Source: an uncultured Alphaproteobacteria bacterium
GTDB taxonomy: Bacteria; Pseudomonadota; Alphaproteobacteria; Rhizobiales; Xanthobacteraceae
Direction: 5' to 3'
Assembly: GCA_963745515.1 (NCBI GenBank)
Contig: CAVUXO010000025.1
Coordinates: forward strand, 30,381 to 94,380
Length of the DNA stretch: 64,000 nucleotides
Positions 1-64,000 of the stretch are shown here, one piece after another. The translations under genes were made by a program, and so were the position numbers. How positions within the stretch are numbered: position 1 is the stretch's first letter; each line of letters begins with the position of its first letter. Under the pieces are notes generated by a model. It saw only the letters and a program-made list of their open reading frames with translations. It was not told where the DNA came from and ran no database searches.

Positions 1-1
1 T

Positions 2-250
2 GACGCCGCGGGCAACCTGAGCTCCAGCTCAGCCATCTTCAACCTGATGGTGATCAACTCCTCGCCGACGGGCGGCTCTGGCGACGCAGTGGCAAACTTC
101 GCTCCCGCCGATCAATCGTTCTCGTTCGTCAGCGATACGGGATGGAGTGAGATCGGCAAGACCGAGCCGGCCTACAATGGGCACGATGTCAACGTCGATG
201 AGCTCCATCAGGCCAGTCTCGTGCCTAACAGCGCCTTCCTGCTCGTTTGA
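2..250 (+). CDS. 3' end of a CDS truncated by the window edge; Gly/Ser/Asn/Asp-rich C-terminus, function unknown
   Basis: Frame 2 is open from nt 2 to the TGA at 248-250 (DAAGNLSSSSAIFNLMVINSSPTGGSGDAV...NSAFLLV*). No catalytic motif recognised. Confidence 0.3.
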   Translation, partial: DAAGNLSSSSAIFNLMVINSSPTGGSGDAVANFAPADQSFSFVSDTGWSEIGKTEPAYNGHDVNVDELHQASLVPNSAFLLV

Positions 251-259
251 CGTGGGGCA

Positions 260-904
260 CTAGCTCGCGCGCGCTGCCCGCCGCCGCCTGCGCATGGCCA
301 ACAGGGTGATCACGCCGAGCCCGGTCGCATAGAGTGGTAGCGCGCCGGGCAGTGGGGTGGTGATTGGGGCCTCGGCGGTCAGGAACGCGTTGCCGTTCAA
401 CGTGAAGTTCTCGCTGTCGCTGAATGTCTTCCAGCCGAAGACGGAGATCAGCTGCGTCGTATAACTAATGCAGGGCGGGCACTTGGTTGAGCGCACGAGA
501 CTGGTCTGGGGATAGTCGTAGAGATGGACGTACTGATCGTATTGTTGCGTGAACTGCCCCGTGAGCATGAAGCTCGGCTTGAAGCTTCCCGGTGTGGTGT
601 AGTCGAACGCATAGGTGAAGTCGCGCGTCGTTCCGCCTACGCCGAGCTGGAATGAGGTCAGCGCTCCGTTGCCCGAATAGAATGTCAGGAGGCCGCCTGC
701 GAACTGGGCGTTGTAGTTGCCCGGATCCGCTGAGAGATTGAGATGAAGGTTGAAAACACCCTTCTCGCCGGTCGTGATGGTGTCGGACTCGGTTGTGAAA
801 ATCGGTACGACCGCCGCTGAGCCGGTGGATGCCGGGAAAAGACCGTGGACCGCCGCGAGCGCCACAGCAATTCGCAACTTACGCAGCACGCTTACTACTG
901 ACAT
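260..904 (-). CDS. PEP-CTERM / VPLPA-type sorting-signal protein (secreted cargo, unknown function)
   Basis: N-terminal signal peptide (LRIAVALAAVHGLFPAST). The C-terminus TPLPGALPLYATGLGVITLLAMRRRRR has the P-x-P motif, hydrophobic helix and Arg cluster typical of PEP-CTERM/VPLPA-CTERM tails. It lies next to EPS export genes. Confidence 0.7.
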   Translation of the reverse strand: MSVVSVLRKLRIAVALAAVHGLFPASTGSAAVVPIFTTESDTITTGEKGVFNLHLNLSADPGNYNAQFAGGLLTFYSGNGALTSFQLGVGGTTRDFTYAFDYTTPGSFKPSFMLTGQFTQQYDQYVHLYDYPQTSLVRSTKCPPCISYTTQLISVFGWKTFSDSENFTLNGNAFLTAEAPITTPLPGALPLYATGLGVITLLAMRRRRRAARAS

Positions 905-1000
905 TGACGCCCCCGCGAAATAATCCGCGTTAACAAACTGTGTCGGTAATTAGATGGCGTGTCAACGCGATTTTCGCCGCTCGTTACCGAATTGCACTTG

Positions 1001-2258
1001 CTAGCGATTGTCGTGCCAGAGCGTCACGTCGTGCTTGACCGACACGAGGACGGCATTCGAGTTCGCGTGGTTGGTCTCGGCTTGCCGGTGTGTGAAGCGG
1101 TAGGTGAGCTGGGCGGTCCAGTCGCGCGCCAGCTGTAGCTGTAGCCGAGTGAGGCGGTGTAGACATCGACTGCATTGCCGACAAAGGCCGGCTGGTCAAG
1201 CAGGATGCCGTTGGAGCCTGGTGGCGCCGTGATATGCGAAAATCCGCCTGTCAGCGTAAAGCTCGAGATTGGATTGATGGCCTGCCGATAGCTGATGAGA
1301 GACCGTGCTGCGCTCCTGCAGGTCGCCGAGCGCGCTGGGAGCAACGCTGCGGCCGGCGAAGATCGAGAACTCGGTCGTCTTGAGCTTGTAGACGAGCAGT
1401 GCGTCACCAAGCCAGCCGAGTTTCGTGCCGGACGGCAAGGGCATGGTTGCAGGTGGAATAGGCGTCATCACGTCCTGTCGGGTGGTGGTGATCGCCGCGC
1501 CGCCGCAGACCTTCAAGGTCAGCTGCTTGGTCAGCCGGTGCTGCACGCGACCGTCGGGCGCCAGATGAAGTTGTTGGTGCCCGTACGCGTTGTCGAGGCT
1601 CTGCCACTCGAACTGCACCGCAGTCGTCACGTCGGTGAGGGGGCTGAGCTGGCGCCGCCAATCGGCGGTGTTGACGATACTGCGCGAGTCCGGTGCCTGC
1701 GAGCCCACGCGTTGCGAGGAGAACTGAATTGCGGTGACGCGGCTCGCCCATCCGATCAATTCCTGCGGGCTCAGCTCCCGTCGCGACGCCCCCTTCGGCC
1801 ACGTAAGTATCGACATAGCCATGCACGGTGGCGAAGCCGATGTCCTCGATCTGCACCGACGAGGCGTCGCGCCGCGACCACGACCCGCCGAGATTGTAGG
1901 TCGTGAGCCTTTCTCTGCCTTCGACGCTCGCCCGCACACCGTGGTTGAGCGCATCCGTCAAAAGCTCGGCGCCAGGGCCGGTGAAGGTGAGGTAGCTGAG
2001 GTCGACGGTCGCGGCAAACTTCATGGTCGGCGTGCGCACGACCGCGTCGAACATGAGCGAGCTGAGGAACGAGTAGGTCTCACCCTTGGACTTCGGTGAA
2101 AGATCGCGATTGTCGTTGAACTCGACGCTCTGCCCCATCTGCGATTTCAGGACAAGATCGACCGCCCGCGCCCCTGACACCGACGCGTCAAGGCTCAGCA
2201 CGGCGAGGCCGGCAATGGCGAGTGCAATCGCTCTCTGCAAAATGAGGAACCGTTCCAA
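1001..2258 (-). pseudogene. Outer-membrane beta-barrel protein of the PEP-CTERM-locus-associated type, disrupted by at least 3 frameshifts
   Basis: The protein can be followed through three minus-strand frames (1404..2258, 1196..1954, 1024..1410), then a fourth segment ending DWTAQLTYRFTHRQAETNHANSNAVLVSVKHDVTLWHDNR* (stop at 1001-1003). Signal peptide AIALAIAGLAVLSLDASVSGA; alternating beta-strand-like segments. Frame switches near 1795 (G-run), 1305 and 1128. Confidence 0.6.
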
Positions 2259-2308
2259 TGCTTAGAGGGCCAAGACGACGCAAATCACTAACGACCAGGC
2301 ACCAAGCA

Positions 2309-2881
2309 TCACTCGAACAGACGCCGTTCGGGAACGATGATCACGTCGTTCGCCCGCAACTCGACATTGTTCTCAAGATTCGTACCGGCTTCGAACGCGC
2401 GATAGTCAAACGTGATCACGAACTCGGCACCGCTGACCTCGCGCCGAATCTGGATGCGCCCCTTGGCCGCGAACGGCCCAAGTCCGCCCGCCATCGCGAT
2501 CGCCTGCAGCACCGTGGTGCGCGTGCGAATGACGTAGGGGCCCGGCCGAGGCACTTCGCCGGTGACGAAGAAACGTGGCTTGAGGTCGTCCTCCACCCTG
2601 CCGGTTGTCACCAGCGTGACTGTGATGTCGAGGTCGGCGGTATATTTGTCCCGCAGCCGCGCCTTGAGCAGCTTCTCCAGGCGCTCGGGGGTCAGCCCCC
2701 CCGCGCGGATCTGGCCCGCGAGTGGAAATGAGATCAAGCCGGTCGGCCCGACCACGACTTGGCGGTCGAGCTTGAAATCCTGGTAGACCGAAATTCCAAT
2801 CGTGTCGCCCGCCTGAAGCTCCTGGGCAAAGGCGCCGGTACATACCGCCAATATTAAGGATAACGCCACAAGGATACGCAT
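2309..2881 (-). CDS. Periplasmic polysaccharide export protein (Poly_export + SLBB domain, Wza/EpsE-like, short form)
   Basis: Signal peptide MRILVALSLILAVCTGAFAQE. Family-typical motifs DTIGISVY, VGPTGLISFPLAGQIRAGGLT, VTGEVPRPGPY, VLQAIAMAGG. Confidence 0.85.
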   Translation of the reverse strand: MRILVALSLILAVCTGAFAQELQAGDTIGISVYQDFKLDRQVVVGPTGLISFPLAGQIRAGGLTPERLEKLLKARLRDKYTADLDITVTLVTTGRVEDDLKPRFFVTGEVPRPGPYVIRTRTTVLQAIAMAGGLGPFAAKGRIQIRREVSGAEFVITFDYRAFEAGTNLENNVELRANDVIIVPERRLFE

Positions 2882-3164
2882 TGGGTGTGATCCCCCTGAT
2901 GAGAATCCGATTCAAATGGCTGCGGTAACTGAAGTCAACGGCGCCGGTATTATGTTGTTTGGCTGTGGCCTATTGGCCACGCTCCAATACCTCCCGGTCT
3001 GCATCCATATCTGGCTGAAATACAACGCCATTTCGGCACAGCAGGGGCGACCAGCGAGGCAGCGGACAGTGTGCCCGCGCCGATAGGGGGACTATGGTTG
3101 TACCGGTTCTTGCAGCTTAGCCGAGACGGTACTATCAGGGGTGGGTCGTAGAGGGGAGTTAGTA

Positions 3165-3984
3165 ATGCGTAACCTTAATTCTCGTGGTATTGACGTATCG
3201 CCAGCCGCTGCTCCGGGCGTTGCGGCGTCGCGGCGGCATTTCATTTCTGCCGTCTCGATTTTTGGGGGCCTCTTGGCAATGGTGGCACCCGCCCGGGCGT
3301 TGGGGCGATACGATAGTGACCGTCATGGCGGTGGCGGGTCCCATTGCTTTCTGAAGGGCACGCAGATCCTGACCGCTGAAGGCGAACGACCGATCGAGGA
3401 CTTGCAGATCGGCGAGATGGTCTTGACAGTTTCGGGCGAGGCCAAGCCGATCAAGTGGATCGGGCATATGCGCTTTGAGCGGGATGGACAGGCGTCATGG
3501 GATGATGAAGTCGCCCCGGTCAAAATCGCGCGCGGCGCTTTCAATGGCGATCTGCCCCACAGCGATCTCTTCGTGTCTGGCCGTCACCGCGTTTTTATAA
3601 ACGGCCTCCTGATACCAGGGCGCGATCTGATCAATGGAAGCAGCATCACTCAGGTTGAGCTCGATGGAGACGGATGTTCTCGAATATCTGCATATCGAGC
3701 TTGAGGGCCACGATGTCATTCTTGCGAATGGCGCTCCAGCCGAGACCCTTGAGGGCAATGCCGATCGGGCCGACTTCGACAATTTCGATGAGTACGTCGC
3801 CCTCTACGGGGCAACATTGACGAACCAGACACTCTACGCGCCGGTCGCGGCTCGCAATGGTCGTCGGCAAGCCTTGCAGTCTCATCTGCGCGGCATGTTC
3901 GCGCCTATCTGTGACCGCCGGCAGCCTCTCGAGATCATTCAGGATGAGCTTGCAAGACAGGCTCATCGCGGATTTGCTGCCTGA
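3165..3984 (+). pseudogene. Tat-signal Hint (Hedgehog/intein-like) domain protein, one frameshift
   Basis: AGGGGAG-like RBS before the ATG at 3165. Twin-arginine signal SRRHFISAVSIFGGLLAMVAPARA. The Hint N-terminal block CFLKGTQILTAEGERPIEDLQIGEMVLT continues after a frame switch near 3668-3675 as VLEYLHIELEGHDVILANGAPAETL (ORFs 3141..3704 and 3634..3984). Confidence 0.65.
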
Positions 3985-4168
3985 CGATTGGAACCGGCTT
4001 CGCGGGCCGGTTGCAATCTCAATCTTGTCGTGCAGATCGAGTGCGTGCGTCAGCGCATCCTATCGATTGGCTGTTGACACTCCGGTCATTGGGCGGCATC
4101 CGAGCGAGCCTGTCTGCGCGCGCCACCTGCACCCGCCGGGGGGCTATTCAGCTTGGGATGTTTCGACT

Positions 4169-4540
4169 TTGGATTTTTCCTTTACGAGGCGGGCTGCGAG
4201 GGGCGGGGGCTGGCTTCTTCTCGCGGTCATCGCGGTCTTGTCGTTGAGCTCCCCGTCCTACAGGCCGGTCACAGCGCTCGGCCACAGCCTGGAACACTTC
4301 CTCATTCACCTTCTGCTCGGCGTCGCGTTCGGCGTCGGGTATGCCGGGCGGTGGTGGCTGCTGGCTCTGGTTCTCGTCGGGTTCCTGGGCGCAATCGAGT
4401 TCGCACAACTCTTCGTTCCTGGCCGTCACGCCAGGCTTGAGGATCTGCTGATCGACGCGGGGGCAGCCTGCCTGGGCATTGGGCTGGCTTGGCTTGGAAA
4501 GGTCGTTACATCGGGCTTCTCGGGGCCGTCGCGTCCTTGA
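4169..4540 (+). CDS. VanZ-like small membrane protein (start uncertain)
   Basis: Only the C-terminal ~120 aa of ORF 3857..4540 look protein-like: 3-4 hydrophobic helices (WLLLAVIAVLSL, LIHLLLGVAFGV, WWLLALVLVGFLGAIEFAQLFVPGRHARLEDLLIDAGAACLG), the VanZ pattern. The TTG at 4169 is a guess. Confidence 0.45.
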   Translation: MDFSFTRRAARGGGWLLLAVIAVLSLSSPSYRPVTALGHSLEHFLIHLLLGVAFGVGYAGRWWLLALVLVGFLGAIEFAQLFVPGRHARLEDLLIDAGAACLGIGLAWLGKVVTSGFSGPSRP

Positions 4541-4971
4541 TTGCACCCTGGCCCAGACGATGCGGCCCTGCCGGATCAGAGCTGCTGTCCACCGGGCATC
4601 GCATTGGGCGCAATACGAAAATTGGAGCAATTCCTTGCCCGTGCTCGCCCCTTGCCGGCGCAAGTTGCCGCGAGCGGCCAATTCATATGGGAGATTGATT
4701 CTTCCGGATGATATGCAGCTCCGCGCAGACGGGCTATCAATGGCGCCGATTAATGCTTAATCTTGCCCGATTAACTTGACCGACACGACCGCGTGCGGGG
4801 CGCAGTGGTAGGATATTGAATGAGCCACCATTTCTGGCTATCGTAAGCTTTGAGGGCGCAAAGTACCCGAAGAAAAAACCTGCATACTATCCAGTAGAGT
4901 GTAAGGGGCGAGGAGAGCGTGGCCGAGCTCGGATTCGGTTTTTCGCCTTGCCCCGAGTGGAGATAGCGTAA

Positions 4972-7263
4972 ATGAATGCCAGAGATAACGATGTTCCTCC
5001 TCTGTTGGAGGGGGGTTATCCATCAAACGCAACTCCTGCATTCAGTATTCCTGACATCTTTGCAACGTTGCGTCGAGGGTGGTATTTTCTCGCGCTTGGA
5101 TGCTTCGTCGGGCTCGCGTTGGCGATCTCCTATCTCGTATTCGCACCCACGCTGTACAAGAGCAGCGCTCGTCTTCTGATTGATCTCAGCGTAAACCGAT
5201 ATTTGCAGATTAATAAGATCGTCGACGAGCCGACTTTCCATCAGGTGGAGATTGGGAGCCAAGTCTACATCTTGTCGTCGGAAAGCGTTGTCGTTCCCGT
5301 AATTCGAGCAATGGATCTGACTCACGACAGTGAATTCGTTGGTGTGCAGAATGCGGCGGACGGCAAGATCGCCGGGCTCAAAAAGTTCATCAAAGAACTC
5401 ATCGGTTGGAATGTCGAGGGCGATGCCGGGATCGATCCGGAAGCCGCTCTCGAGCGAACAGCGGTCGAAGCCTTTCTGACTCGTCTGCAAGTTTATCGGG
5501 AGGATGCCGGCAACGTCATCAATGTGACCTTCGGGTCGTCGGATCCGAAGAAGGCGGCCAACATCGCCAATGCAGTGGCCGACACTTATATCTCCACCAC
5601 CCTGGAGGCCAAATATAAGTCAACCAAGACAATGAGCCAGTGGCTGCAGGACCGATTGAAGGATTTGAAGGAGCAAGCGATTGATGCCGATCGGGCGTTG
5701 CAGGATTACAAGATCGCCAACAATCTGGTGAGTACCGGCAAGGCTCTGGGCGCGGAAGAATTGGCGCGCCTGAACCTTCAATTGACGGATGCCCGCGTCG
5801 CGATGGCCGAGGCCAAGGCGCGGCTCGACCGCATCGAGCAGATCAGCAGCGAAGGAATATTGGCTAGCCTCGACACCGAGGTTCGAATGCGCGAGTCGCG
5901 CAAGACTGCCTCAGGATCGCTGGGCTATGCCTTGAACAATACCGATCTGGCGAGACTTCGCGCACAATACCGGGACTTGGTTGCCAGGCTCAACGAGGTG
6001 GAGTCCCGCGTAGGGCCCCAGCACGAGGTTGTCGTCAAGCTTCAGAGGAAGATGGAGGAGCTGCTCTCGGCAATCAGAGAGGAGGAGCTGCGAATAACTA
6101 ACTCCTACGCCAACGAATATGAGCTCGCGAAGGCGCGCGAGAAGCAGCTGGTGGCGAGCCTTGCCCAATTGGTCGGACAAACCGAGACCGGCAGCCAGGC
6201 TCAGGTCAAGATGCGTGAGCTCGAAAGCTCGGCTGATACGGTACGCAGCCTGTACAACAGCTTCCTGCAGAAATTCAACGAGATCAGCACGATCCAGAGT
6301 CAGAACGTCCCGGTGCAGGATGCCCGCATTGTCACGCGGGCGGCGCCGCAGCTGCAAACCAGCAAGAAGTCGGTAGCAGCGCTGGCTGGAGGTCTTATTT
6401 TCGGCCTTCTTATGGGTGCCGGAGCAGCCATGGCGCGAGAATGGGCCGCTGACGTGTTTCGGACACCCAAGAAGGTCGAGCAAGTCACCAACAAGGCCTG
6501 CGTTATCTTGCCGATGGTGCGGCCGAAGCGGGCGTCTGGGGGATTCTGGGGCAGCACCAAATCGCAGCCAATCGAAGAGTTCATTCTTGATGCACCGTAC
6601 TCGCGTTTCACGGAGTCGCTGCGTAACATTAAAGCCCTGATCGATATCGGCCCGCGTGTGGAAGGCGCCAAGGTGATCGGGATCGTGTCCTCGCTCGCCA
6701 AGGAAGGCAAGACGACGATCGCCGCAAATTTGGCGGCTCTTATGATCGCGTCATCGGGTGCCCGTACGCTGATCATCGATGCTGATCTTCATCGGCGGCT
6801 GCTGACCGCCGCATTGGCGCCCGAAGCCGATCGCGGATTGATCGAGGCGCTCGACGATCCGTCGGAGCTTGCCTCATATATCTACACACGGGAGCGCTCG
6901 GGACTGCATGTTTTGCCTTGCGCTCTCGCGACTCGCGTACCCAATGCGGCCGAACTGCTCGGCTCGGCGAAGATGGAGCAGCTGTTGGAAGTTGCGCGCA
7001 AGGCCTATGACTACATCATCATCGAGGTCGCGCCTATCATGTCGGTCGTTGACGTCAAAATGATCGAGCGCTTCATTGATAGCTTCATCTTTGTCGTGGA
7101 GTGGGGACATACCAAGCAAAGCCTCGTGCTGGAGGCGCTTTCCGAAGCGCCCAACGTGGGCGAGCGCGTCAGCGGCATCGTCCTCAACAAGGCGGCCCCC
7201 TCGGCGCTAAAGAGAATCGAAGCCTACAAAGGGGAAAGGTTCAGGAACTACTATGAAGAATGA
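4972..7263 (+). CDS. Polysaccharide co-polymerase / BY-tyrosine autokinase (ExoP/GumC/Wzc family, chain-length determinant fused to P-loop ATPase)
   Basis: Wzz-like N-terminal TM, long coiled-coil periplasmic region and a second TM (VAALAGGLIFGLLMGAGAAMA). Walker A GIVSSLAKEGKTTIAANLA, A' LIIDADLHRR, Walker B DYIIIEVAP, Tyr-containing tail AYKGERFRNYYEE. Confidence 0.9.
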   Translation: MNARDNDVPPLLEGGYPSNATPAFSIPDIFATLRRGWYFLALGCFVGLALAISYLVFAPTLYKSSARLLIDLSVNRYLQINKIVDEPTFHQVEIGSQVYILSSESVVVPVIRAMDLTHDSEFVGVQNAADGKIAGLKKFIKELIGWNVEGDAGIDPEAALERTAVEAFLTRLQVYREDAGNVINVTFGSSDPKKAANIANAVADTYISTTLEAKYKSTKTMSQWLQDRLKDLKEQAIDADRALQDYKIANNLVSTGKALGAEELARLNLQLTDARVAMAEAKARLDRIEQISSEGILASLDTEVRMRESRKTASGSLGYALNNTDLARLRAQYRDLVARLNEVESRVGPQHEVVVKLQRKMEELLSAIREEELRITNSYANEYELAKAREKQLVASLAQLVGQTETGSQAQVKMRELESSADTVRSLYNSFLQKFNEISTIQSQNVPVQDARIVTRAAPQLQTSKKSVAALAGGLIFGLLMGAGAAMAREWAADVFRTPKKVEQVTNKACVILPMVRPKRASGGFWGSTKSQPIEEFILDAPYSRFTESLRNIKALIDIGPRVEGAKVIGIVSSLAKEGKTTIAANLAALMIASSGARTLIIDADLHRRLLTAALAPEADRGLIEALDDPSELASYIYTRERSGLHVLPCALATRVPNAAELLGSAKMEQLLEVARKAYDYIIIEVAPIMSVVDVKMIERFIDSFIFVVEWGHTKQSLVLEALSEAPNVGERVSGIVLNKAAPSALKRIEAYKGERFRNYYEE

Positions 7264-7509
7264 CCGGCGCGCGCTGTGTGTCGCAGCCGACCTGAGGCCT
7301 AGGCAGCGGAACCGATTGCAGCCCCTCGCTGAGTACGGCCAGCGCCGCTCTTGAGCGAATTCGCGGGCCCGCCCACATTGTCCGACAGCAACACCATACC
7401 CGACAGCAACACCATGAATGATGAATTCAGCCGCGTGTCGGCAGCTTTGAAGATGTCTGATTCCTGAATTCAGGCGGCACACCCCACGAACGACGGAAGG
7501 CGTGTACTC

Positions 7510-8631
7510 GTGCAAGGTCAGGTTTTGCTGTTATCGCAGCGCAGGATTTCCGACCTCGTCGCGTATTGCCTCGCTTACGAATTCGAAGACGTTTTCGGGG
7601 CTGTCACGAATGCCCAGCGAATCGACACGACCGACCGGCCGGGTCTGGAGTTCTCCCGGCGCGCCTATAAGCTCGTGCGCTTGGCGTCCGGGTCGCCTCG
7701 GCTTGCGCGCCAACTGGCGCCTTATCCGCGAAGCAAGGTGATCTTGGAGCGTGACTTCGAGCTCTTCTTCCCGGTCTTCAGCCACATCTACGAGCTGTAT
7801 TCGCTCGAGACAATTCCGAACTGGCGTCAACGCTGCCGCAAGGCGGCCTGCTTCATCACCGAAGTGTGGTCGGATCTGCTACCCGATTATCTGCTCGAGC
7901 TTTTATCGAACTTTGATCATGTGTTTATTGGAACGCGTCACTGCGTCCAGGATGTGGCGCGGATGACCGGTCGACCGTGCAGCTATCTGCCGTTCGCCGT
8001 TGATGTGGTGCGCTTCGCGGCGGGATCGCTTGATCAGCCGCGCCCAATCGATGTCTGCAATATCGGTCGGCGCTCGTCGGTCACTCACCAGGCGCTGCTC
8101 GAGGATGCGCAGCGGCAACAAAGCTTTTATTATTACGACACCGTAGCCGCGACGGGCGCCGACCGTACGTTCCGCGTCGACAGCCCGCACGAGCATCGCA
8201 TGATGTTCGCGACTTTCCTCAAACATAGCCGCTACTTCATCGCCAACCGAAGCTATGTCAATAGACCGGAGTTCTCCGCGGGACGCGATGAGATCTCCGC
8301 GCGGTTCTACGAGGGCGCTGCGGCGGGGACGGTGATGATTGGAGAGGCGCCGCGCACCGAAGAGTTCAAACGCCAATTCGATTGGCCGGATGCGGTCATT
8401 CACCTGCCATTCGATTCTCCCGATGTCGCCAGTGTCCTGGCAGATCTGAATCGGCAGCCCGAACGGCTGCGGGCGGTTCAGCGCAAGAATGCCCGAGAGG
8501 CCGCGCTCAGGCACGATTGGTTGCATCGAATACAGATGGTGTGCGACGCCGTCGGACTGGCGCCGACCGAAGGAATGCAGGCTCGCGCGCGGCGGCTCGA
8601 TCAGATCGCGTCACGAGTGCTGGCAACGTAA
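7510..8631 (+). CDS. CgeB-like glycosyltransferase-family protein (Glyco_trans_1_2-type C-terminal domain)
   Basis: The C-terminal block RFYEGAAAGTVMIGEAP...LRHDWLHRIQMV resembles the CgeB/DUF3880-type GT1-like fold. 373-aa ORF with coding-type composition. Confidence 0.55.
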   Translation: MQGQVLLLSQRRISDLVAYCLAYEFEDVFGAVTNAQRIDTTDRPGLEFSRRAYKLVRLASGSPRLARQLAPYPRSKVILERDFELFFPVFSHIYELYSLETIPNWRQRCRKAACFITEVWSDLLPDYLLELLSNFDHVFIGTRHCVQDVARMTGRPCSYLPFAVDVVRFAAGSLDQPRPIDVCNIGRRSSVTHQALLEDAQRQQSFYYYDTVAATGADRTFRVDSPHEHRMMFATFLKHSRYFIANRSYVNRPEFSAGRDEISARFYEGAAAGTVMIGEAPRTEEFKRQFDWPDAVIHLPFDSPDVASVLADLNRQPERLRAVQRKNAREAALRHDWLHRIQMVCDAVGLAPTEGMQARARRLDQIASRVLAT

Positions 8632-8800
8632 TTTAATTTTCGTGGAGCCGCAGAAGCAAGCCGACCTGCAAACCACCCAAGAGACGCCTGACTCCTCAGG
8701 CGCTTAAACCAAATCAAAATCGGGTCAACTCAAATCAACGACTGGAAAGCGCCACGTTGGGGCGATTCCCTCCAGTCCCTGTACGAGAGAGGGGCCTGCC

Positions 8801-10021
8801 TCACGGTCCCGTAGAACCCGGCACGAGAATTGCCCCTCCGATGCCTTGGGCTGTGTTTTTCAACAGATAGACACTCGTTGCGGCGTCGACCGGGTCCTTC
8901 GCGGTCGAGATGATCAGCTTCAGATAGGTGAGGAACTTCGATGCATCGACGGTCGGCGCATTGGAGATGTAGAGGACATCCTTGTTCCTGACCTCGAACT
9001 TGGTGGCCAGGAAAAAGCCCGCCGGATCGCGGAGATTGATATTGTAGATGATCGGGATGATCGGGCCCGTGAACGGGGTGCAATCGACGCCGAGTGCCAT
9101 TGCGACTTCGCGAGTCTCGCCCCGGTAAAGGAAGACCGCGCCGGGATCGGCTTGCGTGTCGGCGAGGCCGGCGGCCTTTGCGGCTGCTTCGGCGAGCGAG
9201 ATTCGCCAGGCATCAAACGCGAACTGGCCCTGCCGACCGGTGGCGCCAAAAGCGACGAAGGTCAGGGGATCCTTATAGATAAAGATCGTGTCCTGGGCGC
9301 GCACGTAGATATTGTTTGACGGCTCATAGATGAGCGCTCCGAACGGTACCGTTTCCCGGCGTCCGCCACGCTCCAGCATGACCCAAAGATCATGCCCGGG
9401 GGCTCTAAGCCCTGCGCGCGTAATCGCATCGAGAACTCGCTCTCCGCTCGCGCTCGCGGGGAAGCGTATCGATCCGACCGATTTGCCAAGTACGTTGATC
9501 GATGAGGCGCGTTGGTCTGCCCAGGACACAATAGCCTGCGGCTCCAATGCTCGATCCTTCAGCGCAGCAACAATGTTGTTCTGAATCTCGGCTGCGGTTT
9601 TGCCCTTAGCCCGGATCGCTCCTGCATAGGGAACGAAGATGTTGCCCTTGTTGTCAACGGATTGGGGTGGAAGGGTGACGAAATTGCCCGCGCGCGCGCC
9701 TGCTTCCGCAGGGATAAAGAGACCGCCCGAGGCGGACTCGTACAGGGTGATGGTGACGACATCTCCGATGCCAAACCGGAGTTCGTCGGGCCCGCGCCTG
9801 TCTTTGAACGTCGTAGAAAATCTTGGGGTATTGCGGCCGAGCACTTCCAGAACAGCCGGCGTCACGCGCACGAAGGCATAAGGAAGGCTCTCGGCATCCC
9901 GCTGGCCTTGCCGAACGTCTGTGCTCTGCGGGCCTGATGTCGGCACAAGGGTAGCGCAGCCACCCAACGCAACGGCTGCGCCGAGAACAATAAGGCCTGC
10001 GAGGACTCGAAATTCGTGCAC
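8801..10021 (-). CDS. Outer-membrane polysaccharide export lipoprotein (Wza/GumB/ExoF family; Poly_export + two SLBB domains)
   Basis: Lipobox LGGCA. Motifs GIGDVVTITLYE, PPQSVDNKGNIFVPYAGAIRAKGKTAAEI, NVLGKSVGSIRFP, ERVLDAITRAGL. Confidence 0.85.
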   Translation of the reverse strand: MHEFRVLAGLIVLGAAVALGGCATLVPTSGPQSTDVRQGQRDAESLPYAFVRVTPAVLEVLGRNTPRFSTTFKDRRGPDELRFGIGDVVTITLYESASGGLFIPAEAGARAGNFVTLPPQSVDNKGNIFVPYAGAIRAKGKTAAEIQNNIVAALKDRALEPQAIVSWADQRASSINVLGKSVGSIRFPASASGERVLDAITRAGLRAPGHDLWVMLERGGRRETVPFGALIYEPSNNIYVRAQDTIFIYKDPLTFVAFGATGRQGQFAFDAWRISLAEAAAKAAGLADTQADPGAVFLYRGETREVAMALGVDCTPFTGPIIPIIYNINLRDPAGFFLATKFEVRNKDVLYISNAPTVDASKFLTYLKLIISTAKDPVDAATSVYLLKNTAQGIGGAILVPGSTGP

Positions 10022-10641
10022 TCAACCCACTCCGTGCTTATGTTCAATTAACCACGCAAGCAGGTGAGCGATAAGATCCTCGATGCGCTCTGACTGTTAA
10101 TTTCTTCCGATTTTTCAATGGTGTTGCCAGTGTGCCACAGGTTGGACATAGATGTGGTGAGATTTAGTCAATGGCCTGATTCTTAACGTTTTCTCAACCC
10201 TCCGCAGACACCACACCTAGGTGCCCTGTTGATACCGACGACTAGTCCGAGAATAAGCTGACAGAGAGGTAATTGGATGGGGCCGATCGTGCAGTCGGGG
10301 TGCTGCACGAGCCAGCGGAAGGGCTGGGCTCGTTGAGTGCCACGCGCGCCGTCAGGTGAACGAAGGCCGTCACGGCATTATGGATTGTTGCTTGCCGAGA
10401 TAGCGATCGATCCCCGAAGGGCTCGCTGACCGTTATCGTTGGGATGCAGCCAGAAAATTTGCTTACTGAATTTACCCTATTGTCTAATTGTCGATATTGT
10501 GCAGCAAGTTACGCGCAGTTTTGTGCGATATCTTCCAGACGAAGAAGCGGGGGCTTTCCAAACACCCTTGACTGACCGGCAAGGAGCGTCCGCGGAGGGG
10601 TTCCCACCACGAATTTGCGCGGACCACAACTCGCGTTATCC

Positions 10642-12798
10642 ATGCAGACCAAGACGCGCAAGTTTCTTAGATGGCTACGCCACCTGACGATCTTGATCTT
10701 CGTCGGGGGCGTGCTCATTGCGGCGCTGGGTGCGGCGGTGCTGTTCTGGCGGCCGAGCTATTTGTCCGGCGTCGTCGATGCAGAAGCGCCGTCAGCAGAG
10801 AGGATTTGGCACGGCGTCACGTGTCGGGCAGGTTTGTTCCTGCAGAAGGCCAAGGGAGACATCCCCGATCTGAGCTGGACCGAGCTTTGGGCGTTGTTGC
10901 GACCTGCGCTTGGATACCACTGTATGGATGGAGTCAGCCTGGAGGCTGGTTTCCAATTCAGCTCAGTCGCAAGCGACGAGGACCGCAAGGAGGGCGCGCG
11001 CATATTCGGCGAACGGTGCGGGGCATGCCACGGCAGTAATGGTTCAGGCGGCCCCCACGCGCCCTCATTGACTCGCCCGGCTTATAACCATGGCGATAGC
11101 GACCTCACCATCTACAAGCTGCTGAGGGACGGTATTCCCGGTACGTCGATGCCGAGCGCCGGCCTTCCGCTTCGGCAACTCCTGCAGGTGACTGCCTATG
11201 TGAAAATGCTGCAGGCGAATGCGCAGGATGTTCAGCGCGCCGAAACTCCGCGCGTTGCAGTTCAGGTGAACAGCGAGCGCCTGAAAGCTGCCGGAACCAA
11301 GCCAGACGAATGGCTGATGTATTCTGGCTCTTATAACGGCTGGCGTCACGCACCGCTCACACAGATCACGCCTGAAAACGTCGCGTCGTTGCGTACCCGG
11401 TGGGTAAGGCAGTTCGACAGCAACGATCCTTTCATTGAAGCCACACCGCTGGTGATAGGCGGGGTGATCTTCATGGTTGCGCCAGCGTCAACTGTCGCGG
11501 CCTTGGATGCCAAGACCGGCGAGGTGATCTGGGAATACAAGCGGGCTATTTCGCCTGAGTTGCCACTGTGCTGCGGACGCAACAACCGCGGTCTAGCGGT
11601 CTATGAGCATACGCTATTCCAGGGCACGCTCGATGGCTATCTGGTTGCGCTCGATGCGAGCGACGGGAAGCTTGTCTGGCAGACACAGGTTGCGAAGTCT
11701 TCCGAGGGATACTCGATTACGGGGGCGCCGCTTGTCGTCAATGGCCTGGTGGTGATCGGGATCGCGGGTGGAGAATATGGCACCCGCGGCTTTCTGGCGG
11801 CCTTTGATGCGTCGACGGGGCAACAGCAATGGAAATTTTCCACGATTCCCGGTCCCGGCGAAGTCGGCCACGAGACGTGGCTGAACGATGCCTGGCGGAC
11901 GGGCGGTGGTCCGACCTGGAATACGGGCAGCTACGACGCCGAGAGCGATTTGCTCTATTGGGGCGTCGGAAATCCCAGCCCGCTCTACTCTGGCGATGTG
12001 CGACCAGGAGACAACCTCTTTACCGATAGTGTGATTGCTTTGCATGCCAAAACGGGAAAGCTGGCATGGCATTTTCAATTCACACCCCACGACGAGCACG
12101 ACTGGGATTCGACACAGACACCGGTTCTCGCCGACCTTTCGGTCAACGGCGTAGTTCGCAAGGTGATCTGCTGGCCTAATAGGAATGGATTCTACTATGT
12201 CCTCGATCGGATCTCCGGAGAGTTCTTGGCCGGCGTGCCGTTCGTCGAGATCGATTGGGCGAGCGGCCTCACTGCCGCAGGACGGCCGATCTTGACCGAT
12301 ATCGGCAGGGTATCGGGGAGCGGGCGCAGGGTTAAGCCAGGCGCTGATGGTGGCACCAACTGGCAAAATCCGGCCTTCGACCCAAACCGGAAGTTGATAT
12401 TCGTCCCCGCGTCCGAAAGCAGCTCAGTCTATACAAAGTCTCCTCCCAACAGAGTGGTGCGCAGGCAGGGCGGGCTCTATTTCGGTAGCGGCTGGAGTCA
12501 ACCAGAGGCTCCGATTCGTGTAATTCGCGCGCTCAATGCCGCAACCGGACTGCGACAGTGGGAGTACTTTCCATCGACGTCGAAGCGTGAATACGGTGGT
12601 TTGCTCTCGACGCAGGGTGGGCTGGTGTTCGGGACGTCGGGCGGAGTTTTCTTTGCTTTGGATGCCGACTCTGGTCGTGAAGTTTGGCGCCTTCCACTTG
12701 GTGGGAATACAATGGCCGCTCCGATCTCTTTTGCTCTCGATGGGCAACAGTTGATCGCCGTGGCTGCTGGAAAGGCGCTATTCGTGTTCGGGTTGTAG
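10642..12798 (+). CDS. Membrane-anchored quinohemoprotein: N-terminal TM helix + c-type cytochrome domain + PQQ-dependent dehydrogenase beta-propeller
   Basis: TM helix LTILIFVGGVLIAALGAAVLFW. Haem c motif CGACHG. PQQ-ADH/MDH family blocks: vicinal Cys LPLCCGRNNRG, GGEYGTRGFLAAFDASTGQQQWKF, GGGPTWNTGSYDAESDLLYWGVGNPSP, SVIALHAKTGKLAWHFQFTPHDEHDWD. Confidence 0.85.
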   Translation: MQTKTRKFLRWLRHLTILIFVGGVLIAALGAAVLFWRPSYLSGVVDAEAPSAERIWHGVTCRAGLFLQKAKGDIPDLSWTELWALLRPALGYHCMDGVSLEAGFQFSSVASDEDRKEGARIFGERCGACHGSNGSGGPHAPSLTRPAYNHGDSDLTIYKLLRDGIPGTSMPSAGLPLRQLLQVTAYVKMLQANAQDVQRAETPRVAVQVNSERLKAAGTKPDEWLMYSGSYNGWRHAPLTQITPENVASLRTRWVRQFDSNDPFIEATPLVIGGVIFMVAPASTVAALDAKTGEVIWEYKRAISPELPLCCGRNNRGLAVYEHTLFQGTLDGYLVALDASDGKLVWQTQVAKSSEGYSITGAPLVVNGLVVIGIAGGEYGTRGFLAAFDASTGQQQWKFSTIPGPGEVGHETWLNDAWRTGGGPTWNTGSYDAESDLLYWGVGNPSPLYSGDVRPGDNLFTDSVIALHAKTGKLAWHFQFTPHDEHDWDSTQTPVLADLSVNGVVRKVICWPNRNGFYYVLDRISGEFLAGVPFVEIDWASGLTAAGRPILTDIGRVSGSGRRVKPGADGGTNWQNPAFDPNRKLIFVPASESSSVYTKSPPNRVVRRQGGLYFGSGWSQPEAPIRVIRALNAATGLRQWEYFPSTSKREYGGLLSTQGGLVFGTSGGVFFALDADSGREVWRLPLGGNTMAAPISFALDGQQLIAVAAGKALFVFGL

Positions 12799-12903
12799 GC
12801 GATGTGTGTCATTTCTGCAGGGCGGTCCCTTGTCGGTGCGACGTCACTTAGCGGTAATGATCTGCAAGAAGTATGGTGCCACTAATGCTGTGTGGGTTGG
12901 CCA

Positions 12904-13857
12904 ATGCCGTCAATTGATCGTGCGGGTCTCTTTGCGCCCCGGCCATTGATCTACACATTGGTTGTTCTTGTGGCTGTTCTCGCAGGCCTCACGTACCAGG
13001 TCCGCTCTCGAACCATCTTTGCCTGCAAGGCCGATGGTTACAACGCTGATCAATATATCGCTTATTGTAACGCTTCCGGTTACGCCGACTACGAGCACGG
13101 CGCCTTCTGGTTCGACTTGGAACCTGCGGCCAAGGATTTTGCCAGGAAGGCAGACGTCGTGTTTCTCGGCAACAGCCGCATGCAGGTCGCGCTCTCTGCT
13201 GAGGCGACGGGCAACTGGTTCTCGGCCATTTCGGCCCGATACTACCTGTTGGGCTTCAGCTACGGTGAAAATGTGGTCATGACAGAGGAGCTTCTGCGCA
13301 AGCTCCAGCCCAGGGCCAAAGTCTACGTGATCAACGTGGACGATTTTTTTGAAAGAATTGAAACGGCGCCGATGAAAACGATCTTGCACGAGGCTGACGC
13401 CCGAGATCGATATGAGACGAAGCGTCGCTGGCAGCACATCCATGAGCGGATTTGCACAAAGCTGTCAGCACTATGCAGAAGTGACTACGTCATCTTCCGT
13501 TCCCGCGAGACCGGTGCGTATACGAAGAAGACGGACAGAGATCAGATAACCCCAGTCTCTGATGATTGGGTTGTCGACCAGAATCTCGTCAAGAGCAGCA
13601 CGTCCGTCGCAAAAGATTTCTTGGCGAAACTGACTGTTCCGCGAGAATGCGTGATCCTGACGATGGTCCCCACGGTCGGAACAAGAATTGGAAATGTGAC
13701 TGCTATTGCGGAGGCGCTCGGTGTCCCTTTGATGACGCCTGAGCTTTCGCAGGACCTTCTGACGTTTGACGGATCTCACTTGGACAAGGCGAGCGCTGAA
13801 CGTTGGTCTCAGGCCTTTTTTCAGATGGCCAGCTCCAAAATTCGATCATGCCTTTAG
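12904..13857 (+). CDS. N-terminally anchored SGNH/DltD/AlgX-like putative extracytoplasmic acyltransferase
   Basis: Single N-terminal TM (LIYTLVVLVAVLAGL). Candidate SGNH block I VVFLGNSRMQ and block V FDGSHLD (D-x-x-H). Lies directly upstream of FkbH-ACP and next to an MBOAT gene. Alternative GTG start at 12892. Confidence 0.5.
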   Translation: MPSIDRAGLFAPRPLIYTLVVLVAVLAGLTYQVRSRTIFACKADGYNADQYIAYCNASGYADYEHGAFWFDLEPAAKDFARKADVVFLGNSRMQVALSAEATGNWFSAISARYYLLGFSYGENVVMTEELLRKLQPRAKVYVINVDDFFERIETAPMKTILHEADARDRYETKRRWQHIHERICTKLSALCRSDYVIFRSRETGAYTKKTDRDQITPVSDDWVVDQNLVKSSTSVAKDFLAKLTVPRECVILTMVPTVGTRIGNVTAIAEALGVPLMTPELSQDLLTFDGSHLDKASAERWSQAFFQMASSKIRSCL

Positions 13858-13918
13858 GCACGGTGTATCGGTCGGATGATCTCATCAAGCCACATGTTCC
13901 GCGTTACGGTAGGTCCTG

Positions 13919-15845
13919 ATGCAAAACGCCACGCCTAGCGTCCCTGGAATGAGCTGGCTGCCGACGGCGCCCGATTTCCGCGCCAGGTTGCGCGCCGCCC
14001 TGGATACTGCCAATCCGGGGGATCGCCTGCAAAACTTCGTTTCCCTGGCAGGCTGTCATCTTGGATTCCTGGAAACGATCCAGCTTGATCGTGCATGTGC
14101 GCAATTGGCGTTGAAGGAAGCTCCCGGCTTTGCACCGGTTCGGCTGGCTGTTCTAGCTTCTTCGACCGTCGATCATCTGTTGCCCGCGATCCGGGTCGCC
14201 GGCCTCCGTCGACGACTGTTGATCGACGCCTATTGCGGTGCGTACGGTCAATATCGACAAGATCTTCTCGATCCGGCCTCCTCCCTTCAGAAATTTGCTC
14301 CGCAGACCGTCTTGTTCTCGTTGACCGCCCGGGAGGCGTTTGCCGGTCTCCCACTGACAGCGTCCGCCGCAGACGTTGAGGCAGCCGTCATGAGGTTCAT
14401 CGACGACTTGCGTTTCCTTTGGCGAAAGGCGCGGGACAGCTTTAATTCCTCGATCATTCAACAAACCTTTATGGACGTGACGGAGCCATTGTTTGGCAGC
14501 TACGATCGCTTCGTTCCAGGAGTGCCGTTCCGGGTCGTGGCACGGCTTAACGACCGGCTTGAAGAGGCCGCCGCGCAGGACGGAGTGCTGCTCCTCGATG
14601 TGGCTCGCGCCAGCGAGCGTGACGGAATCGACGCATGGTTTGACACGGGGCGTTGGCTGCAAGGAAAGTTGGAAATCGCTCCCCAAGCTGCTCCCAAGTA
14701 TGGCGATCTTCTCGCTCGTATCCTGGCGGCCCAGCGCGGCCTTTCAAAGAAGTGCCTCGTGCTTGACCTGGACAACACTCTTTGGGGTGGCGTGATCGGC
14801 GACGACGGAATGGAGGGGATTGTCCTCGGCGAAGGAAGCGCAGTTGGCGAAGCACACTTGGCCTTGCAGCATTACGCCAAACAGCTCACGCAGCGTGGGA
14901 TCATTCTCGCCGTATGCTCCAAGAACGACACCAGGGTCGCGGAGGAGGTGTTCGACAAACATCCCGAAATGGTTCTGAGTTCGATCCGACATCGCCGCGT
15001 TCGTGGCAAATTGGAATGATAAGGCGGAAAACCTCAAGACCATTGCCACGCGGCTGAACATCGGCATTGATAGCTTGGTCTTTGTTGATGACAACCCGGT
15101 GGAACGGGCTCGCATCCGCGAGAGCCTGCCGATGATCGCAGTGCCAGAGCTTCCCGAGGATGCGGCGCAATATGTGCGCTGCCTCGCCGATGCGGGCTAT
15201 TTTGAAGCGGTTGCATTTACGTCAGAGGATCAGCAGCGCGCGCAGCAATATGCCTCTAATGCTGAACGCGATGCGCTGCTCGAGTCTGCGCAAAGCATGG
15301 ATGACTTCCTGCGCGGGCTCAGAATGTCGGTTGTTTCCGGGCCATTCACCGCCGTCGATCACGTCCGCATTGTTCAATTGATCAACAAGACAAATCAATT
15401 CAATACGACCACCCGGCGATACACATCCGAAGAAATAACTGAGTTGACCAACCAACCCAGCGCTCTAACATTGCAATTCCGACTGCTGGATCGAATTGGC
15501 GACAATGGTCTCGTCAGTACTATGATCATGCGACCCACATCCGACCGGGAAGACGTGCTCGAGATTGAGAATTGGGTGATGAGTTGCCGTGTATTCGGAC
15601 GGCAGCTGGAGTTCGAAGCTATGAATATCGCGGCTGAAGCTGCTCGCCAGCGTGGCGTAAGGGCGATCATAGCCGATTACATTGCCACCTCTAAGAACGA
15701 CGTGATCAGTTCGCTCTATCCGAGTCTCGGCTTCTCAGAACTCGACAATGCGGGATCCAACACGGGGGCGCAGCGCTGGTTCCTTAACCTTGAAAATTAT
15801 GTGATGCGCGACACCCATATCGCTAGCGCTGGAGCAGCCGGATGA
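13919..15845 (+). pseudogene. FkbH-like HAD-IIIC loading enzyme (glyceryl-ACP synthase family), one frameshift
   Basis: ORFs 13919..15019 and 15003..15845 join into one FkbH-type protein. HAD motif LVLDLDNTLWGG, then KHPEMVL | DIAAFVANWNDKAENLKTIA...FVDDNPVERA. Frame switch near 14978. C-terminal GNAT-like domain. Confidence 0.8.
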
Positions 15846-16087
15846 GCGCTGAAGAAATCCTGACCGCGCTGACGCGGATCCTTCGCGATCTGTTGCTCAA
15901 CGACTCTATCGTGCTGACGATGGAAACCCGGCGTGAAGACGTGCCCGGCTGGGATTCGTTCAACTACATCAACTTCATCGTCGCGGTTGAGCTTGAGTTT
16001 GGCGTGAAGTTCAAGGTGGCTGACATTGAGTCTTTTGCGAACGTTGGTGCAATTGTGACAGAAATAATGAAAAAGCGCGGCCGGTGA
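15842..16087 (+). CDS. Acyl carrier protein
   Basis: 81 aa, acidic. Phosphopantetheine-site-like GWDSFNYINF. The start overlaps the FkbH stop (ATGA), implying translational coupling. Confidence 0.85.
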   Translation: MSAEEILTALTRILRDLLLNDSIVLTMETRREDVPGWDSFNYINFIVAVELEFGVKFKVADIESFANVGAIVTEIMKKRGR

Positions 16088-16220
16088 TTGATTGGTCCAG
16101 CTCATTCGATCGATCGGGGTTGATCGACGCCATTGCGGATCAATCGATCAATCCCAATCAGTTCGTATCGTAGAAGGCTTGGCAAGAGTGTGAGCGGCGC
16201 CGCTTGGCGCTGCTTTCCAC

Positions 16221-17839
16221 CTAGAACTGCCAGTACAAGAACTCACTTGGCCCACCTAGCGACCCGATTGCGATCGCCGCAATAATCGAAACTGCAATGG
16301 CCCAAGGAAGCGAAGCGTTCCATCGGGTCAATTCACCAATTGCGCTCTCAGGTTTCTTTGGCTTTACACCGAGTGCGGGCTCGTAGCGGTCCAGGATTTG
16401 AAGGGTGTTCGGGCAGGCGAGGGCGATGAACATCAGGAGTGCAATCCAAAATCCTGTCCTCATGAAGATGCGGACGGTCATTGGATCTGACATCACTCCG
16501 ATGGAGCGCAACGCGCTGGCTACACGCCCTGGGCCCTCAAGAAGGGCCTCCGGAATCGCGATGCCGTTCAGGCCGGCCATGCCCTTGATCAGGTCCATGG
16601 CTGTCGTCAGCGTTGGAGATCGGAAGAAAACCATCGCAACTGCAACACACGCAAAGGTGAGTGCTACGCTTGCGTAGGTTGAAAGCGAGCTGCTCGTCCT
16701 GCCGGGCCATAGGCGCGCTTTGATCAAGCGCCAGCCATGATTGACCGTGAGATAGAAGCCGTGCAGTAAGCCCCAAACAATGAAGCCATATCCGGCACCA
16801 TGCCAAATTCCGGAGATGAGCATTGTCATGGTCGTCGGAAACATCAAGAGAGAAATGAAAGCTCCAACGGTTGTCGTGCGACCTCCGAATGCTGTCTTGC
16901 CCTTTGTCAATCGACGTCTCGTGAGCCACAGCACCAAGGGATTGTAGAGATATCCAGTCAGGAACCGCGTCAGTGTCATGTGCCAGCGCAGCCAGAAGTC
17001 GACAATGTTTGAGGCGCGAAGAGGCAAGTCGAAGTTCTGTGGTAGACGAATTCCGAAGAATCGAGCCAAGCCAAGGGCCATATCGGAATAGCCGGAAAAG
17101 TCGAAGTAGATCTGCAACGTGAATCCGATGGCGGCCATCCAAGCCATCAGAAATGAGGTTCCGTTTCCGGCCTGCTCATAAAGCGGGGTAACAAGCAGGG
17201 CGATGTTGTCGGCAAGGACGACCTTTTTGAACAGACCAAATGACAGCAGCGTCAGGCCGACAGTCAGGTTCTCCTTGTCAAAACGACAAGGCGCCGCCTG
17301 AAATTGCGGCATCATCTCCCGATAGTGAACGATTGGACCTGCGATCAGCTGAGGAAAGAACAGAACAAAGATACAATAGTCTTCGAATCGAAATGATTTT
17401 ACTCGTCCGGCCTGCACATCTATCAGGAATGCGATCTTTTGAAACGTAATAAAGGAAATTCCTAGAGGCAGGATGATGTGCGTCAGCACAAGGTTCGCAG
17501 CAAACACATCATTGATCGTGCTATACAGGAAATCCAAATACTTAAAGTATCCTAGAAATGCGATATTGAACAAAATTCCCAGCACAAGCAGGACCTGAGA
17601 TGCACGAGGCGAGGTGCCGCTCTCGTTCAATCTCAGAAGCTTGCGCGCCAATACGTAGTTGATGACGATCGAGGGGGCTATGATCAACACGTTGATCGGC
17701 CGCCACCAAGCGTAAAATGCTAGCGAAACGAGAATAAGCCAAAAGATCGCGGCCCTGCGAGAGGTGGGGCCAAGCAGATAGAATACGACTAGAGTGACCG
17801 GCAGAATCCCAACAGGAATTCATTCGAATTGAACAGCAT
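16221..17839 (-). pseudogene. MBOAT family O-acyltransferase (AlgI/DltB-like), N-terminal frameshift
   Basis: 489-aa ORF with about 10 TM helices and MBOAT-typical blocks (FFPQLIAGPIVHY, DFSGYSDMALGLARFFG, FWLRWHMTL, IWHGAGYGFIVWGLLHG). The true N-terminus MLFNSNEFLLGF (ATG at 17839) is in another frame; a 1-nt deletion near 17815 joins it to LPVTLVVFYLL. Confidence 0.85.
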
Positions 17840-18000
17840 TGCTAAGTCTCGGTGAGGCCTTCAAGGATCTGGACGGCGCGTTACTGGGCTAGATTCGTCA
17901 AATAGTATTGCGGCTTAGCTCTCTGCCGAGCATCCCGGTGCTCGCACTATCGCAACGTAGAAGACATGCGTCGCGGGCGTCAAGTTTTGCGACTGCCGCG

Positions 18001-18039
18001 GATGCAAGTCATTAATGCAAGCCATCGATGCAAGCCATT
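18001..18039 (+). repeat. Three tandem 13-nt direct repeats (gATGCAAGyCATy) in the intergenic region upstream of the wzy-like gene
   Basis: gatgcaagtcatt / aatgcaagccatc / gatgcaagccatt occupy 18001-18013, 18014-18026 and 18027-18039. Confidence 0.7.
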
Positions 18040-18618
18040 GCGCAGGCAGGAGGAGCATGGAAAAGCATCACCTGGATGCCAACCAATCATCGGTGCAACT
18101 ATTGGCGTTTAACACTAACGGCAGGAATTTCGCCACGTTTCTTTCGCCCAAAAAGCGTGCCGCCCGGGAGCTGCTGCCTGGGGCTGAGGGTCCGAATGCG
18201 GCGGGAGCGAAAATCAGACGAATGTCTTGGCTAATCGCGCAGGAGTATCTACGACATTCGGACCGTCCGGGGACCGGAGGGGAGGCTATCCTTGCCGGCC
18301 CGACAGGCGATTCAGCCTTTTAAGCGCCAATCAGTCTTCTTAAACGCCAAAACTTCGAAGCGTGGAACCGTTGGCCTCGCCGGATTTTCGATCTTCGCTC
18401 GCCGAGAGCGGGGGTGTGCCGGCCCCTGCTGCATTTGTGGGTCCGTTATTGGGCGAGTTGCGAAACCAGCGGGATTAACCTTCGCGATCATCGCTTAGCG
18501 ACGCGCCACGTTTGCGTGATCGCAAATTGCGGGCTAGTGTTGTAATATTTCTAGCCCTTCTGACCCATGATATTGAGTGCAGGGCGACACTCGCAGCGAA
18601 CAGCAATAAAGGACGAGA

Positions 18619-19983
18619 ATGTCCAAAGCCTCAATGCCTGTTTCCGGGTTGGGTCAGGATAGATCGTCCAGGTCGAAATTTGACGCATGTACGATCTTGC
18701 CGATCTTGGCATGTCTTTTTGCCACCGTCGTGGCTCCCGTGATTCTTTTCGCTACTGTGCCTGTGACCAGTACGCTGCAGACCATAATGGAGAGCCGATG
18801 GGATACCAGAATTTTCTGGCCTCTGGTGGCTGCGATCTCCCTCATTTTGGTCGTATGGCATCTTGACCGCCTCCGTAAATTGACATGGCCTCCCCATATC
18901 ATCTGCCTTTTCGTCTATCTGGCGTTTGCCGGCCTAAGCGTCGGGTGGGCTTTCAAGCCCGAGCTCTCACTTATCAGGTACCTGCAACAAGTGATGGTTC
19001 AGGCCGCCATTATTCTTCCGGCCATGCTCGCGGTTCGAAGATCGGATATGATGTATGGCGTTTTTTTGTGCTACGCTTTGGGCGCGATCCTGAATGTTTT
19101 TTTCGTGCTTAATAACGACCCGGCCCGGGTATACCTTTTGAATGGTTATCCGGGATATTTCATGGGCAAGAATTATTTGGGAGAATTTGCAGCGGTCGTT
19201 TTCATACTGGCGCTGCACGAGGCTGTCCATCGAGGATTTCGGCGAGTATTCGGCATCATCGTTGTGATGATCGCCGTTTGGCTTCTCGTCATGGCCAATT
19301 CCAAGACAGCGCTCGGTCTGGCATTTGTTGTTCCATGCTTGGCTGGAATTTTTCTCGTTGTTGCCAGGACGACGCGTATCTCACCGGCAGTCCTTATAAT
19401 GTCCATACCGGTTTGCTACGCCATTCTGGCCAGCATAACCGGGTTCAATATGAACCGCTTGTCGTACATGCTGTATGGCGACCCGACGTTCACGGGTCGT
19501 ACAATCATTTGGGATTTCGCAAACTATGAGATTTCACGCAGACCGCTTTTTGGCTGGGGATACCAATCGTTTTGGCTGGTAGGACCCGACGCGCCCAGCA
19601 TCGTTGACGCTCCAGGCTTTGTTAAGGCCATGCCGAACGCCCATAACGGCTACAAGGATACGATGCTGGAGCTGGGGTACGTTGGCCTTGCTTTGCTCTT
19701 GACCTTTATCACCGCAACCCTCCACGCGATTGGGCGCGTCGCAAAGCGCGACCTCACTCGGGCGTGGCTTTTGCTCTCGCTTGCTCTGTACGTCATCATT
19801 TACAACTTCCTGGAAAGCCTCTGGATGCGAGGCTTCGAAGTCTTGTGGGTGTTGTTTTTGATCGTCGCAGTCGAAGCCGCGCGATACTGGCAGCCTTCTC
19901 CTTCGGTTAAGGCATCGTATGGATCGAGGGCCCCAAGCCCGGGGAATCGGGCACCCGCACGAGGCGCGCTGAGGCCCAGGTGA
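18619..19983 (+). CDS. O-antigen ligase / Wzy-type polysaccharide polymerase family membrane protein
   Basis: About 10-12 TM helices. Wzy_C-type loop with NAHNGYKDTMLELGYVGLALLL. Confidence 0.8.
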   Translation: MSKASMPVSGLGQDRSSRSKFDACTILPILACLFATVVAPVILFATVPVTSTLQTIMESRWDTRIFWPLVAAISLILVVWHLDRLRKLTWPPHIICLFVYLAFAGLSVGWAFKPELSLIRYLQQVMVQAAIILPAMLAVRRSDMMYGVFLCYALGAILNVFFVLNNDPARVYLLNGYPGYFMGKNYLGEFAAVVFILALHEAVHRGFRRVFGIIVVMIAVWLLVMANSKTALGLAFVVPCLAGIFLVVARTTRISPAVLIMSIPVCYAILASITGFNMNRLSYMLYGDPTFTGRTIIWDFANYEISRRPLFGWGYQSFWLVGPDAPSIVDAPGFVKAMPNAHNGYKDTMLELGYVGLALLLTFITATLHAIGRVAKRDLTRAWLLLSLALYVIIYNFLESLWMRGFEVLWVLFLIVAVEAARYWQPSPSVKASYGSRAPSPGNRAPARGALRPR

Positions 19984-20347
19984 CAACAATGAAGAAGATC
20001 GATTGAAGGGCGGAGTTCTGGCCTTCGAAGTCTCTAGGGCGAACTTGTAATTTATGCGTGCCGCGTGCCGTTTGGTGCTCATGCCATAGGTGGAACTCCA
20101 CGGCTTACATTGGTTCATGCTCCGCCGCTGCGAGATGAGAGAAGATCGTTGGAGATTGTTCATGCATGGTGTCAACAGGCGCGTCATTTCGATCACAGGC
20201 CGGGCCACTGAGGCTCCGACTTCGTCCTCTCGCTTGTTGGTGTTCAAAGTCAAACCGGACTTTGCCGGCGAGAGCAACGAGGCCCGTGGCACAGCGATAT
20301 TCCCGTCGTGTGAGCGTTTCTCGGCTCGCGGAGGGTGCCAAGCACTC

Positions 20348-22201
20348 ATGAGCGCTTTCTTGGCCTGTCAGGTGCTTTGGGCCTCCACGGCAGTCGCAGT
20401 CAGCGAAGACATCAAGAGCACGCTGACTGTTCTGACGGCTGACCGGCGCACGTCATGGAACCCCGGGATGATGGCGGCGGGCGGGGTTCCGGAACGGACG
20501 ACGATATGCGCCAGAGTGGATGCGTCCACCTACGGTAACGGATCGATGGAATCCTCCACGGGGATACAGGCGGCCATCAACAGTTGTCCGGCAGATCAAG
20601 TGGTCCAGCTCTCGGCTGGTACATTCCTCGCGAACAAGCACGTAATGATCGCAAAAGGGATCACTCTGCGCGGTGCGGGAGCCGGTGTGACGATCCTGCG
20701 CAAGGCGAACGGGGCAAAGATGAACCTGGAGTACCCACCCAACTCGGACCCGAACATCATTATCGCTCCGAACCGCTGGCCAGGGCCGGACAACGGCACG
20801 TCGCGAAACCTGACCGCCGATGGAGCCAAGGGCGCCTACTCGGTGACGGTGGCAAACGCGAGCGGATTTGTGGCAGGGCAGATAGTCTTGCTGGATGAGT
20901 TGTCCGGAGCGTCCTGGCAACCCGACCGGCTCGGCCGTGGGCAGATCTGGGCGTCTCCTGACTATCGGGTGGTGTGGCAGCTCCATAATCCTCGTCAGCG
21001 TTCTGACGACCCGTTGGTGGCCTCGAACCCCACAGGTGGCCCCGCCGCGAGCTGGTTTTCCCGGACGGGCCGGGTGATCACCGAGATGAAGGAAGTTGCC
21101 TCGGTGAGCGGAAACACGATCACCTTCACCACGCCGTTGCACATCAGCTACCGCGCTTCACTTGCTGCCCAGCTCACCCGATATGCCGGGATCAACGCGC
21201 ATGTGAAGAACGCCGGCGTGGAAGATCTCACGGTGATCGGCGGCTCGAACGGTGCCATTCACTTCGATGCCGCCGCCTATTCCTGGGCAAAGGGGGTGGA
21301 GGTCACGGTCTGGCATGGAGCGGGGGTCACGGTGAACAACGCGTTCCGCGTCGAGGTCCGGGACTCCTACGTTCATGACGCGGCCTGGGCGCAGCCCGGG
21401 GGGGCAGGCTACGCGATCAGCTTGGCCAAGGGATCAGCGGAGGTGCTCTTCGAGAACAACATCATCATGGCAGCAAACAAGGTCATGGTGGCGCGCAGCT
21501 CGGGAGCAGGCTCCGTTTTCGGCTACAACTACGTTGACAACGGATACATCAATACCACTGAGAGCTGGATCGAGGTCGGACTCAACGCCTCGCATATGGT
21601 CGGACCCCATCATGTCCTTTTCGAAGGCAACTACGGCTTCAACTGGGATTCCGATCTTACTCACGGCAATGCCATTTATCACACCGCCTTCCGCAATCAT
21701 TTGAGGTGCATTCGCAGCCCCTTCATCAACCCGCTCAGCGGAAGAAAGATCGATGACGCGACGCAGACCAGGAACGGGCCGAAGCGGTGCATCGGGTCGA
21801 CCGCCTACTCCTATTGGATGAGCTTTATTGGAAATGTGCTCGGGGCCTCGGGCCAGATGAGTGGCTGGACCTACGACGTCACTGGCCCTAAGGGCACGGC
21901 AACCCCTGCCATTTGGCTGCTCGGCTGGGACGATCAAAGTCCCCAGCCCTACGATCCGGCGACCGCCGCGACGACCGTCCGGCATGGCAATTTCGACTAT
22001 CTCACCAACACGGTCCACTGGGATCCGAACTCTGCCGATCACGCGCTCCCGGACTCGCTTTATCTCTCCAGGAAGCCCGACTTCTTTAACGCGGGCAGTG
22101 GTTACACTTGGCCGTGGGTCGATCCGGTCGGCAACACGAAGCTCTACACGCTGCCCGCCAAGGCGCGATATGATGCAGGCACTCCGTTCGTGCAGCCGTG
22201 A
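20348..22201 (+). CDS. Secreted right-handed beta-helix (pectate-lyase-fold) protein, probable polysaccharide lyase/hydrolase
   Basis: Short signal-like N-terminus MSAFLACQVLWASTAVAV. The cap IQAAINSCPADQVVQLSAGTF...ITLRGAGAGVTIL is typical of pectin-lyase-fold enzymes, followed by repeated G-x-N/A-V turns. The 5' extension to 20090 looks non-coding. Confidence 0.6.
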   Translation: MSAFLACQVLWASTAVAVSEDIKSTLTVLTADRRTSWNPGMMAAGGVPERTTICARVDASTYGNGSMESSTGIQAAINSCPADQVVQLSAGTFLANKHVMIAKGITLRGAGAGVTILRKANGAKMNLEYPPNSDPNIIIAPNRWPGPDNGTSRNLTADGAKGAYSVTVANASGFVAGQIVLLDELSGASWQPDRLGRGQIWASPDYRVVWQLHNPRQRSDDPLVASNPTGGPAASWFSRTGRVITEMKEVASVSGNTITFTTPLHISYRASLAAQLTRYAGINAHVKNAGVEDLTVIGGSNGAIHFDAAAYSWAKGVEVTVWHGAGVTVNNAFRVEVRDSYVHDAAWAQPGGAGYAISLAKGSAEVLFENNIIMAANKVMVARSSGAGSVFGYNYVDNGYINTTESWIEVGLNASHMVGPHHVLFEGNYGFNWDSDLTHGNAIYHTAFRNHLRCIRSPFINPLSGRKIDDATQTRNGPKRCIGSTAYSYWMSFIGNVLGASGQMSGWTYDVTGPKGTATPAIWLLGWDDQSPQPYDPATAATTVRHGNFDYLTNTVHWDPNSADHALPDSLYLSRKPDFFNAGSGYTWPWVDPVGNTKLYTLPAKARYDAGTPFVQP

Positions 22202-22202
22202 G

Positions 22203-22739
22203 CGGACGTTGCGGCGAGTAAAGCCTCTAGCTTCGGAAATTCAGGGCAATGAGCCGCGAAGCCGGCGGCCCCAGTTCGGGTGGCCAAGTCGCTACGAGGT
22301 CAAGTTGCCCTGAAGGCCAATTTACCTGACTTTTCCCAGGGTAAATAATGACGGCTCGAGAAGGGGCCGGGGACGGTCCAGGCATGCCATTCGAACTATG
22401 GGTTCCCCAAAAGAAACCACTACCATGTAACCACCGCAATGCCGACAGTAATGCGTATGTCGAATGCTCGACCCTACTATGTAACCTCCGATCTCAACAC
22501 TTGTATAGTTCTGGACGTCTGGCGGCTTTAATCTTACAATCTTACGTTGATAACTTTGGACGGCAGTGTCATAAAGCGTAAATATTAATGATCTATTGAT
22601 CCTGAGCGAGTCATTTGGGTAGAATTGTATATAGAAGGCATGAGAGCACCGCTCGGCATCGCAGTGCCTGATGTATGGAGTGCTATTCCACCCGCTGGTC
22701 CTGCGTTTCAGTTGGTAGTTGCGTATTTGGTGTTGCGTT
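22203..22739. promoter_or_regulatory. Long, visibly AT-richer leader/promoter region upstream of the priming glycosyltransferase
   Basis: About 540 nt without a credible ORF. Composition drops markedly around 22430-22720 relative to the flanking coding DNA. Confidence 0.3.
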
Positions 22740-24203
22740 ATGGTACCTCCGGAAGCCATTGCTGCTGACCGCATTGGCACAAACTCATCGATAAGAGCGC
22801 GCCGAGTTCCGTCTTGGCCGATCTCCTATACATCGATCGAAATCACTGTCTGTGTCCTCGACATCCTGTTCATCGTTGCCGCGAGCGTCGCGGGGGGCGC
22901 GATCTATAGCCGCTTGTTTCATCTCAACGACATCGAGCTCAGCCGGCACATCGCGACTGCTGCTGTCGTCTGCGCAGTCTTCGTGCCGCTGTTCCGTAAC
23001 CGTGGCCTCTATGACCCAAGTGCGCTGGTGAATTGGGGTCTGCAGGCGCGCAAGATCGTCGTTCTGTGGATCACCACGCTGCTCATTTTTGCGAGCGCGA
23101 CATTCGCGCTCAAGATCGGTCCGGATTTTTCCCGCGGTGCCGTGATCACGTTTGGTGTCGTCGGGCTTGTAGGGCTGCTCGCTCACCATGCGTTCTGGCG
23201 CGCGGTCATCGAAAAGGGCCTTCGTACCGGCAATCTTCGAGGTCGCGAGAGCATCCTGTTGTGCATGGACGATGGTCCCGAACGAATCGCATTTGCGCAA
23301 AATCACGCGCGCGATCTCGAGCGCCACGGTTTCAAAATCGAGAACGTCTTTTTTCTCACCGCTGACCTTTCGGCAGAAGAATTGGTCGAGCGGGCCATCT
23401 CATTTGCGCGCGGGTCCGAGATCAAGGAAATCTTCGTGGCGGCCGACCTGCAGCGCTGGTCGACGATCCGTGATCTGATCCAACGTCTTTGCGACCTGCC
23501 GCTCCCGCTGACGCTCCTGCCCGACGAGAACATTGCGACTTTGTTCCGACGCACGTCGCGGCGGTTCGGCTCGACGGTGGGGATCGAGTTTCAGCGGGCG
23601 CCTCTCAGCATTGCCGAACGGATCGCAAAACGGATCTTGGACCTGGTGATCACCATCGGAAGCATTGTGCTGCTGGCGCCGATGTTTCTCATCATTGCAC
23701 TCGCGATCAGGCTCGACTCGCCGGGGCCTGCGCTCTTCATGCAAACGAGACACGGCTTCAACAGCAAGAAATTCAAGATCTTCAAGTTCCGCACCATGAC
23801 CGTTCTCGACGATGGTGCCGCAATCAAGCAAGCCGTGCGCGGCGACGCCCGCATCACGCGGATTGGCGCATGGTTGCGCAAGACGAGCATCGATGAGCTG
23901 CCGCAACTCTTCAATGTGCTGAAGGGTGAGATGTCGATTGTGGGACCGCGCCCGCACGCGGCGGCCCATGACGACCATTACTCCGAGCTGATCAGCTGCT
24001 ACGCCTTCCGCCACCACATGAAGCCGGGCATTACCGGCTGGGCGCAGGCTAACGGTTATCGCGGCGAGACGCCGACACTGGAATGCATGAAAGAACGCGT
24101 CGAACACGACATCTGGTACGTGGACAACTGGAACCTTCTGCTCGACGTCAAGATCATTTTTCGAACGGCACTAGAGCTGTTCCGAAGTCGCAATGCTTAC
24201 TAG
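22740..24203 (+). CDS. Undecaprenyl-phosphate hexose-1-phosphate transferase (WbaP/ExoY-type priming polyprenyl glycosylphosphotransferase)
   Basis: N-terminal TM bundle plus C-terminal bacterial sugar transferase domain: KRILDLVITIGSIVLLAPMFLIIALAIRLDSPGPALF, KFRTM, DELPQLFNVLKGEMSIVGPRPH, PGITGWAQ. Start uncertain (22719/22740). Confidence 0.9.
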   Translation: MVPPEAIAADRIGTNSSIRARRVPSWPISYTSIEITVCVLDILFIVAASVAGGAIYSRLFHLNDIELSRHIATAAVVCAVFVPLFRNRGLYDPSALVNWGLQARKIVVLWITTLLIFASATFALKIGPDFSRGAVITFGVVGLVGLLAHHAFWRAVIEKGLRTGNLRGRESILLCMDDGPERIAFAQNHARDLERHGFKIENVFFLTADLSAEELVERAISFARGSEIKEIFVAADLQRWSTIRDLIQRLCDLPLPLTLLPDENIATLFRRTSRRFGSTVGIEFQRAPLSIAERIAKRILDLVITIGSIVLLAPMFLIIALAIRLDSPGPALFMQTRHGFNSKKFKIFKFRTMTVLDDGAAIKQAVRGDARITRIGAWLRKTSIDELPQLFNVLKGEMSIVGPRPHAAAHDDHYSELISCYAFRHHMKPGITGWAQANGYRGETPTLECMKERVEHDIWYVDNWNLLLDVKIIFRTALELFRSRNAY

Positions 24204-24514
24204 GGGCGCAATAGGGGATCGGCATCGATGAATCGAAGGGAGGATTGATGACCGTGGCGCCACAAGATCGTAAACCGGTGAAGGCCGGCCCTTTGGCACG
24301 GATTGTGCTGCACTTTAAGGCAATGAGGTGCAGCGATGGGCTTACAGCCACAAAACGTGAAGGGCGTGTCTCAAACAGCGACAGTCGACGCCCGCGTCGT
24401 ATCGGTCAGAGACACCCTGGGCTATTCGCGGCTCTCCGGCCGGGCTTTGGGCTCTCTCCTGGCCTCGCTGTGGCCATTGATGGTTATCGCAGTCGCAGCG
24501 TTGTCGTCAGTGCT

Positions 24515-25387
24515 ATGGACAGCGCTCCTGCTTTGGCTGGTCGGCCGCGTCTTCTGGTAACCTCGCCTGTGCCTGCGTCTGACGAGGAGTCAACGAAGCG
24601 TACGGACCGGGCCGAGCTCCTGGGCCTTGCGTTTGACCTCGTGACCATGGACATGGCCGTGGCGCGATGCCTTGACATGTGCCGTGCCCCACGCACCTCT
24701 CACTTGGTTATCACGGCCAATGCCTCCCATCTGTGCATGATGCGCCATGACCCGGAGCTGGCGATGGCCTGCCGCGCAGGCAGCCTCACCGTTGCCGACG
24801 GGATGTCGGTGGTCTGGGCGCTGCGAGCCCTGGGGCAGCCGGTGCCGGAGCGGGTGGCGGGCATCGACCTGATGGCGCGCCTTCTGGCGACGGCCGGGCA
24901 ACATCGGCTACGTGTCTATTTTCTTGGCGCGAAGCGCGAGGTGGTCGAGGCGCTGGCTGAGCATTGCCGGGCCGAATATCCTGGTCTCGAGATCGCCGGC
25001 TTCCGCGATGGCTACTTCGGTCCGGCCGATCACGCGGGGATCGTCGAGGAGATCCGGGCGAGCGGCGCCCACATGCTGTTCGTCGGCATGCCGTCGCCCT
25101 TCAAGGAGACCTGGTGCGAGCGCCACAGCGAGCGCTTGAATGTCCCAGTCATTATGGGTGTGGGCGGCAGCTTTGACGTCTTGGCCGGCTACATCCGGCG
25201 GGCGCCGCGCTGGATGCAGTCGCTGGGCCTCGAGTGGCTCTGGCGGCTGCTGATGGAGCCGCGTAAGCTACTGAAGCGCTATCTGACCACCAACTGCGAG
25301 TTTGTCTGGCTTGCCGGTCGCGAGATTGTCGCGCGGCGCTTTGGGTCTGACGCCGGCCGCCCAGGGCCAGAAGTAAAGTGTGAGTGA
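24515..25387 (+). CDS. WecB/TagA/CpsF-family glycosyltransferase (GT26; ManNAc/ManNAcA transferase-like)
   Basis: Matches GT26 over LLGLAFDLVTMDMAV...VITANASHL...VADGMSVVWA...RVYFLGA...MLFVGMPSPFKETW...VIMGVGGSFDVLAG..APRWMQSLGLEWLWRLLMEPRKLLKRY. The region 5' of the ATG at 24515 is Arg/Pro-rich and unlikely to be coding. Confidence 0.85.
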   Translation: MDSAPALAGRPRLLVTSPVPASDEESTKRTDRAELLGLAFDLVTMDMAVARCLDMCRAPRTSHLVITANASHLCMMRHDPELAMACRAGSLTVADGMSVVWALRALGQPVPERVAGIDLMARLLATAGQHRLRVYFLGAKREVVEALAEHCRAEYPGLEIAGFRDGYFGPADHAGIVEEIRASGAHMLFVGMPSPFKETWCERHSERLNVPVIMGVGGSFDVLAGYIRRAPRWMQSLGLEWLWRLLMEPRKLLKRYLTTNCEFVWLAGREIVARRFGSDAGRPGPEVKCE

Positions 25388-25408
25388 AGTGAGTAGTGTG
25401 AGACGGGC

Positions 25409-26665
25409 ATGACGGCCACGCGTAATATTCTGGTTTTCATGGGCACCCGCCCCGAGGCGGTCAAGCTCGCACCGGTCGTGGCGGCGTTGCGCGGCAGCAG
25501 CGACTTCCGCTGCACCGTGGTGGCCACAGGCCAGCATAAAGAGATGTTCACCCAGGTCGCCGAGACCTTCGGCTTCGCGGTCGACGCCAACCTCGATGTG
25601 ATGCGCCCCAATCAAACTCTGGCGGGCCTCACGGCGCGGCTGATGGAGGGGATCGACAGCTTTCTTGGATCGACGCAGCCCGACATGGCGCTGGTGCAGG
25701 GCGACACCACGACGGTGTTGGTGGCATCGCTTGCCTGCTTCTATCGACGCATCCCCATCGGCCATGTCGAAGCTGGGTTGCGCACGGGCAACATCTGGTC
25801 GCCGTTCCCGGAGGAAGTGAATCGAAAGCTTGCGACACCATTGGTGACGCTTCACTTCGCGCCGACGGCGGCAGCTCGGGATGCTCTCCTGCGCGAGTCG
25901 GTGCCGGAGGACACCATCTCGGTCACCGGGAACACCGTGATCGATGCCTTGCGCATCGAGGTGGCCACGCAGGCGAGAGACGCGACACTACGCGCGCGCA
26001 TTGACGAGGAGCTGAGCCAGCTCCTGGGCGCCGAGTGGGAGCGCACGCCCATGGTCCTCATCACCGGGCATCGCCGTGAGAACTTCGGCGACGGCATCGA
26101 GCAGATCTGCCTCGCGATTGCGACGCTGGCCGAGAGCTTCCCGGACTATCGCTTTGTCTATCCGGTTCACCTCAATCCGAATGTGCTGCTACATGTCAAT
26201 CGGCTGCTCGGCGGGCTGCCCAATGTCACGCTCATTCCTCCGCAAGGCTACCGGAATTTCGTGGCGCTCATGGCGCGTTGCCGGCTGGTGCTGACCGACT
26301 CCGGCGGAGTTCAAGAGGAGGCGCCCTCGCTCGGCAAGCCGGTCCTGGTGATGCGCGACACGACCGAGCGTCCCGAGGGCGTGGCCGCCGGCACCGCGCT
26401 TCTGACCGGCCCGAACGCGTCCCCCATCGTGGCGCATGCCACACGGCTGCTCACGGATGAGGCTGCCTACCGATCAATGGCCACCGCCAGAAATCCTTAC
26501 GGCGACGGCTACGCCGCCGAACGGATCGTTGAGCGGATCTGCCGCTACTTCAATCTGCAGACGGAGCCTTTGGCGCCCTCGGTTTCTCCTTGGCAGTTGG
26601 ACCGCAAGGGAGCCGGAAAGGTCATCGGTGTGCGGGCCCTCGAAGAGCCGACGCCGTCCGTTTGA
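25409..26665 (+). CDS. wecB: UDP-N-acetylglucosamine 2-epimerase (non-hydrolysing)
   Basis: ILVFMGTRPEAVKLAPV, VQGDTTT, HVEAGLRT, PEEVNR, TGNTVIDAL, LTDSGGVQEEAPSLGKPVLVMRDTTERPE, NPYGDG: full-length WecB/MnaA signature set. Confidence 0.95.
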   Translation: MTATRNILVFMGTRPEAVKLAPVVAALRGSSDFRCTVVATGQHKEMFTQVAETFGFAVDANLDVMRPNQTLAGLTARLMEGIDSFLGSTQPDMALVQGDTTTVLVASLACFYRRIPIGHVEAGLRTGNIWSPFPEEVNRKLATPLVTLHFAPTAAARDALLRESVPEDTISVTGNTVIDALRIEVATQARDATLRARIDEELSQLLGAEWERTPMVLITGHRRENFGDGIEQICLAIATLAESFPDYRFVYPVHLNPNVLLHVNRLLGGLPNVTLIPPQGYRNFVALMARCRLVLTDSGGVQEEAPSLGKPVLVMRDTTERPEGVAAGTALLTGPNASPIVAHATRLLTDEAAYRSMATARNPYGDGYAAERIVERICRYFNLQTEPLAPSVSPWQLDRKGAGKVIGVRALEEPTPSV

Positions 26666-26669
26666 TGGG

Positions 26670-26837
26670 CTAGTGATCCGATTCTAACATTCGCATCCCT
26701 TCTCGGCGGGCTCTCTTGCGAATGTTAGAATCAAGGGACCACTAGCAAATATAGGTTTCTAGTGGAGCTTTGGATTTGACATTCGCTTCGCGAGCCCGCG
26801 GCTGGGTGGGTAGCGAATGTCAGATCCGCTCCACTAG
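26670..26837. repeat. Double-palindrome intergenic element, copy 1 (two ~75-nt hairpins, each bounded by CTAGTG...CACTAG); possible bidirectional terminator
   Basis: Hairpin A 26670-26745: the 16-bp inner stem gattctaacattcgca/tgcgaatgttagaatc plus an outer stem ctagtg/cactag. Hairpin B 26759-26837: ctagtggagc...tgacattcgct / agcgaatgtca...gctccactag. Loops 21-24 nt. Lies between convergent wecB and GH9, and the GH9 stop codon (26834-26836) lies inside the terminal CACTAG. Confidence 0.85.
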
Positions 26838-28660
26838 CGCGTTGCGCGCGCGTCCTTGGCCCACTGACGCGCGAAGTAGAGATTGTAGAGCGTGACGGCC
26901 TGCCAATCGATGTCCAGCTCGTTGGTGGACCAGCTGTCATTGTCGGTGTAGCGCCCCTCGAGTGGCGTTGAAGCATCCCTTGGCATAGCGGGATCGCCCC
27001 AGTAGCCCCAGACCGGGATCGGGCGGCCATAGGGCACGGAGATGTCGGCCGGCACCGGCGCCGCCATCGGGCCGCCGGCGACCAGCCCGGGAAACAAGTA
27101 TGGTTTGGCGTCAAGCGTCGCCAGCCAGTGATGAAAGGCATGGCGCCGCCCGCGGGTGACACCGGGCAAGCCGCTCACATAGGCTATCCGCTGATAGTTG
27201 CGGCCGAACGCATGGTGCACATTGGCCAGCACCTGTTCGCAGTCGGCCGCTGCCGCGGCCGGATCGTTGAGACAGAGCTGGGCGCTGAAGCCTCCGGTCC
27301 GGTGGAAGCCCGCAGCGATCGAGCCCCAGAATGTGCGGCCGGCCCACTGGAACGGGTGGCGATCGGCGTCGAGCCGGACTTCCTCGGCACGGCTCTGGAG
27401 CTCTTGACGAATGGCCTGCTGACGCTCCGGATCCGCAGCCGAAGCGCGCAGATACAGGAGCGCCGCAAAGACATTGCTGCGGTAGCCGCTCGCGTCGTTC
27501 TGCAGCGGCTGATAGCTCTCTTCGAAGTCGGCATGAAAGCGGCGCTCGCCTGTTGCCAGCAGCATGCCCGCCGCGGCGTACATGCGCACGCCTTGACCCA
27601 CGCTTGCGTCGCCGTCCTGCCGCATGGCCGGGCAGGTGGGGCCGTCGCTGTGCTCGTCTGGCCGGTCGCGAAGGAAGCGGTAGCCGGCATGGGCCGCGTT
27701 CAGCAGCTGCTCGGCGAAGCCGGCATCGTAGCGGCGATAGATCACCGAGGCGAAAGCCAGCGTCCCCACCGCGCGGCCGGTCGCAATCGTACCCACTTCG
27801 CCGGCGCGATAGGGCGGCATGCGCTCGGGCCAGTTGGTTCCATAGGGGCCGTAATGCTCCTGGCAAGTGGTGTTGCGGAAGCCACCGCTTGGATCCTGCA
27901 TTGACAACAGCCACTCGAGCCCCCACCGCGCCTCGTCCAACAGGTCGGGTACACCATTTCCGGACTCCGGGATGTTGGTGTCGTCGTCCTGCGGTGAGAA
28001 ATCGGCGAAGGCAGAGAGCAGCCAGAACAGCGACGAGTTGGTCGAGGTGCTGTAGATCGAAAAATCACCGGCATCGTGCCAGCCCTTCTTGACGCCGGGC
28101 GGCGCCAGGGGCGCATCGCTGGCGTGGGTCCAGGGGCCTTGTGCATGTTTGGCATCGATCTCCGTGAAGGCTCGCTGGTAGTAAAAGGCGCGCTGTACAG
28201 CACGTACGGCCGGGTCGAATACGTCATGCGCGATGTTGAAGGGGTAACTGGTCGTTCCGTCGTCGGTCACGATGCGGTAGCGGCCAGGAGCCTGGAGAGG
28301 AGTGAAGTCGCCCACCCATACGGCGCGGATGGCACCAAGCGCGTCGGTAGAGATCTCTCTGGTCGGCACTCCCCCCTGGAAGGCCACCTCGCCGGTGGCG
28401 CTTACCACCTGGAAGGACGTGAAGCGCTTCGGCGATGAGAACTGCTTCACCATGGAGGGCCCATAGCCGAGTTGTGATGCCGCCAGCCCGCTGAAGGCCG
28501 GCTCTTCAGGCGCCAGCGCAGTGCGCCGAAGCCAGGCCGGGTAGCCGCGCAGCTGGTTGAGCGCTTGCTTGAGATGTGGCGCGGGGCCAAACGCGAATAC
28601 CAAAGAGATGGCGAGCGCTGCGAACGCTACAGTCAACCCGAGTGCCCAGCGCAACCTCAC
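26834..28660 (-). CDS. Glycoside hydrolase family 9-like endoglucanase with N-terminal TM anchor and Ig-like (CelD_N) domain
   Basis: TM WALGLTVAFAALAISLVFAF. Ig-like module ...VWVGDFTPLQAPGRYRIVTDDGTTSYPFNI. GH9 blocks KKGWHDAGDFSIY, FPGLVAGGP, RYTDNDSWSTNELDIDWQA. The GTG at 28660 avoids overlap with the asnB-like stop at 28669; in-frame alternatives exist at 28699 and 28735. Confidence 0.8.
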   Translation of the reverse strand: MRLRWALGLTVAFAALAISLVFAFGPAPHLKQALNQLRGYPAWLRRTALAPEEPAFSGLAASQLGYGPSMVKQFSSPKRFTSFQVVSATGEVAFQGGVPTREISTDALGAIRAVWVGDFTPLQAPGRYRIVTDDGTTSYPFNIAHDVFDPAVRAVQRAFYYQRAFTEIDAKHAQGPWTHASDAPLAPPGVKKGWHDAGDFSIYSTSTNSSLFWLLSAFADFSPQDDDTNIPESGNGVPDLLDEARWGLEWLLSMQDPSGGFRNTTCQEHYGPYGTNWPERMPPYRAGEVGTIATGRAVGTLAFASVIYRRYDAGFAEQLLNAAHAGYRFLRDRPDEHSDGPTCPAMRQDGDASVGQGVRMYAAAGMLLATGERRFHADFEESYQPLQNDASGYRSNVFAALLYLRASAADPERQQAIRQELQSRAEEVRLDADRHPFQWAGRTFWGSIAAGFHRTGGFSAQLCLNDPAAAAADCEQVLANVHHAFGRNYQRIAYVSGLPGVTRGRRHAFHHWLATLDAKPYLFPGLVAGGPMAAPVPADISVPYGRPIPVWGYWGDPAMPRDASTPLEGRYTDNDSWSTNELDIDWQAVTLYNLYFARQWAKDARATR

Positions 28661-28668
28661 CGATTGCC

Positions 28669-30609
28669 CTATCTGAAGACGCGATTGCGGTGGCACCATC
28701 GGATGAACACGTAAATCGACCAAACACGCGACCAATACATGCCCGGTGCTCCGTCGAGGAAGGCGCGCCAGAGCCGCTCGACTGCAGTTGGATCAAGGCC
28801 GACCGGAGCAATCGCCTGCGGGTCGCGCAGGGTCTGGTCCATGGCGTTTCTCAGGCCGCGCCTGATCCAGCGATCGAACGGCAGCACGAATCCGCTCTTA
28901 GGCCGCTCGAACAGCGCTGGATCAAGCCCGCGCAGGCCGATACGCCGCAGCACGTCCTTTCGCCCAAGCGGCTGGTAGCGCGCCTGATCCGGCAGGCGAT
29001 CAACGCTTTCGAACAGGACCTGGTCCACCAGCGGCACGCGCTGCTCAAGCGATGACGCCATGCTGGCGACGTCGTTGTCGCGCAGCAGCCGCTCACCCAG
29101 GAACATTCGCTGCTCCATCACGCTGATGGCAGAGAGTGGGGTGCGGCCACGCGTTTCGGCGGTCAGCCGTTGGCGCATCGCGAGCGGCAGCCCATCGGCA
29201 AGCGGGCCGGCAAAGTCCGCCGCCATCAGCTCATGCTGAAATCCGGGAAGAAATAGCGAATAGGCGAGCTGATACAGCGCCAGCAGATTGTCGCCGTGGC
29301 GGACCATGTCGGGGAGCTTGGCCCAGCGGGTTTGCGGCGGCACCGCCCCGCCGGAGCGTCGCAGCGGCCAAGTCGCCAGCGTGGCTGCGGCGACCTGTAG
29401 GTCGCGCGGCACAAAGGCGGCGCGCCGGGACCACCGCTGCAATACCGGGAGGTCGCGATAAGACGTGTAGCCCCCGAACAGCTCGTCGCCGCCGGTGCCC
29501 GACAGCGCTACAGTGAAGCCGGCGCTGCGAATGGCCCGCGACATGTAGTAGGCGTTGAGCCCGTCCACAGTCGGCTGGTCCAGGCTGTCGAGCGCCGTCT
29601 CCAGGTTTTCGACGAAATGTCCCTCGGTCAGCACCACCTCGTGATGCTCGGTCCCGATCGCGGCGGCGATCTGCTTGGCGATCGGGCCCTCGTTGAGCTC
29701 CTGCTCCTCGAAGGCGAGGGTGAAGGTGTGGATCGGGGTCTTGGCGGCCCGCTGAGCCAGGTTTGCCATGACCGACGAGTCGATGCCGCCCGACAGGAAC
29801 ACGGCCAGTGGCACGTCGCTCGCCAGATGGAGCCTTAGCCCCTCTTCGAGGATGGCGGCGAGGCCTTCCTCGTCCATGGTCGGCGCTGGGGCATGCTCGG
29901 GGATTTGCCAGAAGTCCTCCCGGCGCACCTCCTTGCCATTGCCGTCAAGCTCCACCAGCTCTCCCGGCCAGAGCAGATCGATGCCTTTGACCGCGCTTCC
30001 TGGGCCGACCACGAAGCCATTCCACACACTGCTCGCCACCGCCTCCGGATCGAGGCGAGGGGTGTTGATGAGCCCCGAGGCCAGCAGCGCACGCAGCTCC
30101 GACGCGAAGGCGATCGACCAGCCCGCGTCAGGGTTGGGCGATCGCGCCACGTACAAGGGCTTGATGCCAAGCGGATCCCTAGCCAGCAACAGTCGGCGCT
30201 GCTTCGGGTCCCAGCAGGCGAACGCGAACATGCCGCGCAGCCAGCTCACTGCGGCAGGCCCATGCAAGCCGAGCGCACGCAACATGACGGCCGTGTCGCC
30301 GGAGGATTGGAATTCCTGTCCCTCGGCAAGGAGGCGTTGCCGCAGGTCGGCAAAATTGTAGATCTCGCCGTTGAAAACCACGACGTGCCCGGTCACCGGA
30401 TCGATCATGGGTTGGGCACCGGCAGGCGAGAGGTCGAGGATGGATAGCCGGCGATGCGCCAGGAGCGCACCCCAGCCGCGGCTGTCCGCTTCGGACTCCC
30501 ACGTTCCGCCCGCGTCCGGGCCGCGATGGAGCATGGCATCGTTCATCCGCGCCAGCGCAGTGCGGTTGGGCTCGTCCAGCCGTCCGATGATCCCGGCGAT
30601 GCCACACAT
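28669..30609 (-). CDS. Asparagine synthetase B-type glutamine amidotransferase (EPS/exosortase-locus-associated type)
   Basis: N-terminal nucleophile MCGIAGI, HRGPD and NGEIYN (GATase-2). PP-loop VFLSGGIDSS in the synthetase domain. 646 aa. Confidence 0.9.
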   Translation of the reverse strand: MCGIAGIIGRLDEPNRTALARMNDAMLHRGPDAGGTWESEADSRGWGALLAHRRLSILDLSPAGAQPMIDPVTGHVVVFNGEIYNFADLRQRLLAEGQEFQSSGDTAVMLRALGLHGPAAVSWLRGMFAFACWDPKQRRLLLARDPLGIKPLYVARSPNPDAGWSIAFASELRALLASGLINTPRLDPEAVASSVWNGFVVGPGSAVKGIDLLWPGELVELDGNGKEVRREDFWQIPEHAPAPTMDEEGLAAILEEGLRLHLASDVPLAVFLSGGIDSSVMANLAQRAAKTPIHTFTLAFEEQELNEGPIAKQIAAAIGTEHHEVVLTEGHFVENLETALDSLDQPTVDGLNAYYMSRAIRSAGFTVALSGTGGDELFGGYTSYRDLPVLQRWSRRAAFVPRDLQVAAATLATWPLRRSGGAVPPQTRWAKLPDMVRHGDNLLALYQLAYSLFLPGFQHELMAADFAGPLADGLPLAMRQRLTAETRGRTPLSAISVMEQRMFLGERLLRDNDVASMASSLEQRVPLVDQVLFESVDRLPDQARYQPLGRKDVLRRIGLRGLDPALFERPKSGFVLPFDRWIRRGLRNAMDQTLRDPQAIAPVGLDPTAVERLWRAFLDGAPGMYWSRVWSIYVFIRWCHRNRVFR

Positions 30610-30714
30610 CGACTACACCTCGAGAGACACTGACCGCTCAGGTCGCGCGTTGCCGAACTTGACCAGCAGTCACAGCGCGGCCCCGGCGCGGCATGAGTGG
30701 AATGGGCGTTCCCA

Positions 30715-30879
30715 CTAGTGCTCCGTTTCCGAAGTTCGCCTGACACTGCAGCACGCTCAATGCGAACTTCGGAAACAAAGGAGCACTAGCGACTTTATGA
30801 TTCTAGTGCGGCTTTGAATTTGAAGTTCCTGAACGAGCCTGCGGCAACTGCTGCAGGAACTTCAAATTCGCCGCACTAG
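30715..30879. repeat. Double-palindrome intergenic element, copy 2 (same A-B architecture and orientation as 26670-26837)
   Basis: Hairpin A' 30715-30789: ctagtgctcc-gtttccgaagttcgc / gcgaacttcggaaac-aaa-ggagcactag. Hairpin B' 30803-30879: ctagtgcggc-ttt-gaatttgaagttcctg / caggaacttcaaattc-gccgcactag. Located between divergent asnB-like and GT4 genes, so it is not simply a terminator. Confidence 0.85.
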
Positions 30880-31099
30880 TCCAGCAAATTCTACGCCGTC
30901 GTGCCTTCCATGTGCTGGCCAGCTCCCGTTAAGCTTATCCTCTGTGCCATCGCTCGTTCACAATTGTCATTCACGATGCCGGCATTCTTTCACGCCCCGC
31001 ATAGGGCCAATACTTGACATAGTGCGCTGTGGCCGCCGAGAACCGCAAGGATCTGTGCGCCGAGCCGACCCGGCGACAAACTCAACCAGATCCGGATCG

Positions 31100-32341
31100 A
31101 TGAGCCCAGAGCGCCTCAGTATCCTTAACGTCTCCCAGATGCCGGCGAGCCCTCCGCGCTGTGGCGCCCAGGCTCGGATGCACGGGCTGATGACCCAGTT
31201 GGCGCGACGCCACGAGTTGACGGCGGTTACGCTGGTCGACAACGAATTCGACTTGGAGGAGTGCCGCGAGGCCATGCAGGCCTATTGCCGTGAGGTGGTG
31301 CTGGTCCGCAACCCCCACGGCGAAAAAGGCCTTAGCAAGCGGCTGCTGCAGCTCCGGTCCCTGGCCTCAATGCGGACCTTCGAGAGGCTGCGGGTCACGG
31401 TCCAGGCATTTCAGCAGGCATTGGATCGGGTGATGCGTGCCAAGCGGTTTGACGTCGTTAACCTTGAATTCCCATACCTTGGCCACTGCAACCTTCGGCA
31501 GGCGCCGCCGGGCGAAAAGCTGCCGGTCCTGGTCGTGGACTCGCACGAGATTGCCCATGATTTGGTCCGGCAGTTCGCCCGTTCTGGCGATAGCATGGGC
31601 CGTCGCCTGTATGCCGAAGCCAACTGGCGCAAGCTGCGGAGGGAGGAACTGGGGATCTACCGTAAGGCGGACGGGGTCTATCTATGCAGTGCGCTGGACG
31701 AGCAGCGACTGCTTGATCAAGTGCCTGGCGCGTGCACGGCTGTCATCCCCAACGCAGCGGACGTCGAGTTCTACCAGCCAATGCCCACGGACCCGCCGCC
31801 CGATGGCCGCACCGTGGTCTACTTCGGGCTCCTCTCCACCGCCCCGAATATCGACGGTGTGATCCACTTCGTTCAGAACATCTGGCCCCGCATCGTCGAG
31901 ACGCATCCCGAGGCGCGCTGCAAGATCATCGGCGGCCGGCCCCCGCCCTCACTGCTCGCGCTGGCTGGGCCCAGTGTCGAGCTGACTGGCTTCGTGCCGG
32001 ACCTGCGGCCACACTTGGCGGCGGCCGCGGCTGTGGTGGTGCCGCTGCGGCAGGGCGGCGGCACTCGTCTCAAGATCGTGGAGGCCATGGCGATGGGGAA
32101 GGCCATTGTCTCGACCACGCTTGGCGCCGAAGGCATTGAGGCTGTTCCTGGGCGTGACCTTCTGATCGAGGATGATCCGCGGGCCTTCGCGGATGCGGTG
32201 AACCGCCTGCTGGCCGAGCCCGATCTCGCAACGAGCATTGGCCAGTCGGGGAGGAAGCTCGCGGTAGAGCGCTATGCCTGGAGCGCGGCGGCTCAGGCGC
32301 TCGAGGATTTTTATCGCCGGAATCTGGAGATCGGCTCGTGA
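31100..32341 (+). CDS. Glycosyltransferase family 4 (GT-B, group 1)
   Basis: C-terminal GT1 block VVVPLRQGGGTRLKIVEAMAMGKAIVSTTLGAEGI (E-x7-E region). The ATG at 31100 gives a typical N-terminus (LSILNVSQMP...); the upstream part of ORF 30944 overlaps the palindromic repeat region. Confidence 0.85.
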   Translation: MSPERLSILNVSQMPASPPRCGAQARMHGLMTQLARRHELTAVTLVDNEFDLEECREAMQAYCREVVLVRNPHGEKGLSKRLLQLRSLASMRTFERLRVTVQAFQQALDRVMRAKRFDVVNLEFPYLGHCNLRQAPPGEKLPVLVVDSHEIAHDLVRQFARSGDSMGRRLYAEANWRKLRREELGIYRKADGVYLCSALDEQRLLDQVPGACTAVIPNAADVEFYQPMPTDPPPDGRTVVYFGLLSTAPNIDGVIHFVQNIWPRIVETHPEARCKIIGGRPPPSLLALAGPSVELTGFVPDLRPHLAAAAAVVVPLRQGGGTRLKIVEAMAMGKAIVSTTLGAEGIEAVPGRDLLIEDDPRAFADAVNRLLAEPDLATSIGQSGRKLAVERYAWSAAAQALEDFYRRNLEIGS

Positions 32342-33375
32342 AGGCAGCTCTGATCGGAGCCGGACAGATCGCCCGCCAGCACCTCAGCTGCCTGAAGGCT
32401 TTGCCCGGTGTGGAGCTCGCCGCAGTCTGCGACCTGTCGCCAGCGACGGCGGAGGCCGCGGCGGAGCGGTATGGCGCTCGGAGCTGGTTCACCGATCATC
32501 GAGCCATGCTGGAGAAGGCCAGGCCCGATGTGGTCCACATCACCACGCCACCGACCTCTCACTTCGCGTTGGCCATGGACTCGTTCGATGCCGGCAGCCA
32601 CGTGATCGTGGAGAAGCCCGCCACCTCGACCTTTGAGGAGCTGGAGAGGTTGGTCCGGCGCGCCCAAGAGGGCGGGCGCCACCTCATCGAAGACCACAAT
32701 TACGTCTTCAACCATGCTCCTCAGGAGATACTGCGACGCATCGGCGCGGGCGAGTTTGGAGCAGTGACACACGTCGAGGTGCTCATTTGTCTCGACATTC
32801 TCGGACCCAATGGATTCGCCGATCCCAATTCGCCGCACCCGGCGCTCGCGCTGGCTGGCGGCGCCATCGCCGACTTCCTCCCTCATTTGGCGTCGCTGGC
32901 GCGCGCTTTCGTAGGTCCACATCGGTCCGCTCAGACAGTCTGGACCAAGCGCAAGCCGTCGCCTCTGCCGTTCGACGAATTCCGCGCCTTGGTGGACGCT
33001 GAGCGTGGCACAGCGGCGCTCGGCTTCAGTGCCAGCTCTCAGCCGGACGCTTTTTGGCTGCGGGTCTATGGAGAGCGGATGCAGGCCAGCGCCAACCTGT
33101 TCGAAACGCGGCTCACCTTCGATGGTCCCCGCAACGTACCCAAGCCACTGCGCCCCTTCTTCAGCGGGTTGGAGGAGGGCAAGACCATCCGCCGCGCGGC
33201 GCTCAAAACGCTGCTCGGTAAGTTCAAAGGCCCCGGGGCGTACCAGGGTCTGTGGGAGCTCCTGGCTCGCACGTACCAGGCGCTGGCCGACGGGTCGCCC
33301 CCGCCGGTTACTGAGAGCCACGTGCTTGAGGTGAACCGGATGGTCGAAGCCCTCAAGCCAAGGCAGCAGTCATGA
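32338..33375 (+). CDS. Gfo/Idh/MocA family NAD(P)-dependent oxidoreductase (sugar/nucleotide-sugar dehydrogenase)
   Basis: Rossmann N-terminus MKAALIGAGQIARQHL, DVVHITTPPTSH, EKP motif VIVEKPAT. The start overlaps the upstream stop (GTGA). Confidence 0.85.
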   Translation: MKAALIGAGQIARQHLSCLKALPGVELAAVCDLSPATAEAAAERYGARSWFTDHRAMLEKARPDVVHITTPPTSHFALAMDSFDAGSHVIVEKPATSTFEELERLVRRAQEGGRHLIEDHNYVFNHAPQEILRRIGAGEFGAVTHVEVLICLDILGPNGFADPNSPHPALALAGGAIADFLPHLASLARAFVGPHRSAQTVWTKRKPSPLPFDEFRALVDAERGTAALGFSASSQPDAFWLRVYGERMQASANLFETRLTFDGPRNVPKPLRPFFSGLEEGKTIRRAALKTLLGKFKGPGAYQGLWELLARTYQALADGSPPPVTESHVLEVNRMVEALKPRQQS

Positions 33376-34367
33376 AAGCCCTCGTTACCGGCGCCAATGG
33401 ATTTCTCGGTCGCCATGTGGTCGGTGCGCTGCTCGCCCGGGGCGTTGAAGTCCGTGCGTTGGTTCGCCCTGCCGGGCGATTGGAAGAGCTCGGCTGGCCC
33501 TCTTCGGTTGAAGTCTTCCGGGCCGACCTGCGTACCTCGCGCGAGCTGCGGGGCGCATTCGAGGGCGTTGACGTGCTGGTTCATTTGGCGGCGGTGGTCT
33601 CAGGCGGGGAGGACGTGCAATTTGCGGGGACCGTGGCCGGTACCGAGCGCCTGCTGGAAGCGATGGCAGCCAGTGCCTGCCGCCGCCTCATTCTGTGCGG
33701 CACCTTCTCGGTCTACGATTTCAGCTCAACCCGTCAAATCCTCGATGAGAGCTCACCGCGGCACCAAGTGCCAGACCTGTATAGCCGCGACGGCTACACA
33801 ATTGCGAAGTGGTGGCAGGAGCGCGTGAGCCGGCGATTTGCCGAGCGGCACGGCTGGGACCTCACCGTGCTCCGGCCCGGCTTCATCTGGGGACGCGATC
33901 ACGCTTTCCTTTCCGCCCTGGGCCTGCAGTTCGGACGGCACTATTTGGTCATCGGCCCAATGACGCGCATGCCGATGACTCACGTGGAGAACTGCGCTGA
34001 CGTCTTCGCGCTGGCGGCGCTCGATCCCCGCGCCCGGGGGCAGACGTTGAACGTGGTTGACGACCATGGTGAGCGCATCTGGAGATATCTGGCCGACTAC
34101 ATGCGTGGCGTTGGCCAGTCGGGCTGGCGCCTGCCGATCCCCTACTGGCTCGCGATCTCGGTGGTGCGATTGGCCTATGCCACGGTCTTCAGGCGCGCCA
34201 CCAAGGTGCCCCTCATCCTCATCCCGCGCGCAATGGAATCCCGGCTAAAGCCGCTCAGGTTCGAGAACCAGAAGCTGCGGACGACGCTGGGCTGGACCCC
34301 GCCGCTCAATTACGAGCAGTGCCTGGCACGGACCTATGGTCCTATGGTGGCATCGCGCACAGCCTAG
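33372..34367 (+). CDS. NAD-dependent epimerase/dehydratase family (extended SDR)
   Basis: MKALVTGANGFLGRHVV (GxxGxxG) and the catalytic Y-x3-K in YTIAKWW. ATGA overlap with the upstream gene. Confidence 0.85.
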   Translation: MKALVTGANGFLGRHVVGALLARGVEVRALVRPAGRLEELGWPSSVEVFRADLRTSRELRGAFEGVDVLVHLAAVVSGGEDVQFAGTVAGTERLLEAMAASACRRLILCGTFSVYDFSSTRQILDESSPRHQVPDLYSRDGYTIAKWWQERVSRRFAERHGWDLTVLRPGFIWGRDHAFLSALGLQFGRHYLVIGPMTRMPMTHVENCADVFALAALDPRARGQTLNVVDDHGERIWRYLADYMRGVGQSGWRLPIPYWLAISVVRLAYATVFRRATKVPLILIPRAMESRLKPLRFENQKLRTTLGWTPPLNYEQCLARTYGPMVASRTA

Positions 34368-34454
34368 CGCTGAGGCAAGGGTCGGTTGAGCAAACGACAG
34401 AGCTGTAGTTGAGCGAACAGCGGCAGTCGGAAAGCATGTAAGGGCAAGATGCCT

Positions 34455-35462
34455 TCAATTGCCCCCTACGGTCGGATGACTGGCATGCCAAATGTGAGCC
34501 CGTTCAGCGTCGACTTGCGACGTGGCGGCATGTTTGCCCATGCGCAGGCAGGCGCGCTGATAGGAGCGGAGAAAGCGCCTGAACTCGAGGTCGTCGTAGC
34601 GTGGCAGGCCCCTGAGCCAGCTCCTGAAATAGCCCCACAGCATGGCGACGCTACCGACCAACACCGGATGCGCTGGTAGCCGGTATGCAGATACTACGAA
34701 CCAGTAGAGGGGCGACGTGCCCATGAAGTACTGCCCGAATCCGGCCCGCAGACGTCCGGTCCAGATGCCCTTCTGGCTCGCGCCTTGCGGGCGCAAGTGA
34801 ACGAAGCGGAGAGGCTCAAGATCGACGCTCTCGGCAATCCAGCCGAGCATGCGGGCCCGGTGGCAGTCGATGCCGTCCCACATGACCTGGCGCACGAAGC
34901 CACCGATCTCCTTGAAGCAGGTGACGCGGTAGAACTTCGTCATGCCCACTGACATCTCGTCGCCGCTGCCCTCAGGCACCAGCGTGCCGCGCTGTGGGTC
35001 GAAGAACCACGGCTTGCCTGACACGGTGCCCAGCCGCGGATTCGCTTTCATCATTCCGAGGAGGATCTCGAAATAGCGGGGCGGGAGGTCGAGGTCGAGG
35101 TCGAGCTTACACAGAAAAGGAAAGTCATCGAGGTTGATCGTGTCCAGACCGGCGTAAAACGCTTCGACAACGCCCGGTCCGACGCTTCGCTGACCGCGGT
35201 CGACGCGCCGCACAACCTTGAGGTAGGGCAGCTTGCTGGCGTACTCGTCGAGAATGGCCGGCGTCGCATCGGTCGAGCCATCGTCCACGACAATCCACAG
35301 GGCAGGGGGAACTGTCTGCGCTGCGACGCTGTCGAGCGTCCTGCGCATGTGCTCCGACTCGTCGCGGCAAGGCGACACCAATACGTAGCGCAGCTCCGAG
35401 GGACTGGGATCAGGGGGCACTGATCGCGTGCTTGCGCTGGTTTGTGCGGCGTAGTGGATCAT
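34455..35462 (-). CDS. Glycosyltransferase family 2
   Basis: GT-A N-terminal block VLVSPCRDESEHMRRTLDSVAAQTVPPALWIVVDDGSTDAT; DLD acidic motif (CKLDLDLDL). Confidence 0.85.
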   Translation of the reverse strand: MIHYAAQTSASTRSVPPDPSPSELRYVLVSPCRDESEHMRRTLDSVAAQTVPPALWIVVDDGSTDATPAILDEYASKLPYLKVVRRVDRGQRSVGPGVVEAFYAGLDTINLDDFPFLCKLDLDLDLPPRYFEILLGMMKANPRLGTVSGKPWFFDPQRGTLVPEGSGDEMSVGMTKFYRVTCFKEIGGFVRQVMWDGIDCHRARMLGWIAESVDLEPLRFVHLRPQGASQKGIWTGRLRAGFGQYFMGTSPLYWFVVSAYRLPAHPVLVGSVAMLWGYFRSWLRGLPRYDDLEFRRFLRSYQRACLRMGKHAATSQVDAERAHIWHASHPTVGGN

Positions 35463-35507
35463 ATGGTCTTGCCGAATACGATCAGGTGCTGCCTTCAGTG
35501 GGCCTTG

Positions 35508-36692
35508 TCAGCCAGCGGACAGTTCATGAGGAAGCCCACGAGTTGGGCCGTTCAGCGCTGCTTTCTTGGAGAGCAGTGCATCGATGAAGAACTTGGTGGC
35601 CCAGTTTGGATATTGCAGCGGAGCATAGCGGCCATAGATGGGGAGCGAACCCTTGATGCCGCCGTAGTAGGGCGCCGCGGTCGACGTCACGTCCTGTGTC
35701 ATGGCAACGTCATCGAGCAGATTGAGCCCTGCGTTGAGATAACGCTTGTCACCTTCGAGGCCATAGAGCCTGAAGAACACAATCGCCAGCTGCGCATATC
35801 CCGTCAGGCATCGATGGCTGGAGAGAAATTCCCAGTTTTCGCCAATCTCTGACGCCAGATGGTGCTTGGCATCGTAGACCGCAACGATGCGCTCGGCGGC
35901 GCGGCGAACGGCTTCGAGGTAGGATTCGCGCCCGGAGATGCAGTGGATCTCGATCAGTCCTTGCAACACGTAGGCGATGCCATGAGTATTGGCATTCCAG
36001 CCCGGCTGAAAGATGTTGTTGCGGAAGAATCCGTTGCCGGCCTGCTGCGCCACCGTCCAGTCGGCATTGGCAAGCGCGACGTTCTCAAACGTCTTCTCGC
36101 CGAGCAGCCTGCCCAAGGTCAGCAGGGCCCAGGCGCTTCGCACGTTGTAGGCGTGCGCCATGTCGTAATGCTCGTTGCGCACGAACGATCCGGTTTCGTC
36201 GGCCGATGAAACGAGGAAATCGCCCGCCCGCCGTGCGTGGGGAACGAGATCTTGCCGTCCCCGTCGCAAAATCAGTGCGTTGAATCCGTGAAGGATCTGG
36301 CCGGTGTTGAAGACGACCGGCTTGGTGTCCTGCCGGAGGTCATGCTCAATGAAACCGCCACTCGGCTCTTGTATTTCCGCAAGCCATTCGCCTAACCGCT
36401 CCGCGCTCGAGGCCAAGCTGGGCCGGTTAAGGTGCTCGGCCAGATCGAGCAGCGTCGGGATGATGTAGCCTGTCGTCTCTCGATACGGAGGCATCCACCC
36501 CTTGCCAACCTTATATCCCTTCGAGGACGCGCGCCCGTTGCCCTGCTCGATGGATCGCGTGATGAACGTGACCGCCGCATCGAGGTGAACTTTATCATCC
36601 GTCAGTCGGTCTGACGTCTTCTGGGTTGGGAACGTAACGCGGAAGAAGTCGCGAACGCTCTCGACGGCAAAATGAGCCAGCATCAGCTTCAA
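35508..36692 (-). CDS. Hypothetical (alpha/alpha)6-toroid-like protein (prenyltransferase/squalene-cyclase-repeat-like)
   Basis: 394 aa, soluble. Recurrent helix-pair segments with QEPSGGF and QQAGNGFF motifs resembling QW/terpenoid-cyclase-type repeats. No catalytic assignment is possible by eye. Confidence 0.45.
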   Translation of the reverse strand: MKLMLAHFAVESVRDFFRVTFPTQKTSDRLTDDKVHLDAAVTFITRSIEQGNGRASSKGYKVGKGWMPPYRETTGYIIPTLLDLAEHLNRPSLASSAERLGEWLAEIQEPSGGFIEHDLRQDTKPVVFNTGQILHGFNALILRRGRQDLVPHARRAGDFLVSSADETGSFVRNEHYDMAHAYNVRSAWALLTLGRLLGEKTFENVALANADWTVAQQAGNGFFRNNIFQPGWNANTHGIAYVLQGLIEIHCISGRESYLEAVRRAAERIVAVYDAKHHLASEIGENWEFLSSHRCLTGYAQLAIVFFRLYGLEGDKRYLNAGLNLLDDVAMTQDVTSTAAPYYGGIKGSLPIYGRYAPLQYPNWATKFFIDALLSKKAALNGPTRGLPHELSAG

Positions 36693-36962
36693 TTATCTCC
36701 GCCACTCGCGAGTTACTGACCTGCAAACTGCACAGTGAAAGTCTATACTGCCTATATTACGCTCTGATAATAGTCGACGTTAACTGATTTGTTCAAATTA
36801 GATTAATTAACTGTCGTATCATGCGATAACACGCGCCGAACCCGCCGTCTAAGCCGCTGGTGGAATTTAGATCAGCCAGTTCCCAGCGGCAAATCGGCGG
36901 ACTACAAGTCGCGGTGTGGATGTCCGGGCCGATTGCGCGTCGGCAATGCACGAGGTTGGAAG
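36693..36962. promoter_or_regulatory. AT-rich divergent promoter region between the toroid-protein operon (-) and the ACP/LuxCE operon (+)
   Basis: The most AT-rich stretch seen in the window (e.g. tatactgcctatattacgctctgataatagtcgacgttaactgatttgttcaaattagattaattaact), flanked by divergently oriented genes. Confidence 0.35.
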
Positions 36963-37202
36963 ATGGATCTTGAGGAAAGAGTACTGAAGATTTTCAAGCA
37001 GGAACTTGAGATCAATGGCGACGTGGACACGAGTTCTTTGAGGTATAATGAAACCCCCAACTGGGGGTCATTGGCTCACATATCAATGGTATCGGCGCTC
37101 GAGGGCGAATTCGATATCATGCTTGAGCCAGACGATATTCTTGCGATGAGCAGCTTCGACAAAGCCGTCAGCATCGTTCGAAAAGCTTCCAATGCTGGTT
37201 GA
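36963..37202 (+). CDS. Acyl/peptidyl carrier protein (phosphopantetheine-binding)
   Basis: 79 aa, acidic, four-helix-type pattern. Candidate attachment Ser in NWGSLAHISMVSALE. Its stop overlaps the start of the next gene. Confidence 0.7.
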   Translation: MDLEERVLKIFKQELEINGDVDTSSLRYNETPNWGSLAHISMVSALEGEFDIMLEPDDILAMSSFDKAVSIVRKASNAG

Positions 37203-37944
37203 TCTTTCCGACAGGGTTGCAATCGTTACGGGCTCGGCGCGGGGTATCGGTCTTGCGACCGCCAAACGCCTCGCCCTCGCGGGCGCACACGTCGTGATCA
37301 ATTCGCGGCAGGACGATGCGCACTTGGCTGAGGCGGCTGAGTTGCTCCGGGCCGGCGCAAAGTCACAGATATTGCCGATTGCCGCTGATGTCGGAACGGC
37401 TCAAGGTGCCGCATCGCTTGTCAAAGCCACTTTCGACACGTTTCGCCGGATCGATGTTCTCGTCAACAACGCGGGGATTCTAAAGGAAGCGCCGATTGGA
37501 ATGATCGGAAGCGATGATATCAAGTCGTTGATCGATGCCAACCTGGGCAGCGTGCTCAACATGACCCAGGCGGTCAGCAGGGTGATGGCCCGGCGCAAAG
37601 CGGGTGCTATCGTCAATTTGACATCGATTATGGGGCGTCGCGGACGTGCCGGGCAATTCGTCTATAGCGCGACGAAAGCCGGAGTGATCGGTGCCACTTT
37701 GGCGGCTGCGAAGGAATTGTCCAAGTCGGGAATTCGCGTCAACGCCGTTGCGCCCGGCTATATTGAGACAAGCATGACCCAGCATGTTACGGAGTCCCAA
37801 AAAGCAGCATTGATGAGCAACATCCCCGCGGGACGAGCTGGAACGCCCGATGATGTAGCCGCCGCGATCTGTTTCCTGGTCTCAGATTTTGCGCAGTACA
37901 TCACCGGCCAAGTTCTCGGGGTCGATGGTGGAATGATTGCGTGA
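37192..37944 (+). CDS. SDR family 3-oxoacyl-[ACP] reductase (FabG-like)
   Basis: VAIVTGSARGIGLATA (TGxxxGIG), NNAG, catalytic S...YSATKAG, PGYIET. Confidence 0.9.
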   Translation: MLVDLSDRVAIVTGSARGIGLATAKRLALAGAHVVINSRQDDAHLAEAAELLRAGAKSQILPIAADVGTAQGAASLVKATFDTFRRIDVLVNNAGILKEAPIGMIGSDDIKSLIDANLGSVLNMTQAVSRVMARRKAGAIVNLTSIMGRRGRAGQFVYSATKAGVIGATLAAAKELSKSGIRVNAVAPGYIETSMTQHVTESQKAALMSNIPAGRAGTPDDVAAAICFLVSDFAQYITGQVLGVDGGMIA

Positions 37945-39386
37945 TGCTCTCGGACACCGCGCTGCGAGATGAATTGCTGGTTGGTCCTGCGGCGGACGAT
38001 CGTCCTTGTATCAAAGACGATCGTTCCGGCTGGATTGCCCGTTCAGCCCTGGTGCAGGCCGCTGACGAGCTCGGTTTGCGGATATCGCAAGCCGGCCCTG
38101 GGCTCGTTTTCCTTTTCGCCTCAAATGACGTATCGACGGTGGTGGGACTACTGGCAGCATGGTCGATGCGAATGCCGGTCGCGCTGCTCGATCCTCGCTT
38201 GTCGGCTGAATCCGTCGAGAGATTGATCGGGGCCTATCGACCCGAAGTCGTTCTGGGTCGCGAGCTTGCCGACGAAGACTCGCGTTACCATTCCGTCTCC
38301 ATCCAGCATGCGCTTGGCGCCAATGTCGTCAATCTTGCTCGCACCCCCTGTCGCAGCACGATCAACCCGGATCTTGCGCTTCTCCTGTCGACCTCGGGGA
38401 GCACGGGCTCGCCAAAGTTCGTTCGATTGGCCCGTGACGCTGTCATCGCCAATGCCAGACAGATTGCCCGGGCACTCTCAATCGATGCGACTGACGTCGG
38501 CATTGGGCATCTGCCGCTGCATTATTCCTATGGTCTCTCGGTTGTCACGTCGCACCTCTTTGCTGGTGCATCGATCTCGCTGACCACTGCGCAGGTGACT
38601 GAGCCTGCTTTGTGGAGGAGGATAGGGGAGGATTCCGGGACTTATTTTCCGGGAGTTCCGTTCCATTACAGTGTGCTCGATCGCCTCGGCGTCAAGCGCA
38701 TGGTTCCCGCCTCGGTGCGCACCTTCACCCAAGCGGGGGGACATCTTGACCAAAACACCCGGCTGCGGTGCTACCAGGCAATTTCGGAGAGGGGCGGCCG
38801 ATTTTACGTGATGTATGGACAGACAGAGGCTGGCCCGCGAATTACGACCTTGCAGAGCGATGATTTTCCAAAATACAGCGCGAGCGTCGGACTGGCACTG
38901 GAGGGAGGCGCACTTTCGATCATCGATGACAATGGCGTTCCTCAGCCAGCAAATGCCGAGGGCAATGTCGTCTACCAGGGCCCAAACGTGATGATGGGTT
39001 ATGCGACGGATCGAGAGCAGCTCGCGCTTCCGGATACCCAGGGTGGCCGGCTCGAGACCGGCGACCGAGGCGTGCTGTCCGAAAACGGCTTCTTGACGCT
39101 CACGGGACGCACCCAACGTTTTGCAAAGATCGCCGGGCTTCGTATTGCCCTCGACGAGATTGAGGCTTCTCTGGGTTCCAGCGGTTCCGTCGCGGCGCTC
39201 GCTCCAAAGGACAAGATCGTTCTCTATGTTCACAAATCGGTGGCGCCAGAGGTGAAGACCATGGCGGCCCAACTTGCCCAACGGATGCGCCTGCCGAGCA
39301 CCGTTTTTGTGACAAAACCCGTTGATTTAATCCCGCTCAAGTCGAGCGGAAAAATCGACTACAAGGCGCTGGAGATGCTGGAGTGA
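37941..39386 (+). CDS. AMP-dependent (adenylate-forming) acyl ligase
   Basis: AMP-binding core LLSTSGSTGSPKFVRL, YGQTEAG, GDRG and the C-terminal SGKIDY lysine loop. Start overlaps the FabG-like stop. Confidence 0.85.
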   Translation: MMLSDTALRDELLVGPAADDRPCIKDDRSGWIARSALVQAADELGLRISQAGPGLVFLFASNDVSTVVGLLAAWSMRMPVALLDPRLSAESVERLIGAYRPEVVLGRELADEDSRYHSVSIQHALGANVVNLARTPCRSTINPDLALLLSTSGSTGSPKFVRLARDAVIANARQIARALSIDATDVGIGHLPLHYSYGLSVVTSHLFAGASISLTTAQVTEPALWRRIGEDSGTYFPGVPFHYSVLDRLGVKRMVPASVRTFTQAGGHLDQNTRLRCYQAISERGGRFYVMYGQTEAGPRITTLQSDDFPKYSASVGLALEGGALSIIDDNGVPQPANAEGNVVYQGPNVMMGYATDREQLALPDTQGGRLETGDRGVLSENGFLTLTGRTQRFAKIAGLRIALDEIEASLGSSGSVAALAPKDKIVLYVHKSVAPEVKTMAAQLAQRMRLPSTVFVTKPVDLIPLKSSGKIDYKALEMLE

Positions 39387-40450
39387 TTTTCGAGGAGCTC
39401 GTTTCACGACCGGCATTCACGGTCCCTGATCATGAGAAAGAGCCACTCCTGCTGCGTGGCCTGGCGGAGCTGACGCGTCACCATCATGGCAGTTGCGTTG
39501 GGTATCGGAACATCCTTGAGGCCGCATATGCAGGTCGTCAGTCCTTTGAACGCATAGACGAAATTCCCTACTTGCCGGCTGCGCTGTTCAAGAGGATCGA
39601 GCTGTCGTCGACAGCGAAGCCGACCCTCACCCTGCAGTCCAGCGGAACGACAGGTCAACAACCGAGCAGGATTGTCGTGGACGCCGAGACCTCCGAGCGA
39701 CAATCTCGAGGTCTCCTTTCGGTATTCCGTCCGGTGTTGGGCGCCCATCGTCTGCCGCTGCTTGTCATCGATACTCGCAAGGTCATCACGGACCCCCGGA
39801 TGCTAACGGCGCGCGGCGCGGGCGTGCTGGGAATGATGAAGTTCGGAGCCAAGGCCACTTTCGCACTGGATCCGGACTTGAACGTTATCGAAGCGGACGT
39901 GTTGAGCTTCGTCGAAAGGCATGGGAAACAGCCGTTCTTGATTTTTGGCTTCACGTTTCTCGTATGGCTGAAGTTGTTCAAGACCTTTGAGCATCGTGGA
40001 CTCGATCTCTCGAACGCCATCATCATACATTCGGGTGGCTGGAAGAAGATGGAGGAGATGCGTGTCTCCAACAATGCGTTTCGAGAGCAGTTCAATGCCA
40101 GGTTCGGCATCCGCCACATCCACAATTTCTATGGCTTCGTCGAGCAGCTCGGCTCGATTTTCGTCGAAGCCGATGATGGACTTCTCTACGCGCCCAACTA
40201 CGCGGACGTCATCGTTCGCGATCCCGCCACCCTGCAGCCCCTGCCTGTAGGCGAAACCGGCTTGCTGCAAGTGGTGTCTCTGCTCCCCAAATCTTATCCC
40301 GGCCATTCAATCTTGACCGAGGACCTCGGAATTGTCGAGCGCGTCGACAATGCCTCGATCGGACGCATGGGCAAGGGAATCCGCGTCCTGGGACGGCTGC
40401 CAGCCTCGGAGCTCCGGGGATGCAGCGACGTCATAGCGGCGGCGGCCTAG
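39383..40450 (+). CDS. LuxE-family acyl-protein synthetase
   Basis: Aligns by eye with Vibrio LuxE blocks: IDEIPYLPAALFKR (IDDIPVFPTSVFK), QSSGTTGQ (TSSGTNG), IIHSGGWKK (IITGGGWKS), VRDPATLQPLPVGETGLLQ (ALDPETLKPVPDGTPGLM), C-terminal RGCSD (KGCA). Confidence 0.75.
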   Translation: MIFEELVSRPAFTVPDHEKEPLLLRGLAELTRHHHGSCVGYRNILEAAYAGRQSFERIDEIPYLPAALFKRIELSSTAKPTLTLQSSGTTGQQPSRIVVDAETSERQSRGLLSVFRPVLGAHRLPLLVIDTRKVITDPRMLTARGAGVLGMMKFGAKATFALDPDLNVIEADVLSFVERHGKQPFLIFGFTFLVWLKLFKTFEHRGLDLSNAIIIHSGGWKKMEEMRVSNNAFREQFNARFGIRHIHNFYGFVEQLGSIFVEADDGLLYAPNYADVIVRDPATLQPLPVGETGLLQVVSLLPKSYPGHSILTEDLGIVERVDNASIGRMGKGIRVLGRLPASELRGCSDVIAAAA

Positions 40451-40458
40451 AGGCGCCC

Positions 40459-41682
40459 ATGACGAGTGTGCAGATATACCGTGGTGAAGGAGAGTTCGAG
40501 CCCGTTGAGCTGAATGATTTGCTGGCTCAGCTCGACGCGAGCCGGTCAGCCGTCGCCGTTCCCTTTGCTCCGAAGAGGGTTGAGCTCATAGGCGAATTGT
40601 CGGCTCGCCTTCTTGCTGATCGAAGAATTGTCGAGCAGCCTGCGCTCGCATATTTTGCACACTGGACTCGTCGAGCCGCGCTGCGCGATTTGGCCGCTCG
40701 CTTCAATGCGACGATTCCCACGGGCGCCATCGCGGCGCCCCGCGGCGTTGCCCTTCATTTCCCTCCAAGGAACGTGGAGACGATTCTTCTTTTCTCCTGG
40801 GTCATGTCGTATCTCGTTGGCAATACCAACGTCGTGCGGTTGCCGAGCGAGCGCGGTGCAGCCGTCAGAAAGGCGATTGACCTGCTGGTTGCCGCTCTGA
40901 GGGAGGCTGAGGGCGCCGATCTCTTCATTCAATACCCTGCCGATGATCGGGTCAGCGAAGCTCTGTCCCGCTGCTCGGACGTTCGGATCGTCTGGGGCGG
41001 GGACGGCAAGATTTGAGCATTTGAATCCCTGCCGCTGCGCAATGGTGGAAAATCGATCTGGTTCGGAGATCGATACTCCTATGCGGTCATTTCAGGGCAG
41101 GCGCTCGTGAGCGCAACCGCGGCTGAAATGACGGAGCTTGCGCGCAATCTGGCCCTGGACATTTTCACATTCGATCAGATGGGGTGTTCGTCTCCCCACA
41201 AGGTCTACATCGCGGGCAATTCGGATGCGCACGGCCATGCGGTCGCCGCGCTCATCGACGCGGTGGGCGATGCGGCGCGGCGTCGCGGTACGGCGATTCC
41301 GCCGTCCCATTCGGTCGTTAAATTGACCGAGGCTATGGCTCTGGCGGGCGCCGAACCCGGCGCCCTCGTTCCAAAGCTGTCAGGCGAGCTGATGTCGGTC
41401 GTGGTTCCCGGCATTCGAGACGCAGAGGATCGTGTCGGCGGCGGCTTCATCGTCGTCGAGTTCATCACGGACATTGCCACCCTGATCGGGCGCGTGCGAC
41501 CGGCTCACCAGACCCTGACATACTACGGCTTTACGACGGCCGAGCTGACCGACTTTGCAAGGGCGGCTACACTTGCAGGATTGTCACGCATCGTCCCGAT
41601 CGGTCAGGCGCTTAGTTTCGACGCCATTTGGGACGGGTATGAGCTGTTTCGAGAGCTGACGCGGACTGTACGCATCATTTGA
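40459..41682 (+). pseudogene. LuxC-family acyl-CoA/acyl-protein reductase interrupted by an in-frame TGA
   Basis: ORFs 40420..41016 and 41107..41682 are in the same frame. The TGA at 41014-41016 lies within ...VRIVWGGDGKI*AFESLPLRNGGKSIWFGDRYSYAVI.... An ALDH-like catalytic Cys context FDQMGCSSPH (41185-41187) lies downstream of the stop. Confidence 0.65.
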
Positions 41683-41731
41683 GCGCCGCGATGAGCGTCA
41701 AGCACCACTATGCCAATGCCAGGAGATCGTT

Positions 41732-42151
41732 GTGTCGGACTCCGTATCGGGCGTAAACGTCGGCCATCGGGCCGAGTTTTCGAAGACACTCAGTGCCGAC
41801 GACATCCGCAAGTTCGCCGAGGTCAGCGGCGACACTAATCCGCTGCATTGCGACCCGGAGTACGCGCGGAGAACTCGCTTTGGCGAGTGCATCGTTCACG
41901 GCATGTTGGGCGCGGGTTTCATCTCGGCCGCTATCGGCACGCTGGCCCCGTACGCCGCCGCCGTCTACCTCACGCAGACATTGCGCTTCCTGCGCCCTAT
42001 CAATGTAGGCGACACGATACGCGCCGTGGCGGAGGTGAAGAAAATCGACGCGGAAACGCGCCAGGCAACAGTGAGCACGGTCTGTTACAATCAGCGCAAT
42101 GAGCAGGTCTTGACGGGAAACGCTCTTATCCTTCTGGAGCCGCTGACGTAA
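41732..42151 (+). CDS. MaoC-like (R)-specific enoyl-CoA/ACP hydratase (hot-dog fold)
   Basis: FAEVSGDTNPLHCDPEYARRTRFGECIVHGMLGAGFIS: the canonical MaoC dehydratase motif. 139 aa. Confidence 0.85.
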   Translation: MSDSVSGVNVGHRAEFSKTLSADDIRKFAEVSGDTNPLHCDPEYARRTRFGECIVHGMLGAGFISAAIGTLAPYAAAVYLTQTLRFLRPINVGDTIRAVAEVKKIDAETRQATVSTVCYNQRNEQVLTGNALILLEPLT

Positions 42152-42229
42152 CGATCGGTGCTTAGGATCGATGCCGGGCGCGGCAAGGATGGCGACGAAG
42201 GCCCCCTCAATTTGGTTAGGAGCAAATTT

Positions 42230-43204
42230 TCAGGTCGAGCTGGCCGGCAACGCGGCTGGCAGTACGGCCGCCGGTGGTGCCTTGCTTTCGAGCCGCATCA
42301 AGAAGCCGCGCAGATACCCGGTTGCACTCGTCCAATGGTAGTAGTCCCTGCCGCGCGAAACACGCGCGAGGAAATAGTCGACCATGGGTGTGACGTCGAC
42401 GAGGACGAACGGGATATATCCCCGCAGATAGACCCGCTTCACGATGCCAAGGCGTTCCATCTCCGGGTAATAGTGGCGCGGGTCGATCTGGGCGCTGAAC
42501 ACCGGGTTGTGCAAGAACACGCTTACTCTGCGCTGCTGACCGCTCCAGTCCACGACTTGCATGTCGACAGGCCGTTCGAGATAGGCCTTGGCCGGGAACC
42601 GGTCGCGCAGAATGCCCTCGACGGTGTGCATCTCGGTCAGATGCCAGCCATCCAGCTCCATGAACAGGACCTTCCCGCCGTGGCGATAGAGGCGGCCGTA
42701 GGGACCGTTCAGGTGAAAAGGCACGGGGTCGTGTCGTGTCCGGCGGCCCACTCTTCGGCCTTGTTTCCCCACAACGCGACCGCATGGGTAGGGTGCACGC
42801 TACGCGTCGTGCCGCGGCCGCGTCGAAACAGCTCCGTGATCAATCCCATCTGCGATGGCGTTCGGCGGACGTCGAAGACGGGATCCTTGCTTGCATACTC
42901 CCACATTGCGCCGCGGAACGGCGAGTTGGTCATCCAGAGCAGCCCGTTGGGCGTCACTCGTTCCTTGAGGTGATCGAGTAGCACCAGTAATGCCGCCCTC
43001 GACCTGGGCGAGAACCGCGCTGTGCGAGTGGATGCTCAAGTGATCGCCGCTGCCGATCCCGAGTTGGTCGAGCACGGCTGCGACCTCTTCCATCTTGAGC
43101 GGGCGACCTGCCACCACCTCCTGCCGGAAGCGTCGTTCGTGCTTGCTTCGGTGATACTGATAGACGCGACGCGCCTGATCGAACAACGATGTTATCATAT
43201 TCAT
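42230..43204 (-). pseudogene. AAC(3)-family (Antibiotic_NAT fold) N-acyltransferase, two frameshifts
   Basis: Three minus-strand fragments (42800..43204, 42709..42984, 42230..42772) concatenate into the AAC(3) pattern: GDHLSIHSHSAVLAQVEGG | LLDHLKERVTPNGLLWMTNSPF...FDVRRTPSQMGLITELFR...RSVHPTHAVALWG | PFHLNGPYGRLYRHGGKVLFMELD..LTEMHTVE. Frame switches near 42980 and 42725. Confidence 0.65.
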
Positions 43205-44074
43205 CGTCTCCTACAGTGTCGGCCGGGCACGTACGCGAGGCGCGTCCCATATCCGGGCGTCATAGGTTCATGGCGCACTAGAGCACGCTCCCTGATTTTG
43301 GTCTCAAGGTCCCGGCTATGGGTCCGATCAAGTCCATTGGATTGCACATTGATCAGAAATAACTTGCCAAGAGCATACTGCTCACGGCTGAGGAATCTCA
43401 CGACCAACGGTTGCGAATTCTTAACAAACGCGATGTCCTATCCAAATCCCTCCCAAGTTGGCAAAGCGCACCGTCGCCAGGCCGGCATAGAAGGCCTTGG
43501 TTCGTTTCGTTTGGTTAAAGCCGTCGTTCAACTCCACTGAGGGCGCGCTGCGGAACTACTGCGCGCGCAGCCTTTGTTTCGGCTCCTGAGTGGAGGTAAT
43601 ATTATACACCGTCCGACTAAGGGACGCCGTTCATGCTGTCCCTGAACTGCAGAGATTCGGCCGGCTATGTCTATTTTTTCGTCATACACCATGACTGGCG
43701 GAACCCGCTGTTAAGGCTTGAAAACTTCCTGTCCGCGGGCAATAACACCGTTCATCACGAACCTTGATGAGTGCGGTTCGAGTAGCTGATCGATCCGGCA
43801 CGACCTGCCTGGCGGTGACCTTTGTTCCCGGTTGAGCCCATAGGCGTAGACAAGTCCTCAGTGTCTTAGAATTCGCAATCTGAGAAATAGCTTTGGCGCA
43901 GGCCCAGCCAGATTTTTTTGCTCGGTCTCAGTTCGCGGCTGCGGGCCGAAAAGCTGATTTTGTTAACCTTGAACAAGTTGTTGGCGTTGCCGCATCCATC
44001 GCTCTTGAGTTGTTACGGATGCGTCACCTTCTGAGCTTACTCCTCGGGGGCGCCAAGCCAGAGGCGGGGCATGC

Positions 44075-45010
44075 ATGAAAAAAGTGCTGTTAACAGGTGC
44101 ATCTGGGTTCATAGGCCGCCACAGCATCGCTCCCCTTGAGGCACGGGGATATGAGGTACACGCCATCTCGTCGCGCAGCACCGCGAACGGTGCGCCGGGC
44201 GTGATTTGGCACCAGGCTGATCTGCACGATTTTTCGCAGATGTCCGCATTGGTCGACAAGCTAGCCGCTTCGCACTTGGTGCATCTTGCCTGGTCGGTTG
44301 GCCAGGGCGGGGCAGACGGCGCAAAAAAAGGTGCTTGCCCGGAAGGATACCGGTGGACTGTTGCGACTTTGAATCTCGTTCGGCGCTTCGTTGAGGCCGG
44401 CGGCCGACGCGCTCTGGTTGCGGGGAGCAGCTTCGAGTACGACTGGACTGGTGGCATGTGCGCCGAGCTCACGACGCCGCGGCGGCCGACCAGTTATTAC
44501 GGCACCTGCAAAAGTGCCCTCTTTGACCTTCTCACCGGATATGCGGAGGCGGTCGAACTCTCGATGGCTTGGGCGCGGATCTTTTTTCTCTTCGGCCCGC
44601 ACGAGCCTCCGGCTCGGCTCATCGCGTCCGTCATCCGCAACTTGCTCAACAACGAGCCAGCACTCTGCAGTCAGGGCACACAGATACGCGATTACATGTA
44701 TGTCGAAGATGTTGCCGACGCTCTGGCCGCGATCTTGGACAGCGACGTTCGTGGTCCCGTGAATGTTGGCACGCAGCAACCGATAGCGCTGCGCGACCTG
44801 ATCGCTCAAGCCGCCGACCGGATCGGCCGGCGCGACCTTGTGCGGTTGGGGGCGCTGCCAACCAGGCCAACGGATGCTCCGCTGGTCCTAGCCGACACGA
44901 CCCGCCTGCGCACTGAAGTCGGCTGGCAGCCCGGCATCGGCGTGCCCGAGGGCATGGACCGCACGATCGCCTGGTGGAAGGCTGAATTGAAGCGTGTCAG
45001 CGGCAACTGA
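44075..45010 (+). CDS. NAD-dependent epimerase/dehydratase family (extended SDR)
   Basis: MKKVLLTGASGFIGRH; the YGTCK (Y-x3-K) catalytic motif. 311 aa. Confidence 0.85.
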   Translation: MKKVLLTGASGFIGRHSIAPLEARGYEVHAISSRSTANGAPGVIWHQADLHDFSQMSALVDKLAASHLVHLAWSVGQGGADGAKKGACPEGYRWTVATLNLVRRFVEAGGRRALVAGSSFEYDWTGGMCAELTTPRRPTSYYGTCKSALFDLLTGYAEAVELSMAWARIFFLFGPHEPPARLIASVIRNLLNNEPALCSQGTQIRDYMYVEDVADALAAILDSDVRGPVNVGTQQPIALRDLIAQAADRIGRRDLVRLGALPTRPTDAPLVLADTTRLRTEVGWQPGIGVPEGMDRTIAWWKAELKRVSGN

Positions 45011-45044
45011 GTTTTCCCAAACACTCGACAGGTCTCACAAAACT

Positions 45045-46367
45045 ATGACGCAATCACGCATCTGCATCATCGGCTCGGGCATGGCTGGCTTTGGCGCAGC
45101 TCATCGCTTTCACGAGGCCGGCTTGTCCACTCTCTTGTTCGAGAAGCATCCCCATTACGGCGGGCATACTGCTTCCTACACATTTCCCGAAGGATTCGTA
45201 TTCGACGAGGGACCGCACATCTCCTTCACCAAGGATGAACGCTTGAAAGCGCTGTTTGCCGAGAGCGTGAACGGCGAATACGAGTTGCTGCAGACGAATG
45301 TCAACAACTATTGGCGCGGCCATTGGATCAAGCATCCTGCACAGATCAATCTCTATGGGCTGCCGCCCGACTTGGTGATTTCGATCGTCAAGGATTACGT
45401 CAAGGCCCATCAAAGCCCGCCACCGGAAATCCGCAACTATGCCGACTGGTTGGTGGCCGCGTATGGCGAAACGTTCGCCCGCACGTTTCCCATGGAATAT
45501 ACGATCAAGTATCACACGACCACCGCCGACAACATGCACACCGACTGGATCGGGCCGCGTATGTATCCGGCGTCGCTCGATGAGGTGCTCCGCGGGGCGC
45601 TTGTACCGTCGACCTCAGAAGTGCACTACATCACGAATTTCCGTTACCCGAAGCACGGTGGCTTCGTGCAGTTTCTCAACAAATTCGTCAAAGAGACAGA
45701 AGTCCGCTGCGGTCACGAATTGATCCGTATCGACCCGAAAGCGCGAACGCTCCATTTCAAGAATGGTCACGTACAACCCTACGATCAGCTGGTGTCGTCA
45801 GTCCCGCTGCCTGAGCTCATTCCGATGATCGACGGGGCGCCGCGCGATGTGCTCGAAGCGGCCGCGAAGCTGGCCTGCACCGAGCTCGTTCTGGTAAGCT
45901 TGGGCCTGAACAAGCCGGATGTTATCGATGCGACCTGGACGTACTTCTACGATCGAGATTTCTTCTTGACCCGGCTGAGCACGCCGCACCTGCAATCACG
46001 CAATAACGTGCCGCCCGGATGCTGCAGCATCCAGGCCGAGTGCTATTTTTCAGACAAGTACCGGCCGCTCGACCGGCGGCCTGAGGATTGCATCGCACCC
46101 GTGATCGAGGATCTAATTCGGTGCGGATTGATTGCTGGGGAGCACGAGGTCATCTTCAGGAATGTTATGCATATCAAGTATGCGAACGTAATCTTCGATC
46201 TTGAAAGCGCGCCGGCGACAGCCACCGTGCACGGCTATTTGGATGACATCGGCATCCAATATTGCGGCCGCTACGGCGATTGGGCCTACATCTGGACCGA
46301 TGAATTTTTCATCAGCGGGGAGAGGGCGGCATCCAAGGCAATCGATGCCTTGGGTCGCAAATCGTAA
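45045..46367 (+). CDS. FAD/NAD(P)-binding oxidoreductase (amine-oxidase / UDP-galactopyranose-mutase-like flavoprotein)
   Basis: Dinucleotide fold ICIIGSGMAGFGAAHRF...LLFEKHPHYGGH followed by FDEGPHISF. The start is set at the ATG (45045) just before the GxGxxG. Confidence 0.7.
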   Translation: MTQSRICIIGSGMAGFGAAHRFHEAGLSTLLFEKHPHYGGHTASYTFPEGFVFDEGPHISFTKDERLKALFAESVNGEYELLQTNVNNYWRGHWIKHPAQINLYGLPPDLVISIVKDYVKAHQSPPPEIRNYADWLVAAYGETFARTFPMEYTIKYHTTTADNMHTDWIGPRMYPASLDEVLRGALVPSTSEVHYITNFRYPKHGGFVQFLNKFVKETEVRCGHELIRIDPKARTLHFKNGHVQPYDQLVSSVPLPELIPMIDGAPRDVLEAAAKLACTELVLVSLGLNKPDVIDATWTYFYDRDFFLTRLSTPHLQSRNNVPPGCCSIQAECYFSDKYRPLDRRPEDCIAPVIEDLIRCGLIAGEHEVIFRNVMHIKYANVIFDLESAPATATVHGYLDDIGIQYCGRYGDWAYIWTDEFFISGERAASKAIDALGRKS

Positions 46368-46413
46368 GGCAAGCGATCCGCCGCGTGATTATTCCAAGGA
46401 AACGATGGGTCGC

Positions 46414-47743
46414 CTAAAGTCCGATACCCTCGTAGCGGGCCAGGCTGTTCTTATCGAACGCTCGGCGGCCATCCACGAGCACCGGCTGCGGATCGCGGCC
46501 TTTCAGGAGCGCCGGCACGTCGCGAAACTCGCTCCAGGGGGTGACGACCACGACGGCGTCAACCTCAGCCAGCGCTGAATCAAGATCCTCGCTATAGCTC
46601 ACGCCGGGCTCGCTGAAGACCTTTCGGGCCTCGTCCATGGCGACCGGATCATAGGCTTTGAGCACCGCTCCCAGCCGCAGGAGCTCGCGCATGATCGGAA
46701 AGGCGGGACTTTCGCGAACGTCGTTCGTGCCGGGTTTGAACGAAAGGCCAAGCACCGCCACATTCAGGCCCTTGAAACTGGTCCAGTGCTTTTCCAGAAG
46801 TGCCACGACCCGTTTTGGCTGCTCTTCGTTGACGCGAATGACCGCCTCGAGCAGAGGCATGGCCCGGCCCCCAGCCTCACCATGTGCAATGAGCGCTTTG
46901 ACATCTTTCGGCAGACAACTGCCGCCAAAGCCACACCCTGCTTGAAGAAAGGAGACAATCGGGGGCAACCCTTCCGCGTTGCGGCCTCGGAAATACTGAC
47001 TCATGTGCACGCCGCGCATGACGTCGACAGCGTCGATATTGCCAATCTCGGCGCCAAGGTTGGCGATCTCATTCGAGAAAGAGATCAGATTTGCAAGCAG
47101 AGCATTCGACGCATACTTGATGAGCTCGGCAGTACGGGTCGTCGTGCGGATGCGTGGCACATTCGGGAAGGGGCTGTATACTTCGTCGATTGCGTCGAGC
47201 GCTCGCTCATCGATCGCTCCCAGTACGATGCGGTCCGGGAACATGAAGTCATGCACGGCCTCGCCTTCGGACAGGAATTCAGGATTCATTCCCACGCCGA
47301 AGTCGGGGCCGGCCTTGCGCCCAGATGCCGCTTCCAGCGCAGGTAGAACATGCCGATCCGTTGTGCCCGGCACGACCGTGCTCTTAACGACCACGACGTG
47401 GTACCCGGGTTTGCGCTTGAGCGCTTCTCCGATCTGTCTGGAGGCTTCCAGCACAGCCGTCAGGTCGATGGTCTTGCCGTTGAAAGGCGTTCCCACGGCG
47501 ATCAGCGTCAAGTCCGAGTTCGAGAACAGCCGCCGGCAAGTCGCCGGTCGCCTTCAGTCTCTTGCCGACGTTCCTGGCAAGAAGCTGATCCAGATCCTGC
47601 TCAAATATCGGCGATTCCGCGCGGTTCAGCATCGCCACGCGCTTGGGATCGATATCGACGCAGGTTACGTCATGCCCCTTATCGGCGAGGCAGGCGCCCG
47701 TCACCAATCCCACATATCCAGTTCCGACGATCGACAGTTTCAT
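46414..47743 (-). pseudogene. UDP-glucose/GDP-mannose dehydrogenase-family nucleotide-sugar dehydrogenase, one frameshift
   Basis: N-terminus MKLSIVGTGYVGLVTGACLADKGHDVTCVD (ORF 47384..47743) continues in another frame as LTLIAVGTPFNG...NPEFLSEGEAV...GFGGSCLPKD (ORF 46414..47511). 1-nt indel near 47520. Confidence 0.85.
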
Positions 47744-48846
47744 CAGGCGTCCGAAGCTTCACGATTGATGGAGTACCAAAGCAGCGAACGACGCAAGCCC
47801 TCGTCCACGGACACCTGCGGATCATAACCAAGCTCGCTGCGCGCCTTGGCAATGACCGGGCAGCGACGATTTGGATTGTCGATGAGGTAGTCGCTGTCCT
47901 CGCTTGGCCGGTGAACGACCTTGCCCTTGTAGCCGAAAAGCTCGCGGCCCAACGCCACCACCTTCTCGGCGAGCTCTTTCATCGAAATTTCCGGGGTCTC
48001 GACGCCGATATTGTAAGCCTCGCCGGGTCGTCCCTTCACGAGGATCTTGTAGTAGCCGGCCACTGCATCGGCGACGTAGCAGAAGGTTCGCTTGGCGCTG
48101 CCATCCGACAGCATGACAATGTCGCGCTCGGCAAGAATGTCGCGCGCGAAGTCCGGGATGACCCGACGGTCCGAGATCTTCAGCCCTGGACCAAAGTTGT
48201 TGAATGGTCGAGCCACCTTGATCGGAACGCCATGCTGACGGGCAAAGTTGACGCAAAGGGTCTCGCCGTAGCGCTTCGACTCGTCGTAGCAGGCGCGCGG
48301 CCCAGTGCATGATACGTTGCCGCGGTAGGTCTCCGGCGTCGGAATAGTGTCCAGCGTCGGATCGCCGTAGATCTCACTGCTCGAATAGAACAGCACGCCC
48401 TCGACGGGGCGGTCCGTAGCACTTTGCGCGCGACTATAATCGAGAATGAAGCGCAGACCATTGATGTTGGCGTCCATGGTCTCGATGGGGTACTTGCGAT
48501 AGTAGGTGGGAGACGCAATCGAAGCGGCATGAACGATGTACTGCTGGTTTCCCAGGTCAGCCGGCAGAGGCTGTGTGATGTCGTGTTTGAGCAGTCGAAC
48601 GCTCCCTGCCAACGCGGTCAGCCAATCGGGAACGCCACGCATAAAATTGTCAAGCACCGTCACATTAATGGGCGGTGCACTCGGATTCAGCTTGTTCCAG
48701 TGCAGGGCAGTCTGCACCAGATAGTAACCAAGGAAGCCGGCGCCACCGGCGATCAGCAAGTTGCGACCGGAGAGCTTAGGCAGTTCCCCAGTAAGTTGCT
48801 TGACGATGAGATCGAGATCGGCTGCCTTAACCTGTTCCGCGTTCAT
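47743..48846 (-). CDS. UXS-like NAD-dependent nucleotide-sugar decarboxylase/epimerase (divergent UDP-glucuronate decarboxylase family)
   Basis: LLIAGGAGFLGYYLV, SSSEIYGDP, CYDESKRYGETL, ARPFNNFGPG and RTFCYVADAV parallel the canonical UXS blocks at 60008-60965. The stop overlaps the start of the downstream dehydrogenase (ATGA). Alternative GTG start at 48882. Confidence 0.8.
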   Translation of the reverse strand: MNAEQVKAADLDLIVKQLTGELPKLSGRNLLIAGGAGFLGYYLVQTALHWNKLNPSAPPINVTVLDNFMRGVPDWLTALAGSVRLLKHDITQPLPADLGNQQYIVHAASIASPTYYRKYPIETMDANINGLRFILDYSRAQSATDRPVEGVLFYSSSEIYGDPTLDTIPTPETYRGNVSCTGPRACYDESKRYGETLCVNFARQHGVPIKVARPFNNFGPGLKISDRRVIPDFARDILAERDIVMLSDGSAKRTFCYVADAVAGYYKILVKGRPGEAYNIGVETPEISMKELAEKVVALGRELFGYKGKVVHRPSEDSDYLIDNPNRRCPVIAKARSELGYDPQVSVDEGLRRSLLWYSINREASDA

Positions 48847-49216
48847 TATATATTGCCATGATGATATTTTTGCGAATGGCACTGTGGGGTTTATGCCTTA
48901 TCTGTCAAGGCATTTGCCAGTGAGAGACGCCAGACTTGGCCGCAATGCTTAACTTCCATCCGCATGCCTACACACCGGCCGGAGTGAGCCTCCGGCGAGC
49001 TGTACGTACACTCGGCGGGGACGGTAACTTTCTTTAGGGATTGCCAAGCCGGCTGTGTTCGCCCCATCAAAGATTTGACTAGAATGCCAAGGCGGTGCTT
49101 GCAAGCGCGGCAACGACATGACGCAACGATGGTCACGGGCGGCCCATAAAGATTATAGTCGAGAAAGGCGGTAGACCTGTGCAGACAGGCATGCGTCGCC
49201 CGGAGAAAGTAGGCTC

Positions 49217-49873
49217 ATGAGAACATTGCAGTTCGGCGCGCCCGGCGACCGTCTGTCGGTCCTCTGCCTGGGCGCCCACTCGGACGACATTGAGATTGGC
49301 GTTGGCGGCACATTGCTGACCTGGCTGGCGCAGGGTCGCAAGCTGGATGTCTTTTGGTGCGTCCTGAGTGGTGGCCAGGATGTCCGGGAAGCCGAAGCCC
49401 GGGCGTCGGCAAGTGACTTCCTGCAAGGTGCGGCTAGTGCGCAGGTCAAAGTCATGCCGTTCAAGAACAGCTTCTTTCCTTCGCAGGAGCACGAGATCAA
49501 GCCCTGGTTCGAATCCCTCAAGTCCTGGGCAAACCCGGATCTCATTTTCACCCACCGCCGCGACGACCTGCATCAGGACCACAGGGAGGTCTGCCGCCAT
49601 ACCTGGGCGACGTTTCGCGACCACGTCATTCTCGAATATGAGATTCCCAAATGGGATGGCGACCTCGGTCAGCCCAATTTCTATGTCCCTCTGACGGCCG
49701 AGGTTCTGCAGCGCAAGATCGACCTTCTCGTCGCACATTTCGGCACACAGCGAGGGAAGGACTGGTTCGATGACGAGACATTTCGCGGACTTGCCCGGCT
49801 GCGCGGCATGGAGAGCCGGGCGCCAGAGCACTACGCGGAAGCTTTCTTCGCGCGAAAGCTCGTTCTTGGCTGA
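49217..49873 (+). CDS. PIG-L/LmbE family N-acetylglucosaminyl deacetylase
   Basis: LCLGAHSDDIEIGVGGT and the HQDH metal-binding motifs typical of PIG-L deacetylases. Confidence 0.85.
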   Translation: MRTLQFGAPGDRLSVLCLGAHSDDIEIGVGGTLLTWLAQGRKLDVFWCVLSGGQDVREAEARASASDFLQGAASAQVKVMPFKNSFFPSQEHEIKPWFESLKSWANPDLIFTHRRDDLHQDHREVCRHTWATFRDHVILEYEIPKWDGDLGQPNFYVPLTAEVLQRKIDLLVAHFGTQRGKDWFDDETFRGLARLRGMESRAPEHYAEAFFARKLVLG

Positions 49874-49892
49874 TCCTTGGCTGATCAGATGC

Positions 49893-50468
49893 TCACGCGG
49901 TAACGCCGGCGCTCATTCTCCGTTTCAGCTCGCTCTCAATCTGATCGAGCAGTGGGAATTTCTGATCTTTCTCCGAGATCATCGCGATCGGCAGGGGCCA
50001 GCTCAGCCCGAGGCGCGGATCATCTTGCCTTAGACCGCCTTCCGCCTCGGGGGTGTAGAATTCGCCCGCTTGATAGCTCGCATCGCTGTTGTCGTGCAGC
50101 GTCTGATAGCCATGGGCGAAGCGTTCGGGAACATAGAGCGCGCGCTGGTTCTCTTCGTTGAGCTCAACCGCCACATGCTGCAGATAGGTGGCACTTTCGG
50201 GGCGCAGATCCACAATGACGTCGAGGATCGCGCCCCGCGTGCAGCGCACGAGCTTGGTTTCAGCTGCCGGCGGGTACTGAAAATGCATGCCGCGCACTGT
50301 CCCTTTTTTTGGGTTGGATGCGAAATTGACCTGCGCAACGACCGGCTTCAGTCCGTGTGCCGTGAATTCGTTCTGGCAAAAAGCCCGCGCAAAAAAACCT
50401 CGCGCGTCCTGTCTGCGCTCCAAATCGATCACAAAGGCGCCTTTGAGTGCGGTCTCGCTGAAAATCAC
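49893..50468 (-). CDS. rfbC: dTDP-4-dehydrorhamnose 3,5-epimerase family (RmlC-like cupin)
   Basis: DARGFF, GTVRGMHFQ, KLVRCTRGAILDVIVDLR, RALYVPERFAHGYQTL: the RmlC signature set. Confidence 0.88.
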   Translation of the reverse strand: MIFSETALKGAFVIDLERRQDARGFFARAFCQNEFTAHGLKPVVAQVNFASNPKKGTVRGMHFQYPPAAETKLVRCTRGAILDVIVDLRPESATYLQHVAVELNEENQRALYVPERFAHGYQTLHDNSDASYQAGEFYTPEAEGGLRQDDPRLGLSWPLPIAMISEKDQKFPLLDQIESELKRRMSAGVTA

Positions 50469-50867
50469 AATTCATCTCCCGATACGGACATCGTGTCATG
50501 CGCGAAAATGAAGCAATGCTCGACTACGCGCAACAACGCCAAGCTCCGCAGGGTGACTTCCGAAGCAGCCTTATGACATCGAATTGAAGCGTCGTGAAAC
50601 TATAGTGCGGTTCTTGCGCAGGAAACCACTGGCGGTATACTTGGATTGGCGACCTGCAACCCTTTCTTACGACCATTGGATATTTACCCTACTATGGACT
50701 AGCGGCGGTTGTACCGGTCGCAATCCATAGAAGTTTGTTGAATTCAGTGCGATTGATATGAGAAAGATAGCAGGTCCCGAACCCCGGGGCCAATGATCGT
50801 TAATCAAATTGTCATAGACCTCGTTCGATCGCAGTCACGGTCGGAGGTCATGTGCGTGAGTGCGCAA

Positions 50868-51659
50868 ATGAAAGTCGTACTTTTCTGCGGTGGCCTTGGG
50901 ACGCGGATCCGCGAGTATTCGGAGAATGTACCCAAGCCGATGATCCCGGTCGGCGCGCAGCCGATCCTCTGGCATGTCATGCAATATTACCGGCACTACG
51001 GACATCGGGACTTCATCCTTTGCCTCGGCTACAAGGCCAATGTGATCAAAGACTACTTTCTGAACTACAAGGCATCGGCCGAGAGTGATTGCGTCGTCTC
51101 GGAGTTCGGCAGCAAGATTGAAATACTGGGCGAACAGCCGCCCGATTGGCGGGTCACGTTGGTGGACACTGGCGTGTGGCGCAACATTGGTGAGCGCCTT
51201 TTCGCTGTCAAAGATCACCTGCGGGGCGAAGACGTGTTCCTCGCGAACTACAGCGACGGCCTTACCGACGTACCATTGCCAGAGATGATCGAATTCTTCA
51301 AGAAGAGCGGCAAGATCGGCTGTTTCGTTGCGGTGCGCGCTCCATTCAACTTTCATCTGGCCGAATTCGAGGGGGACGGTTTGGTCCGCCGATTCCGTTC
51401 GAATAAGGAATTGGAAGTTTGGATCAACGGCGGCTATTTCATCTTCCGCAAGGAAATCTTTGACTATATGCGCGATGGCGAGGAACTGGTGCTGGAACCG
51501 TTTGAGCGGCTCATTAAGGCACGCGAGCTCATCGCCTATCGGTACGAAGGGTTTTGGCGCGCGATGGATACACTGAGAGACAGGCAGGTCCTCGAAGAAA
51601 TGGTGGAGCAGGGGAAAGTGCTGTGGCGCCCTGGCGGGGACCACCTATCGCCAAAGTAG
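50868..51659 (+). CDS. rfbF: Glucose-1-phosphate cytidylyltransferase
   Basis: MKVVLFCGGLGTRIREYSENVPKPMIPVGAQPILWHVMQYY..GHRDFILCLGYKANVIKDYFLNY and the C-terminal YEGFWRAMDTLRD match RfbF closely. Confidence 0.9.
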   Translation: MKVVLFCGGLGTRIREYSENVPKPMIPVGAQPILWHVMQYYRHYGHRDFILCLGYKANVIKDYFLNYKASAESDCVVSEFGSKIEILGEQPPDWRVTLVDTGVWRNIGERLFAVKDHLRGEDVFLANYSDGLTDVPLPEMIEFFKKSGKIGCFVAVRAPFNFHLAEFEGDGLVRRFRSNKELEVWINGGYFIFRKEIFDYMRDGEELVLEPFERLIKARELIAYRYEGFWRAMDTLRDRQVLEEMVEQGKVLWRPGGDHLSPK

Positions 51660-51756
51660 AACATGAAGGCTGGCAGTTGGTCGCTGGATCGTTGTCGGTT
51701 CTCTGCCCTGTGGCCCGGACTTCGTGTTCAGGACGTGGTGCCCAGCACTTCGCTGA

Positions 51757-52876
51757 ATGGAAGCTGCCATGACTGACAAGTCTACGATGCCTTCGCCTCG
51801 GTTCCGCGCCGGTGAATGGGTGCAGGTCCGAACCAAGGAAGAAATTCTTAGCTACGTTGGACGCCAACGGCCGGCTCGACGCGCTGCCGTTCATGCCGGA
51901 GATGCTCCGATATTGCGGGAAGAAAATGCAGGTCGGCAAGCGGGCTCACAAGACCTGCGATCCTGCGGTCGGGATCGGCGGCCGCAAGATGGCGAGTACG
52001 GTCCATCTGGAGAACATTCGCTGCGATGGATCGGCCCATGACGGCTGCGAAGCCGGGTGCCTGATCTTCTGGAAGGAGGCGTGGCTCAAGCGCACTCGAC
52101 GGCGAGGCGTCCCGCGTGCCTCCGCCAGTGGCGCTCGTCGCAGCCGCGCCCAATGTACCGAGGATGCCCTCCGCTCTGCGTCAAGATCCCGACGGCCCCC
52201 GGCGAAACCGAACCGACCTATGTGTGCCAGAACACGCAGATCAAGTTCGCGACGCAACCGCTGCGCTGGTGGGACGTGCGCCAGTACGTCGAGGATTACA
52301 CGTCGGGCAACGTCAGCCTGTCGCAGCTGGCCATCGGCCTGCTGTACTCAACTTGGCGAACCGTCGCCGAAGCCGGCATCGGCGTCGGCTCTGCGATGCG
52401 CTGGATCTACGACCAGTTCCAGCGCGCTGATCGGCGGCACGCCATATCCGTTGCGGCCGTTCGGCGTGCCCAAGGGCACCCCGACGCCGAAGGCGCAGCT
52501 CGATCTGCAAGACAGGCGAGCGGGTTCGCGTCAAGCCGTACAGGAGATTCTGAAGACGCTGGATTCCAACTATCGCAATCGCGGATTGTATTTCGACGCC
52601 GAGATGGTGCCGTTCACCGAGCGCGAGTATGACGTCGAGCGTCGGCAGAAGCAGATCATCGACGAAGAGACCGGCAAGATGATCCGGTTCAAGACCGATG
52701 CAATCATGCTCAAGGACGTCGTCTGCGAGGCGCGTTATGCTATTTGCCGCCGCTTCTGCCCGCGCGCGATCTACTCCCTACTGGCGCGAGATCTGGCTGG
52801 AGCGTGTTCCAGCAGGCGGAGTCAAGACAAGACTGAGCGTTCGAAGCAGCCGCAAGGAAAGAGCGTTCGCCTTTGA
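51757..52876 (+). pseudogene. Conserved-hypothetical, internally duplicated Cys-containing protein; heavily frameshifted
   Basis: A sensible protein can only be read by hopping frames: GEWVQVRTKEEIL | ATLDANGRLDALPFMPEMLRYCGKKMQVGKRAHKTCD...VHLENIRCDGSAHDGCEAGCLIFWKEAWLKR | ... | GETEPTYVCQNTQIKFATQPLRWWDVRQYVEDY...DQFQRA | LIGGTPYPL... | (GERVRVKPY) | EILKTLDSNYRNRGLYFDAEMVPF...CRRFCPRAIY | PYWREIWLERV. At least 5 frame changes. Confidence 0.5.
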
Positions 52877-52916
52877 CACGAGACGTCCGACAAATATTTC
52901 GAGGAGAACAAGCCCT

Positions 52917-54400
52917 ATTGCGGGCCTTGGCCGCGCGTCGTTGCGCAGTGGCGTGATCTTCGTCGCCGCGCGCGGCGTGAACATCATTCGTCCAACTGGC
53001 GTCGACGATCCTGCTGGCGCGCCTGCTCAGTCCTCATGACTTCGGTCTTGTCGCCATGGTGCTGGCGCTGGTCGGCTTCGCGCCGATGCTGATCGATCTC
53101 GGCACCACCGATGCGTCGACCCAGAAGACGCACATCACCGAAGCCGAAATCAGCACCCTGTTCTGGCTCAACATCGCGATCGGCGCTGCGTCTTGACCGT
53201 TCTGCTTGCCAGCAGCAGCGGCGTTGATTGCGCGCATCTTTGGCGAGCCCTCTCTGACCGGCATCGCGCTGGTGTTGTCGCTCACCTTTGTCACTGACGG
53301 CGCTATCGACCCAGCACTACGCGCTGATGCGCCGGGCCATGCAGTTCCGTCGCATCGCGATGATCGATATTTCTGCGAATGTGATCGGCAGCATCGTCAG
53401 CGTTGCCATGGCGTTTACAGGATGGGGTTATTGGTCGCTGGTCGCAAAGCCGATCGTGACGTCGGGCTTGACAGCCGTCGGCGTCTGGATGAGTTGCCGA
53501 TGGGTGCCGGGGCGGCCGCGGCTTACGTCGGACGTGAAGGAACTGGTCGGCTTCGGTCTGGGCGTCACCGGCTTCACCATGACGGATTATCTCGACGAAA
53601 TCGGCAGACCGAATTGCGATCGGCTATTTCTACGGGGCAGGGCCCGCTCGGCTATTTCCAGAATGCGTTCACGATCTACAGCAACGTGCTCGAGCATTCT
53701 CACCGAGCCGCTGCACAACATCGCGGTAGTCCGGTCTGAGCAAGCTCAGGAACGACGTCGAGGAGCTCAAGCGATCGTGGGCCATCGGCACTGTCGTCGC
53801 TGAGCTTTCGTCACTTCCGGACTATTTGCGGTGCTCGCCGTCACCGGACAGGATTTCGTGGTGCTGTTGCTCGGGCAGAAATGGGCGCCCGCGGGTCCGC
53901 TGTTGTGCATCTTTGCCGTAAGAGGCATCGCCCACAGCGTCGAACGCTCGCATGGGGTGGCTCCACGTCGCAGCTGGACGGTCCGATCGCTGGATGCGAT
54001 GGGGATCTTTAGCGCCGGTGTCCAACTCGTGGCATTGGTTGCCGGCCTTCCGTTCGGGCCTATTGGTGTCGCGACAACATATACGATCGCCATGTTTGGT
54101 TTGTTCGTGCCGGCTTTGGTTTATGCCGGACGTCCATTCGGAATTGGAGTCAAGGATGTGCTGGCCGCATCGGGCCCACAGACGGCTTCAGGACTCATCA
54201 CTGTCGCGGCGGGGTTTGCGGTACAACACTTTTTCCTCGCCGACTTCTCACTGCCAGGCAGATTTTTTACCTCCGCACTTGTCTGTCTGGTGACATATCT
54301 CGCGCTTGCGGTAGGGATCTTCAGGGTAACCGGTCCATTGCGGCTAGCGCTGTCGTTGCTGCGTGACTTCCGGCCAAAGCGATCGCCGGGAAGCACTTGA
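52917..54400 (+). pseudogene. Wzx-type polysaccharide flippase (MOP/polysaccharide biosynthesis protein family), heavily frameshifted
   Basis: Fragments in all three + frames concatenate to a Wzx-like 12-14 TM protein: ASLRSGVIFVAARGVNI | VQLASTILLARLLSPHDFGLVAMVLALVGF... | AAALIARIFGEPSLTGIALVLSLTF | ALSTQHYALMRRAMQFRRIAMIDISANVIGSIVSVAMAFTGWGYWSLV... | PLGYFQNAFTIYSNVL | ... | AVTGQDFVVLLLGQKWAPAGPLLCIFAV...GLPFGPIGVATTYTI. At least 6 frame changes. AGGAGA RBS at 52902-52907. Confidence 0.65.
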
Positions 54401-54418
54401 ACCTGCAAGAGCGAGAAC

Positions 54419-54853
54419 ATGAAACATCTTGAGCGCATTTTCATCAGCGTTGACACCTGGCCATGGAGTGTCATTTCACGCGTGGCGCTCGGACTGCTAA
54501 TCCCTCCGGTGTTTCGCGCGCTGTCCGGAGGTTCCGACGCGGTTTGGATCCCTTTGATCTTGTTCGTCGGGTTGTTGGTTGCGCTGCGCGTCGGTCCCGC
54601 GGTGCTGCGACATGTTCTGCCATTTTCTGCCGACGCAAAGGAAATCTGGGCAGTTCGGCGTAATATTGCCAAGCTGCATGATTCCTACCAGTGGCAGAAA
54701 CTATTCTGGATCGGTCTCGGCCTGCTGCCCTATGCTGTCATCGGGAATGGGCTGAGCAATGGCGAGCTTGTGGTGATGCTGTTTTGCCTGATCGGCGGCA
54801 GCTTGGGACTTCTGTTCTGGTATAGGGTCGATGCCAAGCCGGCGACCCAATAA
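54419..54853 (+). CDS. Small hypothetical membrane protein (4 predicted TM helices)
   Basis: 144-aa ORF with hydrophobic segments (VISRVALGLLIPPVF, WIPLILFVGLLVAL, LFWIGLGLLPYAVI, LVVMLFCLIGGSLGLLFW). No recognisable family. Confidence 0.4.
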   Translation: MKHLERIFISVDTWPWSVISRVALGLLIPPVFRALSGGSDAVWIPLILFVGLLVALRVGPAVLRHVLPFSADAKEIWAVRRNIAKLHDSYQWQKLFWIGLGLLPYAVIGNGLSNGELVVMLFCLIGGSLGLLFWYRVDAKPATQ

Positions 54854-55301
54854 TGGCCTGCCAGAATTTGTGGCGTGGCGGGACTGTTCTTCTGGCGCAG
54901 GTCAATGCTGCGGTAACCATCCGATGAACACCGCGCATTGGGCAGTGTGACGGCGCTTTGCAGTAGATCTGCCGCCACGCTAGGCAAATTTGGCGACGTA
55001 TCGACGACAAAAGGATGAAATCGTTAGCATGCCATTCATTGAATTAGACTGCTGATCTCACCATTAATCATGAAGGCGAAGCCATATGTTTTCAGGTGGA
55101 CACTGGAGATCGGCGCCAATAGCATTACCGTCACGTTGAATTGATAAGTCTACAAGTTAAAGAGCGATCGTCCAAAATGTCTTACAAGGTTCATCCCCGA
55201 CCTGCGAGCTCCGCGCCTGCCGCCGCGACGAGATGCGGGGCTCTTGGTGTTCACACCCCCGCAGGGACCCGTTAGCCGTGGCGCTTGCAACGAGCCTTGA
55301 A

Positions 55302-56447
55302 ATGCTGACTCCAGCCATCGATGCGCAGTCGGAGCGCGTGAAGCTCAGCATAGTCATCCCTTGCTACAATGAGGAGAGGACTCTTGAAGCTTGCGTGGAT
55401 AGCGTGCTCGAGATCCAGAGCGAAACGCTGGAACTCGAGCTGATCATCGTCGACGACTGCTCGACGGATGCGAGCCTGAGCGTTGCGCGCCGTCTCGCGG
55501 AGCGCGTTCCGGGCATGATCCTCCGTCACCATGAGAAGAACCAGGGCAAGGGCGCGGCTCTCCGCACGGGCATCGCCTCGGCCACGGGGGACTTCGTGGC
55601 AATTCAGGATGCCGACCGGGAGTACGACCCGCGCGACTTGGTGCGGCTGCTCATCCCGCTCCGTGCTGGAGAAGCGGACGTCGTGCTGGGGTCGCGTTTT
55701 CTTTCATACGGCTATCACCGCGTTCTTTATTACTGGCACTCGTTGGGCAACCGCGTCTTGACGACGCTCTCCAATATGCTCACCGATCTCAATCTCACGG
55801 ACATGGAGACTTGCTACAAAGTCTTCCGTCGCGAGGTCATCCAGAGCATCACCATCGAGGAGAACCGGTTTGGGTTTGAACCGGAGGTCGTCGCCAAGGT
55901 GGCTCAGATGCGGCTCCGCGTGTACGAAATGGGTATTTCGTACCGCGGTCGCACCTATGCGGAAGGCAAGAAGATCGGGGTGCGAGACGGCTGGCGCGCC
56001 CTCTACTGCATCCTCAAATACAACCTTCCCAAGGTTCCGGTCGCGATTCAGTTCCTGTTCTACCTGCTCGTCGGCGGCTTTTCGGCCATCGTCAATCTGC
56101 TGGTGTTTGTCGCTGCGCACAGCGCTGGTCTCAGCGTCTCCGTGGCCGCGGTGACGGCGTTCTTCATCGCCGCGCTGGTCAACTACTTCCTGTCGATCAA
56201 GCTGATCTTTCGACACAATGCCAAATGGCGGACGTCCTCCGAGCTCCTGGTGTATTTCTTCGTGGTGTCCGTGATCGGCATCATCGACATGTACACCACC
56301 GTCGGGTTCGTTTCACTCGGCACCCCGCCCTGGCTGGCCAAAGTCAGTGCCACGGCGATTGGACTGGTGCTGAATTTCGCAGCTCGACGCTTCATCGTGT
56401 TTCCAGAAGCACCAAGGCCCGATTGGAAACCTCAAGACCCCAAATAG
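55302..56447 (+). CDS. Bifunctional GT2 polyprenyl-phosphate glycosyltransferase (DPM1/ArnC/GtrB-like) fused to a GtrA-like membrane domain
   Basis: LSIVIPCYNEE...LIIVDDCSTD...NQGKGAALRTG...VAIQDADREYDP (GT2, DPM1-like), followed by 4 TM helices with the GtrA signature region FLFYLLVGGFSAIVNLLVF...FAARRFIVF. Confidence 0.85.
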   Translation: MLTPAIDAQSERVKLSIVIPCYNEERTLEACVDSVLEIQSETLELELIIVDDCSTDASLSVARRLAERVPGMILRHHEKNQGKGAALRTGIASATGDFVAIQDADREYDPRDLVRLLIPLRAGEADVVLGSRFLSYGYHRVLYYWHSLGNRVLTTLSNMLTDLNLTDMETCYKVFRREVIQSITIEENRFGFEPEVVAKVAQMRLRVYEMGISYRGRTYAEGKKIGVRDGWRALYCILKYNLPKVPVAIQFLFYLLVGGFSAIVNLLVFVAAHSAGLSVSVAAVTAFFIAALVNYFLSIKLIFRHNAKWRTSSELLVYFFVVSVIGIIDMYTTVGFVSLGTPPWLAKVSATAIGLVLNFAARRFIVFPEAPRPDWKPQDPK

Positions 56448-56498
56448 GCCGAAGGACGGAGCGCGTACGAGCGAGGCGGCAAGTCGACCGCTTGAAAC

Positions 56499-58355
56499 TC
56501 AGCCTCCGGTTGGCTCGATGAGAACGGCATTGCCGCGCAGCGTGTCGCGTCCACGCCGCAGCGCTTTCTGGGCTTCTTGGTAGTCCGCGGGATTCTCGAT
56601 CAATAGCTCGACCGCGTAGACCTGATTAACGAACTCCCATTTCGTAAGCAGAATGCGCCGATGCAGTTGGTGGTCGACGTTGAGTCCGTCGAGGGCAGCG
56701 CGTAGGAGCTCATTTCTTATTTCCTGGCGATCGGGCGCGAGCACCCAGACGATCAGCGCCGGAAACCTGGCTGGTGGGTGATCGTCACGAACCGCACGTA
56801 CTGCCGCGGGGCTAACCTCCAACACGCGGTCTGACAACTTGACCTTGGGCCAGCTTTCGTCGCCAGCCCAGCTTGTGGAGCGAGGATCGCCGGGGGTGAC
56901 AAGGAAAGCGAGGTGCGTCGCAGTGGCGATGCGATCGAGGCCGTCGAAAACGATGAGGTCCCACCGCGGAACATGGACAAGACGCGACCAGCCTTGCTCC
57001 TGATCGAAGGATGTAATGTAGGGGCGGTCGTTCACGAACTGGTGCTGAAGTCCCCGCTTGTATTCCACGAGTTCGGATACGGCACTTCGCAGGCTCGCGT
57101 GCTGAACCATCACCAGTAGGCCAGCGCCGGCGACGGCCGCCCCGATAATAATTGGCTGAAGCCGATCAGCGATACGCCGCAGCCCGAGTTCGGCCAGGTG
57201 TGTAGCTCCCAGGGTGACCAGGGGCAGAAAGTAGCCGCAGGTTCGTCCGTACGGCAGCTTCTGCGCTACCACGAAGTGGGCAAGGCTGATGACAGCCGTG
57301 AGGATGCAAACCGCCCCGAGGTGACGCGTTCGGGTATCGCGCCACATGAAGAACCACCCGATAACACCCGCAGCGCCGAGGAGTCCCCAGACCGGATTCG
57401 GGAACAGGTATAGAAGCACGTCCAATAGGCGAGGGAAGAAGTCGAGTCCGTGCGCGGGGATGCCGAACTCCTGCATCGAAACCAAGACGTAGGGAAGGAA
57501 ATGAATAAAGAAGAGCACGACGAAAAAGCCGAGGACGATGCCCTGCACGAAGAGGTTTTGACGATAGGCGCGCAGGTCCTCAGGGCTCAGCTCTTTCCAG
57601 ACTGATCCCGCTGCCTCCTGTATGCGCGGTGGAAAGAGCCATAGTGCGAGGTAGAGTGGAGCGAGCCAATCCACGATGAGATTGACCATGTTTGAGAACG
57701 ACAGAATTGCCACCAAACCGCAGAGCGCGCCCCAGACAATGGACGACGGTCGACGAGGCAAGGCATCGGCCAAGAGCAGCAGCAGCACGGCCTGCAAGGC
57801 AAGCATCCAGGAATAGCCGCGCGCCTGCAGGCTGTAGATGTGGACGTAGGGCCAGCTTGCGCCGACCAGCAGCGCCAACGGCCAAGCCAGTCGATGGCCG
57901 CTGCGCCACGCCAGCCACGCCAGTGCCGCGGCGAACATGAGCGCCCCGGCCCATGCAGGAAAGCGCACCGCCGCTTCGCCGCCCGGAGACAGCGCCGTAC
58001 TCAAGTTGACAAGCACCGAATGCACGATGTGATCATTTGGCTCCCGCCAGACGGAGATCGCCCGGTACACGCCCGCAATGAGCTGCATCGCATTCGGTCG
58101 CTGGACGGGCAGCATGTCCTCCGCCCGGTCAGCGTGGGTTGGAAGCCCGTTGGTCTGGAACGTCGCCCACGAGTAGTTCTCGAGGTTGAGCATCTCATCC
58201 CAGGTGAGCGGCTCGCGCATTTGTGCGCCCGCCATACGATCGACGAACAACCAGAGAGTGAGCGCGATCGCCACCGCGGCCGGAACGGCCATGAGCGCCC
58301 ATCTCAGCCTGGTCGATCGATCGCTGATCGGCTTTGAGGACGAGACTGCTTGCAT
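56499..58355 (-). CDS. Large polytopic membrane protein, probable GT-C fold (ArnT/PMT/GT39-like) polyprenyl-phosphate-sugar-dependent glycosyltransferase
   Basis: 618 aa, about 11-13 TM helices in the N-terminal two thirds plus a soluble C-terminal domain. Acidic motif (TWDEML) in the first predicted external loop. Convergent partner of the GT2-GtrA gene. Confidence 0.6.
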   Translation of the reverse strand: MQAVSSSKPISDRSTRLRWALMAVPAAVAIALTLWLFVDRMAGAQMREPLTWDEMLNLENYSWATFQTNGLPTHADRAEDMLPVQRPNAMQLIAGVYRAISVWREPNDHIVHSVLVNLSTALSPGGEAAVRFPAWAGALMFAAALAWLAWRSGHRLAWPLALLVGASWPYVHIYSLQARGYSWMLALQAVLLLLLADALPRRPSSIVWGALCGLVAILSFSNMVNLIVDWLAPLYLALWLFPPRIQEAAGSVWKELSPEDLRAYRQNLFVQGIVLGFFVVLFFIHFLPYVLVSMQEFGIPAHGLDFFPRLLDVLLYLFPNPVWGLLGAAGVIGWFFMWRDTRTRHLGAVCILTAVISLAHFVVAQKLPYGRTCGYFLPLVTLGATHLAELGLRRIADRLQPIIIGAAVAGAGLLVMVQHASLRSAVSELVEYKRGLQHQFVNDRPYITSFDQEQGWSRLVHVPRWDLIVFDGLDRIATATHLAFLVTPGDPRSTSWAGDESWPKVKLSDRVLEVSPAAVRAVRDDHPPARFPALIVWVLAPDRQEIRNELLRAALDGLNVDHQLHRRILLTKWEFVNQVYAVELLIENPADYQEAQKALRRGRDTLRGNAVLIEPTGG

Positions 58356-60007
58356 TGCCTTCTATTCGCCCGCTGGTGAGACCGACAGCCCGCTGGGCGG
58401 GCCGAGCAGCCGCACCGAATGCCGTGGGATCGGGGCAAGCCGTCGAAAGGATGTGGCCCACGTTCGCAAAGTGTAGCCCAGGCAGCGCCGGAGGCCTAGC
58501 CTCCCGATGATATCGGATGAGCCACACAACGTGTTCTGCATTACGGAAATAAGACTGGATCCATCATGGCGCCCCGCACAAGGTTAACGTTAATCAGGCC
58601 GTGCCCTGATGGCGACGAATGGAGCGCATGACGTTGCCGCGCAAGCGGCTTCCCAATCGCACAAGATTCCTCGATCCCGCCGTCGTGATCTTGTTGGGAT
58701 CCAAGACGCGTTGAGCCCTCGATCTGCAAATGGCGCGAGGTTGATGCTTTGCGGAGCCACTTGGCGCAATGGCCAAGCAATGTGGCTAACCGTGCAGTTG
58801 ATGCCTCGTTCTCGATGGACCGAAATTCAAATTCACCTTCACAGAAATCTCTTACACAAAACATTCCCGACGCATCAGCAAAGCGGACATAGCTCGCCAG
58901 AAGGCCGGGCTTGGTCTCCGAGGGCTGCCTTCGGACGCTGCACCTACTTCAGTCGGATGCGCGCAAGAGCTTCGCAATTCAAGAGCTTCGCAATGAAGAT
59001 TGAGAGCCCTCGACTGCAGCGGAACGCTGTCGGCTGGGACGGCCGGGTCATTCTGGGGAGATCACGAGGACGGCGATTCGCCGGATTGATGGGTATCTGC
59101 CGGGAGATGCATTGAGCGCGCCAACAAGATGCTTAGAACAAGCAAACTCGGCGTGAATGCCACCATCATCCCCAGGAAAAACCAATGATATGATTCCATT
59201 TCGATACCGCCGAACGCGTTGTTTCTGTTCTTGATTCCCCCTATCGAAGGGAAACTTTAGCCTCAAGGTGAAGCAACTTTGAGGCAGTCAAGACGCATCG
59301 TGCGACCCAATCCACAGGAATATTAGGGCGCCTCTGGTTGACAAAGAATTACCCAGACACCTGCGATCTGGGCAGATGGGTGAGGAGTTCTACTCGGATA
59401 CTCATATGCGGTACTCTTGTGGGGGCCGGAGCCCCTGCACCCTCTGTCCCCGCGGAACTCTATGCGGGTTTGTTCAAACGATTATCCGAAGGTTTGGTTC
59501 CCGAATTAATGGATGCGGTGGCACTATGGCGGGTGCGCGGTGGTATGAGGCGTGGACTTTAGGCGCTGGAATCGACCCCGGCCGAGCTGTTTTTGAAGGG
59601 GCCTATGGCGAGGCGGGGCCTATGGCGAGGCGGTCACGCCGGCGCCATTTGGGCCTCGATTTCGCGGCTCGATCAGCGCCGGCGATGCTGGCCAACCCGC
59701 TCGATTTCGGATGCGCCACTCACCCCCAGTCGGCTCGTGACTGAGCGGGCTTTTCAGCCCAGGCTTTCCGTTCGCCGACCCGCAGCAAGCGGACCTTCAC
59801 TGCAGGATGACGTTTCCGTTGCGAGGTCGTCCCCGCATAATTGCCGCGGTGATCAGGAGAGAGCCTTCTCAATGTATGATATTGCTAAGGCTGCCTTGCT
59901 CTCATAAGACCAATCTCTGCCCTCGAGGGCAGAGATAATGAACCGCGAGATCTGCCGATCATGATGACCCGATTTGATGCTTTAAATGCTGCGCCGGAGA
60001 GCCGCCC

Positions 60008-60965
60008 ATGTTGACTGAACGCCGTATTCTGGTCACCGGCGGAGCCGGCTTCATCGGGTCGCATCTCTGCGATCGGCTGCTGGCGCGTGGCGATGAAGTC
60101 TTGTGCGTGGACAATTTCTATACCGGGACGCGGCGCAATGTGCACCATCTCCTGAGCAATCCCCGCTTTGAGCTCACGCGTCACGACATTTGTTTTCCGC
60201 TCTACGTCGAGGTCGATCAGATCTTCAACCTCGCCTGTCCGGCCTCGCCGGTGCACTACCAGTTCGACCCGGTGCAAACCACCAAGGTCAGCGTGCATGG
60301 CGCGATTCAACATGCTGGGCCTCGCCAAACGCGTGAAGGCGAAGATCCTGCAGGCGTCGACATCGGAGGTCTACGGCGATCCCTCGATGCACCCGCAACG
60401 GGAGGACTATTGGGGCAACGTCAATCCGATCGGGCCGCGCTCCTGCTACGATGAAGGCAAGCGCTGCGCGGAGACGCTTTTTTTCGACTATCGGCGCCAG
60501 CATAATCTGCCGATCAAGGTTGCCCGCATCTTCAACACCTATGGACCGGGCATGCATCCGGCCGACGGGCGCGTGGTATCCAATTTTGTGATCCAGGCGC
60601 TGCGCAACGAGAACATCACGGTCTATGGCGAGGGGCGGCAGACCCGCTCCTTCTGCTATGTCAACGATCTCGTTGAAGGGCTCATCCGGCTGATCGAAAC
60701 GCCGGATGATGTCACCGGTCCGGTCAATCTTGGCAATCCGGTCGAGTTCACGATCCGGCAGCTTGCCGAGCTCGTGATTGAGCTCACGGGCTCGTCGTCG
60801 AAGTTGGTTTTTAATCCGCTGCCGCAGGACGATCCCAAACAGCGCTGTCCCGACATCAGCCTTGCCAAGTCGGTGCTCGGATGGCAGCCGCAGATTCAGC
60901 TTCGCGAAGGTCTCAAGAGAACGATTGACTATTTCGATCTGCTCTTACGTGAGAAGAAGGCGTAG
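60008..60965 (+). pseudogene. UDP-glucuronate decarboxylase (UDP-xylose synthase), one frameshift
   Basis: [18 protein letters not shown]...VDNFYTG...[26 protein letters not shown] (ORF 60008..60454), then [55 protein letters not shown]...RIFNTYGP...[13 protein letters not shown] (ORF 60168..60965). 1-nt insertion near 60306. Confidence 0.9.
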
Positions 60966-61085
60966 CGCATGTCCCGGAGAATACCTGCCCCGGACTTGAT
61001 CCGGGTGGGAACCGGTTTCCGATAAGGACATGCGCCAATCGAGGCGATCGGCACAGCCCATCGCGCGTTGACGCAATTCTCTGGC

Positions 61086-62462
61086 TCACGCCGGCAACTC
61101 AGCGGACGACCGCCCCGCTTGCGTGGTCGGGACATAGACCACCGCGGGCTGGAAGGCTGACGAACGCCCCACGCAGGTATAGGCAAATCCCTGCCGCTGC
61201 ATGTCTTCCGGACGATAGATGTTGCGCAGGTCCACGATCACCGGGCAGGCCATCAGATCCTTGAGCCGATCGAAATCGAGCGCGCGGAACTGCTCCCATT
61301 CCGTCACGATGACAGCCGCATCGGCCTCCTCGACGCAGTCATACGGCCCGTCGCAATAGGTCACCTCGGTGAGCACCTGCCGCGCCTGATGCATGCCCTC
61401 GGGGTCGTGGACGCGCACTTTAGCACCCATGTCCTGCAGCGCGACGATGAGGGGGATCGAGGGTGCTTCGCGCATGTCATCGGTGTTGGGCTTGAAGGTC
61501 AGGCCCAGCACTGCGACCGTCTTGCCGCGCAGCACGCCCGAAAAGGCCGCCGCCACCTTGCGCGCCATGGCACGCTTGCGCGTGTCGTTGACGCTCTCGA
61601 CCGCCTCGAGAATGCGCATCGGCACATCGTAGTCCTGTGCGGTCTTGATGAGCGCTCGCACGTCCTTGGGAAAGCATGAGCCGCCATAGCCCGGCCCGGC
61701 ATGCAGAAATTTCGAGCCGATGCGATTGTCGAGACCGATGCCGCGTGCGACCTCCTGCACGTCGGCGCCGACCCGCTCGCACAAATCCGCAATCTCGTTG
61801 ATGAAGGTGATCTTGGTCGCCAGGAACGCGTTGGCGGCATACTTGATCAGCTCGGCCGTCCGGCGCCCCGTGTACAGGATCGGTGCCTGGTTGAGAAAGA
61901 GCGGGCGATAGATCCCGGTCATGACGTCCTTCGCACGCTCGTCCTCCAGTCCGATGACAATGCGGTCGGGATGCTTGAAATCGTGGATGGCGGCGCCTTC
62001 CCGCAGGAACTCCGGATTGGAAACGACGGCGAACTGGCTGTCGGGGCGCAGGTCGCGAATGATGCGCTCGACCTCGTCGCCGGTGCCGACCGGCACGGTC
62101 GACTTGGTGATGATGACCGTGAAGCCCTTCAGCCCCGCGGCGATCTCGCGCGCCACGCCATAGACGTAGGACAGATCGGCATGACCATCTCCGCGCCGTG
62201 AGGGGGTGCCAACCGCGATGAAGATTGCGGCTGCGCCGTCCAATCCCTCCGCCAGGTTCGTGGTAAACGACAGTCGGCCTTGCCGCACGTTCGCGGCGAC
62301 CAGCTCCTTGAGGCCGGGCTCGAAGATCGGGATCTCGCCCGCATTCAGGGCGTCGATCTTGCTGGCGTCCTTGTCGACGCAGGTCACCTGATGGCCGAAG
62401 TCGGCAACGCAGGCGCCTGAGACGAGGCCCACGTAGCCTGTTCCAATCATGGCAATCTTCAT
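61086..62462 (-). CDS. ugd: UDP-glucose 6-dehydrogenase
   Basis: MKIAMIGTGYVGLVSGACVADFGH, FIAVGTPS, NPEFLREGAAIHDF, GYGGSCFPKDV, GLTFKPNTDDMREAPS. The start is set at the conserved MKIAMIG; the 5' extension of ORF 61086..62768 is Arg/Pro-rich and non-homologous. Confidence 0.95.
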   Translation of the reverse strand: MKIAMIGTGYVGLVSGACVADFGHQVTCVDKDASKIDALNAGEIPIFEPGLKELVAANVRQGRLSFTTNLAEGLDGAAAIFIAVGTPSRRGDGHADLSYVYGVAREIAAGLKGFTVIITKSTVPVGTGDEVERIIRDLRPDSQFAVVSNPEFLREGAAIHDFKHPDRIVIGLEDERAKDVMTGIYRPLFLNQAPILYTGRRTAELIKYAANAFLATKITFINEIADLCERVGADVQEVARGIGLDNRIGSKFLHAGPGYGGSCFPKDVRALIKTAQDYDVPMRILEAVESVNDTRKRAMARKVAAAFSGVLRGKTVAVLGLTFKPNTDDMREAPSIPLIVALQDMGAKVRVHDPEGMHQARQVLTEVTYCDGPYDCVEEADAAVIVTEWEQFRALDFDRLKDLMACPVIVDLRNIYRPEDMQRQGFAYTCVGRSSAFQPAVVYVPTTQAGRSSAELPA

Positions 62463-62933
62463 TTGCGCTGCTCCAACAAGGCGCCGGCCCGAACGGCCAA
62501 TTGGGTACGTCTCGCACCGCCACTGAGCAAGTCCAAGCCGTGGGGTCAATCGCACAGCCCAGGGAAGGTGAACGTGGCGCCTTTCCCTTATCCCCTGGCC
62601 GCCACGCGGGCTCCGGGGGCGCTCCTGGCTGCGGGGGGGCACCTGGATCGACGGCCCGGTCAGTCCCAGGTTGCGAAGAAGGGGGAGCGGGGTCACTGTG
62701 ATGGACAATGGTGGCCGCTCATGGAGGGTATAATAATACCTGTCACAAAACAGTGGCTCCCCTGCCACATCGCTGGCGCAAATTAACGATGGTATTAGGA
62801 TACGCAGCGTGGCGTGCCACAGGCGTTAAGATGGTCGAATTGCGTGAGTTGGAGCTGACAATGAGGTGAGCGTAATCCCGATTCCTCCAAGAAGGTCATC
62901 CCGTTCTCACCGTCCAAGACATTTCGTCCTGAC

Positions 62934-63215
62934 GTGCGGGACCAGGGCGACCCTCTCGATCGCTCGGGACAGGCCATTGTCGAGTTGCTGCAGCAGGCCG
63001 CCGAAACTGCGAACAGCAATTGTGATCGCGCCATGGAGCTCGCGCACAAGCTGTCATTGCAACTTCGCGCCGCCGAGGAGCGCATCCGGGAACTCGAGTC
63101 GGATACCAACCACTTTCACGATCGTGCGCAGCGCGCCGAGAAATGGCTGGCGCGAATCTACAAGGACATTGAAGAGAAGTTTTTCAATCCGCAGTCCGGC
63201 CGCGAGCAGCGCTAA
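62934..63215 (+). CDS. Small coiled-coil hypothetical protein
   Basis: 93-aa ORF with heptad-like, charged sequence (LSLQLRAAEERIRELESDTNHFHDRAQRAEKWLARIYKDIEEKF). Coding-like composition in an otherwise intergenic stretch. Confidence 0.4.
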   Translation: MRDQGDPLDRSGQAIVELLQQAAETANSNCDRAMELAHKLSLQLRAAEERIRELESDTNHFHDRAQRAEKWLARIYKDIEEKFFNPQSGREQR

Positions 63216-63291
63216 AGCTGCTGGCTGATTCATCACCGTTCGGTTTTGCTCGGTTCGGCGCACGCGTGACGTGCTTCGGCGTGATGCACCG

Positions 63292-64000
63292 CTATTCGCC
63301 GAAGCGCTGGCGTGACTGCTTCTGCTTCTCGCCGGTCTCGTAGTGGCGGCCCTGCACGGCGAGGTCGGCCTCCTGCTCCTCCTCCTCGGTCCAGTGGCCG
63401 AGCGAATAGCCCCACCACGGCGTCTTTGAGGTTGAGCGCAGGGCAGCTGCAGGCCCTGCCAGATCTCGATCGCGCGCTCCATGAACTCGCGCTTCGGCAG
63501 CGACAGCGGCGGATAGGCCCACGGCATGGTGGCGTCGATGAGCAGCGCGGTCGAGCGCGGCGGCTTGTCGCGCGTGACCAGCCCGCGCGATGCGCCGGGC
63601 GGCACCGCCGCCGGATCGAGCGTGAACGGCGGCGCTTCCACCACTTCCGTGTCCTTGTAGGGCTGCGCCCGGTAGGCGATCGCCCACAGCACGTTCTCGG
63701 CGTCGCGCGATGTCGATGTCCTCGTCGACCGCGACCAGCATCTTGCCCATGAACTTCTCGGCGAGCAGGCGCAGCGCCTTCTTGCCGTCGTCGGGATCGC
63801 GCTTCTTGAGCTTCACCACGGCGACCGCGTTCGAGCCGGCGCATTCGAGATATTCGACCTGCGATCACGTTATCGAAGCCGGCGGCGCGCAGGAGCCGGA
63901 TGCCGGCCGCGGCGCGGCCGATGTTGCGCATCTTGCTGAGCTCTCGCTCGGCGGCATCTGGCTCAGGATCGAGAGATAGATCGGCTTCTTGCGCATCGTG
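63292..64000 (-). pseudogene. UbiD-family (prenyl-FMN-dependent) decarboxylase, 3' part; runs off the window; several frameshifts
   Basis: Minus-strand fragments in three frames join as ...QMPPSESS.. | ..RNIGRAAAGIRLLRAAGFDNVIA | ..AVVKLKKRDPDDGKKALRLLAEKFMGKMLVAVDEDIDI | ..VLWAIAYRAQPYKDTEVVEAPPFTLDPA...LLIDATMPWAYPPLSLPKREFMERAIEIWQGLQLP | ALNLKTPWWGYSLGHWTEEEEQEADL...*. At least 3 frame switches (near 63440, 63700, 63860). Confidence 0.6.

Follow-up and report, generated by a model that had tools for sequence, protein, structure and literature searches.

In the Dlt system (DltA, DltC, DltB, DltX and DltD), which D-alanylates teichoic acids, a cytoplasmic adenylating ligase charges a small phosphopantetheinyl carrier protein, the MBOAT protein DltB takes the acyl group, and the final transferase is an N-terminally anchored extracytoplasmic Ser-His-Asp protein. 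The PatA/PatB, AlgI/AlgJ/AlgX and WssH/WssI pairs act on envelope polymers of Gram-negative bacteria by means of an MBOAT and a separate periplasmic SGNH-type partner, with acetyl-CoA as the donor and without a carrier protein or dedicated loader. Work on DltX and PatA has established the FxYxxF motif as an acyl-tyrosine shuttle; in Dlt systems it is borne by DltX, and in systems of the PatA/AlgI type it forms part of the MBOAT itself (PMC12148441). By published accounts, all MBOAT/SGNH pathways except Dlt do without a carrier protein and draw on acyl-CoA (PMC12148441). An initial reading of the locus described here, made from the sequence alone (the sequence-only reading), had called the donor of AlgI-type O-acylation generally unresolved, which is partly out of date, since acetyl-CoA is the demonstrated donor for PatA (PMC12148441). 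FkbH enzymes form glyceryl-S-ACP from 1,3-bisphosphoglycerate (PMC9057759), and glyceric-acid units in natural products are accompanied by FkbH domains (PMC6520454). In the polyketide and tetronate pathways of FkbH and OzmB, the unit is loaded onto a dedicated carrier protein encoded directly downstream, may be tailored by a dehydratase and a reductase, and passes to a PKS or NRPS. No description of an FkbH loader combined with a carrier protein, an MBOAT and an SGNH-like protein was found in the literature searched.

Such a combination is encoded at positions 12904-17839 of the window, the whole 64,000-nt stretch of DNA that was analysed and to which all coordinates refer (Table 1). The sequence-only reading had proposed four adjacent genes here, and an ORF check confirmed the genes, their coordinates and the motifs quoted for them (DLDNTLWGG, NWNDKAENL, GWDSF, FLGNSRMQ and DGSH). 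Also upheld were the ATGA overlap between the FkbH stop and the carrier-protein start, and a co-oriented PQQ gene ending 105 nt before 12904. The strand of the MBOAT gene, not mentioned in that reading, is minus, convergent with the carrier-protein gene. Family searches around the cassette identified Wzc, Wza, a Wzy-like protein, an initiating sugar transferase and glycosyltransferases, which place it in an exopolysaccharide locus. The locus also holds a second acyl module, whose LuxC-like gene contains an in-frame TGA. We favour, with moderate confidence, regarding the cassette as a carrier-protein-fed MBOAT–SGNH O-acylation module within this Wzx/Wzy-type exopolysaccharide locus. The gene identities, motifs, predicted fold and synteny are shown; the chemistry and the acceptor are inferred, and the biochemistry is untested.

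Table 1. Features of the cassette and its upstream neighbour. The orfX frame is open from a GTG at 12892, from which its residues are numbered; subtracting 4 gives the numbering from the ATG at 12904.
Feature	Position	Strand	Description
PQQ gene	10615..12798	+	Possible accessory; homologue of membrane-anchored cytochrome c plus PQQ-type alcohol dehydrogenase
orfX	12904..13857	+	Predicted membrane-anchored periplasmic SGNH-like acyltransferase partner; 317 aa from ATG; ORF 12892/12904-13857
orfX Ser95	13174-13176	+	Predicted nucleophile
orfX Asp293/His296	13777-13779 (His)	+	Predicted
FkbH loader	13919..15845	+	641 aa once repaired; FkbH_N, HAD-IIIC and FkbH C-terminal domains; ORFs 13919-15019 and 15003-15845
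FkbH Asp283/Asp285	14765-14773	+	DLDNT motif, HAD-IIIC domain
FkbH Cys333, Cys556		+	Conserved cysteines of the FkbH C-terminal domain, in CSKND and MSCRVFG
Acyl carrier protein	15842..16087	+	81 aa; ORF 15842-16087
Carrier-protein Ser39	15956-15958	+	GWDSF; predicted phosphopantetheine attachment site
MBOAT acyltransferase	16221..17839	-	Membrane protein, 539 aa once repaired; RWH and WHG histidine motifs conserved; ORF 16221-17690 and upstream piece to 17839
FLYWQF hexapeptide	16224..16241	-	FxYxxF 'acyl shuttle' motif, Tyr536; C-terminal end of MBOAT

Profile searches upheld the identities proposed for the loader, the carrier protein and the MBOAT. The loader is a genuine member of the FkbH family, its HAD motifs being intact: its C-terminal piece scores 212 bits against TIGR01686 (cut-off 146.65), PF21211 (FkbH_N) is also matched, and Bacteroides fragilis BF1531 (PDB 3SLR) is hit at 3.6e-68. 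The HAD aspartates and both conserved cysteines, shared with the FkbH/OzmB loaders together with the TIGR01686 domain, are kept, and the motifs are conserved across 39 cassette orthologues. In contrast to the 366-aa OzmB, the protein has an extra N-terminal domain, FkbH_N, as has BF1531. That this subfamily loads a glycerate-derived group is inferred from the family, as the subfamily has never been assayed and its substrate is unknown. The small product encoded directly downstream is an acyl carrier protein, weakly matching PF00550 and NCBIfam ACP models and aligning with the putative ACP 2LML (6.4e-14), including its DS motif. The MBOAT is DltB-like (PF03062 at 4e-23; the DltB model TIGR04091 at 1.4e-54, below its cut-off; DltB structures 8JEM and 6BUG at 3e-33), and its extra C-terminal helices end in FxYxxF, as in PatA and AlgI. 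Among the 67 related loci described below, essentially all complete MBOATs end in this motif. With this PatA-type architecture, acetyl-CoA might still be the donor.

The orfX protein was matched by no Pfam or NCBIfam model in profile searches, and it belongs to a large, unannotated family (1531 hits, 778 clusters at 50% identity). It carries the full S-G-N-H signature, each block being preceded by a predicted β-strand, with family-wide conservation of G93-x-S95 (100%), G121 (89%), N148 (85%), D293 (98%) and H296 (100%). Six cysteines are also conserved across the family, which implies a periplasmic location. AF2 models (pLDDT 86.8 and 96.7) contain an N-terminal transmembrane helix at residues 17-40, and their top Foldseek matches are SGNH proteins, at weak significance (E 0.01-0.03, best 0.011; TM about 0.5). 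A divergent SGNH-like fold is thus predicted by the models, supported by weak structural matches and no significant sequence profile. Some family members weakly match the block I-II region of DUF1574 (PF07611; best E 1.7e-4), a group of proteins of about 300 aa, as orfX is, without known function and assigned to the SGNH clan CL0264 (PMC9487903). The best score, 21.5 bits, is below the Pfam cut-off of 29.1, so that the family is covered by no current model. The earlier description of the anchored protein as SGNH-like therefore held, and membership of the DltD or AlgX families did not; nor does orfX belong to the PatB/DUF459 or DHHW families. It represents a separate, unannotated SGNH-like family, only remotely DUF1574-like.

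Conservation was examined in 67 species-level genomes containing a relative of orfX, with neighbours counted within 8 kb. FkbH and carrier-protein genes lie beside orfX in 43 of the loci, from Alpha-, Beta- and Gammaproteobacteria, Nitrospira and Acidobacteria, and an MBOAT is present in 41 of these 43. The recurrence of one gene set in dozens of distantly related genomes is more than chance. The usual order, orfX–FkbH–ACP–(MaoC–SDR)–MBOAT on one strand, leaves the FkbH and carrier-protein genes flanked by the MBOAT–SGNH pair, one gene on either side, and in related loci, the MaoC–SDR fusion aside, there is no gene-sized gap inside the cassette for another acyltransferase. The inverted MBOAT gene of the window is transcriptionally uncoupled from the others, which counts against the module reading; an 86%-identical contig, L071, has the same arrangement. 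About half of the FkbH and carrier-protein loci add the MaoC–SDR fusion gene, the PQQ quinohemoprotein gene, or both. The PQQ gene of the window matches PF01011, PF13442 and TIGR03075, as well as the type II quinohemoprotein alcohol dehydrogenase 1KV9 (3e-98), and 29 of the 67 related loci (27 of the 49 of carrier-protein type) have a homologue no more than 8 kb away.

No FkbH gene was found within 8 kb in 6 of these 49 loci, and gene-by-gene inspection of two of them, L022 and L055, revealed no other loader up to about 10 kb away; the carrier protein can thus be charged by another route, or by a loader encoded elsewhere in the genome. Both cassettes are also inside polysaccharide loci and, like that of the window, adjoin Wzy, a β-helix protein and glycosyltransferases. 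An MBOAT is seen near orfX wherever the extent of the contig permits, and 12 loci of distant orfX relatives are bare MBOAT–orfX pairs without a carrier protein, which makes orfX an MBOAT partner in general. The absence of an SGNH-like fold in orfX, of the catalytic residues in FkbH, or of co-conservation would have refuted the sequence-only reading. None of these was the case: signature and weak fold matches are of SGNH type, aspartates and cysteines are kept, and co-conservation is strong.

The claim that the cassette reproduces Dlt logic component for component did not hold. The loader–carrier step, the homologous MBOAT, the tyrosine shuttle and the anchored Ser-His-Asp transferase are common to both. 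Unlike Dlt, the cassette has an FkbH/HAD loader, a predicted glyceroyl or lactyl group instead of D-alanyl, no DltX microprotein (the shuttle motif being fused to the MBOAT), a final transferase outside the DltD family, and a Gram-negative exopolysaccharide setting. In the mechanism we propose, the FkbH enzyme would take a glycolytic acyl phosphate in the cytoplasm (1,3-bisphosphoglycerate in characterised members, from which this is inferred), form an enzyme thioester, strip the phosphate and load glyceryl onto the carrier protein, co-translated with it, at the phosphopantetheine arm. By the motif and the Dlt and PatA precedents, the acyl-carrier protein would dock at the cytoplasmic face of the MBOAT, and a conserved histidine would shift the acyl group to Tyr536 at the periplasmic face; product transfer to a membrane acyltransferase, as opposed to a PKS or NRPS, is likewise inferred. 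Ser95 of orfX, with its Asp293/His296 dyad, would then accept the group and transfer it, as an ester, to a hydroxyl on the polysaccharide that the surrounding locus produces; this step is inferred from the signature and fold of orfX and from its obligate pairing. In relatives with the free-standing MaoC–SDR fusion, the glyceryl unit would probably be dehydrated and reduced before transfer, through pyruvoyl to lactyl; no such gene is next to the cassette in the window, so the predicted ester is glyceroyl. A glyceryl or related hydroxyacyl ester on the polysaccharide, as proposed by the sequence-only reading, is thus supported computationally, with acyl group and acceptor still inferred, the latter from genomic context only. 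No biochemical or genetic evidence lies behind any step.

An unlikely alternative is that two functions share the operon, MBOAT and orfX forming an acetyl-CoA-dependent O-acetyltransferase pair (PatA/PatB- or AlgI/AlgJ-like), and FkbH and the carrier protein feeding a separate cytoplasmic acyl transfer, for example to a nucleotide sugar. In its favour are the PatA/AlgI-type MBOAT with its fused motif and the acetyl-CoA donor of PatA (PMC12148441), the 12 carrier-free pairs, locus L008, where an FkbH–carrier protein pair accompanies an AT3 acyltransferase and a PIG-L deacetylase without an MBOAT, and Campylobacter jejuni cj1302, in a flagellar glycosylation island (PMC7099621) and also in an FkbH–carrier protein context without an MBOAT. 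Against it, in more than 40 genomes of five lineages the FkbH and carrier-protein genes are tightly spaced, with orfX on one side and the MBOAT gene on the other, and the cassette leaves no other acyltransferase candidate to use the loaded carrier protein. Moreover, MBOAT and orfX score 590-870 bits in carrier-protein-type loci and 265-413 bits in carrier-free ones, a distinct group that fits co-adaptation.

It is also doubtful that the same machinery serves another acceptor (LPS, peptidoglycan, a periplasmic glucan or a lipid) or transfers a group other than glycerate. The reliance on genomic context for the acceptor and the unassayed FkbH subfamily leave room for this, and the patchy occurrence of the MaoC–SDR and PQQ genes points to a final group that varies by lineage; against it, polysaccharide loci house the cassette in the window, L022 and L055, and every FkbH catalytic motif is conserved.

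The frameshifts reported in FkbH and the MBOAT, one each, were confirmed as single-base indels absent from close relatives (an extra T at 14980/14981 relative to a 99.8%-identical metagenome contig, L001, and located against L071 as well; a base missing at about 17804 relative to L071), and with both genes affected the module may be inactive in this sequence. That it is a decaying remnant, with genuine pseudogenes and nothing acylated, is very improbable: two frameshifts within 5 kb and the TGA in the LuxC-like gene speak for it, but each indel hits a doubled base (TTT in place of TT, C in place of CC), FkbH is intact on L001, the frames show no further damage, the repaired lengths equal those of the intact L071 orthologues (641 and 539 aa), and similar split genes in several related metagenome-assembled genomes are typical of long-read consensus errors.

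Pending biochemistry, the cassette would constitute a carrier-protein-fed variant of the MBOAT–SGNH acylation systems.

The cassette in the exopolysaccharide locus is made up of four genes: orfX, which codes for an anchored SGNH-like protein, an FkbH gene, a carrier-protein (ACP) gene and an MBOAT gene. All the ORFs described in the sequence-only reading are present in the region, every peptide motif it quoted was found, and both the ATGA overlap between the FkbH and carrier-protein genes and the 105 nt between the end of the PQQ gene and position 12904 were confirmed. That account missed the minus orientation of the MBOAT gene, which consequently converges on the carrier-protein gene, and overlooked an FxYxxF motif at the MBOAT C-terminus. 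With corrections, its interpretation, a Dlt-like, carrier-dependent acylation of polysaccharide, passed every computational test that the reading itself had proposed, the chemistry being inferred only. Residues of orfX are numbered here from the GTG at 12892, and ATG 12904 is probably the real start, since gene calls in close relatives give 317 aa. A promoter and terminator scan of 10000-18700 found sites no commoner than in shuffled sequence, and operon boundaries were not obtained.

Coordinates of the cassette, of its neighbours and of features in related loci (L numbers) from the genome scan
Feature	Sequence	Coordinates	Strand	Remark
PQQ/cytochrome c gene	window	10615-12798	+	type II quinohemoprotein ADH match, 3e-98
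orfX ORF	window	12892-13857	+	321 codons
FkbH ORF, split	window	13919-15019 and 15003-15845	+	
Carrier-protein ORF	window	15842-16087	+	81 codons
MBOAT ORF	window	16221-17690	-	start displaced to 17839
Second acyl-handling gene set	window	36933-42151	+	
Small carrier-protein-like ORF of second set	window	36933-37202	+	
AMP-binding gene	window	37941-39386		
In-frame TGA in LuxC-like gene	window	41014-41016		
MaoC–SDR fusion, example	L035	13202-14659	+	
PQQ/cytochrome c gene, example	L035	16369-18480	-	
Second FkbH paralogue and partners	L008	15311-20246	-	
orfX paralogues beside one cassette	L019	8650-9702 and 9956-10966		
orfX paralogues beside one cassette	L041	6863-7942 and 11255-12325		
Inverted MBOAT	L071	6193-7812	-	
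Transposase fragment	L071	8560-8802		

Two of the four cassette genes, FkbH and MBOAT, are interrupted in the window sequence. FkbH carries one extra T at 14980 (GAGTTCG, against GAG-TCG in L001, a metagenome contig of 99.8% identity with an uninterrupted FkbH gene), and MBOAT lacks one base at about 17804 (its coding strand reads TTC-TG where L071 has TTCCTG). Both proteins are intact in L071 (641 and 539 aa), a contig of 86% identity that shares the window's arrangement down to the inverted MBOAT, and the repaired window proteins have exactly these lengths. Because both indels sit within two-base runs and neither frame shows any other decay, a consensus error is likelier than genuine decay, although reads are needed to decide. 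The window shares with its closest relatives L001, L002 and L071, and also with L031, an MBOAT gene that runs opposite to the ancestral colinear order; in L071, a transposase fragment lies just past the inverted gene.

The loader is identified as FkbH by the TIGR01686 model, whose curated cut-off (146.65 bits) is exceeded by the second fragment alone (212 bits), while the first fragment matches TIGR01681 (HAD-IIIC) and PF21211 (FkbH N-terminal domain). In the repaired protein, residues 71-435 match PDB 3SLR (Bacteroides fragilis BF1531) at 3.6e-68. Across 39 orthologues from related cassettes, the HAD motifs DLDNTLWGG, CSKND, ANWxDK and FVDDNP, the C-terminal motifs NKTNQFN and WVMSCRVFGR, and Cys333 and Cys556 are all at least 95% conserved, the thioester residue not being assigned to either cysteine. 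OzmB and similar FkbH enzymes convert 1,3-bisphosphoglycerate, through an enzyme thioester, to glyceryl-S-ACP (PMC9057759), and glyceric-acid units in natural products are accompanied by FkbH domains (PMC6520454). That the cassette subfamily would also form glyceryl-S-ACP, as the sequence-only reading proposed, is inferred only by analogy with OzmB. The closest FkbH precedent in glycan modification is the uncharacterised cj1302 of the C. jejuni flagellar glycosylation island (PMC7099621). The PF21211 region (window 13919-14730, FkbH residues ~75-260) also weakly matches the GDSL/SGNH family PF13472 (E 7e-4), and it is possible that the loader itself holds an SGNH-like module.

The 81-aa protein is an acyl carrier protein with a generic ACP fold, not specifically of the DltC family. 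It bears a DS motif, matches PF00550 weakly and several NCBIfam ACP models, and aligns with PDB 2LML (6e-14), the D-S attachment motif included.

The membrane acyltransferase matches PF03062 (4e-23) as well as solved DltB structures (3e-33), and its motifs RWHMTL and IWHGAG align with DltB, so that the conserved catalytic histidine is retained. Its score against the DltB model TIGR04091 (185.8 bits, 1.4e-54) falls below the equivalog cut-off of 375, which rules it out as a DltB equivalog and leaves it as a homologue only. The protein exceeds DltB in length by about 100 residues, and its last residues are …EFLYWQF; FLY[WF]x[F] forms the final six residues of nearly all complete MBOATs in the related loci. 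FxYxxF is the acyl-shuttle motif, which in the Dlt pathway is carried by the microprotein DltX and in PatA, AlgI and other bacterial MBOATs is fused to the enzyme on two extra helices; the tyrosine of the motif accepts the acyl group and passes it on to the SGNH partner's catalytic serine (PMC12148441).

The putative SGNH partner, orfX, has no match in Pfam or NCBIfam. Its family gave 1531 matches in the 90% database, forming 778 clusters at 50% identity. Among 100 diverse members, G93, S95 and H296 are each 100% conserved, followed by D293 (98%), G121 (89%) and N148 (85%), and six cysteines are 95–100% conserved. In the AlphaFold models (pLDDT 86.8 for the complete protein, 96.7 for residues 41-321 alone), an N-terminal helix of residues 17-40 forms a transmembrane anchor, and the conserved residues immediately follow strands 89-93, 117-121 and 144-148 or precede the last helix, as SGNH blocks I, II, III and V do. 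The predicted fold, flavodoxin-like α/β, fits the SGNH clan CL0264 with modest statistical support. Foldseek scores against the PDB were weak (E ≥0.011), with SGNH proteins leading both searches: PAF acetylhydrolase (probability 0.93–0.96, TM ~0.5), the periplasmic SGNH domain of the Salmonella LPS acetyltransferase OafA, a Bacteroides lipase and Est24. DUF1574, an SGNH-clan family of unknown function (PMC9487903), was weakly matched by 11 of the 100 members and by three of ten distant ones (best 1.7e-4), and the family profile found nothing relevant among PDB sequences. Signature and model together point to a membrane-anchored SGNH-like protein, likely to be periplasmic and disulfide-bonded, of a new family that is not DltD. 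An assignment to DltD (PF04914), the counterpart expected in a Dlt-like scheme, was rejected, as the window protein has no Pfam match and the DltD structure 6PFX ranks only 34 in Foldseek (E 0.34; PatB ranks 31). DltD is also absent from the 25 families most often matched by the 100 members (E≤1).

Two orfX-family sequences of composite architecture were set aside. P0254, a 707-aa metagenome protein with a C-terminal orfX domain, provides no link to MBOAT, its N-terminus consisting of unrelated repeats without a Pfam match; in this 390-aa region an unannotated segment occurs twice, and a hydrophobic stretch comes after each copy. P0169, an orfX fragment joined to a formyltransferase, resembles a gene-calling artefact or a fragment. 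Separately, L019 and L041 each carry two orfX paralogues beside one cassette.

Conservation of the gene set was assessed in one genome per species, which yielded 67 orfX loci; the diverse orfX alignment lacked a conserved stretch and a closer one was therefore used for the locus scan. Neighbours were identified by searching six-frame ORFs within 8 kb of orfX with the window proteins. FkbH, carrier protein and MBOAT were all found in 41 loci, and two more have FkbH and the carrier protein with the MBOAT out of range (in L041 it lies beyond 8 kb, and in L048 the carrier protein was scored under another label). Carrier protein and MBOAT without FkbH occur in six (L012, L013, L021, L022, L031 and L055), MBOAT alone in 12, and the remaining six are mostly truncated by a contig end. 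The order in FkbH and carrier-protein loci is almost always orfX–FkbH–ACP–MBOAT on a single strand. These loci occur in Alphaproteobacteria (Methylocella, Bradyrhizobium, Roseiarcus), Burkholderiales (Betaproteobacteria), Steroidobacteraceae (Gammaproteobacteria), Nitrospira and Acidobacteria. The orfX relatives are most distant (~32% identity) in the 12 MBOAT-only loci, which include those of cultured Bradyrhizobium and Microvirga strains. Because an MBOAT lies near orfX in every locus with sufficient flanking DNA, orfX is a general MBOAT partner, and the version with carrier protein and FkbH is a large, coherent sub-branch of its family. A substitute loader was sought in two FkbH-less loci, L022 and L055, and none was found within ~10 kb, which leaves the charging of their carrier proteins unexplained. 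Besides its cassette, L008, from a Bradyrhizobium MAG, has a further FkbH paralogue paired with a carrier protein of its own; the operon that holds them also encodes a PIG-L-type de-N-acetylase, an unidentified 318-aa protein and an AT3-family acyltransferase. Loaders made of FkbH and a carrier protein may thus supply AT3, the other major family of membrane acyltransferases, as well.

An additional gene, a 485-aa MaoC-dehydratase–SDR fusion, is found in 27 loci, mostly between the carrier-protein gene and MBOAT; none adjoins the cassette in the window. For the FR901464 and bryostatin starter units, a hotdog dehydratase and a ketoreductase reportedly convert glyceryl-ACP to pyruvoyl-ACP and then to lactyl-ACP. 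By analogy, the fusion is likely to tailor the carrier-bound unit, for example from glyceryl through pyruvoyl to lactyl, a reading that would support a glycerate-derived unit on the carrier. Of the 67 loci, 29 have within 8 kb of orfX a membrane-anchored homologue of PQQ-type alcohol dehydrogenases that includes a cytochrome c domain, and 27 of these are among the 49 carrier-protein-type loci. The gene lies upstream when it shares the strand, and downstream when it is on the opposite one. It may be functionally linked with the acylation module in a way that is unknown; one speculative possibility is that its product oxidises, in the periplasm, the polymer or the hydroxyacyl group once this is installed.

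The window neighbours include a Wzc-like kinase, Wza, a Wzy-like polymerase/ligase, a beta-helix protein, an initiating sugar transferase, WecG- and GT1/GT2-type transferases and a UDP-GlcNAc 2-epimerase. Since polysaccharide genes surround the cassette, the simplest acceptor would be the locus's own exopolysaccharide, an inference from position only. The same locus contains a second acyl-handling gene set with a small carrier-protein-like ORF, a FabG-like SDR, an AMP-binding enzyme, a LuxE-like acyl-protein synthetase, a LuxC-like reductase broken by an in-frame stop codon and a stand-alone MaoC dehydratase.

The cassette thus shares features with two kinds of known system. Dlt uses a DltA-type adenylating D-alanine–carrier protein ligase, whereas the cassette has no AMP-binding protein (the only such gene in the window belongs to the separate module) and its loader is FkbH. 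The small phosphopantetheinyl carrier protein DltC has a counterpart in the cassette, but the shuttle motif is at the MBOAT C-terminus instead of on a separate DltX. MBOAT–SGNH pairs combine a catalytic-histidine MBOAT bearing a C-terminal FxYxxF, both features being present here, with a nearby extracytoplasmic SGNH-fold partner with a Ser/Asp/His triad, which orfX is predicted to match. Because loader and carrier protein are joined with a fused shuttle and an SGNH partner, we infer from sequence a hybrid, Dlt-like on the donor side and PatA-like on the membrane and periplasmic side. The alternative is that the MBOAT takes its acyl group from acyl-CoA, as MBOAT–SGNH systems other than Dlt, the only one to use a carrier protein, are described to do (PMC12148441). 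That the genome encodes a carrier protein and a loader for it speaks against this donor, although carrier-protein use is inferred and lacks biochemistry. The hybrid reading runs counter to that generalisation and, if the proposal works, the donor side would be modular. No FkbH–carrier protein–MBOAT–SGNH module was described in the literature searched.

A bolder reading, which we consider slightly more apt to fail than to hold, is that these cassettes represent a widespread, unrecognised class of envelope-polymer acylation, in which a PatA/AlgI-type fused-shuttle MBOAT would use a carrier protein instead of acyl-CoA and would place non-acetyl hydroxyacyl esters on exopolysaccharides, glyceroyl or, with the MaoC–SDR fusion, lactyl. 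The frequently linked periplasmic PQQ/cytochrome c dehydrogenase might in addition oxidise the installed group or the polymer. Independently of this bolder reading, the proposed function of the cassette predicts glyceroyl and lactyl polysaccharide esters, which are rare or unknown, and suggests which genes would make them in soil lineages that are abundant (Beijerinckiaceae-like and Bradyrhizobium-like Alphaproteobacteria, Burkholderiales, Steroidobacteraceae, Nitrospira and Acidobacteria among them). The cassette is a tractable case for how an MBOAT discriminates between a carrier protein and coenzyme A, and the ~780 unannotated orfX sequence clusters gain a testable role.

Follow-up and report, generated by a model that had tools for sequence, protein, structure and literature searches.

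A compact operon within a 64 kb stretch of DNA (hereafter the window), which as a whole constitutes a Wzx/Wzy-type exopolysaccharide (EPS) locus, encodes a carrier protein, a short-chain dehydrogenase (SDR), an adenylate-forming ligase, LuxE and LuxC homologues and a MaoC-type enzyme, and faces a convergent N-acyltransferase. It belongs to a conserved gene set whose most likely task is to assemble a small, oxygen-bearing acyl group on a carrier protein for attachment to a surface-polysaccharide amino sugar. For this locus, we put at roughly 0.55 the probability that an amino sugar of the EPS is N-acylated with a non-acetyl group provided by the module. The evidence consists of observed features: family memberships, catalytic residues, conserved gene order, a conserved acyltransferase partner, fused domains and surrounding glycan genes.

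Genes of the module

The ORFs of the module lie where the first-pass annotation had placed them, with overlaps of 11 nt at 37192 and of 4 nt at both 37941 and 39383, and all of the motif blocks that it quoted were found. Pfam searches assigned the SDR, AMP-binding, LuxE, LuxC, MaoC and Antibiotic_NAT families. The first gene (36963..37202, + strand; 79 aa) had been called a carrier protein; it has no Pfam match and meets the NCBIfam acyl carrier protein (ACP) models at E = 1e-5, under their cut-offs, but its NWGSLAH motif and conserved cassette position point to a dedicated ACP. The motif is the W-G-S form of a W-[D/G]-S pattern recurring in the cassette ACPs inspected, and its serine is the probable phosphopantetheine site. 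Next, the FabG-like SDR (37192..37944, +; Pfam adh_short_C2, E = 1.3e-60) is as annotated; its best NCBIfam matches are FabG (3-oxoacyl-ACP reductase) and acetoacetyl-CoA reductase models, with 247.7 bits against TIGR01830, under the cut-off of 297.75. The adenylate-forming ligase (37941..39386, +; Pfam AMP-binding, E = 6.9e-38), also correctly called, is a stand-alone enzyme resembling NRPS adenylation domains. Its nearest solved structure is VinN (3WVN, E = 1.8e-28), an enzyme that charges a stand-alone ACP with a dicarboxylic acid. The amino-binding Asp is replaced by Ser in 65 of 66 ligase family members. All 66 share an Arg at the position of VinN R331, and this invariant Arg suggests an anionic or polar distal group on the substrate.

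Both lux-like assignments withstood HMM searches, the ORFs starting at 39383 and 40459 falling into the LuxE and LuxC families, and both proteins match 7XC6, the solved Photobacterium LuxC–LuxE complex. LuxE (39383..40450, +; Pfam E = 9.1e-50) scores 170 bits against a gathering cut-off of 24.9 and aligns to 7XC6_E at E = 1.5e-16, with the cysteine of its C-terminal RGCSD block on the catalytic cysteine; the RGCSD residues are invariant in 16 diverse homologues, and this cysteine is predicted to be acylatable. LuxC (40459..41682, +; Pfam E = 1.7e-26) scores 93.5 bits against a cut-off of 21, and its FDQMGCSS cysteine aligns with the catalytic cysteine of 7XC6_A. The family call for LuxC is thus sound, but the annotation had overlooked an in-frame TGA (41014..41016, +). 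As the annotation had stated, luciferase and LuxD families are absent from the approximately 60 window ORFs scanned.

Downstream, the predicted MaoC dehydratase was confirmed as a MaoC-type (R)-hydratase/dehydratase (41732..42151, +; Pfam MaoC, E = 8.6e-25; motif SGDTNPLH). The convergent AAC(3)-fold N-acyltransferase (42230..43204, − strand) likewise keeps its family and position, but not its integrity: it is spread over three reading frames, and Antibiotic_NAT matches it in two fragments (E = 2.8e-20 and 6.2e-07). Intact homologues have 319 aa in locus L004 and 324 aa in L086, and the nearest solved structure is FrbF (3SMA). On the other side of the operon, a divergently transcribed 394-aa protein (35508..36692, −) has no above-threshold Pfam match; its AF2 model (pLDDT 87, pTM 0.90) adopts an (alpha/alpha)6-barrel sugar-enzyme fold whose best matches are GH88 unsaturated glucuronyl hydrolase and AGE-family 2-epimerases. 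Its counterparts in L004/L005 (82% identity) and L086 (97%) likewise adjoin the cassette, making this protein a conserved module neighbour within the window's clade. The amino-sugar context described earlier, comprising WecB, the GT26 protein WecG and a PIG-L family de-N-acetylase (49217..49873, +; Pfam PIG-L, E = 6.8e-12), was also recovered; no DegT aminotransferase occurs anywhere in the window.

Distribution of the cassette

Of 80 species-level representative loci from many phyla, 74 keep SDR, ligase, LuxE and LuxC in co-linear order (75 for the SDR alone), spanning Alpha- and Gammaproteobacteria, Acidobacteriota, Myxococcota, Bacteroidota, Chlamydiota, Chloroflexota, Bacillota and Actinomycetota. 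In 44–45 loci they are accompanied by a dedicated ACP: homologues of the window's carrier protein occupy the same cassette position in 44, and a family HMM built from 43 homologues finds 45. An acyltransferase lies within 1.5 kb of the cassette in 64 of the 80 (52 hexapeptide, 9 GNAT and 3 Antibiotic_NAT enzymes), and Pfam reveals an additional GNAT in L070, bringing the total with such a partner to at least 65. MaoC, found in L004, L005, L086 and a JGI contig (94%) and missing from the 80 genome loci, is an accessory gene of the window's clade. Fusions link several of the activities: LuxE–LuxC in at least 120 clusters, ligase–LuxE in six representatives, LuxE–LuxC–ligase in one 1279-aa protein, Fe-alcohol dehydrogenase–LuxE in one representative, and AMP-binding, PP-binding and Antibiotic_NAT domains in a 1105-aa protein of Bradyrhizobium sp. 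RDM4.

The commonest flanking families in 19 diverse loci were sugar dehydratases/epimerases (4,6-dehydratase), Hexapep/PglD_N, DegT, GT1/GT2, Bac_transf and NeuB, and in L076 and L078 the cassette sits within pseudaminic-acid clusters. The window and L086 carry the module inside the same conserved run of glycan genes, and their synteny breaks exactly at the module end. In L004/L005, the full module adjoins integrase, LysR and aldehyde-dehydrogenase genes, and no glycosyltransferase is present on the 12–13 kb contigs. About 30 Roseiarcus-like loci have no ACP within 10 kb and no neighbouring glycan genes; they do have a sugar-type acyltransferase of the hexapeptide class, and upstream, on the other strand, lies a PGM/PMM gene. 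The cassette also lies outside any recognizable glycan cluster in the Azorhizobium/Hyphomicrobium group, standing alone beside an RND pump and a GNAT in Azorhizobium. Because of these two groups, the glycan link is frequent rather than universal. The operon occurs beyond lipid and secondary-metabolite clusters, and the earlier proposal of an unusual hydroxy- or enoyl-acyl unit destined for an amino sugar gains comparative support from the acyltransferase partner and the flanking genes.

Disrupted reading frames in the window

As sequenced, LuxC and the transferase read as inactivated. Where the window has the LuxC TGA, L086 and L004 have CGA (Arg), and L002 and L003 code for Ala; the stop reflects either a true nonsense change or an erroneous base call. 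LuxC homologues are full length and 62–75% identical. Compared with intact homologues, the transferase has lost one nucleotide near 42732 and gained one near 42982. Whether the module is dead in this genome is a question separate from what it does. We regard as possible but doubtful the reading that the stop and both frameshifts are real mutations, leaving a polymer without the substituent; alternatively, a long-read metagenome assembly may have introduced all three as consensus errors. At least eight disruptions fall in 41–61 kb (LuxC, the transferase twice, UGDH, an ORF at 51.8–52.9 kb, Wzx at least twice and an epimerase) and none in 1–40 kb (P ~4e-4 under a uniform rate), the indels lie outside homopolymer runs, and among 14 genes shared with L086, the 95% DNA-identical relative that served as reference, only LuxC and the transferase have frame-breaking changes, all of which speak for genuine decay. 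Against it, the affected genes show good conservation elsewhere and no deletions, and the disrupted stretch is the strain-variable half of the locus, where a consensus would be poorest. In addition, the closest GTDB relative is a Nanopore-style MAG whose copy, L001, is similarly broken when compared with L002, the same sequence in a different assembly.

Proposed pathway and competing explanations

Natural fusions and the invariant ligase pocket support a model in which both ends of a di-acid are processed; its substrate, products, donor form, acceptor and order of steps are drawn from homology. The substrate would be a short acid with two carboxyls, or an equally polar acid. LuxE would activate one carboxyl with ATP and pass it from its C-terminal cysteine to the LuxC cysteine, LuxC would reduce it with NAD(P)H to an aldehyde, and the SDR, which may act on an aldehyde or a keto group, would yield the alcohol. 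The ligase would join the other carboxyl to the dedicated ACP as a thioester; reduction could precede loading, acting on the free acid, or follow it, acting on the ACP-bound acid. In the window's clade, MaoC may add or remove water across C2–C3, after which the AAC(3)-fold enzyme would move the completed hydroxy- or enoyl-acyl unit off the ACP and onto a sugar amine, for which PIG-L is a candidate source by deacetylation. Formally, such a route could convert L-malate into the V. cholerae O1 tetronate, (S)-2,4-dihydroxybutanoyl. Several observations count against the model: an intermediate bound at one end by the ACP and at the other by a cysteine of LuxE or LuxC would be uncommon, the best-scoring models for the SDR are 3-oxoacyl-ACP reductases and not aldehyde reductases, and we know of no AAC(3)-family enzyme with an acyl-ACP donor. 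The Roseiarcus-like loci lacking ACP and glycan genes, the L004/L005 module lacking a glycosyltransferase, and the inactivated-looking LuxC and transferase of the window weigh in the same direction.

To our knowledge, characterized AAC(3)/FrbF relatives all use acetyl-CoA, as expected if the AAC(3)-fold enzyme merely acetylates while LuxC reduces the ligase-loaded acyl-ACP to a free aldehyde, LuxE reloads or salvages, and the pathway ends with the aldehyde or alcohol. N-alkylation or a role as free metabolite would be conceivable uses of that product. LuxC-like enzymes such as TabE can reduce acyl-CoA and acyl-ACP thioesters without LuxE (in vitro LuxC behaviour is cited in bioRxiv 10.1101/2025.08.11.669332). 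We nonetheless judge this scheme unlikely: LuxE is kept everywhere, often fused to LuxC or the ligase, the acyltransferase partner is widespread, reducing the thioester away would leave that acyltransferase, beside its dedicated ACP, without a donor, and a fusion of AMP-binding, PP-binding and Antibiotic_NAT domains exists. The SDR matches, together with the activity of MaoC enzymes on 3-hydroxyacyl thioesters, would instead suit a 3-hydroxybutanoyl or crotonyl donor, made by ligase loading of a 3-oxo acid, FabG-type reduction and MaoC dehydration, with LuxE and LuxC in a side role; 3-hydroxybutanoyl is the commonest non-acetyl N-acyl group of bacterial glycans. That too seems improbable, as it renders superfluous the most conserved part of the cassette, which some genomes fuse to the ligase, relies on a MaoC confined to one small clade, finds no ketosynthase or thiolase in the cassette, and sits poorly with the anionic or polar distal group suggested by the ligase Arg.

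Lux-like reduction of long-chain fatty acids, giving the glycan a lipid ('liposugar') component, agrees with the Pfam family names and has been speculated on for flagellin glycosylation (PMC7874193, PMC4875605), but is very improbable here. The window proteins fall far below the NCBIfam equivalogs of true LuxE (69.6 versus 550 bits) and LuxC (18.9 versus 750 bits), the ligase is VinN/NRPS-like rather than FadD-like, no LuxD thioesterase is present, the partner transferases are of small sugar N-acyltransferase types, and Aeromonas glycan masses include no lipid-sized increment. It is also quite unlikely that the module serves to N-acylate some amine metabolite, antibiotic-like compound or other small molecule and entered the EPS locus by mosaic insertion. 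The solitary Azorhizobium and Roseiarcus-like cassettes, the integrase beside the L004 module, the synteny break at the module end in L086 and the role of FrbF in phosphonate antibiotic synthesis would fit such a history, yet the glycan-gene run around the module is conserved between the window and L086, the commonest flanking families across diverse taxa all relate to amino sugars or glycans, and even the Roseiarcus-like loci have their sugar-type acyltransferase and PGM/PMM gene.

The first-pass annotation had regarded lux-type genes in polysaccharide clusters as functionally uncharted, which overstated their novelty. RfbN, a LuxE-domain protein of V. cholerae, has been linked to O-antigen tetronate synthesis since 1995 (PMC4772473, PMC3441752). 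There are five tetronate genes (VC0248–0252), among them the one for the 471-aa ATP-binding WbeL (PMC3441752), and flagellin-glycosylation islands of Aeromonas and enterobacteria have been described with the five genes of the cassette core (PMC7874193, PMC4875605). By our arithmetic, the 102-Da moiety in Aeromonas corresponds to C4H6O3, and the 376.14-Da pseudaminic acid derivative to Pse5Ac7Ac with one acetyl exchanged for C4H6O3 (376.148), although isomers such as O-methylglyceroyl fit equally. The V. cholerae O1 tetronate genes provide a functional precedent for the cassette: the ACP–SDR–ligase–LuxE–LuxC core was already known, and its combination with MaoC and an AAC(3)-fold transferase is a new variant.

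Layout and family membership of the gene set

We examined the gene set that begins at 36963 of the window, where six closely packed + strand ORFs run to 42151 and a seventh ORF converges on them. The first-pass annotation had read stop/start overlaps at 37192, 37941 and 39383, and these proved to be 11, 4 and 4 nt; it had also assigned every product to a family, all of which agreed with Pfam, the carrier protein having no Pfam match. This carrier protein (79 aa, 36963-37202, +) is an ORF with NCBIfam ACP scores below threshold only, carries the W-[D/G]-S serine motif of other cassette ACPs in its W-G-S version, and has homologues at the same cassette position in 44 of the 80 species-level loci surveyed. 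Apparent N-terminal ACP extensions in three of those loci (L056, L061 and L062) are merely stop-free GC-rich sequence, not fusions. The SDR (37192-37944, +; Pfam adh_short_C2, 1.3e-60) scores 247.7 bits against TIGR01830, the FabG equivalog, below the cut-off of 297.75, and is of FabG type, not the housekeeping orthologue. Among solved structures, the adenylate-forming ligase (37941-39386, +; Pfam AMP-binding, 6.9e-38) is closest to VinN, an enzyme that charges a stand-alone ACP with the dicarboxylic acid 3-methylaspartate. The Asp that in VinN serves the substrate amino group (D230) is replaced by Ser in 65 of 66 cassette ligases, and the Arg aligned with VinN R331, one of two loop residues termed key in a review, is invariant across all 66.

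The LuxE homologue (39383-40450, +; Pfam LuxE, 9.1e-50) matches PF04443 at 170.1 bits (cut-off 24.9) over 343 of 355 residues; its C-terminal ELRGCSD aligns with EQKGCSL of 7XC6_E, the site of the acyl-carrying cysteine, and C347 is invariant across 16 homologues. Similarly, the LuxC homologue (40459-41682, +; Pfam LuxC, 1.7e-26) matches PF05893 at 93.5 bits (cut-off 21), and its FDQMGCSS aligns with YDQQACFS of 7XC6_A, which contains the catalytic cysteine. The sole PDB match of either protein is the Photobacterium LuxC-LuxE complex 7XC6. The NCBIfam equivalogs NF052244/NF052251 were missed (69.6 versus 550 bits for LuxE, 18.9 versus 750 bits for LuxC), and these proteins are not luminescence orthologues. 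An absence of luxA/B/D had been claimed, and a scan of about 60 window ORFs likewise found no luciferase or LuxD family.

MaoC (41732-42151, +; Pfam MaoC, 8.6e-25) scores 87.2 bits against PF01575 (cut-off 27), with the hydratase-2 motif SGDTNPLH read in translation. The convergent acyltransferase (43204-42230, -) is recognized as Pfam Antibiotic_NAT on two fragments, which score 73.3 and 29.7 bits against PF02522 (cut-off 25); it reaches 22.8 bits against NF033082, the NCBIfam AAC_3 resistance model with a cut-off of 270. An intact homologue in L004, a locus of the window's own clade, matches FrbF and AAC(3) structures. Scans for non-coding features found no RNA elements in 35.0-44.5 kb (Rfam, E <= 0.1), only short, imperfect, chance-like two-copy repeats in 36.5-43.6 kb, nothing beyond consensus-level promoter sites in the divergent spacer at 36.7 kb, and no convincing terminator separating MaoC from the transferase.

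Broken reading frames in a mosaic exopolysaccharide locus

The gene set is real, as first described, but two of its genes are broken, which the first-pass annotation overlooked. The LuxC frame is interrupted by an in-frame TGA at 41014-41016; the codon at this site is CGA in L004 and in L086, a metagenome contig of the same clade with 95 % DNA identity, and encodes Ala in more distant homologues. Judged from these codons the TGA is apparently a C-to-T nonsense change, and selenocysteine recoding is ruled out because homologues carry Arg or Ala there, not Cys. Two indels, a 1-nt insertion near 42982 and a 1-nt deletion near 42732, scatter the acyltransferase across three frames; the gene is intact in L086 (324 aa) and L004 (319 aa). 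Further disruptions comprise a frameshift at about 47500 in a UDP-glucose dehydrogenase, a scrambled ORF at 51757-52876, a Wzx flippase broken into three or more pieces (53206-54853) and an epimerase at 60.0-60.9 kb split at 60256/60300. Together with those in LuxC and the acyltransferase they cluster at 41014-60935 of the window, with none found in 1-40 kb, a distribution that has a probability of about 4e-4 under a uniform rate. The breaks may be real decay, or they may be consensus errors of the assembly: the disrupted stretch coincides with the strain-variable part of the locus, and the nearest GTDB genome, a long-read MAG, has a copy with similar breaks relative to a second assembly of the same sequence. 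The module in the window's genome may be non-functional or mis-assembled.

The entire window is one large Wzx/Wzy exopolysaccharide locus. Export and assembly genes comprise a Wzc-like kinase, Wza, a Wzy_C protein and an initiating sugar transferase, accompanied by GT26 WecG, WecB, GT4 and GT2 enzymes, two UDP-sugar dehydrogenases, UXS-like and other epimerases, RmlC, a nucleotidyltransferase and a GFO/IDH/MocA oxidoreductase; GH9, AsnB-type amidotransferase, MBOAT, PIG-L and GtrA-fused GT2 genes are also present. No DegT, NeuB, PseG or PseF homologue was found in the window, and given the missing DegT aminotransferase, PIG-L would be the sole obvious route to a free sugar amine. Between 25396 and 43213 the window is colinear with L086 at 95 % identity, and farther on the two are unrelated. 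The locus is thus mosaic, and its breakpoint falls just beyond the start of the acyltransferase; the roughly 870 bp directly after this break (43205-44074) hold no convincing gene.

Three other features of the window deserve mention. A region of lower G+C than the rest (0.53-0.57, 10615-17690) contains a PQQ-dependent dehydrogenase with a cytochrome c domain (10615-12798), an FkbH_N/GDSL-like protein (13919-15019), the MBOAT O-acyltransferase (16221-17690) and, nearby, two ORFs without a family. The GH9 glycoside hydrolase and AsnB-type glutamine amidotransferase (26834-30612, -) lie amid biosynthetic genes, an arrangement kept in L086. Divergent from the module, a 394-aa protein (35508-36692, -) matches no Pfam family and is confidently predicted to form an (alpha/alpha)6 barrel (pLDDT 87) resembling GH88 unsaturated glucuronyl hydrolases and AGE-family sugar 2-epimerases. 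Its homologues in Bradyrhizobium spp. are 80-83 % identical, and it accompanies Antibiotic_NAT genes in L004, L005 and L086 from the window's clade and in L087 (Bradyrhizobium sp. RDM4). A 398-aa protein that follows the transferase of locus L002 was considered as a further homologue and rejected, having neither a BLAST match to it nor a Pfam match.

Distribution and natural fusions of the cassette

The nearest sequences to the window are L086 and a 7.8-kb JGI metagenome contig (94 % protein identity), in which a 391-aa counterpart of the (alpha/alpha)6 neighbour and MaoC are visible before the contig ends. LuxE homologues as a whole number at least 4,600 among 90 % identity clusters and 1,916 among 50 % representatives. 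A scan taking one genome per species yielded 80 loci from Alpha- and Gammaproteobacteria, Acidobacteriota, Myxococcota, Gemmatimonadota, Bacteroidota, Chlamydiota, Chloroflexota, Bacillota and Actinomycetota. By tblastn, 74 of these keep SDR, ligase, LuxE and LuxC in the same order, 44-45 have a dedicated ACP, and 64 have an acyltransferase within 1.5 kb (52 hexapeptide, 9 GNAT and 3 Antibiotic_NAT); Pfam added a GNAT in one more locus, L070. MaoC, the AAC(3)-fold transferase and the 394-aa neighbour co-occur only in the window's clade (L004, L005 and L086).

BLAST of the window's glycan genes against the 80 loci was insensitive (18 hits) and was replaced by a wider panel and by a Pfam scan that pooled 128 proteins flanking the cassette in 19 loci of diverse taxonomy. 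The families met most often were GDP_Man_Dehyd/Epimerase, Hexapep, PglD_N, DegT, GT1, Polysacc_synt_2, Bac_transf, GT2, Acetyltransf_3, NeuB, CTP_transf_3 and PIG-L. Pseudaminic-acid clusters enclose the cassette in Paraglaciecola (L076) and in the firmicute Calidifontibacillus (L078), where it lies directly beside pseB/C/F/G/H/I-type genes. About 30 Roseiarcus-like loci (L009-L052) are arranged as hexapeptide transferase-SDR-ligase-LuxE-LuxC, with no carrier-protein gene within 10 kb by family HMM and a phosphomannomutase, upstream on the opposite strand, as the sole nearby glycan gene; an Azorhizobium/Hyphomicrobium group has a GNAT and the cassette standing alone. In two Acidobacteriota loci (L060:12278-13210 and L061:5396-6328), a 310-aa protein with no Pfam match overlaps the LuxC stop and occupies the acyltransferase position of other loci; it could represent an unrecognised transferase family.

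Domain fusions link every cassette component. LuxE-LuxC fusions occur in at least 120 clusters, and with a natural fusion as query the best 120 matches were all fusions, none came from Vibrio, and the few named ones were from uncultured bacteria. Ligase-LuxE, LuxE-LuxC-ligase (1279 aa) and Fe-alcohol-dehydrogenase-LuxE fusions were also found. Natural fusions of these four kinds were noted in proteins P0366, P0376, P0394, P0444, P0466, P0472, P0423 and P0453 and at loci L080:697-3000 and L088:9001-11319. An Oscillospiraceae fusion adjoins NeuB, thioesterase, transketolase/TPP enzyme, LicD and PEP mutase genes. Bradyrhizobium sp. RDM4 encodes, in a glycan locus, a 1105-aa AMP-binding, PP-binding and Antibiotic_NAT fusion, of which the locus examined covers only the 3' end of the gene; in that locus the 394-aa homologue is immediately preceded by another, stand-alone Antibiotic_NAT gene (sites L087:1-305 and L087:9125-9844). 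The Fe-ADH-LuxE fusion argues that the LuxC aldehyde is converted to an alcohol, and the ligase-ACP-NAT fusion that AAC(3)-fold enzymes can accept a carrier-bound acyl group.

A proposed acyl-donor role and its relation to known systems

We interpret the module as a probable source of acyl donors for sugar N-acylation, a reading to which we give a probability of roughly 0.7 on homology and gene context. A substrate bearing two carboxyls would account for a set of two adenylating enzymes, a single carrier, a single thioester reductase and a single dehydrogenase. The ligase pocket, with Ser for Asp and the invariant Arg, points to an acid without an amino group, polar or anionic, that is shared by all lineages. 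A di-acid would have one carboxyl reduced and the other used for the amide bond, such that L-malate would yield (S)-2,4-dihydroxybutanoate, that is, tetronate; the AAC(3)-fold transferase would take the acyl group from the ACP as donor, and the MaoC step would give an unsaturated or re-hydroxylated acyl variant in the window's clade. The specific scheme, in which one carboxyl of a di-acid is reduced, is tentative, falling a little short of even odds, and the account as a whole is the best explanation we can offer, modestly favoured. The idea in the first-pass annotation that the module supplies an acyl unit for an amino sugar of the polymer is the best-supported functional proposal; its claim to novelty was overstated, since the core is already known. 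That core is a widespread cassette with a function proposed from homology, to which the window adds a clade-specific variant with MaoC, the AAC(3)-fold transferase and the (alpha/alpha)6 sugar-enzyme-like neighbour.

A bolder version holds that the cassette is a single cross-phylum pathway, in which LuxE/LuxC reduction and carrier chemistry turn a malate-like di-acid into one conserved C4 tetronate-like 2,4-dihydroxybutanoyl thioester. The flagellin glycan of Aeromonas piscicola AH-3, a strain that carries the five-gene cassette, contains a 376.14-Da pseudaminic-acid derivative and a 102-Da unit (PMC7874193), and we calculate 376.148 Da for Pse5Ac7Ac with one acetyl exchanged for C4H6O3 and 102.03 Da for C4H6O3 itself. 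This match to a dihydroxybutanoyl group or an isomer is a lead only, as isomers fit equally, and we consider the single-product version unlikely. The reduction step also has a less likely rival mechanism, for which there is precedent: LuxC-like enzymes can reduce acyl-ACP directly, as described for TabE (bioRxiv 10.1101/2025.08.11.669332).

N-acyl groups other than acetyl on surface sugars influence antigenicity, phage receptors and vaccine epitopes, and V. cholerae O1 tetronate is the classic case. The enzymology of tetronate has been a homology-only proposal since 1995, and the same gene set occurs in about 1,900 representative clusters at 50 % identity. A single C4 pathway, if real, would account for V. 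cholerae O1 tetronate, the Aeromonas 376-Da derivative, the 102-Da moiety of that glycan and comparable substituents across thousands of uncultured bacteria. To this the window's clade would contribute the first AAC(3)-fold enzyme that draws its acyl group from a carrier protein, and an acyl-ACP donor would broaden the chemistry known for a family whose study has centred on antibiotic resistance. The comparative data yield a definite scheme that names the five or six proteins, the acids and the expected mass shifts, and Aeromonas piscicola AH-3 and V. cholerae are genetically tractable carriers.

Like the cassette ligase as proposed here, VinN of the vicenistatin pathway is a stand-alone adenylation enzyme that loads a dicarboxylic acid onto a stand-alone ACP (VinL), after which the free carboxyl is processed; VinN, which belongs to polyketide synthesis, binds an amino acid via D230, and the carboxyl left free is removed; the cassette ligases have Ser at that position, and the carboxyl would be reduced. 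AAC(3) and FrbF share their fold and PF02522 with the window transferase, and FrbF represents a biosynthetic use of the family; the AAC(3) donor is acetyl-CoA, unlike the acyl-ACP proposed for the window, for which the ligase-ACP-NAT fusion is the sole support. The luminous-bacteria reductase (7XC6) has the same families, aligned cysteines and adjacent genes, whereas the window lacks luxA, luxB and luxD and misses the equivalog cut-offs by far; given the extra partners (ACP, ligase, SDR and acyltransferase) and the polarity of the ligase pocket, a short polar acid is a likelier substrate than myristate. In Flavobacterium psychrophilum, wfpC-wfpG include an O-polysaccharide-specific ACP and reductase that build 3,5-dihydroxyhexanoyl on Qui2NAc4N, and a PglD-like transferase is predicted to shift the acyl group from ACP to the UDP-amino sugar (PMC6519341). 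Chain elongation there runs through ketosynthases, which the window's module lacks; in their place it has two adenylating enzymes and a thioester reductase.

The V. cholerae tetronate set of Morona et al. 1995 reportedly consists of an ACP, a ligase, an Fe-alcohol dehydrogenase, a LuxC/LuxE-like protein and an acetyltransferase. So described, it would map one-to-one onto the module, in which all these functional classes are present with an SDR instead of the Fe-ADH. In V. cholerae O1 the perosamine N-acyl group is 3-deoxy-L-glycero-tetronate (2,4-dihydroxybutanoate), and the five-gene O-antigen block VC0248-VC0252 (rfbK-O / wbeK-O) is assigned to its synthesis; WbeL, a 471-aa protein with an ATP-binding domain, is similar in size to the window ligase, and its loss alters the O antigen and leads to phage resistance (PMC3441752). 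A role of the RfbN LuxE domain in tetronate synthesis is a Pfam-derived statement repeated in PMC4772473, and our literature search on rfbK-O functions found nothing beyond these two papers' statements. The V. cholerae pathway is itself homology-based only, and the window is likened to it by descriptions, not sequence. The window differs in that an SDR takes over from the Fe-alcohol dehydrogenase (relatives do have Fe-ADH-LuxE fusions), LuxE and LuxC are separate genes, the transferase is AAC(3)-fold, a MaoC is added and perosamine genes are absent.

The flagellin-glycosylation islands of Aeromonas group II and of enterobacteria list an ACP, a 3-oxoacyl-ACP reductase, an AMP-dependent synthetase, LuxE and LuxC, and the published function of orf1-orf3/luxE/luxC is a guess, "fatty acid synthesis / liposugar" (PMC7874193, PMC4875605). 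The window has the same five families in the same order on one strand as the cassette listed for the Aeromonas islands. In contrast to those islands, its cassette lies in a Wzx/Wzy exopolysaccharide locus and not beside pse or flagellin genes, its transferase is AAC(3)-fold and not a PseH-like GNAT, and MaoC and the (alpha/alpha)6 protein are extra.
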